This document shows positions 1 through 64,000 of a stretch of DNA of 64,000 nt, piece by piece. The stretch is from Eledone cirrhosa (taxonomy: Eukaryota). Location: assembly GCA_964016885.1 (NCBI GenBank), contig OZ024743.1:330770001-330834000 (forward strand), written 5' to 3'. The notes beneath the pieces are model-generated. The model saw only the letters and a list, made by a program, of their open reading frames with translations, did no database searches and had not been told where the DNA came from. A program made the position numbers and the translations under genes. How positions within the stretch are numbered: the first letter of the stretch is position 1; the number at the start of each line of letters is the position of its first letter.

Positions 1-1180
1 ATGTGTGTGTGTGTATGCGTATGGGTATGCATATACGTGCGTGTGTGTGAAAATAGCAGGCCGTAAGGGCTGTGAATGGTCACTATGGTTAAGTTAGCCA
101 TGTCAGCTCATTTCTCTCAGCCCGGTTGTTAAGTGGGGTCTGAGGTTCTTAATAACAAGTGCTTCCTTTATCCTTAAGGATCCGATGCTGCGTTCAGTCG
201 CTAGGACTGTGACCAAGGGTCTACCCTGTGGGTTTCCGCATTTAAGGATGTGTTTACGGAAGGAAGATGCGTTGGTGTTGATATGTTCCTTGATACGAAC
301 ATGTAGGGGTCGGATGGTGCTACCTATGTAAAACTTGTTACATTTATCGCATTGAATCTTATATACGACATAGGTGCGTAGGCAATCTGCCCCCCGTATC
401 GGGCAGTTGCTGAGGGAACACGTCCCATCTGACTCGTCGGGTTTGTTGGAGAGGCATCTTCGCAGCGAAGGTCCTGTGTGGGCCAAATGTATGTCAAGTC
501 CCTCCGTCCGTATGGCCCTGCGGATGGCGTTCGTGGTATATTCACTCAGGTGGGGGATTTTAAAGAAGCACCTGCTTTTATTTAAGTTTCTAGTGGGAGT
601 CTGTCTATTGGGTCTGGGGTCTCTAATTCCGTTAATCAGTCGCTTGGGATATCCATTAGACCTGAGTAGATTACGGAATTGCGTGGTATGGGTGAGACCA
701 CCCATCGGGTCGCTGCATCTGTTAGTGATCCGTGTCAGTTCATTTAGGACATAGCCTCTCTTAGCGTTGTTGGGGAGGGCTGAGTTGTAATGCACAAATA
801 AGTCCTTGCACGCTGCTTTGCGGTAGAAGGTGGTGTTTATGTCTCCTTCTTCCGAGATGTTGATACGGAAGTCGAGGAGGGCGAGTGACCCGTCTTCTCC
901 TGGGTGTTCGATGGTGAAATCGACGTGATGGTCAGTATCGTTGAAGATTTGGTGAATTTCATTCGCCATCTCCCGGGAAGAAGTAAGTATCAGGATGTCA
1001 TCAACGTATCTGGAGTAGAAGGCGACGGCGTTGGGTTGGCAGGTATTGAGTGCCTTGCGTTCCAGGTGGTCCATGTACGAGATCGCAAGTATGCCGGACA
1101 GACTAGAGCCCATAGGTAGCCCAGAGATTTGTTTGTACGTGTGGCCGAGGAAATTGAAGAGTGCATTATCCGCAAAAATG
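1..1180 (-). mobile_element. Penelope-like element, 5'-truncated left copy (RT C-terminal half + GIY-YIG endonuclease)
   Basis: ORF 103..1278(-) has RT motifs GLPMGSSLSG and YSRYVDD, then a Cys-rich linker (CSLSNCPI..C) and GIY-YIG (VVYKIQCDKCNKFYIGST.R.L..R..EH). Residues encoded above ~1180 are read-through from the inverted copy. A 1-bp deletion near 135 shifts the last codons relative to the right copy. Confidence 0.92.
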
Positions 1181-2106
1181 CACGTCGATTTCACCATCGA
1201 ACACCCAGGAGAAGACGGGTCACTCGCCCTCCTCGACTTCCGTATCAACATCTCGGAAGAAGGAGACATAAACACCACCTTCTACCGCAAAGCAGCGTGC
1301 AAGGACTTATTTGTGCATTACAACTCAGCCCTCCCCAACAACGCTAAGAGAGGCTATGTCCTAAATGAACTGACACGGATCACTAACAGATGCAGCGACC
1401 CGATGGGTGGTCTCACCCATACCACGCAATTCCGTAATCTACTCAGGTCTAATGGATATCCCAAGCGACTGATTAACGGAATTAGAGACCCCAGACCCAA
1501 TAGACAGACTCCCACTAGAAACTTAAATAAAAGCAGGTGCTTCTTTAAAATCCCCCACCTGAGTGAATATACCACGAACGCCATCCGCAGGGCCATACGG
1601 ACGGAGGGACTTGACATACATTTGGCCCACACAGGACCTTCGCTGCGAAGATGCCTCTCCAACAAACCCGACGAGTCAGATGGGACGTGTTCCCTCAGCA
1701 ACTGCCCGATACGGGGGGCAGATTGCCTACGCACCTATGTCGTATATAAGATTCAATGCGATAAATGTAACAAGTTTTACATAGGTAGCACCATCCGACC
1801 CCTACATGTTCGTATCAAGGAACATATCAACACCAACGCATCTTCCTTCCGTAAACACATCCTTAAATGCGGAAACCCACAGGGTAGACCCTTGGTCACA
1901 GTCCTAGCGACTGAACGCAGCATCGGATCCTTAAGGATAAAGGAAGCACTTGTTATTAAGAACCTCAGACCCCCACTTAACAACTGGGCTGAGAGAAATG
2001 AGCTGACATGGCTAACTTAACCATAGTGACCATTCACAGCCCTTACGGCCTGCTATTTTCACACACACGCACGTATATGCATACCCATACGCATACACAC
2101 ACACAT
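1..2106. repeat. Long inverted repeat, arms 1-927 and 1181-2106, 253-bp spacer
   Basis: The reverse complement of 901-927 equals 1181-1207, and the match continues to the window start with few differences seen. The left arm probably extends beyond the window. Confidence 0.95.
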
Positions 2107-2859
2107 CTATATTTATACACGCACACATGTTTTTACAACCTACCACCTTTCACACCCTTTGATTTCCAGCTTCTACAGCCCACTATCTTTCACACACACA
2201 CGCACTCACACATATACACACACAGTTACACACACATGTATACCCATACGCTTACACACACACATCTATATTTATACACGCACACATGTTTTACAACCTA
2301 CCACCTTTCACACCCTTTGATTTCCAGCTTCTACAGCCCACTATCTTTCACACACACACACACTCACACATATACACACTTACACATATACACACACAGT
2401 TACACACACATCTATATTTACACACACATATTTTACGGCTTTCACACGCTAGCGCACCCTCTTGATTTAACCCATTTGGTCAGTAGCTTTTGCCACAGCC
2501 TATCACGCGCACGCGCATTCTTTCCCTCATTTAAATTTTAAATAATTTTTCTCCCCATAACGGCATTCCTGTTTTAACGACATCACAACTTTCTCCGCTT
2601 AGCCTGTTCCCCCCCCCCCTTTTCGAACTTTCCCCCGTTGATGGGCGTGAGCCCGAAATATTGGGAATAAATCTCCACTACGGTAACCCTTCTACCTTTG
2701 TTTTGTTTTCATCTTTGTCTCTCTCAATTTTCACTTTATCCTATTTCTCCTATCTATCATTCACTTCCTACTTCGAGATTTCCCTCTGCATTGTTGTGGC
2801 TTTCTAAACTACGTATTTTACACATTTCACAATGCTTCAAGCAAACTTTAACACCCTCT

Positions 2860-2860
<1 letters not shown>
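1181..2860 (+). mobile_element. Penelope-like element, right (inverted) copy: end of RT/thumb + GIY-YIG, stop at 2020, then 3' tail ending in (TA)n
   Basis: From HVDFTIEHPG (1181) the protein matches the left copy. The tail has CA-rich repeats, a ~157-bp tandem duplication (~2100-2430), a hammerhead-like motif and AATAAA. The 3' boundary is approximate. Confidence 0.85.
2630..2667 (+). ncRNA. Deviant minimal hammerhead ribozyme-like motif (PLE 3' end)
   Basis: ttccc-CCGTTGA-t-gggc gtga gccc-GAAA-tatt-gggaa. Stems I and II pair and AATAAA overlaps the end, but the core deviates from CUGANGA at two positions. Confidence 0.45.
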
Positions 2861-2892
<32 letters not shown>

Positions 2893-3249
2893 ATATATAT
2901 AAATACGATTGTAATACGTCCAATAATTCCATCCGTCGCAACACTGATTCTCTTTTTTTCTGTTATATATATATATATTTATACCCAGCTTATGCTGACC
3001 GGATAACCATGTTGCTTGTTTATTCCCATCTTTGCGTTGCTTTCATCCTTCTATGTTGTTTACTTGTCTCACTCGCTTTACGCGATTCACTTGTCCCAAT
3101 AGCTTATTTTAGTTATTGCTCGCACCAACCTGAGGTATATGATTTTTAAGGCGATGAAATACCAATGACGGTTGGCAAATCACTGATGAGGGACTAATTT
3201 TATAATATGTAACCCATGTGCAACCACGCAGTATCCCTCTTCCCATATT

Positions 3250-3294
<45 letters not shown>

Positions 3295-3354
3295 TTGAAT
3301 GAAATGACAGGAGGCCGGACTGGTGAAATTCCTTCAAAGATTTATTTCAGCAAA

Positions 3355-3410
3355 CACTATGTACATTTCAGCGGCCAGGTTACGCAAGGTCCTGGTGGCA
3401 TCATCAGGTG
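3355..3410 (-). ncRNA. Type I minimal hammerhead ribozyme in a short PLE-like 3' end
   Basis: Minus strand reads cac-CTGATGA-tgcca ccagg...cctgg ccgct-GAAA-tgtacata-gtg. Stem III is palindromic (atgtacat) and AATAAA follows downstream. Confidence 0.7.
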
Positions 3411-3615
3411 TATATTGCACAATAGTTATATAATAATGGAAGAATGGTAAACAAAATCCAAGAGGATATAACAAGATTCATCATCAAAGATGGATGAGTT
3501 GCATAACGTCGAGTGCTTTTCCTAAGATTACGTTGTGGTTGGCTATACGGAATGACCAATTCTAACCTGTGGTGAACCAATAAATTTAAATAAATAAAAA
3601 TATATATAAATATAT

Positions 3616-3731
3616 ATAGGAAAAAGTATGACCCCGACGGCAGAGCTCAAGCCGTTTCGACGGGTATTTCTGGACTGAAATAGCCGTCGAAACGGCTTGA
3701 GCTCTGCCGTCGGGGTCATACTTTTTCCTAT
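3616..3731. repeat. Near-perfect hairpin, 55-bp arms, 6-nt loop, one mismatch
   Basis: ataggaaaaagtatgaccccgacgg...tatttc / tggact / gaaata...ccgtcggggtcatactttttcctat. The right arm continues ~80 bp into (TA)n. Confidence 0.95.
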
Positions 3732-4291
3732 TTCCCACTCTACTACCCTAAGTATTGAGTACTCTGGTGTGTTATGGTCCATTTGGTTCCTCACCACAAT
3801 TCCTTTGTTATATATATATATATATATATATACATTAGAACTGGTCATTTCATTTAGTTAACCATGATGTAATAGTGAGAAAAACACTCTATGTTATGTA
3901 ACTCATCCATCGTATTTGTTGAATCCTATGGCTGATACAGGAGCGCAGTTAAACATCTTTTAATTAAAGACTAAAATCCAAAGAGGGCTCGATAAGGATA
4001 AATATATATCAAATATATAAGAACCGTAGAGAAAATATTTATTAAAACAACAGATTAAAGTTTAAGTAAAGAATCGTTGCTTTCACTCTTAACGGGATCT
4101 TCTGAAATTAAAAAAATCAATCTGTGAACGCAGAATAAATATTTCGAAAAACGGTGCAACCGAAGTAAAACAGGAAGACGATACTTTGGTTCGTGAAGAC
4201 GTTCCCTGGCAAAAAACGAAAAAAAGTGAAGATAATACGTCATTATGTGGAGCAATAAGAACAATTACACACAAAGACAAAACCACGTTAA

Positions 4292-4373
<82 letters not shown>

Positions 4374-4544
4374 CATAAACGGAGAAAGCTATTAGCGATA
4401 CTCCGACCAATTTCCAACTCACTCAACAAACATTAGGAAATACCGGAGTATATTCCCAATTAAACGTTTGGGGTGCTAACTATATTGTATTGTGTGGATA
4501 ATTGGCTGTATTATTTTATATGAGATATATTAAATAACTCATTT

Positions 4545-4667
4545 CCCAAACGAATCGTTTCATTATAAGATTTCTACATTGTGGGTGAAATTATACCAAG
4601 TTATGTAGAAGCTTGTGTAAGATCCATGGATTCTTACGTAAGTGGGCCCTTATAAATCTTCAGTGGG
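4545..4667 (-). ncRNA. Hammerhead ribozyme with extended stem II
   Basis: Minus strand reads ccca-CTGAAGA-t ttataag...(~80 nt)...cttataa t-GAAA-cgattcg-TT-tggg. The core is canonical with a GUU cleavage triplet. Confidence 0.7.
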
Positions 4668-5638
4668 TGCCCAATAATATTAATATTATTAATAACTAAA
4701 TCAATATCAATATTTACCGATAATCACCATCAGTGCTAGAAGGAACTGTTAGGTTGTAAGTCCAGCAGTTCTAAAGAAAATCTCATACAGTCCCGAAAAT
4801 GGGAGGCACACTACGCGGCCTGTATTCCTCTATTCTCCCTTCTTACCTTTTCTTTCTATGCCTCAGTGTCCTTCTTTGTCTAAACGTTTGTCTTCTGTTT
4901 TACTATTTCTCACCTTTCTATATTTTTCTCCTTTGGCTGAGCCCTTGTACTCTCTATATTTGTGTAATTTGTGTAATTTAGCATCACTTGTCTCTACCTC
5001 TTTTATTATGTCCACAATGTGCACTGGAATGATTGGTTTTAACCTTAAATGATCCGAAACCGTAGTGGTTTCCAGAGGTTGACTGAGGAAATGGGACTGT
5101 CCGTCTTTTCGTTGTCTTTGTCAAATGCGCCCCCTATTTTGAAATTATATATATATATGTATATATATGTGTGTGTGAGTGTGTGTGTGATATGTATGTG
5201 TGTGTTTGTGTTGATCCCGAGTTAAATTGGGGATAACCACAGTAAAAAGGTACCCAATACATAAGCAGATTGAGAAAAACAAAAAAATTATTATAAAAAT
5301 TGCTGCTACGTGACTACAACTGTTTCACATGTATGAAACAGTTCTATTCCTGTAAAAGGAATTTCGAAATGGCCCGAGCTCAGACCTCGGGGTCCTGACA
5401 CTTTTCATGTATATATATATAGTATTTACGTATCGAGAGAGAGAGAAAAAGGAGGGGTAGGTGATACATTTAGTTATTTGCCAAGTAGCGTATGCCAAAG
5501 GTGCTCAATACTAGTGCCGGCAGTAGTAAATATTCGAAGTGTTAATATTTAGTGGGCTAGAGAGTTAGCAGAGCGTAAGCACGTGGGAAAGTAAAAAATC
5601 GGAGAATAGACCGTTAATACATGTTTATTTAAAATATC

Positions 5639-5676
5639 ACCTACGTACGTTTCGCCCAGTTGGGCTTCTCAAGGGC
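5639..5676 (-). ncRNA. Minimal hammerhead variant (CUUGANAA-type core)
   Basis: Minus strand reads gcc-CTTGAGAA-gccca ac tgggc-GAAA-cgtacg-TA-ggt. Stem III is palindromic (acgtacgt) and AATAAA follows. Confidence 0.6.
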
Positions 5677-5836
5677 ATAAATAATCACAAGTGTTCCTTA
5701 TATAGTTCGGAAAGAGTTTTGGGGGTTAAATCTACATCAAGATTCATTGCTCGCAAAAATATCTTGTTTTGATTTTGCAGCAGGTCAAGGGAGGTAACTC
5801 TGGCCGGTGTTAGGGCAGTCTTTCCCGGATAATTTT

Positions 5837-5871
<35 letters not shown>

Positions 5872-6061
5872 ATGAATATATATATATATATTTATATATA
5901 TATATATATGAATATATATATATATATTTATATATATATATATGAATAAAATTAGAACAAGAAGACAGGACTGTCCGCCATCAGTGATCTTCCAGCCATC
6001 ATTAGTATTTCTTCGCATTAAAGTTAAAGACCATATACCTCTGGCTGGGCGACCAATAGCT

Positions 6062-6116
<55 letters not shown>

Positions 6117-6529
6117 GTACGTTATTCCGGGTTGAATCGGAGGTAACCACAGTAAGTAAGGTACTCAATACATAGCAGAGTATAAAAGTTTTAATATAGA
6201 TGAGATTCTACATGATGATATTCCTGATGATTTCTAAAGAATGAAACAGTTCTAGTCCTGTAGAATCTCATATATATATATATATATATATATCATCACT
6301 ATCATCATATATATATATATATATACACGCAAAAGACACGCACAGGGTCACAGAGAGAGGGGGGGGGGGGAGAAAGAGAGAGAGAGAGCTAGATAGACAA
6401 GAAAAGATAAAGGAAGATGGTACTTTTGTATGTGTATGCTGGTTATGTATTTATAATTATATGTAAAGAGATAACTGTCACATACACACCAGTATTTATA
6501 ACATACTTGATATAATCACCTTACCTACA

Positions 6530-9030
<2,501 letters not shown>

Positions 9031-9493
9031 TTATATAGCTGCTATATAAAAAAAGTAAGTTAGTATGAGAATAATGTTTACGTTAGCGATTGTCATGTGT
9101 ATTTATAACTCATCCTCGCCTCCAGTAGCTCTACAGTAGTAACTAACTACTTGACATCGTCTATATGGTTTGTAAGTATATAAATATATATATAGATACA
9201 TATATATATATCGAGAGAGAGAGAGATGATAGATACATAGATAGATAGATATGTTTCTTTTATTTGCCACCAGGGCATCAAAAGTGGGACAAGTACAATG
9301 GGGGGAGTTTACAAAACAAGGCGTCCTCAATAAGGAGGAGGCAATAACAATATATAAAAATAAAATAAAATATAACAAAAAATAAAATTTATAACAAAGT
9401 CCTCAATAGAGAGGAGGCGCCTTGGGGGGTCGCACACACCCCCTAAAAAAGTGTGCAACCCTTCTCCTCAGGAGCACAGAGAAGGGGTGCTCC

Positions 9494-12400
9494 CTATAGT
9501 CTGATGTAGAGTGAAGGCCCATTCACACGGGCCATTCTCGCCACTTTCACCCATCTTTCATAGAAACGGCTGGGGTGCAGCACCTCTCTCTCCATCCTGA
9601 TCCTTCTTCCGAAATGATATCGGAAGAAACGGACCAGTTGTTGGCCAGAGAGAAAGGTGTCTGACCTCAGTCCTTTCAAACGCGTCCACCATACAACCTC
9701 TTTCGCCATGGCTATTACGCACAGAAACACCGCCTCTCCTTCGTTTTTGAAGAGGGAAGGCGGCTTGATCGTTACAATAGACTCGGTGGTCAACCGGATC
9801 GGTCCCACCCTTGACAGCAGTTGTTCGACATAGCCCCACAGATCGGCAATGCCCGAGCAGTGTACCAATGCGTGTGCAACGGTTTCCTCGTCGCACACGC
9901 ATCTGGGACAGACCTTTTTCGATGGGTCCCTACCCGGGCGCCCGTGTCTGTAGAGCCTTTCTCGAACGGGCAGAGCCCTTCTGTAGCATTGCCAGGCCAG
10001 GGACCTCTGGAAGTTATCCATGGGTCCCGGGCTGAATGTCCAACCGAACAGGTTGGCCAGTTCGTCTTCCTCCATGCCTAGGGCTTCTCCGAGGGCGTCG
10101 TCACACCTGCTAACCACCAGCCCTCTATAGAATGACGAGGTGGATTCTCCACTGACAGCCGGGTCCGCCTGCCAGAGAGCCGTGAGCGCCTGGGCACACT
10201 CGGTGTGCCAGGCGCCCAGTTTTCTCGGTCTTTGCTTGACCCAGGATTGCAGCTCGGTGAGTGAGACGAGTCTGGGAAAGGCTCGCCTCACAAACGGGGC
10301 CCACACCGGTTGACCGGAGAGGAATACCTGAAGGTGCCGTAGCCTTAATGCGTGTTTACGTATAATCAGCCACGGCATCCCCAGCCCTCCTTTCGAAGGG
10401 TGTTGACAGCAGATGGATTTCCTCACCATAGGAGCCCGCTTCTTCCAAAGGAATTGGAAGAGTGCGCGCTCCATTTTGGCGAGCGTTTCCCTTGGGCAAG
10501 GCACCACGGTCAGGCGGTAGTAGATGACGGACGCTATATAAGTGTTCGCCACCTCCGCCCGACCTTTCAGGGACAGTTTGCACTCGGCCCACTTCTGGGT
10601 CAGTGCAAACACCCTGCTCGTCACCTCACCCCAGTTCTTCTCCACCTGGAGGTCTGGTCCGAACCAGACCCCGAGCAATTTCACCGGGCCCTCCGTCCAG
10701 CGCCCGACGACGCCATCGGAGGGCATCGATCTGCCCCTCCACGTGCCGAGTTGCAGACCGATCGACTTGTCCCGGTTCAGCTTAGCCCCTGTAAACTTTT
10801 CGTACTCCTCCAGTAAGGTGCCGATCGCCCCGATTTCCGAGGCCGTCGACACCATTACTGTTACGTCATCGGCGTAGGCTGACACCGCTTTCCGCAATCC
10901 CGGTTCCAACGGGATGCCCTGCAACAACTCCAACTTCCGCAGCAGTGGCTCTAGAGTCACTACATACAGAAGGGAGGAGAGAGGGCACCCCTGTCGGATG
11001 GACCGCGCGATTTCGAACGGCTCCGAGAGGTAGCCGTTCACCTTGACCCTAGAGCAGATGCGGCTGCTGTGCATGGCATTGATCCAGCCCCTGAAAACGG
11101 GTCCGAAGCCTGCCGCCGCTAGCACCGCATCCAGGTAACCATGGTCGACCCTATCGAGTGCCTTAGATTGATCCAAGTTGATCAGGGCCCCACCAAAGCC
11201 GGGTTCGTTCCCAACCCTCTCTATGATGTATCGCATGAGGTGGAGGTTATCGTGGATGGACCTGGACGGGATAGCACATGTCTGCGCATCTCCCACCAGG
11301 TTGCCCACGACAAGCGCCAACCTCTTTGCTAGCACCTTGGCCAAAATCTGTAACTCTGTATTTAGCAGAGTTATGGGCCTGAAATTATTTATATCGTCCC
11401 CCTTGTTCTCGTCCTTCCTCACTAGCGTGACTACGCCCTTGGTCACAGCACAGGGAATTCTCCCGTTCTGTCGCCAGTTGCAGTAGACCGCCTCGAGGAG
11501 TTCGGGGAACAAGTCCGGCATAGCTAGATATAGTTCGTATGGAAGACCATCGAGACCCGGGGATTTGCGTTTGCCGCATTGGCTTAGCACGTCCTCTATC
11601 TCAGCGGCTGAAATCGGCTCCTCGCAGGACTTCGCCTCCCTGTCCGAGAGACGCGACAGGCCGTCGAGGTATGGACCGAAGTCCACGTCCCCAACCGGCC
11701 TCCCGCCCCTTCCGAACAATTCGGCAAAGTGCTTTTGAAAAGCCTCGCACATCTGCTTAGGTTCAAGGATCACCCGTCCATCCTGGTCTCGCAAAGACCG
11801 GATAGTGGATCTGCTCCCTCTTTTGGCTTCTGTCACGCGGGCCCAGCTAACAGCTTTGGTCCCCTCGTTTCCCAGAGCACGTATTTTGCTTCGGACGATG
11901 CAGCCTTCGTGTTTCGCGTCGAAGAACTGGCCCAGGGCCGTTCTCGACGCTAGCACTCTGGCCACGTCGCCGCTTCTAATTGCCTCTTCTACACTATCTA
12001 CCAACTCCCTTTCCTTCATATTTCTATTGGAGGCTAACTCCTTACTAAATTCTATAGAGACTACTCTAATCTCTCTTTTGAGAGATCCCCACCACCTGCT
12101 GTTGACGATGGCGCCCGTCAACCGCTCCTTAACTAAAGTGCTAATCCGGTTCCTGTAAGCCTTACTTGCCGGTAAGGACAAGTTGAGCTTCCAGTAACCG
12201 GGTCCCTGTCTATGAGTTCTGTCAAGGTTGACCATGCAGGTCACTAATTTGTGGTCTGAATAGCCAACCATGCGCATTTTTGGACAACTTAAAAAGTCCT
12301 TATCCTTAATTCTAACTAAGAACCTATCTAGGTACGACCTAGATGTTCCGCTACGATTTGCCCAAGTCCAGGTTGGCGCAGTCGGAAAATCTAGTCGATA

Positions 12401-12931
12401 TCTATCGGCCAGGTCAAATCGACCGATTAACCCTTTGAGGCTATTACACCCCTCTCTATCGGGACAGGCCCCTACGTAGTCCCAGCGTGCATCTAGGATA
12501 CCATTCCAGTCCCCCACTAATAGCAAGGAGCGGGACGTCCCTAGAAAAGTCTCCAGAGGATGGAAGAAGTCCGGCCGCATTGACCCGAAAGGGCCGTAGG
12601 CGGCTACCAACCTAAACGCTCCGCCTTTACCACTGCCAAGGTCCAGAACCACTAGTCGACCCTCCGGGTCCAAATGTACCATCTGTGTTGCGAGACCCAG
12701 ATGTTTTTGCAGCAGAACGACAACTCCACCCCCACCTCCGGGCTGACAGAGAGATGCGTGCATCTCAAAGTCATCAAAGGTGGGGGCCAACTGTCGCACG
12801 TTGCTGATCCGGGCCTCGCAAATAACCATCACATCTATACGTTGTGACCTGAGGTCATTTAGAAGCATTGCTTGCTTCCAAGTTGAGATCAGGCCACGCG
12901 CATTTAAACAGCCTACTCTTAGCATAGCCAT
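9494..12931 (-). CDS. Tx1 ORF2: APE endonuclease, reverse transcriptase, C-terminal zinc finger
   Basis: LNARGL, GDWN and SDHKLV (APE); SPGLDG, FRPITLLN, QGCPLS and YADD (RT); CPRC..ETVAHALVHC. The frame is uninterrupted, the likely ATG is at 12931 and the ORF is open from 12955. Confidence 0.93.
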   Translation of the reverse strand: MAMLRVGCLNARGLISTWKQAMLLNDLRSQRIDVMVICEARISNVRQLAPTFDDFEMHASLCQPGGGGGVVVLLQKHLGLATQMVHLDPEGRLVVLDLGSGKGGAFRLVAAYGPFGSMRPDFFHPLETFLGTSRSLLLVGDWNGILDARWDYVGACPDREGCNSLKGLIGRFDLADRYRLDFPTAPTWTWANRSGTSRSYLDRFLVRIKDKDFLSCPKMRMVGYSDHKLVTCMVNLDRTHRQGPGYWKLNLSLPASKAYRNRISTLVKERLTGAIVNSRWWGSLKREIRVVSIEFSKELASNRNMKERELVDSVEEAIRSGDVARVLASRTALGQFFDAKHEGCIVRSKIRALGNEGTKAVSWARVTEAKRGSRSTIRSLRDQDGRVILEPKQMCEAFQKHFAELFGRGGRPVGDVDFGPYLDGLSRLSDREAKSCEEPISAAEIEDVLSQCGKRKSPGLDGLPYELYLAMPDLFPELLEAVYCNWRQNGRIPCAVTKGVVTLVRKDENKGDDINNFRPITLLNTELQILAKVLAKRLALVVGNLVGDAQTCAIPSRSIHDNLHLMRYIIERVGNEPGFGGALINLDQSKALDRVDHGYLDAVLAAAGFGPVFRGWINAMHSSRICSRVKVNGYLSEPFEIARSIRQGCPLSSLLYVVTLEPLLRKLELLQGIPLEPGLRKAVSAYADDVTVMVSTASEIGAIGTLLEEYEKFTGAKLNRDKSIGLQLGTWRGRSMPSDGVVGRWTEGPVKLLGVWFGPDLQVEKNWGEVTSRVFALTQKWAECKLSLKGRAEVANTYIASVIYYRLTVVPCPRETLAKMERALFQFLWKKRAPMVRKSICCQHPSKGGLGMPWLIIRKHALRLRHLQVFLSGQPVWAPFVRRAFPRLVSLTELQSWVKQRPRKLGAWHTECAQALTALWQADPAVSGESTSSFYRGLVVSRCDDALGEALGMEEDELANLFGWTFSPGPMDNFQRSLAWQCYRRALPVRERLYRHGRPGRDPSKKVCPRCVCDEETVAHALVHCSGIADLWGYVEQLLSRVGPIRLTTESIVTIKPPSLFKNEGEAVFLCVIAMAKEVVWWTRLKGLRSDTFLSGQQLVRFFRYHFGRRIRMEREVLHPSRFYERWVKVARMARVNGPSLYIRL

Positions 12932-13492
12932 GTTGGTGGTGAAGAGAAAAGGCACTTACCTCTCTGCGTCCCGGGTATCGGGCTGCACAATTTCCATTAG
13001 GGTGGGGGATGGGTTGTTGGGTGGGGTGGTGGTTTGTGGAAGTGTAGGGGCATCAGTGTGTTGTGTGGTTGGGGAGCTTGGAGTTGTGTGGGTGTTTGGG
13101 GAGGGGGTGGGATAGTTTTTTAGGAGGACGCGGTTAATGGGCCCGACGCAGGGGGGGACCCACGTCCTCTTTAAAATTGTTTTTTTAAAGTTTTATAGGT
13201 GTCCTGTGGGGCCTTAATCATTTTGAGGTGGGGGGAAATCCCCTGCCTGGGTGAAGTTAGGACCTTGTGTTTTTATTAAATTGTTGTTGTACACAATGTT
13301 TAACAGTTTTTTGTTTCTTGTGTTTATGTATGTGTATGCATGTTTTTGTTTTTGAGTGGTGTTTTTTGTTTGCTGTTGTTGTGAGCTCTTTTGTGTTGGT
13401 GTCAGTGTTATGTTTTGGGGAGGGGTTGTTTTCATTTGTGTGTCTGAGGTGTGTTTTCTTTTTTTTCTTTTGATTGTGTGGAAGTGCTCCTC

Positions 13493-14746
13493 CTAGTCTG
13501 ACGACGAACTAGGGTCATCTTCCGCGTTGGAGGGGAGGGGTATATTTTCGGGTTGTGTTTGCGGTACGGGTGTTTTGGAAATTGTTTTTGTTTTTTGAGT
13601 GGAGGGGATGGGTTGGACATTGTTTTGTTTTGGTTTGAGCTGTGGTGGTTGTTTTTGTAGTGGTAGTTGTGGTGATTGTGTTGGTTGTGCAGTTGTTGGT
13701 GGTGTATGCAGGATTGGGGTTTTCTTATTAAGTTGGGGACAGACAGCCCTCAGGTGACCTCTTGTTCCGCAGAGGTAACACGAGGGTCGTCTACCCTCAA
13801 CGGTAATGTTGATGAAGGTTAGATCATCCAGTATGACGCGTTCAGGGATCTGGGCGATCCTTTCGGGCCTCATTTGAACTAAAAGTTCGAGGCTCGTTCC
13901 ACTGAACGCGTCACCCGATGCCTTTCCCATGGACACCAGCATGTCATCCTCCAGGTCCAGAAAACCTGTCAAAACCCACCATATGTCCATAATCGGCAGG
14001 ATGGTGTGGATTTTTATTTTTTGTGTTCTTCTACCCATGTACGTAGGGTAGAAGGTGTATGCGGTGGATGTGATTGGTTTGATGGACAGTTTCACTGCTG
14101 TGTCCCTGTCCTTCGTGAGAATGGATAGACTCCCGTAGAGTCTATCCTTCTGAATGAAGGTGATGTCCTTCATGACGTCTTTTAAAACCAGCTCTATCTC
14201 ACTCTGTGATGGTTGAGCTGGTTTTTTACTTTTGTTCGAGATTGTCCTAAACATGACCGTGTTTAGGAGTCTCTGGCTTTTTAGTTCCGGGGGGGAATGG
14301 ATTGTGAATGAACCATTTTCTCCGTACACTATATATTTTTTCGCATCTGCCAGTAGCTCCTTCGCTTTGGTTATATCTACTGGCAGATAGTCGAGGGTTT
14401 TCCTTGTCGTCTCGGCGAAGGAGAAATTTTGTTTGTTTGTGTTGTTGTTGTCGTTGGTGGTGTTGTTGTTATCATTGTTGTTGTTGTCACCGTTATTGGT
14501 CTTGTTGTTGTTGTTATTGTTATTGGTGTTGTTTTCGTCCGTCGCATTGTTGTTGTTGTTGCTGCTGCTGCTGGTTCTTTGGGTTGTTGCCATGGCAACG
14601 TCAAGTTGTCGGTTAACAGGTGGAGAGAATTCTTCCTCTGGCTGACCTTTCTTCTTGACCTCTGCTACTGTGACAGTGGCAGGGGGAAGCTGTAAGTTTA
14701 TCTTCCCCTTTCCTCCTTCGAATTTTGGTGAAGAAGCTTCGGCCAT
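13493..14746 (-). CDS. Tx1 ORF1 (gag-like, CCHC zinc knuckle), probably prematurely terminated
   Basis: Poly-Asn tract and CYLCGTRGHLRAVC knuckle. The frame continues past the TAG at 13493-13495. Confidence 0.85.
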   Translation of the reverse strand: MAEASSPKFEGGKGKINLQLPPATVTVAEVKKKGQPEEEFSPPVNRQLDVAMATTQRTSSSSNNNNNATDENNTNNNNNNNKTNNGDNNNNDNNNTTNDNNNTNKQNFSFAETTRKTLDYLPVDITKAKELLADAKKYIVYGENGSFTIHSPPELKSQRLLNTVMFRTISNKSKKPAQPSQSEIELVLKDVMKDITFIQKDRLYGSLSILTKDRDTAVKLSIKPITSTAYTFYPTYMGRRTQKIKIHTILPIMDIWWVLTGFLDLEDDMLVSMGKASGDAFSGTSLELLVQMRPERIAQIPERVILDDLTFINITVEGRRPSCYLCGTRGHLRAVCPQLNKKTPILHTPPTTAQPTQSPQLPLQKQPPQLKPKQNNVQPIPSTQKTKTISKTPVPQTQPENIPLPSNAEDDPSSSSD

Positions 14747-14969
14747 TTAAAAAAAATATTGACTTTTCAACAAGAAAAAACTTTTTTTTTGTTTAACTAT
14801 TTCGCCTAAAGGCGTAGAATATTTTGAGAGACTGACCAGATCAAAGTTTGACCTGGCAGTCCCTCTACAAAATGGTACAAAAATTAAAGTTATCAGACAA
14901 GAATTTCTATAGAAATTTAAACAGAACTTACTCAGCAAGTTATACGCGTGTGTCCATCCCAGAGATAGA

Positions 14970-15041
<72 letters not shown>

Positions 15042-15152
15042 ATATATATATATGTGATTTATAATAATATATATATAAACAATTAAGTTAAAGTGTACAG
15101 TCATACACAAGTGAGTTAGAAGCGAAACGAAATTTTATTTCGTTTCGTTATT

Positions 15153-15203
<51 letters not shown>

Positions 15204-15306
15204 AAATTGAGGTTGGTAATGGCACATGGAATATATAAGAGACAGAATACTTTTTTGTGAAAAAACATAATTTTATAAGGTAAGGAAATAATAAAGGGTA
15301 TAAAAA

Positions 15307-15349
15307 ATGACCGGTTTCGATGGGTCTGCAAAAGCCATCTTTTCAAATG
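15307..15349 (-). ncRNA. Hammerhead-like variant motif in a short PLE-like end
   Basis: Minus strand reads TTGAAAA-gatgg...ccatc-GAAA-ccgg-TC. Stem III is palindromic (accggt), but stem I is weak. Confidence 0.45.
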
Positions 15350-15585
15350 TTGATTAATATTAAGAAAAATTAATAATACGAAGAGTTAAAATTTGAGACT
15401 TGAAAATTCAAGTATAAAATTCATTGTGGGATTTCATAGCAGTTTTCATCTAGGTAGCAACAACAGGTTGACTGCTGTGTCCCTTTCTGGTAGTGAATGA
15501 GAAGTTATTTGGGGTGTGGGTTATTTTATAAAGGTCAGATTTAGCAATAGCCAGCTGCTGGTCAGTGAGGGGGTGGAAGCAATAT

Positions 15586-15637
<52 letters not shown>

Positions 15638-15740
15638 ATAAATCATGTCTACAGAATTATTAGATATATATATATAAGTATATATATGTGTGTGTGTAGA
15701 GAGAGAGGGGGGGGGATAGATAAATAGATATATAGATAGA

Positions 15741-15838
<98 letters not shown>

Positions 15839-15897
15839 CTTCCACCAAGTGTGAACCTAATATAACTGTGTACAATTGCCTCCTGTGTTTTGTTTGT

Positions 15898-15956
<59 letters not shown>

Positions 15957-16189
15957 CATCGTATGTGTGTACGCACGCGTGTGTCTTGTGTGTGGAAGAG
16001 ACACCTGAATCTCAGTCATCAACCCACTCCCCTAACTGGTATAATTCTGGAATTCTCCGTTATTCCAGTAAGACTTATGGTTCTCCTACATTTACATCGA
16101 CTGGAATGTCATGCAAGTCACCATAAGTCTGCACGTCATTTGGACATTTGAACAGTTAACTTCAATACCAGTTGACTTACAAGAAATAC

Positions 16190-16302
16190 GACCACCACAA
16201 CGACAACAACAACACCAATAACAACGATAATAACACCAACAACACCAACAACAACAACACCAATAACAACAATAATAACACCAACAACACCATCACCACC
16301 AC

Positions 16303-16334
<32 letters not shown>

Positions 16335-16486
16335 GCAACAACAACAACACCACCACCAACAACAACAACAGCAGCAACAACAACAAACAACAACAACAAC
16401 AACCACACCAGCAGCAACAACAACAACTACAACAACGACAACACCACTGCAACAACAACAACAACAGCAACAACAACAACACCAGC

Positions 16487-16517
<31 letters not shown>

Positions 16518-16537
16518 GCAACAACAACAAACAACAA

Positions 16538-16568
<31 letters not shown>

Positions 16569-16591
16569 TACAACAACGACAACACCACTGC

Positions 16592-16624
<33 letters not shown>

Positions 16625-16800
16625 ACCAGCAGCAGCAGCAGCATCAACAACAACAACACCAGCAGCAACAACAACTACAACAACGACAACACCAGTGCAA
16701 TAACAACAACAACACCAGCAGCAACAACAACAACAACAACAATAACAACAACAACACTACTAGAGGCAGCTACAACAACAACAACAACGATAACAATAAA
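16190..16800. repeat. (CAA/CAG/CAC)n trinucleotide tract with internal duplication
   Basis: Direct reading. Confidence 0.9.
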
Positions 16801-17224
16801 TATTATTGTCTTTTAGTTTCTGGAATTTTTAAATCGATTTATCCATCACGAAATCCCCCATGATTACCACTGATACATGATAATTAATGTCGGTAAGAAA
16901 GTGAGAAATCTCGAGTGTTAAGCGTGAAGTCGACGAGATTTCAGTGCTTGGTTAGAGCCAAGGAGACTATCGGAATCTATCGTTAATGCCAGCTGTCAGC
17001 AAGATTCGAAATAATACTCCAGATAAAGTTATCGTCAAATATATCGAATCACTTGCACTAGACTATCGGGAATTTCAGTATTTCTCTTCGTTAATGGGAT
17101 AAACATACATATGAGGTATATTTATATACATACTCTCACAAACACATTTCCACCGAGACACATTATTTAGCATATACATGTGTATATAACGGATGTATAA
17201 TCACAGATACAACGATATGGACAC

Positions 17225-17267
<43 letters not shown>

Positions 17268-17312
17268 TAAACAAATAATGAATAAACAATTCCTTATATT
17301 AAACAAAAAAAG

Positions 17313-17468
17313 TTCATTATTTAACGATCGTTTCTAGGATATATATGTGTGTTAGAGTTGGCATGCATATTCAACAGATCTATGTACAAAATTATACAAA
17401 ATTATACAAACTATCAAGATTAAATATACATACCAACACATATATACGCCGTCTTCAGAAATAATGAA
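17313..17468 (-). ncRNA. Hammerhead ribozyme with ~115-nt stem II (left arm copy)
   Basis: Reverse complement of 29996-30151. Confidence 0.72.
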
Positions 17469-18105
17469 ATATATTTATTGATAATAACAACAATTCAAAC
17501 TTTCAGGTCCGTTTGGGAACGAAATTGGCCAATGAAAATACAAAAGGTTTAATGCAGTTCGGTGTGTGTATATACATGTAACAACCCTTACATATATTTT
17601 ACAAAAATGTATTCACAACCTGTATACGCATACAAAAAGGATGGATGCAAATACAACATTTCAAGGTTAATGTCTCTGTAAGTCTATAATGCACAGATAA
17701 GATGCGTACAGATACATAAATATGAAATAAGTGTATACACATATTTTCATACTAACACATATCCGTACAATCACACATACACGCGCGTATATGCATAAAC
17801 ATACACATAAACTACGAACATACAAACACACACACACCACCACACACATATATATATGTGGATATAAAATCCTAAGCACATGGATATTAATTCACTCACA
17901 TAAACACTGGCACACACATTTAGATAAAGATACAGAAATTAGGTGGGAGGGGGGGGGAGAGGTCAGTATTCAACGGTTAGGGCTGACTGCTTAATATAGA
18001 TGTATCTATAAACTAAGGAAATAAAAAATAATAAATAATAAATAAACATTAAAGAGGAAAGAAAAGAAAAAGAAAAAAGAAAAAAGAAAAAAGAAATATA
18101 TCAAG

Positions 18106-18187
<82 letters not shown>

Positions 18188-18363
18188 CACATACACACAC
18201 ACACACACATATATATACATACACATATACAAACACATACATACATATACAGACATCCACACTTAGAACATACATACACACACATATATAAACATATACA
18301 TATACACACATACATACATATACACACATACATATAAATACACATATATATATACATATATAT

Positions 18364-18402
<39 letters not shown>

Positions 18403-18686
18403 CACTCATACATACACATATAATCACACATACTATATAGACACACATATATATACACACATATACACACATATACATACACTTACATACATATATATAT
18501 ACAGATATACACATACATACCTATATATACACACAAATACATACAGACATATATACATACATACAGACAAATACTTACGCATCTATATATCGGTATATAC
18601 ATACAAACACCACAACACTCTCACACAACTCAGACATACAAAGAAAAAGGTATATACCCATACACATATACATATACAAATAGAGA

Positions 18687-18766
<80 letters not shown>

Positions 18767-18986
18767 CATATATATATACACATATACACACATACACACA
18801 TACACATACATACACATACATACATGTACACACACATAGATATATATACACACATACACCCATACACATACATATATAGTCATACACACACATACACCTA
18901 CACGAACATACACATACACATATACAAAGATATATATACACACACACACACATACACACACACACATATATATAAAAAAAATAAAG

Positions 18987-19035
<49 letters not shown>

Positions 19036-19672
19036 TTACACATACATACACACATACATAGACATATATGTACATACATACATATACATAGATGCATACA
19101 CACACATACATACATATATATATACACACATAGACATATACATACATACATACACAACATACATACACACATATATACTCATACATAGAATTAGATATAT
19201 AATCATACATACATACGCACTTACATATACTGATATATACAAATACAAACGCATCCATATATGCGTATATACATAGAAACACCACTACACCCTCACCCAA
19301 CTCAGACATACAAAGAAAAAGGCATATACATATACATATATACACGCATTAATAGAGATATATATACACATATATATATATACATATATATATATACACA
19401 CACATACGCTCATATACATATACCCACACACACATACAACCATAAATACACATACAAACACCCACATATATAAATATATACATACACATATATATATATA
19501 TACACACACATAATAAAAAACAGACATGCACATATATATATATATTTTTTTTTTTTTTTATACATATATATACACATATATATACATATACACACCCTCA
19601 CATATACACACATACACATAAGTTATATTATAATAATAAATAATATATATATACACATACACATATACATAC

Positions 19673-19722
<50 letters not shown>

Positions 19723-20018
19723 GAATATAGACATATATACACACACAGATATATATACATATATATATACACACATACATATACACACACACACATATAC
19801 ACATTCACATATATATGTGTGTGCACACACTCATATATATACATACACACATATACACATAAACACATATATGTGTATACATGCACACACACACATATAT
19901 CCACATAGATACGAAGATAGACATATAAATAGAGAGACATACATATATATACACACACACATATACATATATACATACACACACATATATATATATATAT
20001 ATACACATATATATATAC

Positions 20019-20056
<38 letters not shown>

Positions 20057-21374
20057 ATACACAGACATACACATACACATATATATACACATGCATATAT
20101 ACACATATACACATACATACACACACATATATATACACACACAATCTTACATTCTTATTTGCATGCGCATATATGTATTTTTATATTCAGATATAAATAC
20201 CCAAATATATATACACCTACCTACATATATATTCATACATACACGCTTACAAACAGATGATAATAGTAAGGGGGAAAGGGGGGGGTTGGAGAAGGGGATT
20301 ATAGTAAATATATGTTTCAAGAAACAGAATATTATCCGTATCTAGATCCAATGTATGTTTTTACATAGTATCAGTGTTAGGAAATACAATAAACAAGAAA
20401 TAAGGCAAAATTTATGCATTACAAAATAAATAAGTATACCATTAATTATATGTTAACTAAACTAAAGATAGTTAACATATTGATTTCTAAGGTGTAAATT
20501 AGTTAGGTTTATAATATTTGAAGCAGAGTTTTGAAGTTAAATAGTAGTAGAGTATTAATTATAGTATAATTAAATTAAAGTTAAAAACGTTATGGTATCA
20601 ATATTAGGAAATGAATTTAGTAATAGGGAAAAAACAAATAAAGTATTACATCGGTAGTAGAATATAAATTATAGGTTAATTAAATTAAAAATTATATATT
20701 TATTTCTATAGTATATGTTAATTAGGTATATAATAAATAAAACAGATATTGTATTTTATCAATAGCAGAATATAATATTATGCAAATAGAAATCAAAATT
20801 AATACATATACATATACACATACATACACATATATATATACATATATATACATATATATATACATATATACACATATACATACGCACACACATACACATA
20901 CACATATACATATACATATTTTTTCAAAAATTGCAAAGAATATATTAACTAGGTATAAATCCAAAACACATCCCATTCTAAGATTACATGACATTCTGCA
21001 ATTCGTCTGTATAAGGATATTAATTTTAAGCCAATTAAATTAAATTTTTAGGTTGATTAAAATTAAAACCAAATTATAAATATATTTCTAAAATGTATAT
21101 TAATTAGGTCTATAATACTAAAAATTATTTCTCTGTCATTGGATACACGATATTTTGTTATATTTTATCTGTAAAAGAATTATAATAAAAGGTTTAAATA
21201 AATTAAAATTAATCTATAAATTAAATTACTAAGTATATATTAGTAATATTTAAAGGTTTTTCACAATTTATGATTACATAATATTTTATATTCTCATCTG
21301 TAATAGAATTTTAATTAAATTAAATTTATAGGTTAACTAACATTTAAATTAAATTAATTTCTAAAATAATGTTA

Positions 21375-22370
21375 TTAATTAGGTTTATAATATTTAAATG
21401 TTTTTTTTAGTTTATGATTACACGATATAATTAATTCCTGTCGTTTATTTAATAGGTTATCCTTAGATTTCATTATTTCAAATAGTTCTTGGGAACATAA
21501 TCTACATTCATTTCTATTATTTTGATAAGGGGTGGCTCTTTTGAGCACACTCCAGGTCAAATCATATTCTATATTCTTATTTTTATAACTATTGATTTTT
21601 TCTGCTAGAGATGTTGTATTAGCCAGTGCGGCATTTTTAAAGCTATGCTTGTGGGTATTAAACCTTGTCTTAAAATTGTTAGAGGTAGCTCCTATATATG
21701 AGCAAATAGAATCTTTAGTTTTAACATTACATTTATAGACTATGTTGTTAACAAGACAATTCCCTTTTAATGGGCAGTTTGCTTTGTTTCTACAGTTACA
21801 ACCTTTCGTTAATTCAGTATTTGAGGAGATATTATGGTTAATTTGATGTACTGGTGGTATACTTATGGTTTTCTTACATTTATATGCATTATAGGCACTT
21901 ATATTTTGTTTTATGTTATTTGTTGTAGAGTATGAGAATTTAACTGTAGACCTATTTAAGATTTGATGGTATTTGTGGTTTGGCGGGAAGTTTTTCTCTA
22001 GGATATAAAAAAATTTTTTAGCAATAGTATCCTTAATTTGTAAATTAAATGGAGCATTATACCAAGTAACACGTCTATTACGGTTTCTATGTTGTTTATT
22101 ATTTTTATTATTTTTATAGGTTGTATCGTGATTTTTACTAGGAGGATTAATGTTAATGATCTCACCACAACCATTTTTAGTTATATTTGTAGATTTAGGT
22201 GTTTTATCCTTTTTATTAGGAGTTTTATTATTAATATTTATTAGAGTTGTATGATAAGTAGTTTTTTGAGAGTTACTATACTTTATATTAGAAGATTTGG
22301 TGTTTTGGGGTATAGTGTGGGTGGCATTTAGGTGTGTACTTTTCATTTGGTGTTTGTTGGTAATATTACC
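21375..22370 (-). pseudogene. 5'-truncated Naiad-type PLE ORF: low-complexity linker + GIY-YIG endonuclease
   Basis: WYNAPF..KNFPPNHKYHQILNRSTVKFSYS, CNCR..CPLKGNCL..IVY..YIGATSNNFKTRFNTH, CRLC..E, LLNKRQEL..CNH. No RT core is present, and the listed ATG comes from the junction. Confidence 0.85.
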
Positions 22371-22372
22371 AA

Positions 22373-22936
22373 TTCTCATACTCTACAACAAATAACATAA
22401 AACAAAATATAAGTGCCTATAATGCATATAAATGTAAGAAAACCATAAGTATACCACCAGTACATCAAATTAACCATAATATCTCCTCAAATACTGAATT
22501 AACGAAAGGTTGTAACTGTAGAAACAAAGCAAACTGCCCATTAAAAGGGAATTGTCTTGTTAACAACATAGTCTATAAATGTAATGTTAAAACTAAAGAT
22601 TCTATTTGCTCATATATAGGAGCTACCTCTAACAATTTTAAGACAAGGTTTAATACCCACAAGCATAGCTTTAAAAATGCCGCACTGGCTAATACAACAT
22701 CTCTAGCAGAAAAAATCAATAGTTATAAAAATAAGAATATAGAATATGATTTGACCTGGAGTGTGCTCAAAAGAGCCACCCCTTATCAAAATAATAGAAA
22801 TGAATGTAGATTATGTTCCCAAGAACTATTTGAAATAATGAAATCTAAGGATAACCTATTAAATAAACGACAGGAATTAATTATATCGTGTAATCATAAA
22901 CTAAAAAAAACATTTAAATATTATAAACCTAATTAA
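22373..22936 (+). pseudogene. Inverted copy of the GIY-YIG-coding 3' part
   Basis: Reverse complement of 21375-21938, reading FSYSTTNN...YKPN*. Confidence 0.85.
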
Positions 22937-24258
22937 TAACATTATTTTAGAAATTAATTTAATTTAAATGTTAGTTAACCTATAAATTTAATTTAATTAA
23001 AATTCTATTACAGATGAGAATATAAAATATTATGTAATCATAAATTGTGAAAAACCTTTAAATATTACTAATATATACTTAGTAATTTAATTTATAGATT
23101 AATTTTAATTTATTTAAACCTTTTATTATAATTCTTTTACAGATAAAATATAACAAAATATCGTGTATCCAATGACAGAGAAATAATTTTTAGTATTATA
23201 GACCTAATTAATATACATTTTAGAAATATATTTATAATTTGGTTTTAATTTTAATCAACCTAAAAATTTAATTTAATTGGCTTAAAATTAATATCCTTAT
23301 ACAGACGAATTGCAGAATGTCATGTAATCTTAGAATGGGATGTGTTTTGGATTTATACCTAGTTAATATATTCTTTGCAATTTTTGAAAAAATATGTATA
23401 TGTATATGTGTATGTGTATGTGTGTGCGTATGTATATGTGTATATATGTATATATATATGTATATATATGTATATATATATGTGTATGTATGTGTATATG
23501 TATATGTATTAATTTTGATTTCTATTTGCATAATATTATATTCTGCTATTGATAAAATACAATATCTGTTTTATTTATTATATACCTAATTAACATATAC
23601 TATAGAAATAAATATATAATTTTTAATTTAATTAACCTATAATTTATATTCTACTACCGATGTAATACTTTATTTGTTTTTTCCCTATTACTAAATTCAT
23701 TTCCTAATATTGATACCATAACGTTTTTAACTTTAATTTAATTATACTATAATTAATACTCTACTACTATTTAACTTCAAAACTCTGCTTCAAATATTAT
23801 AAACCTAACTAATTTACACCTTAGAAATCAATATGTTAACTATCTTTAGTTTAGTTAACATATAATTAATGGTATACTTATTTATTTTGTAATGCATAAA
23901 TTTTGCCTTATTTCTTGTTTATTGTATTTCCTAACACTGATACTATGTAAAAACATACATTGGATCTAGATACGGATAATATTCTATGTTTCTTGAAACA
24001 TATATTTACTATAATCCCCTTCTCCAACCCCCCCCCCCTTTCCCCCTTACTATTATCATCTGTTTGTAAGCGTGTATGTATGAATATATATGTAGGTAGG
24101 TGTATATATATTTGGGTATTTATATCTGAATATAAAAATACATATATGCGCATGCAAATAAGAATGTAAGATTGTGTGTGTATATATATGTGTGTATGTA
24201 TGTGTATATGTGTATATATGCATGTGTATATATATGTGTATGTGTATGTCTGTGTATG

Positions 24259-24293
<35 letters not shown>

Positions 24294-24589
24294 GTATATA
24301 TATATGTGTATATACATATATATATATGTGTGTGTATGTATATATGTATATGTGTGTGTGTATATATATGTATGTCTCTCTATTTATATGTCTATCTTCG
24401 TATCTATGTGGATATATGTGTGTGTGTGCATGTATACACATATATGTGTTTATGTGTATATGTGTGTATGTATATATATGAGTGTCTGCACACACATATA
24501 TATGTGAATGTGTATATGTGTGTGTGTGTATATGTATGTGTGTATATATATATGTATATATATCTGTGTGTGTATATATGTCTATATTC

Positions 24590-24635
<46 letters not shown>

Positions 24636-25275
24636 GTATGTATATGTGTATGTGTATATATATATTATTTATTATTATAATATAACTTATGTGTATGTGT
24701 GTATATGTGAGGGTGTGTATATGTATATATATGTGTATATATATGTATAAAAACAAAAAAAAAAAATATATATATATATGTGCATGTCTGTTTTTTATTA
24801 TGTGTGTGTATATATATATATATGTGTATGTATATATTTATATATGTGGGTGTTTGTATGTGTATTTATGGTTGTATGTGTGTGTGGGTATATGTATATG
24901 AGCGTATGTGTGTGTATATATATATATGTATATATATATATGTGTATATATATCTCTATTAATGCGTGTATATATGTATATGTATATGCCTTTTTCTTTG
25001 TATGTCTGAGTTGGGTGAGGGTGTAGTGGTGTTTCTATGTATATACGCATATATGGATGCGTTTGTATTTGTATATATGAGTATATGTAAGTGCGTATGT
25101 ATGTATGATTATATATCTAATTCTATGTATGAGTATATATGTGTGTATGTATGTTGTGTATGTATGTATGTATATGTCTATGTGTGTATATATATATGTA
25201 TGTATGTGTGTGTATGCATCTATGTATATGTATGTATGTACATATATGTCTATGTATGTGTGTATGTATGTGTAA

Positions 25276-25316
<41 letters not shown>

Positions 25317-25319
<3 letters not shown>

Positions 25320-28300
25320 CTTTGAATAACTTTGAAATGTTTTGGCCAGTATTGGCCCAGGCCATGTCTAACTTAATAGCACCACCTGGCGAAGTCTTTC
25401 AATTCAGGATTTGGGCACCATGGCCCATTCGAGAAGAGAATTACTGTTTGCGGAGACATATCCGGGTGTGGGTGGTTTGTCCGGGATTACTTGGAGGAAT
25501 TTGTCCAAAGACTTCTTGAATTTTGTGTGGTCAGTTTCTGTTTTGACGTGTCCTGGTGTGATGTTGAAGAGAGCAGGGCCGATTGAGGTGAAATAATTGT
25601 GCCGTATTGTTGTTATGAGTTGCGATTTAGATTTTTGAATGGGACGGATAGCACGGGGCCCAAGCCTTGGGTGTATCTTGAAGGCGATGCCAACATCATT
25701 TGGGCAGTGATGATGGAACATTTTCCACATCATGCAGATAATATAACGCTCACGGCGACGTTGGAGTGAGTAAAGTTTCAGGTTTTCCAATCGACCCCAG
25801 TAGTCAAGGTCTGACATGCCATCTATCTTTTTCGTGATTGCCCTTTGAGGAGCTTCAAGTTTCATGATACTTTGTTTCGTGTGGGGAGACCACAGTGGAC
25901 AACAGTATTCAAGGTGTGGTCGGGCGAAAGTAGAGAAGAGAAGGATAATGGTGCGGGAATCTCTCGACTGGAAGGTTCTGAGGATCCAGGAACACATTCT
26001 GCGGGCCATGTCAACTTTGCTGCTTATATGCGTGGTCCAGCTTATGTTGCTGTCCACGGTTACTCCCAAGTCTCTGATGTTGTTAGATGCCACGAGAGTT
26101 TCCCCGGAGGGAAGGGAGTACGGGAGTTTCAGAGCATCCTCTTTTCCAAAGTGGATCAGTTCGAATTTGTCTTCGTTCAGTAACATGTTGTTCTTTTCTG
26201 CCCATTGGGTAACAGCCAGTAGGTCTGACTGAAGGCTTATCCGGTCATCCACGCCATTGATGACCTTTTGGAGCTTGGAATCATCAGCGAAAATTTTAAT
26301 GTTGCTGTGTTTGATGATGTCAGTGATGTCATTAATATAGATGATAAAGAGAAGTGGGCCCAACACAGTGCCTTGTGGCACCCCACTACTGACTTTGGCT
26401 GGGCTTGATTTGACTCCCTCAACTACAACATGTTGGGTTCTGTTTGACAGGAAGCTCTTGATCCACCGCAGCAGCTTTCCAGTGACACCAATATTGGACA
26501 GCTTTCTCAGTAGAATGTTATGATCAACCCTGTCAAAGGCCTTGCTGAAATCAAGGTAGATAACATCAGTGTTGGAACCCTCTCCCAAGGCTCTCAAAAT
26601 GTCATCAAAGTGATGCAGTAGTTGCGTCAGGCAATCCCTTCCATTACGGAATCCATGCTGGTTGGAGTTCAGCATATTGTTACTCTCAAGGAAGTGGGTC
26701 ATTCGCGATCTCACCACTCGCTCAAATACCTTAATGATATGAGAGGTGAGTGAGATTGGACGGTAATTCACGGCAAGGGATTTGTTTCCCTTTTTGAAAA
26801 CTGGGACAACAGACTGGGATAGAAGGTTTTCTGGCACATATCCAGCATCCAGTGAGTTCCGCCACAGATTGGCAAGAGGAGAAGCAAGTTGGTGTTGACA
26901 CGCCTTCAAGACACAAGCAGGGAACCTATCGGGACCTACTGCTGAATTATGCTTGATTTCCTTTATTGCCGCCAAGACATCAGGGGCGCCAAACGTTATG
27001 TCCGATAAGGTGTAATGGGGAGTAACATCGCCGATACAGCCCAGATCGGCCATATCAGGATTGCTGAAAACAGAGCAGTATTGTTTCTGCAGTATCTCAC
27101 CCATGGTTTTAGCATTGTCTTGAAGAGTGCCATTTTCATCAATTAGAGGGCCAACAGTAGAGCCAGTGATTTTGTGTTTTTTTGCAAATGAAAAGAACAC
27201 TTTGGGATTGAGTTTGATCTTCTCAATGGCCCAGGCCTCTTCAGCTCTTCTCTGATTGTTGATGAGGGACATTATGTTGTTTTGGAGGTTATGTTTTTTA
27301 ATCTCTAGTGATGAAATGGCAGTCAAGTTGATGTGTTGCTGCTGACAGTATTTCAGATTGTTGATTTTTTTGTTCGTTCTCTTAATTTTTCTGATGAGCG
27401 TTTTTCTATTTCTAGGGATTCTGCTCTTAGATTTGTTTATAGTTCTTAATGGGGTGTGTTTAGCACATATGTTTGTAACAGTGTCCACAAATGTCTGCCA
27501 GGACTTTTTGATGTTAGTGGGTGTATGAGTGTGCGTGAAGGACCAGTCGACATGTGCAAGATCATGACTGATCGCTTCCCAGTTTGCATTGTGGAAATCC
27601 ATAGCGTCAAACGGATGGACAGGAGAGATGACATTGGGTTTGTATATTGGACGGTGGAATCTCAGATCACAGAGAACCATGTCATGATCAGAGAGTAGAG
27701 TTTTCTCCACTGCAATATTGTGGATATTGTCAGTGTGATTGCTGAAAATTAAGTCTAGGACGTTTTTGTGGCACCTCGTTGGTTCGAGCACTAGTTGGGA
27801 TAGGAAGAAATCATTCATGAAGTCAAGAAGCGATTCCACAGCTTCCCTGTCAGAGGTTGAGGCAGAAGAACCTGGTGGCAGGGTGTTTGTGGACCAGTCA
27901 ACTCCGGGGAGGTTGAAGTCCCCCATCATTAAGATGTTGTCAGGGTGACACTCTTGGATGAAACACTTTATGCTGTTGAGGCATTCCTTGAAGCATGGTA
28001 CAGGCGTTTGGGGTGGCCTATAGAGCCCAACTACTAATAGGTTGTTGGTTTGACTGAATACAGTGACTGCCTCACAGTATCCATTAGTGAATATGTTCAT
28101 AGCCTCTGTTGAGAAAGAATTATGGACATAAATGGCAGTTCCGCCCTTTCTTCTGCCAGCGCGATCAGCACGGATGGCTTTGAAATTTTTCACTTTCACC
28201 TCGGCTTCCAAGTGGAGGTTACTGAGATGGGTTTCAGTGAGGACGAAGAAAGGGATGTGGTTTGGATGGACATCAATCCAGTCCTCCAGGAATTTGATCT

Positions 28301-28481
28301 TCCATTTTTGAGTATTGGTGGAAGGGCTGATGCCTTGGGCGTTAAGTAAAAATGTAGAGGCGAGAGTGGATGGTTTTAATTGTTTTGGTGTGTTGTTAAT
28401 TTGTTTGTTTGTTAATGGCAGCAATGGGAGTTTGTGCAGTGGGGTGATAGTGGAGGGTGGTGCTGGGTGATAGCTTGAATG
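25317..28481 (-). mobile_element. CR1-clade LINE, 5'-truncated just upstream of ORF2
   Basis: Short 3' UTR ending in a (ttcaaagtta)x2 tail next to (TA)n. It is present only in the right palindrome arm. Confidence 0.88.
25404..28424 (-). CDS. CR1 ORF2: APE endonuclease + reverse transcriptase, intact frame
   Basis: LNAQGI, LTETHL, YRPP, GDFN, SDHD; NYRPISLTS, YLDFSKAFD, SGVPQGTVLGP, FADD, YSLQRRRER. The true start codon is uncertain. Confidence 0.92.
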   Translation of the reverse strand: MLPLTNKQINNTPKQLKPSTLASTFLLNAQGISPSTNTQKWKIKFLEDWIDVHPNHIPFFVLTETHLSNLHLEAEVKVKNFKAIRADRAGRRKGGTAIYVHNSFSTEAMNIFTNGYCEAVTVFSQTNNLLVVGLYRPPQTPVPCFKECLNSIKCFIQECHPDNILMMGDFNLPGVDWSTNTLPPGSSASTSDREAVESLLDFMNDFFLSQLVLEPTRCHKNVLDLIFSNHTDNIHNIAVEKTLLSDHDMVLCDLRFHRPIYKPNVISPVHPFDAMDFHNANWEAISHDLAHVDWSFTHTHTPTNIKKSWQTFVDTVTNICAKHTPLRTINKSKSRIPRNRKTLIRKIKRTNKKINNLKYCQQQHINLTAISSLEIKKHNLQNNIMSLINNQRRAEEAWAIEKIKLNPKVFFSFAKKHKITGSTVGPLIDENGTLQDNAKTMGEILQKQYCSVFSNPDMADLGCIGDVTPHYTLSDITFGAPDVLAAIKEIKHNSAVGPDRFPACVLKACQHQLASPLANLWRNSLDAGYVPENLLSQSVVPVFKKGNKSLAVNYRPISLTSHIIKVFERVVRSRMTHFLESNNMLNSNQHGFRNGRDCLTQLLHHFDDILRALGEGSNTDVIYLDFSKAFDRVDHNILLRKLSNIGVTGKLLRWIKSFLSNRTQHVVVEGVKSSPAKVSSGVPQGTVLGPLLFIIYINDITDIIKHSNIKIFADDSKLQKVINGVDDRISLQSDLLAVTQWAEKNNMLLNEDKFELIHFGKEDALKLPYSLPSGETLVASNNIRDLGVTVDSNISWTTHISSKVDMARRMCSWILRTFQSRDSRTIILLFSTFARPHLEYCCPLWSPHTKQSIMKLEAPQRAITKKIDGMSDLDYWGRLENLKLYSLQRRRERYIICMMWKMFHHHCPNDVGIAFKIHPRLGPRAIRPIQKSKSQLITTIRHNYFTSIGPALFNITPGHVKTETDHTKFKKSLDKFLQVIPDKPPTPGYVSANSNSLLEWAMVPKS

Positions 28482-28698
28482 TTTTTTATATATATGTGTG
28501 TGTGTGTATGTGTGTGTGTGTGTATGTATATATATCTTTGTATATGTGTATGTGTATGTTCGTGTAGGTGTATGTGTGTGTATGACTATATATGTATGTG
28601 TATGGGTGTATGTGTGTATATATATCTATGTGTGTGTACATGTATGTATGTGTATGTATGTGTATGTGTGTATGTGTGTATATGTGTATATATATATG

Positions 28699-28784
<86 letters not shown>

Positions 28785-29068
28785 TCTCTATTTGTATATG
28801 TATATGTGTATGGGTATATACCTTTTTCTTTGTATGTCTGAGTTGTGTGAGAGTGTTGTGGTGTTTGTATGTATATACCGATATATAGATGCGTAAGTAT
28901 TTGTCTGTATGTATGTATATATGTCTGTATGTATTTGTGTGTATATATAGGTATGTATGTGTATATCTGTATATATATATGTATGTAAGTGTATGTATAT
29001 GTGTGTATATGTGTGTATATATATGTGTGTCTATATAGTATGTGTGATTATATGTGTATGTATGAGTG

Positions 29069-29127
<59 letters not shown>

Positions 29128-29283
29128 GTGTATTTATATGTATGTGTGTATATGTATGTATGTGTGTATATGTATATGTTTATATATGTGTGTGTATGTA
29201 TGTTCTAAGTGTGGATGTCTGTATATGTATGTATGTGTTTGTATATGTGTATGTATATATATGTGTGTGTGTGTGTGTATGTG

Positions 29284-29353
<70 letters not shown>

Positions 29354-29995
29354 CTTGATATATTTCTTTTTTCTTTTTTCTTTTTTCTTTTTCTTTTCTT
29401 TCCTCTTTAATGTTTATTTATTATTTATTATTTTTTATTTCCTTAGTTTATAGATACATCTATATTAAGCAGTCAGCCCTAACCGTTGAATACTGACCTC
29501 TCCCCCCCCCCCCCCTCCCACCTAATTTCTGTATCTTTATCTAAATGTGTGTGCCAGTGTTTATGTGAGTGAATTAATATCCATGTGCTTAGGATTTTAT
29601 ATCCACATATATATATGTGTGTGGTGGTGTGTGTGTGTTTGTATGTTCGTAGTTTATGTGTATGTTTATGCATATACGCGCGTGTATGTGTGATTGTACG
29701 GATATGTGTTAGTATGAAAATATGTGTATACACTTATTTCATATTTATGTATCTGTACGCATCTTATCTGTGCATTATAGACTTACAGAGACATTAACCT
29801 TGAAATTTTGTATTTGCATCCATCCTTTTTGTATGCGTATACAGGTTGTGAATACATTTTTGTAAAATATATGTAAGGGTTGTTACATGTATATACACAC
29901 ACCGAACTGCATTAAACCTTTTGTATTTTCATTGGTCAATTTCGTTCCCAAACGGACCTGAAAGTTTGAATTGTTGTTATTATCAATAAATATAT

Positions 29996-30151
29996 TTCAT
30001 TATTTCTGAAGACGGCGTATATATGTGTTGGTATGTATATTTAATCTTGATAGTTTGTATAATTTTGTATAATTTTGTACATAGATCTGTTGAATATGCA
30101 TGCCAACTCTAACACACATATATATCCTAGAAACGATCGTTAAATAATGAA
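29996..30151 (+). ncRNA. Hammerhead ribozyme with ~115-nt stem II (right arm copy)
   Basis: ttcattattt-CTGAAGA-[long hairpin]-GAAA-CGATCG-TT-aaataatgaa: 10-bp stem I, palindromic stem III and a GUU triplet. Confidence 0.75.
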
Positions 30152-30424
30152 CTTTTTTTGTTTAATATAAGGAATTGTTTATTCATTATTTGTTTAATAT
30201 TTTATCTTGACTCTGTATACCGTTTATCTTTCACCGAAAGTGATTTTTCATTACATCTCTTCTTTGCATGATATCCGGAATACATTGAGTTCTTCATACG
30301 GATTGGACACTACCGTAAACTCTTGGTAGATTTATCTACATATATATATATATATATATATAACATATATACATATATACATACATACACACATACACAC
30401 ACATATAATATATGTATCCAGGAA

Positions 30425-30540
30425 ACTGACTGGCCAGTCTGCTGATATGCAAATCTGGCTGATCAGTGGATCTGCTAATATGCAGATCTGACTGATCAGC
30501 CAGTCTGCTAATATGCAAATCAGGCCGATCAGTCACTGTG
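30425..30540. repeat. Short degenerate tandem repeat (~33 bp x3)
   Basis: Repeats of tctgctaatatgcaaatctg(a/g)ctgatcag. Confidence 0.75.
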
Positions 30541-30789
30541 TATTTTTGAAAATAGCATATATTTTCACAAGGTCTGAAAGTTTGGCAGGTGAACAGTGAG
30601 CTGTACTGATGAAGGGTGATACCCAGAATCATTAATGTCTGCAGTTCTGTTCGCATGCCAACGTAAGAGCAAGAATGAAGGGTTCATTCTACTGACATGG
30701 CTATAAAATTGAGGCTTGTTTGCATAATTGCAAACGAATCGAATGTTATTATTAATATTCGAAAAACTCAGATTACATTTATTATTATA

Positions 30790-30832
<43 letters not shown>

Positions 30833-31066
30833 AAAATTAAATTACGGATGTCAAGTCCGAGAGACATGCGCCATATCCACTGTAGAATAAGCTCAAAGAT
30901 TCCAATGAATAGATCCGAGCATTTTATATCAACTAGAAAATGATTAGTCAGATTAATAATTTTAAAGTTCTAGTTAAACTTTAATTAGTTACCTACCTAG
31001 ATGTGTGTGCTTGCACACTTTACAAATTATCCCCTGTGATTGTTTCATGTGTTTACTTTAGATATA

Positions 31067-32290
31067 CACGGTGCGGACGATATTTGTCTAGGAACAAGTA
31101 ACGCAGTAGTTTTATTTTTTAAGAGTTATTTATCAAACTTAGGTCAGTTTGTCTTCATGACTTGTTCTTTCGATCTCACTCGATAAACCCGCCATTGGCT
31201 TTGATGACGGCCTCAAGGCTACAGGCCTTCGTCACTGTCCCCCCGAATTAGGCCCCTAAAGGCACTCGTGATCCTGGCCTTCAGATAGTATTTCGTATTG
31301 CAGCTAGATCTGTTGGTGTCTCGTTCCACTGCGCCCCACATAAAGAAGTCGAGGGGGTTGCAGTCAGGCGAGCTGGGAGGCCAGATGTCATGTGAAGTGT
31401 GGTCGACGAAGTTCTCTGACAGCCAGGCTTGGGTCTTTCGGTTGGTATGGCAGGGCGCTGAGACTGGCTGCCACACGTACGGCCTACCTGCAGCTACCTG
31501 GGCGATCCAGGGCTTTACTACCTCGCTCAAAACGCGGATGTAGCCATCGGTGTTCAGCTTGAGGCCCTCAGGGAAGAAGTGAGGTGGAATGACGTCACCA
31601 TGACTGCTGACGACACCTAAGAACAATGTTGACGCTGGAAACTTTGTCTGCATGACTCTGGGCACACCTGTTGTTCTGGGAGTTGATCTTCTGGTCTTGG
31701 CAGAAGTTTTTCTCGTCGGAGAAAAACCACAGCATGTCTGGCTCCAGTGGGTGTTTCAGTCGCTTTTCTTGCATCGCCTTTGACAGAAATTGTCCTTTCC
31801 TCATCTTGTATGAAACGTAGCAAATGTCTTCATGTACCACCAGCCTAATGAGCTTTTCATCCACGCCTTTCTCCCTTGCAATGGCACGCATCGACTTGCT
31901 TGGTTCATTGTTGATGATATCCTGAACTTCAGCAACGAACTCAGGCGTTCTGAAGGCGTCAGATCGTCGATCATGTGTTTTCCTCTCTGATGTTGCTTCG
32001 TAGTCGAATCCTGAATCTTCCAATTCCTTTCTGACCTTTCTCACCATTCTCCTGCTGACGCTGAGAACGTCTGAAATTTTCTTATTTGTCCTCCCGGCGC
32101 GGATTCCAAGAAGAACTCCGTGTCTCTTCCACAAATTTGGAGGTTAAAAATTATTCATAATCAATTATTCTGAAAATAAATAATGGAAATATAGTCCTGT
32201 TTTTATGAAGACAAGAGTGACAACGAAAGTAAAAAAAAATTGCATAAAATTAGCAGTTGAAAATTGCGAACAAATATCGTCCACACCCTG
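31067..32290 (-). mobile_element. Tc1/mariner DD37D (maT) transposon, defective
   Basis: TIRs cacggtgcggacgatatttg / caaatatcgtccacaccctg with TA on both flanks. The transposase is split over two frames, with an HTH region, FSDEK and WPPSSPDCNPLDF. There are 37 residues between the mutated second Asp position and the last Asp. Confidence 0.9.
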
Positions 32291-32318
32291 TATATATATA
32301 TGTCAATCAATTTCTAGT

Positions 32319-32376
<58 letters not shown>

Positions 32377-32678
32377 GGTGTTGGATGCTTAAAGCGTCCG
32401 TATGCGTAGGGCCGTTTGAGCACTCGATGCTCTCATAGAGCAGAGTATGATATAACAAAAAAAAGAGAATCAGTGTTGCAACGAATGGAATTTATTGAAC
32501 TGATTACAATCGTTTCTCTGGCGACCAGCTCGAGGCACGATCGATGTGATGATCGTACCTGACTCTGAAAATCGCAAGGTCCTCAGATACGTCTTAATTC
32601 TGCGAAGCAGATTTTCCTAATGATTTTCCTACATATATCTATATGTATATATATAGATATACACATATATATGTATAT

Positions 32679-32828
<150 letters not shown>

Positions 32829-32865
32829 TATACATATATATGTATATATATATATACATACATTC

Positions 32866-32905
<40 letters not shown>

Positions 32906-32941
32906 TATATATGAATGTATGTAAATACATACACACACATA

Positions 32942-33057
<116 letters not shown>

Positions 33058-33154
33058 CATATATATGTATATATATATATACATACATTCATTATATATA
33101 TATATATATATATACATATATATGAATGTATGTAAATACATACACACACATATA

Positions 33155-33216
<62 letters not shown>

Positions 33217-33480
33217 GAGAGATACATTAACACGAATATTCAAATAATTTAAAGAGGAAGTCAGAAGATGATTCAACAAGGTACACCGTGGTAATTATCT
33301 ATACTGATTACATCAAGTTAAAATACGTAGCCCAGTAGTTAATGAGTTGGGTTTAGATCCTCAAGTCATGGGTTCAATTACTAAACTGGGAGTCGTGTTA
33401 GGTCCTTCTGCTACGTACTTCATTTCTAAATGTTCTGTTACTACCACTTGTTGTGTTACTGTTGTGTTACTACTGTTGTG

Positions 33481-33550
<70 letters not shown>

Positions 33551-33664
33551 TCATCATCATCATCTTCGTTTAACGTCCATCTTCCACGCTAGCATGGATT
33601 AGACGGGAGTTGTCCCACTTGAGGCAAGGTTGGTCCGGTAACCGTGTCTCGCTCATATAGGACT

Positions 33665-36600
33665 ATCTCTATCTATACAGCCATAGTAACAGCCACAGTA
33701 ACTAAGACATGTGTCTATCTATACAGCCACAGTAACTAAGACATGTGTCTATCTATACAGCCACAGTATCTAAGACATGTGTCTGTCTATACAGCCACAG
33801 TAACTAAGATATGTCTATATCTATACAGCCACAGTAACTAAGACATGTCTCTATCTATACAGCCACAGTAACTAAGACATGTGTCTATCTATACAGCCAC
33901 AGTATCTAAGACATGTGTCTATCTATACAGCCACAGTATCTAAAACATGTGTCTATCTATACAGCCACAGTATCTACGACATGTGTCTGTCTATACAGCC
34001 ACAGTAACTAAGATATGTCTATATCTATACAGCCACAGTAACTAAGACATGTCTATATCTATACAGCCACAGTATCTAAGACATGTGTCTATCTATACAG
34101 CCACAGTATCTAAAACATGTGTCTATCTATACAGCCACAGTATCTAAGACATGTGTCTATCTACACAGCCACAGTAACTAAGATATGTCTATATCTATAC
34201 AGCCACAGTAACTAAGACATGTCTCTATCTATACAACCACAGTAACTAAGAATTGTGTCTATCTATACAGCCACAGTAACTAAGACATGTGTCTATCCAT
34301 ACAGCCACAGTAACTAAGACATGTGTCTATCTATACAGCCACAGTAACTAAGACATATGTCTATCTATACAGCCAGAGTAACTAAGACATGTGTCTATCT
34401 ATACAGCAACAGTATCTAAGACATGTGTCTATCTATACAGCCACAGTAACTAAGACATGTGTCTATCTATACAGCCACAGTAACTAAGACATATGTCTAT
34501 CTATACAGCCAGAGTAACTAAGACATGTGTCTATCTATACAGCAACAGTATCTAAGACATGTGTCTATCTATACAGCCACAGTATCTAAGACATGTGTCT
34601 ATCTATACAGCCACAGTAACTAAGACATGTGTCTATCTATACAGCCACAGTAACTAAGACATATGTCTATCTATACAGCCAGAGTAACTAAGACATGTGT
34701 CTATCTATACAGCAACAGTATCTAAGACATGTGTCTATCTATACAGCCACAGTAACTAAGACATGTCTCTATCTATACAGCCACAGTATCTAAGAGATAT
34801 GTCTATCTATACAGCCACAGTAACTAAGACATGTCTCTATCTATACAGCCACAGTATCTAAGACATGTGTCTATCGATACAGCCACAGTAACTAAGACAT
34901 GTCTCTATCTATACAGCCACAGTAAACTAAGACATGTCTCTATCTATACAGCCACAGTATCTAAGACATATGTCTATCTATACAGCCACAGTAACTAAGA
35001 CATGTCTCTATCTATACAGCCACAGTAACTAAAACATGTGTCTATCTATACAGGCACAGTAACTAAGATATGTCTCTATCTATACAACCACAGTAACTAA
35101 GACATGTGTCTATCTATAGAGCCACAGTATCTAAGACATGTCTCTATCTATACAGCTACAGTAACTAAGACATGTCTCTATCTATACAGACACAGAAACT
35201 AAGACATGTCCTATCTATGCAGCCACAGTAACTAAGACATCTCCTATCTATTCAGCCACAGTAAATAAGACATGTTTCTATCTATACAGCCACAGTAACT
35301 AAGACATGTTCTATCTATACAGCCACAGTATCTAAGACATGTCTCTATCTATACAGCCAGAGTAACTAAGAAATGTGTCTATCTATACATCCACAGTAAC
35401 TAAGACATGTCTCTATCTATACAGACACGGTAACTAAGACACAAGTCTATCTATACAGCCACAGTAACTAAGACATGTCTCTATCTATACAGCCACAGTA
35501 TCTAAGACATGTCTCTATCTATACAGCCACAGTAACTAAGACATTTCTCTATCTATACAGGCACAGTAACTAAGACATGTCTCTATCTATACAGCCATAG
35601 TAACTAAGACATGTCCTATCTATACAGCCACAGTATCTAAGACATGTGTATATCTATACATGCAGAGTAACTAAGACATGTGTCTATCTATACAGCCACA
35701 GTAACTAAGACATGTCTCTATCTATACAGCCACAGTAACTAAGACATGTCTCTATCTATAGAGCCACAGTAACTAAGACATGTCTCTATCCATAAAGCCA
35801 CAGTAACTAAGACATGTCTCTATCTATACAGCCACAGTAACTAAGACATGTGTCTATCTATACAGCCACAGTATCTAAGAGATATGTCTATCTATATAGC
35901 CAGAGTAACTAAGACATGTGTCTATCTATACAGCCACAGTATCTAAGACATGTGTCTATCTATGCAGCCACAGTAAACTAAGACATGTCTCTATCTATAC
36001 AGCCACAGTAACTAAAACACGTCTATATCTATACAGCCACAGTAACTAAGACATCTCTCTATCGATACAGCTACAGTAACTAAGACATGTGTCTATCTAT
36101 ACAGCCACAGTATCTAAGACATGTCTCTATCTATACAGCCACAGTAACTAAGACATGTCCTATCTATGCAGCCACAGTAACTAAGACATGTCCTATCTAT
36201 ACAGCCACAGTAGCTAAGACATGTCTCTATATATACAGCCACAGTAACTGAGACATGTTCTATCTATACAGCCACAGTATCTAAGACATATCTCTATCTA
36301 TACAGCCACAGTAACTAAAAAATGTGTCTATCTATATATGCAGAATAACTAAGACATGTGTCTATCTATACAGCCACAGTAACTAAGACATATCTCTATC
36401 TATACAGCCACAGTAACTAAGACATGTCTCTATCTATATAGTCACAGTAACTAAGACATGTGTCTATCTATACAGCCACAGTAACTAAGACATGTCTCTA
36501 TCTATACAGCCAGAGTAACTAAGACATGTCTCTATCTATAGAGCCACAGTAACTAAGACATGTCTCTATCTATACAGCCACAGTAACTAAGACATGTCTC

Positions 36601-39350
36601 TATCTATACAGCCACAGTAACTAAGATATGTGTCTATCTATACAGCCACAGTATCTAAGAGATATGTCTATCTATACAGCCAGAGTAACTAAGACATGTC
36701 TCTATCTATACAGCCACAGTATCTAAGACATGTGTCTATCTATACAGCCACAGTAACTAAGACATGTCTCTATCTATACAGCCACACTAACTAAGACATG
36801 TCTCTATCTATACAGCCACAGTATCTAAGATATGTCTCTATCTATACAGCCACAGTAACTAAGAAATGTGTCTATCTATACATCCAGAGTAACTAAGACA
36901 TCTCTCTATCTATACAGCCACAGTATCTAAGACATATGTCTATCTATACAGGCACAGTATCTAAGACATGTCTCTATATATACAGCCACAGTAACTGAGA
37001 CATGTTCTATCTATACAGCCACAGTATCTAAGACATGTCTCTATTTATACAGCCACAGTAACTAAAAAATGTGTCTATCTATACATGCAGAGTAACTAAG
37101 ACATGTGTCTATCTATACAGCCACAGTAACTAAGACATGTCTCTATCTATACAGCCACAGTAACTAAGATATGTCTCTATCTATATAGCCACAGTAACTA
37201 AGACATGTGTCTATCTATACAGCCACAGTAACTAAGACATGTCTCTATCTATACAGCCAGAGTAACTAAGACATGTCTCTATCTATAGAGCCACAGTAAC
37301 TAAGACATGTCTCTATCTATACAGCCACAGTAACTAAGACATGTCTCTATCTATACAGCCACAGTAACTAAGATATGTGTCTATCTATACAGCCACAGTA
37401 TCTAAGAGATATGTCTATCTATACAGCCAGAGTAACTAAGACATGTCTCTATCTATACAGCCACAGTATCTAAGACATGTGTCTATCTATACAGCCACAG
37501 TAACTAAGACATGTCTCTATCTATACAGCCACACTAACTAAGACATGTCTCTATCTATACAGCCACAGTATCTAAGATATGTCTCTATCTATACAGCCAC
37601 AGTAACTAAGATATGTGTCTATCTATACAGCCACAGTATCTAAGACATATGTCTATCTATACAGGCACAGTAACTAAGACATATCTCTATCTATACAGCC
37701 ACAGTATCTAAGACATATGTCTATCTATACATCCACAATAACTAAGACATGTGTCTATCTATACAGACACGGTAACTAAGACATGTGTCTATCTATACAG
37801 CCACAGTAACTAAGACATGTCTCTATCTATATAGACACAGTATCTAAGACATGTCTCTATCTATACAGCCACAGTAACTAAGACATGTCTCTATCTATAC
37901 AGCCACAGTAAACTAAGACATGTCTCTATCTATACAGCCACAGTAAACTAAGACATGTCTCTATCTATACAGCCACAGTAAACTAAGACATGTCTCTATC
38001 TATACAGCCACAGTATCTAAGACATGTGTCTATCTATACAGCCACAGTAACTAAGACATGTCTCTATCTATACAGCCACACTTACTAAGACATGTCTCTA
38101 TCTATACAGCCACAGTATCTAAGACATGTGTCTATCTATACAGCCACAGTAACTAAGACATGTCTCTATCTATACAGCCACAGTATCTAAGACATATGTC
38201 TATCTATACATCCACAGTAACTAAGACAAGTGTCTATCTATACAGACACGGTAACTAAGACATGTGTCTATCTATACAGCCACAGTAACTAAGACATGTC
38301 TCTATCTATATAGACACAGTATCTAAGACATGTCTCTATCTATAAAGCCACAGTATCTAAGACATGTGTCTATCTATACAGCCACAGTAACTAAGACATG
38401 TCTCTATCTATACAGCGACAGTAACTAAGACATGTCTCTATCGATACAGCCACAGTATCTAAGACATGTCTCTATCTATACATCCACAGTAACTAAGAAA
38501 TGTGTCTATCTATACATCCAGAGTAACTAAGACATCTCTCTATCTATACAGCCACAGTATCTAAGACATATGTCTATCTGTACAGGCACAGTAACTAAGA
38601 CATGTCTCTATCTATACAGCCACAGTATCTAAGACATGTCTATCTATACATCCACAGTAACTAAGACATGTGTCTATCTATACAGACACGGTAACTAAGA
38701 CACGTGTCTATCTATACAGCCACAGTAACTAAAACATGTCTCTATCTATATAGCCACACTATCTAAGACATGTCTCTATCTATACAGCCACAGTAACTAA
38801 GACATGTGTCTATCTATACAGGCACAGTAACTAAGACCTGTCTCTATCTATACAGCCACAGTAACTAAGACATGTGTCTATCTATACAGCCACAGTAACT
38901 AAGACATGTGTCTATCTATACAGGCACAGTAACTAAGACATGTGTCTATCTATACAGGCACAGTAACTAAGATATATCTCTATCTATATAGCCACAGTAA
39001 CTAAGACATGTGTCTATCTATACAGCCACAGTAACTAAGACATGTCTCTATCTATACAGCCAGAGTAACTAAGACATGTCTCTATCTATATAGCCACAGT
39101 AACTAAGACATGTCTCTATACAGCCACGGTAACTAAGACATGTCTCTATAAAGCCACGGTAACTAAGACATGTCTCTATAAAGCCACGGTAACTAAGACA
39201 TGTCTCTATAAAGCCACAGTAACTAAGACATGTCTCTATAAAGCCACAGTAACTGAGACATGTCTCTATAAAGCCACAGTAACTAAGACATGTCTCTATA
39301 CAGCCATGGTAACTAAGACATGTCTCTATAAAGCCACAGTAACTATACAG
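33665..39350. repeat. 34-bp minisatellite array (~165 units); terminal units are 30 bp
   Basis: Unit tatctatacagccacagtaactaagacatgt(g/c)tc. Confidence 0.97.
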
Positions 39351-39567
39351 TAAATTAGATTATTCAGCAAATCATTGTTCATATTTTCTTTCTCAGCGAA
39401 ATATTTCTATTGTTTTAGAGAAGACTTTATCTATTTGTCGCTTATTTTCAGTGTTTATTTTGTTATTACCTTACAAAGGTGTTTCTGGAGCTGTATTCAC
39501 ATCTCTTATTTTGATTTTCCTCAGGCTTGTCTGCAGTTATTTTGTTCTATTGCGATGTATTTGTCTG

Positions 39568-39602
<35 letters not shown>

Positions 39603-39669
39603 GTCATTACTATTATTATCATTATTTCTTTTATCTCAGGTTCTGTTGGAACTCATTATTATTATTATC

Positions 39670-42600
39670 GTTCTGTTCGGACGCTTTTTGCTCGCTCCCA
39701 GTAAGTCGCTTTATTTGCCTGTTAAAATTATTTGTTGTTAAATATTTTTTGTTGTTTAATGGGTATAAGCCCTTAGACTTAGACTTTGCCCTGTGAAGGG
39801 GAAAGTATAATATTTGGGCCTTTTGGCCCAAATATTTGAACATTTTACTTTAAAAAAAATATATATATAAAAAAAAATATGGCTGAACTAGCCCCCCCCC
39901 CCCCCCCCCCCCCAGCAATATGTCGTGTGACAACGGCGTAAAAGTTGAAAGGAGAGTTAGTGAAATTCATACAACATACAACAGACACCACCACAAACAA
40001 CGTGAACAAAGACAACAACACTGAGAACACTAATTTTGAAAAAATTACCACACCAAATACAACAATAACAGCGTCAACCAAACTACAGACAACAGAAAAA
40101 AAATGACAACAAATGCAACAACGAAATTAACACCACTAACAAGAAAATAAACAACGACAACACCAACAGCAACAATACAAATTGCACCGAAAACAACAAC
40201 AACAGTGGCACCAAAAACACAACCAACTACAACGGTGATAACAGCAACAACACCAACAACACCGCTTGTAGCAGTAGCAACAGCACCAACTACAAGACCA
40301 GTAGCAGCAGTAGCAGCAGCAATAATGGTGCTGCTGAAAAAGGGACCACTTCTTTCGCAGGTGTGGCCCGAAATATAGAGACAGTGCTAGTCACGGAGGA
40401 GGAGATAGCAGTCGCAAGAGCCATGGTGTCGAGAAACGACAATAGAGTTTCCCTGAAACCTCCACCCGATTTCTTCAAAGACCAGCAGCTGCGCACGGTG
40501 ACTTACCGCACCGTAAGCAAAATGTCACATCGGGTGGAGAGAGCCACGGAAGCTCAAATCCAAAAGGCCTTGGGGTGCGCCTGGGCGCGCAAACCCACAT
40601 CACCCGAGGCAAAAAGTACGCCACAGTAGACGTACTTTTCGCCACCCCCCAAGAGGCGAAGTCTCACTCTTTGGAAACCCTAAAGAGTGAGGAGATAGTC
40701 TTTCTTGGTGCCCTCCTACTGCGGGTAGAAAATTGTGAGGGTCAAAGTATCCCAGGTTCCGCCCGACGTGCCTATACCTTGGCTGGCCGCGTCTGTACTG
40801 ATCTTCGGCGTCGCACCGATCTTCGGCGGCTACGATGTATACGCATCTCCCAGCCGTCCAGGATCGGGGGGAGGGGTTGCCGTGCTTTTTCGGAGATGTT
40901 TGGATCTCGCCATACGGGCCATCTTCCTCGAACCAGGAGGTAAGTCGGTGGTGTTGGACGTGACCGGCAGCGAAGGCAATGCTTTCAGGCTAGTAGCCGT
41001 CTATGCCCCAACAGGGGCAGGATGGCCAGATTTCTTCAGACGTCTAGAGACCTTTCTTGGAACGTCCCGCTCTTTAGTGTAAGTGGGCAACTGGAACGGT
41101 ATCTTAGATGCATGCTAGGATTATGTGAGGTTAGTGGACAGGGCAGGAGGATGTAAAAGTTTCAACAACATGCTCAGACGTTTTGAACTGTCTGACAGGT
41201 ATAGACTGGATTATCCGAATGTGGCAATGTGGACATGGGCAAACCGCATCGGGACATCCAGATCGTATTTAGATAGGGTATTCTGTAGGGAAACAGATAA
41301 GGCTAGTGTATGTTGTTGACAATTTAACGTAGTCTACTACACGGATCACAAGTTAGTGATCTGAAAAGTTGACTTAGATAGACTCCATAGGAAAGGGCTC
41401 GGCTACTGGAAGCTGAACATCGTTCCCGGCGCGCAAAGTTTACAGCGACCGGATTAGCGAATTAGTTAAGCGTGCGTTGACGGGCGCGATCGTCAACAAC
41501 AGGTGGTGGTTTACCCTGAAAATGCCTATTAGAGTAGAATCGATAAGGTTTAACAAAGGAGTAGTGATAGAGGAAAATAGAGTAGAGGGAGAGTTAGTTA
41601 GAAAGCTAGAAGAGGCGTTTAGGACAGGCATCGCAACCGACGTGCTTGCGGCGAGATTGGCACTCGACTAATTCTTCAACGCAAAGCATGAAAGCTGCGT
41701 TGTCAGAGCTAGAGCGCGTGCTCTAAGACACGAGGGGACGAAAGCTGTTCAATGGGCCCGGGTGGTGGAGGCGCGACGTGGCAACAAGTCCATAATTCGG
41801 TCTTTGCCTGATCAAAACGGGCGCATGATGCTCGAACCCGAACAGATGTGTGCGGCTTTTCAACAGCACTTTGCTCAATTGTTCGGGAGCGGCGGCGGGC
41901 CGGATCGGAGTATAGACTTCGGTGCATACCTCGACGGACTGCCGCGGCTCTCGACAATCGCAGCGCAGTGCTGCGAAAAGCCGATAATAGCAGGTGAAAT
42001 ACGGGAAGCCATGTCTGACTGCACAAGGGGTAAATCGCCAGGTTTGGATGGTCTGCCCTACGAGCTTTATGCGTATATGCCAGACATGTTCGGCGGCCTC
42101 TTGGCAGATGTCTACTGCAGCTGGCAGCAGAACGGGAGCATTCCCAGTTTTGTGAGCCGGGGAGCGGTGGCGATGCTGAGAAAAGACCCGAACAAGGGGG
42201 ACGTTATAGACAAGCTCAGGCCCATAACTCTAAACGCAGAGTTTAAGATTTTGGCCAAGGTGTTAGCAAAGAGATTAGCGTTTGTCGTCGATGATCTGGT
42301 GGGAGATTCCTCACAGATCCATCCACCACATCCTCCATCTCATGCGATACATCATAGAGAGGGTGGTTAAGGAACCTGGCACGGGTGGGGCCCTGATCAA
42401 CTTGGATCAATCTAAAGCATTTGATAGGGTCGACCATCGGTACCTGGCTGCGGTCCTCGAGGCGGCCGGCTTCGGGCTCGTTTTTAGGGGCTGGATCGCT
42501 GCGATGCACAGGGACATCTGCTCGATTGTGAGGGTGAATGGTCACCTGTCGCAGCCATTCAGCATCATGTGCTCGGTCCGCCAGGGTTTCCCCCTCTCGT

Positions 42601-44300
42601 CCCTCTTGTACGTACTGGCCCTAGAGCCGTTACTGCACAAATTGAAGACGATGAGGGGGTCCCACGCGAACTGGAATGCGGGAGATCCGTGTCAGCTTAC
42701 GCTGACGACGTCACCGTGGTGGTGTCGAGCACCAAACACGTCCAGATGCTCGGCACCGCTCTCAAGGAATACGAAGCGGTGAGAGGAGCAAAGATAAACC
42801 AGGAAAAGTCGGTGGGCTTGCAACTTGGCACCTGGAGAGGCTAGTCCATGCCATCCGACAGCGTCGTGGGGCGCTGGACGGAAGGACCAGTTAAATTGCT
42901 CGGGGTCTGGTTCGGTCCTGACGTCCAGATGGAGAAAACTGGAGGAGGGGACCCAGAAATGGGCCGAGAGGAGGCTGTCTCTGAAAGGTCGGGCGGAGGT
43001 GGCAAATGCATACATAGCGTCCGTCATCTGCTACCGCCTGGCCGTCGTACCTTTCCCCCGCCCAACTCTGACCAAAATGGAGCGCCTTCTCTTCCGCTTT
43101 TTGTGGAAGGGACGTGCTCCCATGGTCAGACGATCCATTGACTGTCAATACCCGTTGCGTGGGGGACTAGGCATGCCGTGGCTGATGATGCGCAAACATG
43201 TGCTGAGGCTGCGACATCTCTGGTGCTTCCTTGACGGTGAACAGGTTTTGTCGCCGCTTGCCAGACGCTTCCCAGTTCGTCTCCTTGACGGAGCTGCAGT
43301 CCTGGATCAGGAAAAGACCGAGGGATAGTGTTTGGAAGCTGGAATGTCTCCAAGCGCTCACCGCCCTCTACCAGTTGGGCACTAGTATCGGTGGGACATC
43401 CATCTCGGCGTTCTATAGAAGGCTAGTGGAGGGAAAGAGCGACGACGTTCTCGGGGAGACCTTGGGCGTCGAAGACGATCAGCTGTTCGTTCTCTTCAAG
43501 AGAACTTTCAGACCGGGGCCTATGGAAAATTTCCAGAAATTCCTGGCCTGGCAGTGCTACCGAGGAGCGTTACCGGTTCGGGATAAGATCTACAGGCACG
43601 GAGGTGCTGTCAGCCGAGCCTGTCCGAGATGCGCGCAGGGCGACGAAACCGTCCTGCACGTACTCGTTCAGTGCCCGAGGATTGCTGACTTGTGGAGCTA
43701 TGTCGAACAGCTGCTGTCACGTGTAGGACGGATCCGGTTATCGACTGAGTCCATTGTGCAAATAGCCCCGCCATCCTCCTTTAAAGAGGAGGAAGGGCAG
43801 GCTGTTTTCATCTGCCTGGTGGCCATGGCGAAAGAGATTGTGTGGTGGACAAGGTTGAAAGGATTGAAGACGGACACTTTCCTCTTCGGCCAATCCCTGA
43901 TTAACTTTTTCAAGTTTCACTTGAAGAGGAAAATCAGGGTGGAGAGGCAAGTGCTGTCTTTTAGTAAGTTTGTTGAAAGGTGGGTGAAAGTGGCGAGTCT
44001 GGTCCGAGTGAAAGGGCCCGCTCTGAGTATGCGCCTGTAGACTGAGGAGTGGGAAAACTGAGAGAGGGCGCTTGCCCTGGTGGTCAGGGTGGCCGTGGCC
44101 TTTTTGTGTGGTTTTCGCCATGAGTGACCCTCGGAGGTTTCCCCCTTTTGGGGGAATTTTTGTTTGAATTTTTTGATTTCTAGCCCAATTTTGTTATAAC
44201 CTGTTTACACGACCAAAACCCACTTTGTATCGTTCTGTACTGTTCTGTGCCGTCTCTAACGTTTTTCTTCGTGTTAGCCCTTGTGGCCAATACTGAAATC
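39670..44300 (+). mobile_element. Decayed Tx1/L1-clade LINE with internal deletion
   Basis: Fragmented ORFs align by eye to the ORF1 and ORF2 at 9494-14746 (SPGLDGLPYELY, DQSKAFDRVDH, YADD, CPRC..H..C), with many stops and frameshifts. It ends in (ATT)n, and the 5' boundary is approximate. Confidence 0.9.
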
Positions 44301-44317
44301 ATTATTATTATTAGTAG

Positions 44318-44500
44318 GGTGGTGAATTGGCAGTATCGGTGGAGGGTTCGAAGCCATGCTTTCTAGCATAGTTACGTCCCTTTACGGTCTGAGTTCAATC
44401 CCGTCGAGGTTAACTTTGCCTTTCATCCTTATGGGGTCGATAAAATAAAGTACCAGTAATGTACTGAGTAATTGCTGGCCTTGTGCCAAAAGTAGAAACA
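44318..44500 (+). mobile_element. tRNA-derived SINE (Meta-domain-like)
   Basis: A-box-like tggcagtatcgg, B-box gagttcaatccc and core gcctttcatcctt..ggggtcgataaaataaagtaccag. Several copies occur in the window. Confidence 0.8.
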
Positions 44501-44522
44501 ATTATTATTATTATTATTATTA

Positions 44523-44767
44523 TTTGCATTTATCTTGCTTTATGTTCATACGAGTTATCACCAAGTCACAACCAGTGACCTCAAGAGACAACAAGGTCCG
44601 CCATGTTCAAGAAAGAACATACATATTCACACATGCATCCTTAGTGTTTAGACTTGTGATGTACTTATATTGACAGGATCTTCCTTAGTATATGGGCAGT
44701 TCCCATTAGTACTATCTTTTGTATTTCTCCTATACGCGGGTTTCCTGGGATTTGCGATAAGTAGTCG
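44523..44767 (-). mobile_element. 3' fragment of an R4/Dong-type LINE
   Basis: Encodes DYLSQIPGNPRIGEIQKIVLMGTAHILRKILSI*, similar to the C-terminus of the adjacent ORF. (TAA)n lies on both sides. Confidence 0.75.
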
Positions 44768-44796
44768 ATTATTATTATTATTATTATTATTGTTGT

Positions 44797-47700
44797 TATT
44801 CCTTGGATCTCAGTCATTGATGTTGGTTAACTGGAAAGTCCGTTGGATTGAATATCAAGCCACTACCTGCAGCCTCAGATATTCAGGACGTATCGGAGGG
44901 TTCTTGCTGTTCCAAGCAAGCATGCCTTTTGAAGCGTTCCAAAAAGCGTGAAGGGGCCGATTTTCTTTAACCATCCCTGGAAACTTTTGGAGATAGTCCC
45001 CAGTGCGCCTATGACAATCGGGATCACTTTGACTTCATGGCAGTTCCAAATCCTTTTCACCTCCAACTTTAGGTCCTGGTATCGGTTAATTTTCTCCCTC
45101 TCCTTCTCTTGCACTCTCGTGTCGAACGGGCAGGCCACATCCACAATCAGACACGATCTTTTTTCTTTGTCCACAACCACCAGGTCAGGTCTATTGTGTT
45201 CCAGTTTTTTGTCCGTCTGTATCCTAAAATCCCACAGCACCTTCACCTGATTGTTCTCCATCACCGCCTCTGGCCTATGCTCATACCATTTCTCAGAATG
45301 TGGTAAATTGTTTACTTTGCACAGGTGCCAGTGGATCACCCTGCCCATCACATCGTGTCTCCAGCCCTTATAGTGGGTCTGGGCTAGGTGTTTACACTCG
45401 GACACAATGTGAGCCACAGTCTCCTCTCTCTCTCCACAGATCCTGCACAGTGGGCTAGCCTCCTCCTTGTAGATATGGTGCTTCAACCACTTCGTTTTGA
45501 GGGCCTGCTCCTGCGCAGCCATTAGCATTCCTTCTGTAGCCTTTTTGAGGTCTCCTCTTCTCAACCAGTTCCATGTCTGTGGATCTCTAAATTCAGTTTT
45601 CTCAAAGCAGGTACTATGAAGGGATTTTCCCTTAAGGCTGCTCTTCCTCCTTGATGTTATTTCCTCCTTGGACATCCCCTGGCCTACTGTCCTCTCCTTC
45701 AGTACAGTTCTGAGCATTGGCTCCTTACTATAGGTCACGTATTTGTATAGGTTGTTTTTCTCCATCTGAACACAGTCCTCTATGCTGATAAGACCTCTTC
45801 CACCCTCAGATCTCCTTAGGTAGAGTCTATCGACATCACTCCTCTTGTGGAACATGTTGTAGATAGTCAATAGCTTCCTAGTCTTCCTATCCATTTCTTT
45901 TTGTTCAGCAACATTCCATCTCAGAATTCCCGCACTGTACCTAATAATAGACACAGCTCGGGAATTTACTGCGCTTATGGCATTTCTGCTGTTCAGATGT
46001 GACTTCAATACGCTCCTTACTCTCCGAATGTATTCAGTTCTTAACAATTCCTTCATTTTTTTGTTCTTTATGCCATCAGCCCCCAGAACGCCCAAATACT
46101 TGTATCCTTCCTCAGAGTCAATTTCCTTTATCATCTCACCTGTTGGTATCTGGATCCCGTTACTTCTGCTCAACCTACCCCTCTTCATCACAATGACTCC
46201 ACATTTACCAATACCAAACTGCATACATATATCACTGCTGAAAATACGGACAGTGTCAACAAGCACACCCAACTCCTTCTCACTTTTCCCGAAGAGCTTA
46301 AGATCGTCCATGAAGAGGAGGTGATTGATGGTAAGCTCTCCCCTTCCCAACTTGTATCCTGCTCTCACTTTTCGCAGCATAATGGTCAAGGGCATCAGGG
46401 CAAGGACAAACAACAGAGGGGACAGGCTATCTCCCTGGAAGATACCTCTCTTGATCTTCACGCTTCCCAAGGATACTCCAGTTGATGTCAACTCTGTCTC
46501 CCAGGACCCCATACTCCTGCCTAGCAACTGTCTGATGTTATCTGCCACCCTGTAGATCTCCAGGCTTTTGGTGATCCAGGAATGAGGCACCATGTCAAAT
46601 GCCTTTCTGTAGTCTATCCATCCCATGGCAAGATCAGTGTGTCTCCTCCTGCAATTCCCCATTACCATCTTATCAATAAGTAACTGGTCCTTTGTACCAC
46701 GTGACTTCTTTCGGCATCCTTTCTGTTCGTCCGGTAACAAGTTGTTTGTGTGGAGGTGATGGTAGATTTCCTCAGACACAATGCTCGTCAACAGTTTCCA
46801 CATTACGGACAGACATGTGATAGGTCTATAGTTGGTAACATCATTACCCTTGATTCGGTCTTTCATTATCAGAACTGTGGTACCTTTTGTCAACCACTCT
46901 GGCACCTCACCCGATACCAAGCAGTCATTGAACATGGCCGTCAGCTTCGGGTGGAGGGATGTTAAATGTTTAATCCAATACCCCTGCACACCATCTGGGC
47001 CTGGTGATTTCCAGTTGGTTAGTATTTTGGCCTGCCCCTTAAGAGTTTCAACTGTGATACTCAAATCAGTTTGTTGTTGTGCCTGCTCACCGATCTCCCT
47101 CTGTACTGTCTCAATCCACCCTGCCTGGGCATTGTGTCTAACATCCTGCTCCCATATTCCTCTCCAGAATGTTTTAGTTTGCTCCGCCCCAGGGATCAAG
47201 TCGTTGCCTCTTTCTTTCCCCTCAAGCTGTCCAAACAGCATCTTCTGGTTGTTGTCGAACATGCGGTTCTGTTTATACTGACTGACTCTGTTCTCGTATC
47301 GCCTGATTTTTGCACTCTTTGCTACAATGCGTTGCTTCAGTTCCTCTATGATAATATTTAGCTTTTTCCTCCTAGTTTTGTATTTTATTTCCAGCCTATT
47401 TTTAGTGCCTATGTTTTTTAGTGTCCCATTCAGTAGTGACTCAAGCTTTCCTATGTCATTTCTCATTTCCCCGATTTGCCCACTCAGTCGCTTCTTCCAC
47501 CACGGCTCTGCTCTTTCTTGTCTGTTGTTTCCTCTCGCTTTTATACCAAGTAGTTTCCTCACCGTATTTGCTGTTGCTTTGAGGATATTGTTGCACTGGT
47601 GAAGGCTCCTCGCCTCAAGGTATGGGATGACTTTGTTTACCTTAGCTGTTGTTTCTTTTAACTTTTTCCTGTCTACAAATCTTAGGTTCATAGGTCTCCC

Positions 47701-49323
47701 ACTATCATTGTTCAATTCATCTACCACTAAATTTAGGATGTCAACCGAATCTTGTCCTAGCCCATCAGCATTCATCTCCTCAGTGGCGGTATCTCTGTTC
47801 CAGGTATTATTTATCTCAGTATTCAGATCATTGTCTGCTTCGGGTGGTTCCTCCGTTCTCAGGACCTCTTCACCTTCATTTCCCACTGGCTCGCTTGTCT
47901 GGCATACTACACCCGCCATCTCCAAGCCATTCTCTCTGCTCAGTTCCTCCAGTTCCAGCTCGCTTATCCATCCATTAGTTCTTATTACCCGAGCCTGCCC
48001 GGCCAATTTTTGTTCATCTAATTTAAATAAACCAATCTCGTTCCAGATGTTATGCATCCGTCTCCTGTAGCCCCTCTCCTTGGGGTTACTTTTCAGGTAA
48101 CATTGCATAACAGTTCTATTCAATTCTTTCGTCCAGTTGGTTCTGGCCCCTTTCCTTCTTCTCCTTCCTCCAACATCAGCAGTATTTGGTTGACAGTCAG
48201 GTTCCTGCTGCTGAGCCAGGGGGCACCTGTTGGGTGAGAGTCTGTCACATGACGTTCTAGTCTCCATTTCACCGTTATTCGAACTGTTTATGTTCGATAT
48301 TTAAACACTCTTATCGAGGATTGGCGAATGTATGGTTACATATCCATCTGTGGATCCGCCATTCCACTTGGCCCTTGTGTGGCATTATCACCACGCTGTA
48401 TACGAACACACATAAACAAACAAACACACAGGCAGAAAGGGCCCCAAAAATGAATAAGCATAAGTTTCATTGTAATGTAGTGTTCGAATGTCTGACTTAG
48501 TTTTTGTTTTTTAAGTTTTAGTTTTCCCCCCTCTTCTCTGTCCGTCCGCCTGCTTCTCTCTTCATTCTTATTTTCTTTACATTTTTGGTTTTTTTTTGGT
48601 TTTTTTGTTTTTTTTTTGTTTTTCTCTGTTTGTTTTTCTCGTTTTTTGCTGTTGTTGCTGTGCTGCTTTGGTTTTGTTGTTTGTTTTTTCTTTTTTCTTT
48701 TGAGTCTATCTATATATTTTGATGCCTTCCTCTTTTTTAGCAGTAGGGATTCTATAATGTGGTGGCAGCAGCCAGCTAAAAGAAGTGGGAGACTGGCGGC
48801 GGTAGCGATACTGAGACAGTGGTGGTGGTGATGTCGATACCGAGGCAGTGGTGGCGGCGATGTGACCGTATTACTGTAGTGATGGTGCTGTAGCGGTGGT
48901 AGCAGTGAAGGAGTGAAGGAGTGGTGGCGGCAGTGATGGGATAATGGTTGTAATGATGGCCGTAGTGAGCGGTGGTGGTTTAGTGTACACAGGTGATGGG
49001 GTGGGTGGTGTATCTAGTTTCTGGTGTTGGTGAGTTTGGCTGTTCTATATAGTGTAGACAGAGGAGGAGGGGGGGGGGGGTCTTCTTCCATTTATAGCCA
49101 TTTTCTTTTTTGGATATACAGTGTACAATACAAAGTTGAATATTTGAATATTTGAGCCTTATAACAATATATTTGGGGTCCGAATTTTTTGGGGCTCAAG
49201 CCGGGTGCTTTACGTAGCATTTGTACTAAGAGTTGTTATTTCACAAATGATTTAAATATGTTAAAAATTCAAAACTTACGGGAGCGATTTCATGACCTCC
49301 GTCACCTCGTGCGTCTTCTTCCC
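44797..49323 (-). mobile_element. R4/Dong-type RLE non-LTR retrotransposon, apparently full length
   Basis: A single intact ORF bounded by (TAA)n at both ends. A ~1-kb 5' leader is inferred. Confidence 0.8.
44875..48267 (-). CDS. Reverse transcriptase + zinc knuckle + restriction-like endonuclease
   Basis: [22 protein letters not shown]; CRIC..ETVAHIVSEC; RHD; NRPD..D..KINRY. Confidence 0.93.
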   Translation of the reverse strand: METRTSCDRLSPNRCPLAQQQEPDCQPNTADVGGRRRRKGARTNWTKELNRTVMQCYLKSNPKERGYRRRMHNIWNEIGLFKLDEQKLAGQARVIRTNGWISELELEELSRENGLEMAGVVCQTSEPVGNEGEEVLRTEEPPEADNDLNTEINNTWNRDTATEEMNADGLGQDSVDILNLVVDELNNDSGRPMNLRFVDRKKLKETTAKVNKVIPYLEARSLHQCNNILKATANTVRKLLGIKARGNNRQERAEPWWKKRLSGQIGEMRNDIGKLESLLNGTLKNIGTKNRLEIKYKTRRKKLNIIIEELKQRIVAKSAKIRRYENRVSQYKQNRMFDNNQKMLFGQLEGKERGNDLIPGAEQTKTFWRGIWEQDVRHNAQAGWIETVQREIGEQAQQQTDLSITVETLKGQAKILTNWKSPGPDGVQGYWIKHLTSLHPKLTAMFNDCLVSGEVPEWLTKGTTVLIMKDRIKGNDVTNYRPITCLSVMWKLLTSIVSEEIYHHLHTNNLLPDEQKGCRKKSRGTKDQLLIDKMVMGNCRRRHTDLAMGWIDYRKAFDMVPHSWITKSLEIYRVADNIRQLLGRSMGSWETELTSTGVSLGSVKIKRGIFQGDSLSPLLFVLALMPLTIMLRKVRAGYKLGRGELTINHLLFMDDLKLFGKSEKELGVLVDTVRIFSSDICMQFGIGKCGVIVMKRGRLSRSNGIQIPTGEMIKEIDSEEGYKYLGVLGADGIKNKKMKELLRTEYIRRVRSVLKSHLNSRNAISAVNSRAVSIIRYSAGILRWNVAEQKEMDRKTRKLLTIYNMFHKRSDVDRLYLRRSEGGRGLISIEDCVQMEKNNLYKYVTYSKEPMLRTVLKERTVGQGMSKEEITSRRKSSLKGKSLHSTCFEKTEFRDPQTWNWLRRGDLKKATEGMLMAAQEQALKTKWLKHHIYKEEASPLCRICGEREETVAHIVSECKHLAQTHYKGWRHDVMGRVIHWHLCKVNNLPHSEKWYEHRPEAVMENNQVKVLWDFRIQTDKKLEHNRPDLVVVDKEKRSCLIVDVACPFDTRVQEKEREKINRYQDLKLEVKRIWNCHEVKVIPIVIGALGTISKSFQGWLKKIGPFTLFGTLQKACLLGTARTLRYVLNI

Positions 49324-49385
<62 letters not shown>

Positions 49386-49390
<5 letters not shown>

Positions 49391-52100
49391 CCTGTGTGGA
49401 CATGAACAAACTGCATTGGGTCATCCAGATCGTATGTAGATAGTGTCTTCTGTAGGGATAATAGATAAGATTAGCATAGGATGTCTACTTTTAAAGATGG
49501 TCGGCTACACAGACTTCCGTGGTCCACCTAGATAGGTTACATAGACAGGGACCTGAATACTAAAAGCTGAAAGTATCGCTCCCGGTTCGTAAAAACTACA
49601 GAAACCGGATTAACGAACTAGTTAAGCGGACGTTGACGGGGTGGGGGGGCTGTCGTCGACAACAGTTGGTGGTTCGCCTTGAAAAGGGCGATCAATATAG
49701 AATCCGTTAAGGTTTATCAAGGCTATAGTGATAGAAAAGAATAGATAAGAGGGAGACCTAGTTAGAAAGCTAGACGAGGCGCTTAGAAAAGCATCGCGAC
49801 CGAAGTGCAAGCGACCAGATTGACTCTCGGCCAATTCTTCAACGGTAAGCACGAAAACTGCGTTGTCAAAGCTAGGACGAAAACCGTTCAATGAGCCCGT
49901 GCGGCGGAGACGCTGCGTGGCAACGAAGACACGATCCGTTCTTTGGCACACCACGACTGGCGCATGTTGGTTAATCCCGTGCAGATATATGCGGCTTTAC
50001 AGCAGCTCTTCGCTCAGCTGTTCGGGAGCAGTGGCGAGCCGTATTGCGGAATGGACCTTAGTCCCTACCTCGATGGCCTGAGCTGCTCTTAGCGACGGAG
50101 GCGGAGTCCTGTGAAAAGCCACTGAAATACGGGAGACAATGACTGGCTGCATGAGGGGTAAATTGCCTGGTTTGGATGGTCTGCCCTACGAGCTTTACAT
50201 ACATATGCCAGACTTGTTCGGTGACCTCTTGGAAGATGTCTACTGCAACTGGCAGCAAGAGCGATGGTACTGCTAAGAAAGAACCTGAACAAGGGGGACA
50301 ACAGAGATAATTTCAGGCCCATAATTCTGCTGAATGCAGAGTTCAAAATTTTGGCCAAGCTGTTAGCAGCGAGGTTGGCGCTTGTCGTTGGGAGTCATGT
50401 AGGAGAGGCCCAGATATGCGCCATTCCCAAGAGATCCACCCACGACAACTTCCACCTCATGCGATACATGGTGGAGAGGGTAGCTAAAAAACCTGACACG
50501 GGTTGGACCCTGGTCAATTTATATCAATCGTAAGCTTTCGATGGGGTCGACCATCAATACCTGGTTGCCGTCCTCAGAGCGGCCGGCTTTTGTGCTCGTT
50601 TTCAGACGGTGGATTGCTGCCATGCACAGTGACATCTGCTCTGTGGTGAGAGTGAACAGTCACCTTTCGGAACCTTTCAACATCAGGCGCTCTGTCCGCC
50701 AATGTTGTCCCCTCTCATCCCTGTGGTATTTATTGACTCAAAAGCCATTACTGCACATACTGGAGACGTTGATGGGCATCCCACGCGAACTTGGATGCGG
50801 TAGAACCGTGTCAGCTCAAGCCGATGACGTCCCCTTAGTGGTGTCGAACGCCAAACACATCGAAGCGATCGGCACTACACTAAGAGAATCTGAGGCGGTG
50901 ACAGGAAAATTGGTGGGCCTGCAGCTCCGCACCTGAAGAGGCGGGTCCATGTCGTCCAACAGCATCGCCGGGCCCTAGACGGACGGATCAGTTAAATTGC
51001 TAGGAGTATGGTTTGGTCTAGACCTCCAGATGGACAGAAACTGGGACGAGCAAGGTGGCCTATCTCATCCAGTAATCATCCGAGAGAAAGCTATATCTGA
51101 AAGGTCGCGCGGAGATGGCAAGCACGTACATCGCATCTATTATCTACTACTGCCTGACCATCCTGCATTGTCCTAAGCCTCGTCTGACTGCACTGGAACG
51201 TTTGCTCTTTCACTTTTTGTGGAAGAGACGCACTCCGATGGTCAGGCGGTTCATCTGCTGTTAACACCCGCTACGCGGAGGACTGGGCATGCCGTGGTTA
51301 ATGATGCACAGACATGCGCTGAGATTGCATCTCAAGATTTTCCTAGACAGTGAACAGGTATGGTCGCCTTTCGCTAAGCACGTTTTCCCTCAGCTCGTCT
51401 ATTTGACGGAGCTGCAATCCTGGGTCAAGCGGGGACCGTGAGGGAGTGCTTGGAAACTGGAATGTCTCAAAGCGTTCACTGCCCTTTGCCAATCGGGCTT
51501 TGCGATCGGTGGAAACTCCCCCTTGGCTTTCTATAGAGGGTTAGTGGAGCGTAAGAGCGACGACGTCCTTGGAGAGACTTTGGTGTCGACGAAAGCCAAC
51601 TAGCTATTATCTTCTGGAAGACTTTCGGTTCAAGGCCAATGGATAACTTTCAAAAATCCCTGGCCTCGCAGTGCTACCGGGGAGTTCGAGATGAACTTTA
51701 CAGTCATGGAAATGGCGTCAGCTGGACCTATCCGAGATGCGCGCAGGGTGACGAGACCGTCCTGCATGCACTAGTCCAGTGTCTGAGTATCGCTGGCTTC
51801 TGGGTTTATGTCGAACATCTGCTGTCGCGTGTAGAACGGATCCGGCTATCAGTTGAGTCCATCATGAAGAAGGCAGATTTTATCTGTCTGGTGGACGCGT
51901 CTGAAAGGGTTGAAGACGGGCATTTTCCTCTTCCGCGATGCTCATTAAATTTTTAAGGTTTCACCTGAAAAGGAAAATCAGAGTGGAGAAGGAAGTGCTG
52001 CTTCCCAGCCAGTTTGTTGAAAGGTGGATGGGAGGGGTAAAAATAGCCCGTGTGAATGGGCCTGCCCAAAGCGTGAGCCTGTAGTATTGTAGGAGGACAA
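49386..52100 (+). mobile_element. Heavily decayed, 5'-truncated Tx1-clade ORF2 remnant
   Basis: Fragments NFRPIILLNAEFKILAK, VRQCCPLSS, QADD and GDETVLHALVQC are collinear with the other Tx1 copies. Confidence 0.88.
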
Positions 52101-52272
52101 CTGAGAGAGGAAGACAGTTAAATACTAGAGGCTGAACTACCGCTTCTTCCTTGTACCGATCTTCGTTGAGACCTCTGGTGGTTTTGGTCCCGACACTGCT
52201 GATTTCCTCCACAAAACCGGAAAGACGGTGACCCGCTTGAGGAGGGAGCCGTGTGAGATTGGTTGACTGTTG

Positions 52273-52422
52273 CAGTGTATTACTGGTACTTTATTTTATC
52301 GACCCCGTAAGGATGAAAGGCAAAGTTAACCTCGGCAGGATTTGAACTCAGATCATAAAGGGCTGTAACTCTATGCTAAAAAACATGGTGTCCGACTCTC
52401 TACCAATACTGCCAATCCACCA
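52273..52422 (-). mobile_element. tRNA-derived SINE (same family as 44318)
   Basis: Reverse complement of the same core. Confidence 0.8.
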
Positions 52423-52744
52423 GGCTATGATAAATAATACTTACCCATGATGTCATGAGTGGTCGTCGGACCAGTGATTTTAATTCCTAAGCAAATTTCT
52501 TAACCATTCCGTCATGCTGTGTTCGTAGAGAAACAAATACAACATAATGTGTAGAAATGTAATCGGAGCAGTTACTTACCTCTAGCGATGTCTATTTGTA
52601 TTTGTTTCCGATAAATAAATCAACTTTTATCCGGTTACTATTATCACAGTGTCTGACCTTTCATTCTTCGTCGTTGTTTTCAATTAATCAAAGTTAAACA
52701 CCAACCCCTACCCACCACCACCAGCATCAGACAGTAGTGACATC

Positions 52745-52960
52745 GTGTTTATGATGATGATGATGATGATGATGATAATGATGATGATATTGATGATGTT
52801 GATGATAGTGATGATGATGATGATGATGGTGATGGTGATGGAGATGGAGATGACGACGATGATGATGGTGACGACGACGACGATGTTTATGGTGATGATA
52901 ATGGTGATGATGATGATGTTGATGACGACGACGTTTATGATGACGACAATAGTGATGATC
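52745..52960. repeat. (GAT)n trinucleotide tract
   Basis: Direct reading. Confidence 0.9.
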
Positions 52961-53026
52961 ATATCGAAGGAGTGAATGGATGAGAGGTTGTGGTTTTTAT
53001 CTGCAATTGATTTATATATATATATA

Positions 53027-53849
53027 CTAGCAATGGTACCCGGCGTTGCACGGGATAAGGTATTTTGAAACTCGGGCCGCCAACAGACCTAATCGTGGAA
53101 AAACTGCATACGTGGACAATATGTAAAGAAAATAAACCGAATACTCTGATGGCTGGATAATCTTTAAGATTTTCTTCGATGAAACAGGAAAAATGCAGGT
53201 TTTCACCTAATGCCATAAAAATGCAGGTTTTCACCTAGGCCATAAAAAAGTTGGATTTTCTTTGCTCACGGTATGAAGAAGAGACTGATTAATACATAGT
53301 TACAATTTCAGGGAAATCAGTCTGACGTAACGACTCAAAAAACCCTAAAAACTTGAAAAAACGCATTTTTTTTCAGGTTTTTAGGGTTTTTTGAGTCGTT
53401 ACTAGGGGATCAAAGTGTTGAATTGTTTATGTGCATAACACTCCCTAAAACATAAGTAATACACATGTAAAGTTTGGAAAAAGTCGGTTGAGTACTTCTC
53501 GAGTTTTAGGGATTCAAACTCAGACACACACACACACACAGACATCCTCAGGGAAGTGACGTAATGCAGACAGCCAGACATATAGACAGATATTATAAGG
53601 GCCCGACGTTATATGTATGTATCTATCTAAAAAGAGAAAGACTAAGAATTATAGAGAGAGATCGCTAAATCGCCTAATGCGGTCCCTAGGGCATTGAAAA
53701 TTTGAAACTTTTTTTGCTTAGAACACTCCCCAAAACATAAATATTACAAGTGTAAAGTTTGAAAACAGTTGGTTGGGTGGTTCTCGAGTTTTAGGGATTC
53801 ATACTCACACCCAGACACAGACAGACATCCTCAGTTTTATATATATAGA
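53027..53849 (-). mobile_element. Non-autonomous Helitron
   Basis: The minus strand starts A|TCtatatatataaaa and ends with the hairpin cccgtgcaacgccggg about 8 nt before CTAG|T. No TSD is seen. Confidence 0.8.
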
Positions 53850-54045
53850 TAGCAAAGATTGTCACCTCATCGAACCTGACTTGAACAGACTACATTATAC
53901 TAATGAGGTCTAATAAGACTGAAATATTTCCATACATGTTAGTTGCTGAGTCAGTCTGATGAGATTGCCACCTATGTAAATTAATTTAGTGAAAATATTC
54001 TATTATTTTTGTAAGATTATCTCTCCTTTTACTCTTGAAATCGAA

Positions 54046-54290
54046 TGGCTTAGTGGTTAGATCATTGAGCTTGCAATCGAAAGGTAGTGAGTTCGATTCT
54101 CGGACCGGGTGATGAGTTGTGTCCTTGAGCAAGACACTTTATTTCACGTTGCTCCAGTTTACTCAGCTGTAGAAATGAGTTGCGATCCTGCCAAATCAAT
54201 GGGTGGCAGTAGTTCCATCGGCACACATCGAAAGACTGGTGTAGTGGTTCTGAGAACAATGTGGCTTTGCAGATGATCAATGCACATTGA
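54046..54290 (+). mobile_element. tRNA-derived SINE (V/CORE-like central domain)
   Basis: A box tggcttagtgg, B box gagttcgattc and central gtgtccttgagcaagacact. A decayed minus-strand relative lies near 61650-61760. Confidence 0.7.
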
Positions 54291-54830
54291 CAATGCAAAG
54301 GCGCTCCCGCTGAAGTTAGAAGAGAACTATTGACCTTCAGGAGAAGCAGCGACCCCTGATTGTATTCAGCAACCGAAACAATATGAAGTACACCAAATCC
54401 AATGCTCCTAGGGGCGGCCCTGGTTCTTCTTATTTGCGAGTGTAAACTCGGCCAGATTAGATTAGATTTACTCTTGAGTAGCTAAGCATTACCGCGAGAT
54501 TGTTGATGGTGAAATGCCTTGACATGGATTAACTGCTTTGATATTTGTTCCGGTCAACTGCATCCAGAGTTCAAATCCGTCCGAAGTCAATATCTACTTT
54601 GATCCTTTCGCAGTCGTTGAAATAAAATACCAGTGGAAATGCTGTAGATTGTTGGAAATGTTTAAACTGTCCGACAGAAGGATTTGTGGTATCTGTTCCG
54701 GCCCCATATGTTCTGAACTGGGCTCAAATCTGGCCTCACTCTCACTGAAAAACTTGAGACCCTTTTTACTAGAAATTGCAACCCACATATAGTCTCAGCA
54801 ATGGAAAGACAAACGGGAACATTATTTCCT

Positions 54831-55018
54831 TGGCGGTGGATTGGCAGTATCGGTGGAGGGTCGGACGCCATGCTTTCCAGCATAGTTACGTCCCTTTACG
54901 ATCTGAGTTCAAATCCCGCCGAGGTTGACTTTGCCTTTCATCCTTACGGGGTCGATAAAATAAAGTACCAGTAATGCACTGGGTAATTGCTGGCCTTGTG
55001 CCTAAAGTAGAAACAATT
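54831..55018 (+). mobile_element. tRNA-derived SINE (same family as 44318)
   Basis: Closely similar to 44318-44500. Confidence 0.82.
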
Positions 55019-55490
55019 ATTTCCTTGGTCCGATCTGATGATCAGTTATTTCTTCTGTCAGGTGTTGTGACTGACAGATATGTGTGTATGTATGTGTATG
55101 GGTGTATGTGTATCTGTGTGTATGTGTGTGCCTGTGTGAGTATGTGTGTGCCTGTGTGAGTATGTGTGTGTATGTGTGTGCTTGTGTATGTGTGAGTATG
55201 TGAGTGCCTATATATGTATATGTGTGTATCTGTGTATGTGTGTGTATGTGTATGTCTGTAAGTGCATGTGTGGGTATATATGTGTAGATGTTTGTGCTTG
55301 TGTGTGTATATATGTGTGTGTATGTGTGTATGTGTGTGAGTGCATGTGTGTATGTGTGTGTATTTGTGTGTATGTGTGTGAAAGAGAGGGGAAATTGACA
55401 TGAAAGAAGATAAATGTGAGAAAAATTAGGAAAGCGAGAGAAACATTGAACATGAGAGGATAGGGGAGATAGATAGATAGATAGATAGAT

Positions 55491-55554
<64 letters not shown>

Positions 55555-56596
55555 AGATGGGAGGGTGGAAGGAGAGACTTGTGGGGGAAATGGAGGAGGA
55601 GAAGGGAGAGAATGAGAGAGTGAGAGAGAGGGAGAGGATGGGTGATAATGAGATAGATAGATGGATAGAGAGAAGAGAGAATGAGAAAGAGAGAAAGTGA
55701 GAGAGAGAGAGAGGCTACAATTGGCTGCCATATCTGGAACCTTCAAAATCTGTAAATTTTCAATGGAAAAGGTGTGTGAACCGCAAGCGGGATTATGTTG
55801 ATAAATAAACCTCATTTGGTCACATTACATGAGAGTATCTTGGTCAGCCAATGAAATCTTCATCCGACCTTCGTATATGCATAAATAATTGCATATATGC
55901 ATACAAGCATACATACGTACATACATACGTACATACATACGTACATACATACGTACATACATACGTACATACATACGTACATACATACGTACATACATAC
56001 GTACATACATACATGATGGCTTCCCCCTCGTTATCGAGTATCACCATTGCACGATATAACATTATTAATAATTAACAATTAATGCTATTGTGCAATGCCT
56101 GTGAGTGAAGATATTTTTTAAAGTGAGGAAAGACTGTGCACTGAGCCAATCCCACTCTCTGAGCGACAGTAGCTATAACCCGAAAAGAAGAAAAGATCAA
56201 CATCATCGGTAACTACTGAGTCGCAGGTTTTATATTGGAGTTATCCCAGTCTCCTGAGTTGCCTTCTCCTAGAAGACTGCCCCGACAAAGGCTAGGGGTC
56301 CTTCACTCCCAGTGGTTTAACTGCGTGATCGGGTGTCCAACCCGACTTTTTCTGTGTCCCCGCGCATATACTTACACATGCACGCATGTATATACACATA
56401 TACATATGCACATGTGTATATACATATTTACACATTTGTGGATGGCCGTTGACTCTTCTGAGTTCTTCCGCCCTTTGTCAGGTTTCGTTTTTTGTCCTGC
56501 AGGGTGTCCAAAATCACCCTCCTCATCAAGTAAACTTGGTGGGGTTGCCGGTTTAGTCACCGACGACCCTACTATGTGACAGGTTGTACTGGGTTA

Positions 56597-58637
<2,041 letters not shown>

Positions 58638-59492
58638 ACATACATACATACATACATACATACATACATACATACATACATACATACATACATACATACA
58701 TACATACATACATACATACACACAGACACATACATAGATACATACATACATACATACATACATACATACATACATACATAAGTTTCCTTATATGTACACA
58801 AACATTGCTGGTTGTCACCTCCGATATTTCCTTACTAGACAAAGACATCACGGAACACTGTCTCTAGTTTCCTTTATTAACTTACAATGCAGAAAATATA
58901 ACACACACACAGAGACACACAGAGACACACAGAGACACACAGAGACACACAGAGACACACACACTCACACATTCATCAATATATATATACACTAACAAAC
59001 ACACACTAACACACACACACATACACACTGATATCGCATTAACACACACACATAAACAGACTCACACACTAACACACACATACACTAACACACTAATACA
59101 CATTTAATAACACACGCAGACACACTAACACAGAGACTAACACAGTCACTAACACGTACACACACATACACCTACACTAATACACACACTAACAAATAAA
59201 CTAACACACACATATTCTCACACGCTAGCACACACCCATTAGCACACTGACCAATACACACACTAAAACATATGCAGACTAACATACACTCACTAACATA
59301 CACTTTCACTTATACACACTATACATACGCACACACATATATACATACCCACACACATGTATACACCCAATAATACATGCATTAACACACACACTCAGAC
59401 ACATATACACTAATAAACTCACTAACACTCACTCATGCGCACACTAATACAAACACATCTACATACATACACGCAAAAATACAAACGCATAC

Positions 59493-59533
<41 letters not shown>

Positions 59534-59611
59534 TAGCAGTGAAGAGGAAGAATCGATGTTCTAATAACATCTTAACCTCCCACCTTAAACACATCAATAC
59601 TCCATTTACCT

Positions 59612-59896
59612 TCTTCTTTGCCCTCTTTTTCTGAGAAGGTCGTGGGTGCTAAGTCCTCAATCATTCTTTCCAGTGGGTCCTGTCAGAAGCAACCTTCACC
59701 AATTGATCTGGCTGGATCCCGAAGCGAGACCAGCCGAGCTCATGGATGTTATCTAACCATCTTGCTGGGGTCAGCCCCTGGTTCTTCCGTAAGTTGGTTT
59801 TGCCCGTAAAATCTGTACAGCGATTCTTTCCTTAGATATTTTAACCACATGCCCATAGTATTGGAGCTGTGATCTCCCAGTTCGGAGGTGTAGCGG
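59612..59896 (-). mobile_element. RTE-clade LINE 3' fragment with 12-bp TSD
   Basis: The minus strand encodes RSQLQYYGHV...WLDNI...ASDRTHW-like peptides with a (GAA)n tail. The direct repeat ctccatttacct occurs at 59600-59611 and 59897-59908. Confidence 0.75.
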
Positions 59897-59930
59897 CTCC
59901 ATTTACCTATCTTTAAATATTCATCTACAC

Positions 59931-60211
59931 CAGAGGTGGGGAACCATTGCATGTTGAAAAGCCGCATTAAGTTACTTGTAATATAATAAAGCTGCATTTA
60001 AGAAACCTTAAAATCTACATCATTTTGTAAAAATTTAATTACTATGTACTAATTATCTAAAAAACGAAAAAAATGTTTGCCTTATGGTTTAAATTAAAAT
60101 AATAAAAGAGACAAAAACATATTAATGAAAATTTAAAACTTGTTGGAAATCTTGATTCTTTAAAAAGGCCGCACATAATGGCAGAGAAGGCCGCAAGTTC
60201 CCCCATCTCTG
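59931..60211. mobile_element. hAT (Charlie-like) MITE
   Basis: TIRs cagaggtggggaac / gttcccccatctctg, with 8-bp TSD atctacac / atctacgc. Confidence 0.8.
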
Positions 60212-60648
60212 ATCTACGCAATACAAGCATGTGATCTTATGGTAGTTTGTTGCTATCAATTGTGACGTTTATGTATTTCATTTTGAGAATAACCATGTGA
60301 GCTAGTACTTCTCAAGCAATGCACTTCGACATTACTAGTGTGTTAGTATGCCGTGAGATGTAATTATGTATGTCGCGAAATATAATTAAGTGGGCTGTGA
60401 AAGAACGAAATTCTATTTTAAAATGTGAAAAATATAAATTGAAATTCATTTTAAATTTCATCTCTAACTGTTAATGTGGTGAAACAACTAAACTAGAAAT
60501 GGAAATATTGCCAAAAACAAAAAAAAATCAAAACACCGACCACATATTTCTTATCAATAGCTTCGTTCAATTTATTAACTAATGAACGGTATGAAGACTG
60601 TATTTTTACTTACCTCTATTTTTTATTTAAATGTTATACTAATACATA

Positions 60649-60804
60649 GGCGGCGAATTGTCAGAGTCGTTAGAACGTCGGTTAGAATGCCTTGCGGTGT
60701 TCTCTTCAGTTCTCTGTTCTCTGAGTTCAAATCCCGCCGAGGTCAACTTTGCTTTTGATCCATTCAAGGTCGATAAAAATGTACCAGTCTAGTACTGGGG
60801 TCGA
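60649..60804 (+). mobile_element. tRNA-derived SINE, diverged relative of the 44318 family
   Basis: gagttcaaatcccgccgaggtcaactttgc...gtcgataaaaatgtaccag. Confidence 0.75.
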
Positions 60805-61947
60805 TTCTTCCTCTATATCTCTTTCTCTCACTCTCTATCCTTCTCTGTAAGAAAGCTGCTGTATTCAGACCTGGAGAGGAAATGGACTTAGCTAGGTTTA
60901 CAAATACCCTAGAAACACAGGGTGTTACGTGACCATGCATGCAGAATAGTCGTAGTGGTTACCCCAAGTTGTTTGCCTACTTAATGGCGTAGGAAGGATA
61001 TAGTAGGTAAATATAATCGATCAAATCCCGCCGAGTCTACTACTGGAGTCGATTCTTCCTCTATATCTCTTTCTCACTTCCTTTCTCTCACTCTCTATAT
61101 CTCTTTCTCACTTCCTTTCTCTCACTCTCTATATCTCTTTCTCACTTCCTTTCTCTCACTCTCTATCTTTCTCTGGAAGAAATCTGCTGTATTCAGACCT
61201 GGAGAGGAGAATGGCTCCATCAGGTATTAAAAATTACCCTAGAAACGCCCCGTGCCACTACAGCGCCCCAACGACTCCACTTACGGGACTATACATACTA
61301 ACACATACAACTCGAATTGTGACACGAAGGGTGTCAAAATATGTTTACATGTTCTAAAGTGCGCCATGAGCAAAAACAGTGGGGGTGAGGTGAGCCACTG
61401 ACATAAGTGAACCGATTGTTTCGTTGGCTCTAAACTAAACCTGTCGTTTATTGTTTATCCAGGAAAGGAGAATGGTTTCCTTGGAACGCTTGATACCATG
61501 TGACAGTTTGAGGAAATAAAGACATTTCCAGCTCACACCTATGAAGGTTTAGCTGGCCTCCTACAGGGATTCACCTCATATGAGGTTCCTCTGATGTTTC
61601 AATGATGGTGGTGATGGTGGTGGGGTCTTCCTTCATATCATGAACTGTAACATGAAATAGAATGTCTTGCACAAGATGACAACACAACACACCACCCAGT
61701 CTAGGAATCGAAATAACGATGTTACGATTATGTCCCAATAACCTAACTACAACGGCAAACACCTTCACCTGGCTGTTTGGAAGAAGAGACGAAATAATAC
61801 TCAGGTCTTACACCTGGTCTCAATGATTGCAATAGAATGGTGTCAGGTGATCTGATGGTTGCTTGGTGGTATAAATGGTGACGTTTATGTATTTCATTTT
61901 GAGAATAGCCATGTAAGCTATTACTTTACAAACAACGCACCTCGCCA

Positions 61948-63708
61948 TACTAGTGTGCTACAATGCCGTGAGATCCTCGGTATACTAGTGTGTTACTATG
62001 CCGTGAGATCCTCGGTATACTAGTGTGTTACTATGCCGTTACTATGCCGTGATATCCTTGACATACTAGTGTGTTAATATGCCGTGAGATCCTCGACATA
62101 CTAGTGTGTTACTATGCCGTGAGATCCTCGACATACTAGTGTGTTACTATGCCGTGAGATCCTCGACATACTAGTGTGTTACTATGCCATGAGATCCTCG
62201 GTATACTAGTGTGTTACTATGCCGTGAGATCCTCGACATACTAGTGTGTTACTATGCCATGAGATCCTCGGTATACTAGTGTGTTACTATGCCGTGAGAT
62301 CCTCGGTATACTAGTGTGTTACTATGCCATGAGATCCTCGACATACTAGTGTGTTACTATGCCGTGAGATCCTCGACATACTAGTGTGTAACTATGCCGT
62401 GAGATCCTCGGTATACTAGTGTGTTACTATGCCGTGAGATCTTCGACATACTAGTGTGTTACTATGCCGTGAGATCCTCGACATACTAGTGTGTTACTAT
62501 GCCGTGAGATCCTCGCTATACTAGTGTGTTACTATGCTTTGAGATCCTCGGTATACTAGTGTGTTACTATGCCCTGAGATCTTCGACATACTAGTGTGTT
62601 ACTATGCCGTGAGATCCTCGGTATACTAGTGTGTTACTATGCCGTGAGATCTTCGACATACTAGTGTGTTACTATGCCGTGAGATCCTTGACATACTAGT
62701 GTGTTAATATGCCGTGAGATCCTCGGTATACTAGTGTGTTACTATGCCGTGAGATCCTCGGTATACTAGTGTGTTACTATGCCGTGAGATCTTCGACATA
62801 CTAGTGTGTTACTATGCCCTGAGATCCTCGGTATACTAGTGTGTTACTATGCCGTGAGATCCTCGGTATACTAGCGTGTTACTATACCGTAAGATCCTCG
62901 ACATACTAGTGTGTTACTATGCCGTGAGATCCTCGACATACTAGTGTGTTACTATGCCGTGAGATCATCGACATACTAGTGTGTTAATATGCCGTGAGAT
63001 CCTCGACATACTAGTGTGCTACTATACCGTGAGATCCTCGGTATACTAGTGTGTTACTATACCGTGAGATCCTCGGTATACTAGTGTGTTACTATGCCGT
63101 GAGATCCTCGGTATACTAGTGTGTTACTATACTGTGAGATCCTCGACATACTAGTGTGCTACTATGCCGTGAGAGCCTCGGTATACTAGTGTGTTACTAT
63201 GCCGTGAGATCCTCGGTATACTAGTGTGTTACTATACCGTGAGATCCTCGACATACTAGTGTGCTACTATGCCGTGGGATCCTCGGTATACTAGTGTGTT
63301 ACTATGCTGTGAGATCTTCGACATACTAGTGTGTTACTATGCCCTGAGATCCTCGGTATACTAGTGTGTTACTATGCCGTGAGATCTTCGGTATACTAGT
63401 GTGCTACTATGCCGTGAGATCATCGACATACTAGTGTGTTACTATGCCGTTAGTATGCCGTGAGATCCTTGACATACTAGTGTGTTAATATGCCGTGAGA
63501 TCCTCGGTATACTAGTGTGTTACTATGCCGTGAGATCTTCGACATACTAGTGTGTTACTATGCCGTGAGATCCTCGGTATACTAGTGTGTTACTATGCCG
63601 TGAGATCTTCCACATACTAGTGTGTTTCTATGCCGTGAGATCCTCGGTATACTAGTGTGTTACTATTCCGTGAGATCCTCGGTATACTAGTGTGTTACTA
63701 TGCCGTGA
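61948..63708. repeat. 35-bp minisatellite array (~50 units)
   Basis: Unit tactagtgtgttactatgccgtgagatcctcg(gta/aca). Confidence 0.97.
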
Positions 63709-64000
63709 AATGTTGTTATGTGTGTCACGAAATATTATTAAGTGGGCTGCGAAAAAACGAAATTCTATTTTAAAATGTGAAAAATATAAATTGAAATTCA
63801 TTTTAAATTTCATTTATAACTCTTAATGTGGTGAAACAACTAAACTAGGAATGGAAAAGTTCCCGCACACACACCACAAGAGAGGAATAGTCACTCAGAC
63901 AAGCAAACAATCCGTTCCATTTATCAAAGTCCACTTACAAGGTTTGGTCAGTCTGAAGCTATGGTAGATTGTCCTTATCCAGGGTACCACACCGTGCGAT

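Follow-up and report, generated by a model that had tools for sequence, protein, structure and literature searches.

Inverted copies and one-sided tails are already known for Penelope-like elements (PLEs), and the origin of their tandem and inverted structures has been named as an open question (PMC8557442, PMC11167929). A 64,000-nt stretch of Eledone cirrhosa DNA, hereafter the window, poses this question in concrete form: it holds two long PLE arms joined head to head, whose outer ends do not agree. How are such pairs made, and why do their ends differ?

A long palindrome and its element

Two inverted arms, 17259-21940 on the minus strand and 22371-30205 on the plus strand, surround a 430-nt spacer (Table 1), as the preliminary description had proposed. 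Global alignment over about 4.68 kb finds 6 substitutions plus some dozen short indels, chiefly within repeat tracts, and the inner 1,615 nt are 100% complementary. In each arm the GIY-YIG 3' end is followed by a tail of about 4.1 kb with a type I hammerhead motif, and (TA)n lies beyond both outer ends. The earlier picture of contiguous arms of about 4.7 kb in a palindrome of about 13 kb held for the left arm; the right one is interrupted by a LINE, which leaves about a quarter of the 13 kb outside the palindrome. The outer ends are asymmetric, the right arm having 134 extra nt ahead of (TA)n that the left arm lacks, and the head-to-head junction (22368/22371) carries 2 untemplated nt. Searches of reads and contigs with the terminal regions returned related sequence in runs from other organisms, with no match on the palindrome junction.

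Table 1. Features of the palindromic locus, in window positions.
Feature	Positions	Strand	Remarks
(TA)n target tract, left end	17229..17258	.	from sequence
Left arm, 5'-truncated Hydra-clade PLE copy	17259..22368	-	ends at site A (17259, short end); includes the spacer
3' tail, left arm, about 4.1 kb	17259..21374	-	AT-rich blocks, about 2 kb of TA/TG repeats, hammerhead-bearing pLTR; order kept in other copies
Type I hammerhead motif, left arm	17315..17466	-	core from 17458; predicted cleavage 17323
3' part of ORF, left arm	21375..22368	-	N/K/T-rich linker, CxCx5C, GIY-YIG, CxxC, CxH, stop
430-nt spacer	21941..22370	-	extra 5' reach of left arm over right arm
Right arm, inner part	22371..25318	+	GIY-YIG 3' end as far as 22936, tail thereafter
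APE-RT LINE, 3.16 kb	25319..28478	-	single long ORF (1073-aa frame); later insertion in right-arm TA tract
Right arm, outer tail part	28479..30205	+	reaches site A at 30205
Type I hammerhead motif, right arm	29998..30149	+	stem I 29998-30005/30142-30149; core 30006 and 30130; predicted cleavage after 30141
134-nt extension, site A to site B	30206..30339	+	first part of 5' UTR; makes the right arm a B arm
(TA)n target tract, right end	30340..30360	.	from sequence

On domain order and motifs, with named references compared by eye, we assign the element to a young family of the Hydra clade, the PLEs with a C-terminal endonuclease that include Hydra-1_Obim (2,507 bp; PMC8557442), which by eye alone appears to be a different family. 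Four natural copies (L035, L037, L043, L045) hold intact 813-aa ORFs encoding a reverse transcriptase (RT; YRDD at 346) and, at the C-terminus, a GIY-YIG domain (motif at 692), with RWR at 37, DKT at 115, CxCx5C at 673, CxxC at 771 and CxH at 799; DKG and DKA are absent, as is, judged from the ORF sequence, a CxxC pair (CCHH) within the GIY-YIG core. All 77 long homologues have DK[TS] and 55 have RW[KR]. The Hydra clade shares the single ORF with RT and C-terminal GIY-YIG, the RW[KR] and DKT motifs, the CxCx5C linker, the CxxC and CxH around E and N without CCHH, the (TA)n targets, which also flank the inspected copies here, and a type I hammerhead in which CUGANGA is followed, and GAA preceded, by an extra base (PMC8557442). 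The present family differs in size: its unit measures 6.76 kb (6,757 nt in L037; 6.5-6.9 kb among units), compared with generally less than 3 kb for the clade and 1.1-3.0 kb in the 27 families listed (PMC8557442). An N/K/T-rich insert of about 95 aa lies behind the thumb, a region of 119 aa here and of 21-35 aa in 43 of the 47 homologues measured. A Pfam search with the window's truncated ORF piece gave no match.

The preliminary description had called the element Naiad-like, a label contradicted by the C-terminal GIY-YIG domain and the Hydra motifs. Naiad PLEs share (TA)n targeting, inverted structures and high copy number with this family, but their endonuclease is N-terminal, they carry DKA and CxC motifs, and canonical hammerheads are absent (PMC8557442). 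Naiad assignment is thus ruled out by the position of the endonuclease, by DKT instead of DKA, and by the presence of a hammerhead.

The tail belongs to the mobile unit, as had been suspected: a genome search finds dozens of copies, on other contigs, in which it is collinear with the ORF. It was described as filled with microsatellites, which is right for some 40-50% of it (1,607 of 4,028 nt lie within period-2-rich windows); the rest is AT-rich unique or degenerate tandem sequence. Its dispersal together with the ORF also bears on the thought that flanking host DNA was duplicated locally by fold-back, or that the locus is misassembled. Palindromes and microsatellites do assemble poorly, but the arms differ in substitutions, in the 134-nt end and in a LINE present in one arm only, and junctions vary among loci, so that this explanation can practically be dismissed.

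The stop codon lies about 3.8 kb from the hammerhead. In the whole window, a scan of both strands for stem I, core and stem III gave matches only in the two arms. The right-arm motif has a 116-nt rod-like stem II and a minimal palindromic stem III. Across the family, the 8-bp stem I is fully paired in 156 of 184 copies, stem III is palindromic, and stem II is unusually long (101-126 nt; z=-6.65), compared with a few base pairs in the Hydra table of PMC8557442. Stem I did not form in a free fold. Since an Rfam gathering search of the window gave no match, the call rests on the motif scan, the fold and the Hydra table of PMC8557442, and both cleavage site and activity are putative. Few arms stop near the predicted cleavage site; three stop 11 nt 3' of it.

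Two fixed ends and their pairing

Copies of the family terminate at two fixed sites: A, and B, which lies at A+134 nt. Nearly all inspected ends correspond to A or B followed by (TA)n; in L045 a small deletion leaves the arm 9 nt too short to reach A. Two-armed insertions combine one A arm with one B arm in 73 of 74 cases: 35 of 35 with both ends seen in a set ranked by similarity, 4 of 4 in a multi-unit set, and 34 A+B with one A+A in a position-ordered set, where 5 of the 34 had been pre-picked by coordinates and the A+A case (L143, a clear palindrome and the only one of its kind) had been picked as a candidate exception. Without the five pre-picked loci the count is 68 of 69 (p about 2e-19 under independent 50:50 ends). 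Among 100 consecutive B ends taken by coordinates alone, the sole B/B candidate proved to be two separate A+B insertions. A second Penelope family in the window, unrelated to the first, behaves likewise: 21 of its 35 A ends are paired with a tail-out B, with no A/A, B/B or tail-in control among them.

Multi-kilobase palindromes had been expected to be routine for the family, and two-armed insertions indeed account for 36 of the 47 exact B ends that come first on one contig (C1). Single-armed insertions make up about a quarter (11 of 47 consecutive B ends; 9 of the 49 insertions classified in the first set, four A and five B), a fraction to be read with the fact that A arms shorter than about 22 nt would escape detection in the TA flank. 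Genome-wide, exact A junctions (1,440) fall far below exact B junctions (3,911), whereas equal counts had been expected. A variant A partner was found for 23 of 40 "unpaired" B ends; much of the shortage in the sample thus arises because the A sequence varies among subfamilies, and the genome-wide imbalance traces in part to such variants. The longer arm is A in 21 and B in 14 of 35 pairs (p=0.31); neither is reliably longer, and therefore no firing order of the two sites is indicated.

These pairs bear directly on fold-back or self-priming, in which a cDNA copies itself, or an antisense RNA primes itself (PMC3846280), to give the inverted arm. Such a process yields identical arms, would yield A+A as in L143, and fits the short inverted or repeated filler at a few junctions (L040/41, L054, L090, L104). 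It predicts A+A or B+B pairs, or a short arm contained in the long one; yet the B arm is the shorter in 21 of 35 pairs, and at ten loci the A and B arms have little or no sequence in common (L042, L073, L096, L097, L112, L120, L123, L134, L148, L149). Because some arm pairs do not overlap at all, fold-back is excluded for such loci; it is largely refuted by non-overlapping A+B pairs, may hold for rare cases, and is highly improbable as the general explanation.

Template, stops and junctions

We think it probable, although far from certain, that the two head-to-head arms come from a single event, with both ends of a cut (TA)n tract priming at A and B, likely of one RNA. The GIY-YIG domain would cut both strands of the tract; priming would then take place at A from one target end and at B from the other; each site has a TA-like tip. 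The RT of PLEs is not known to have RNase H, so the B-primed copy would have to stall or displace: either it stalls behind the A-primed copy, leaving short, non-overlapping arms, or it displaces that copy and recopies the same sequence, giving a palindrome. The two cDNAs would stop independently, and their head-to-head joining would use 0-3 nt of microhomology or add a few filler bases. Those reaching the RNA 5' end, which is likely a start site one base into stem I of the hammerhead, would end there and give mini-palindromes of about 550 bp; alternatively, they would go on, either by jumping to the 3' pLTR or because the RNA is multimeric or circular, giving the tandem units, of which an arm holds up to 3-4. 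In vitro, another PLE protein cuts and extends both strands, initiates at two internal sites and is predicted to dimerise; a point against the scheme is that the strands showed no difference in start site there (PMC11167929).

That both arms stem from one insertion event, as had been claimed, is borne out by their likeness: in 32 pairs they differ by 61 substitutions over 33,037 sites (0.18%), compared with about 1.3% to other loci (summed median 1.33%), and they have 251 non-majority alleles in common, 41 of them in no other fetched locus. In the longest palindrome (38.8 kb), six ORF copies differ from each other by 0-4 nt, and by 35-94 between loci. This likeness may reflect one RNA, two RNAs of the same locus, or some gene conversion between arms. 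The second of these would correspond to two-ended priming on two RNAs from one source locus by an asymmetric protein dimer, with one subunit at A and the other at B. This would account for A+B pairing, for the common alleles and for a full duplication that needs no strand displacement across 5-20 kb; dimerisation is predicted for a PLE protein (PMC11167929), and the longer arm may be either one. We nevertheless consider it unlikely: it requires an extra source of asymmetry, none of the 32 compared pairs mixes subfamilies, though several subfamilies are young, and it does not predict B arms that stop ahead of A. Such stops inside the 135-nt A-B interval occur in 12 of 52 B arms, compared with 1 of 47 A arms stopping within their own first 135 nt (hand count; Fisher p=0.002).

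This stall excess, together with the arm pairs that share no sequence, is also left unexplained if a palindromic double-stranded intermediate forms first, whose arms the endonuclease then cuts, one at A and one at B, prior to their joining to (TA)n. "EN-mediated resolution" is a published view of the tail (PMC8557442), and it suits ends that are fixed to the base, the location of A and B in AT-rich motifs, and the D. virilis endonuclease, which requires the tail for recognition (cited in PMC11167929). In vitro, however, the two ends coincide with RT start sites (PMC11167929), and we regard resolution as improbable.

Where the cDNAs stop is informative as well. Of 99 arms, 32 (plus 2 ambiguous) stop within 13 nt at the start of stem I, and exact head-to-head junctions at this point number 653/641 genome-wide (control 0). 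In about 650 mini-palindromes of about 550 bp, both arms stop at one base, at the start of the hammerhead. Position 29999 is the window's homologue of this hot spot, which we read from the sequence as a probable transcription start. An untemplated G stands directly ahead of the first A in 8 of the 53 first-listed stop-point junctions, with 9 more ambiguous (hand count). The 5' end of helix I is where the intron ends in D. virilis (PMC4209133); here a splice acceptor is disfavoured, with no AG ahead of the hot spot. Tandem units may derive from a circular RNA or from a linear multimer. The outer units of both arms in G2 have common alleles and its inner units a 385-nt insert, which fits a template that is linear or switched; the alternation of variants from unit to unit in G3 fits repeated copying, and almost every variant in G1b and G4 is private.

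Known systems and consequences for the genome

Both ends of the target also prime on one RNA in LINE-1 twin priming, giving head-to-head inverted pieces; there the internal site at which the second primer anneals varies and the pieces have no overlap, whereas here the sites are fixed at a distance of 134 nt and one arm usually repeats the other. Penelope/Poseidon elements (D. virilis Penelope, Anolis PAc) share with this family partial tandems, an inverted 5'-truncated copy, a "tail" at one end, two internal RT start sites and a start site within the pLTR (PMC11167929, PMC3846280). Their tail measures 30-40 nt and is called optional or often one-sided, compared with 134 nt and near-obligatory A+B pairing here (PMC11167929, PMC3846280), and the sites of this family are in the 5' UTR instead of the ORF. 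In Pen1_Av of Adineta vaga, a 0.9-1.5 kb spacer between ORF and 3' pLTR varies by copy, whereas the spacer of this family is inherited (PMC3846280). Non-LTR retrozymes are short pLTR-derived hammerhead units in head-to-tail arrays; the short forms here are head-to-head pairs (bioRxiv 10.64898/2026.07.22.740005). Neither the strict A+B pairing nor the long tail was found in the published literature.

The question of PLE structure is sharpened by the A+B rule, by arm pairs without overlap and by the common stop point, which speak against fold-back. We advance more tentatively, as something we would not quite call probable, that for PLEs in general integration obligatorily involves priming at two sites, from two ends, on a single RNA. 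The first product would be short and retrovirus-like, would run off its template at the capped 5' end and would be able to transfer to the 3' pLTR. If so, one scheme would cover, for several clades, tandems and inverted copies, pLTRs, the tail on one side and short forms that are non-autonomous, and the Eledone cirrhosa genome would record it directly, in thousands of young insertions from two clades and palindromes up to 39 kb.

The 3-Gb genome carries thousands of ends of the family, which has left near-perfect inverted repeats of 0.5 to 39 kb across it. A Hydra element can thus bear a 4-kb microsatellite-rich tail, moving about 2 kb of TA/TG repeat with each full arm. The proposal that the family spreads microsatellites stands in that a real load is moved, although a modest one, roughly estimated at a few Mb in 3 Gb. 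Repeat annotation would likely break such copies into simple repeats and fragments.

The tail in turn offers new targets, both family copies and the LINE having inserted into it. The LINE entered the right arm after the palindrome had formed; about 11 nt of target were lost and no target duplication was seen at this insertion. A full-length copy, 99% identical to the right-arm LINE, is held by L134.

The palindrome and its tail

Two inverted arms around a 430-nt spacer, as the preliminary description had claimed, are indeed present in the window (Table). End-to-end alignment across ~4.68 kb gives 6 substitutions and about 12 short indels; small differences of this kind had been noted, but not the 3.16-kb insert and the 134 nt at the right end that only the right arm carries. 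The insert is a young LINE whose 3' tip is a short tandem repeat; it adjoins (TA)n here and in two other fetched stretches (L044, L098), and a 99% identical full-length copy lies elsewhere (L134). It entered a TA tract of the tail later than the palindrome formed.

Table. Features of the window. Labels marked "presumed" are in part tentative; for mobile elements outside the palindrome, Pfam was applied to the two long frames only.
Feature	Window position	Remarks
Second PLE family, copy	135-2860	RT and GIY-YIG
Second PLE family, head-to-head pair	135-927 and 1181-1973	inverted arms
Presumed L1/Tx1-like element	9494-14746	two open frames
Left inverted arm	17259-21940	430-nt spacer to right arm
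Right inverted arm	22371-30205	opposite left arm across spacer
APE-RT LINE in right arm	25319-28478	Pfam RVT_1 and Exo_endo_phos
Presumed Tc1/mariner-like remnant	31219-32143	
Tandem array	33689-39345	~5.6 kb, period near 34 nt
Decayed mobile element, presumed relative	40069-44040	
Presumed RT element with zf-RVT	44875-48300	1,141 aa
Presumed decayed relative of the 1,141-aa RT element	56580-58389	

The 813-aa ORF, open in four natural copies (L035, L037, L043, L045), contains RWR, DKT, YRDD and CxCx5C motifs, a C-terminal GIY-YIG domain, CxxC and CxH. These features match the Hydra clade as given in PMC8557442, and we assign the element to that clade. The earlier label "Naiad-like" is rejected on domain order and hammerhead presence, since Naiads are described in the same text with an N-terminal endonuclease and without canonical hammerheads. 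A protein search scoring 7,999 candidates gave 107 relatives at 32-48% identity. In the 3.0-Gb host genome, a first look returned 1,496 candidates with a 3' end probe and 1,682 with an ORF-linker probe, the 40 scored being 98-100% identical. One unit (L037) spans 6,757 nt, comprising a 287-nt 5' UTR, the ORF and a tail of ~4,030 nt, whereas the 27 Hydra families tabulated in the PMC8557442 supplement measure 1.1-3.0 kb. One Hydra family is known from Octopus. Penelope families with recent activity are counted in a repeat annotation of Octopus vulgaris, with no mention of Hydra in the main-text passages covered (PMC13282606).

The tail belongs to the element itself. In the 60 stretches that make up our first, similarity-ranked set, nine arm-block probes follow the ORF in unchanged order whenever arm length allows, which bears out the tail's suggested linkage to the ORF in other copies. 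Within single stretches, 54 of 59 spans from the stop codon to the A end measure 3.7-4.35 kb, with an anchor biased to the nearest subfamily and overlapping stretches that may count arms twice. In more distant subfamilies, whose tails measure 3.3-4.4 kb, identity is 97-98% for the ORF and 76-90% for tail blocks. The TA/TG repeat occupies ~1.6-2 kb; by rough estimate, ~1,700 long arms would have moved a few megabases of microsatellite. Family copies are also inserted in tail TA/TG tracts (L040/41, L114), and one arm's tail (L035 and L036, G000:C2:29423000-29426700) harbours an RTE-like LINE whose open 1,226-aa frame encodes zinc fingers at the C terminus. The tail start (window 20400-21440) is AT-rich and contains direct repeats in degenerate form; some of them correspond to the final 50 nt of the ORF, which suggests growth by tandem duplication.

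The hammerhead claimed for each arm was located by a both-strand scan of the whole window for stem I, core and stem III, which found one type I motif per arm and none elsewhere. Stem II of the motif is rod-like and 116 nt long (z=-6.65; 0/200 shuffles equally stable). An Rfam search of the window at gathering thresholds gave no match.

Almost obligatory pairing of two fixed ends

Arms terminate at either of two fixed ends: A (window 17259 and 30205) and B, 134 nt beyond, both followed by (TA)n. In the similarity-ranked set, all 35 two-armed insertions whose two ends are visible combine one A and one B arm; a further 5 are two-armed but have one end lost or not visible, 9 are single-armed, 1 runs into a gap and 3 show no visible junction. 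To escape similarity ranking, exact junctions were listed by position (1,440 A, 3,911 B); we then fetched the first 40 B ends that lacked an exact A partner, together with unpaired A ends and possible exceptions to the pairing. This position-ordered set gave 34 A+B insertions (5 pre-picked as such), 1 A+A (L143) and 0 B+B. All sets pooled, A+B pairing holds in 73 of 74 two-armed insertions (68/69 without those pre-picked). Palindromes form repeatedly, as anticipated: among the first 47 B ends on contig C1, 36 are two-armed (7 called by coordinates, 3 of these 7 fetched) and 11 single.

Inverted 5'-truncated copies, an often one-ended tail, hammerheads, (TA)n targeting and, in a rotifer family, long spacers are already published (PMC8557442, PMC3846280, PMC4209133, PMC6431247, bioRxiv 10.64898/2026.07.22.740005). 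The mostly open-access literature covered, with older Penelope work outside its scope, yielded no statement of obligatory A+B pairing, no Hydra element with a multi-kb microsatellite tail and no run-off at helix I. As a mechanistic rule, A+B pairing turns the open question of PLE structures into a testable one.

Both arms of an insertion appear to derive from one template. Across unique blocks, 61 of 33,037 sites distinguish the two arms, compared with ~1.3% divergence from other loci, and 251 non-majority alleles are common to both arms of the same insertion (32 pairs; 1 pair yielded no calls). Fold-back of one cDNA is largely rejected: it cannot give the shorter arm 134 extra nt, yet B is the shorter arm in 21/35 insertions, and in ten the arms share little or no sequence. 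Self-priming, as proposed in PMC3846280, fits only rare cases such as the A+A palindrome L143. Judging from genomic products, the best supported reading is that both ends of a (TA)n break would prime on one RNA, at A and B, and that the two cDNAs would stop independently and then join head to head. Of the B arms, 12/52 stop inside the A-B interval, against 1/47 A arms stopping in their own first 135 nt (p=0.002), an excess expected if a B-primed enzyme meets an A-primed one on the same RNA. Head-to-head junctions show 0-3 nt overlap or short fillers and vary by locus. Another PLE in vitro cuts and extends both strands, with two start sites bounding the tail, and this behaviour fits two-ended priming except that its start site is independent of strand (PMC11167929). 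Less probable alternatives are two RNAs on an asymmetric dimer and a DNA intermediate that the endonuclease resolves.

Stop sites and multi-unit arms

Of 99 arms in the position-ordered set, 32 (plus 2 ambiguous) end no more than 13 nt from the base at which stem I begins, and in ~650 exact head-to-head junctions both arms end at the stem I start. We do not put this stop down to the hairpin, because the enzyme has already unwound the hammerhead and no barrier is expected 5' of it. Its context resembles an initiator consensus, and some junctions bear an untemplated G there. The Penelope start site is placed inside the pLTR in PMC8557442. A protein roadblock is the alternative, but these three points lead us to lean towards the RNA 5' end. 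Separately, three B arms (L062, L078, L095) share their stopping point, a T run located 11 nt 3' of where the hammerhead is predicted to cleave.

Arms that exceed one unit, marked by 303 exact internal junctions, need a multimeric, circular or re-entered template, their variant patterns giving mixed signs as to which. All four multi-unit insertions in which both ends can be seen are A+B, including a 38.8-kb palindrome (L152-L157, G000:C2:36290961-36329724) with three units per arm, whose six ORF copies differ by 0-4 nt. One single arm holds 3.5 tandem units (L162-L164, G000:C1:420375863-420399836); units 1 and 3 alternate with units 2 and 4 in their repeat-length variants, which suggests two rounds of copying on a two-unit template. 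Beside this arm lie fragments of a sister family that is 90% identical and shares the B end.

A second PLE family

The second PLE family (~1,033 first-look candidates) has a CxxC in the GIY-YIG core, which Hydra is without. Its two ends lie 40 nt apart, with 323 and 878 exact junctions. By coordinates and exact patterns only, 21 of 35 short ends have a long end as tail-out partner, and like-with-like pairs are absent. In its 3' UTR are tandem repeats rich in CA and, near window 2635-2670, a hammerhead-like motif whose core is altered.
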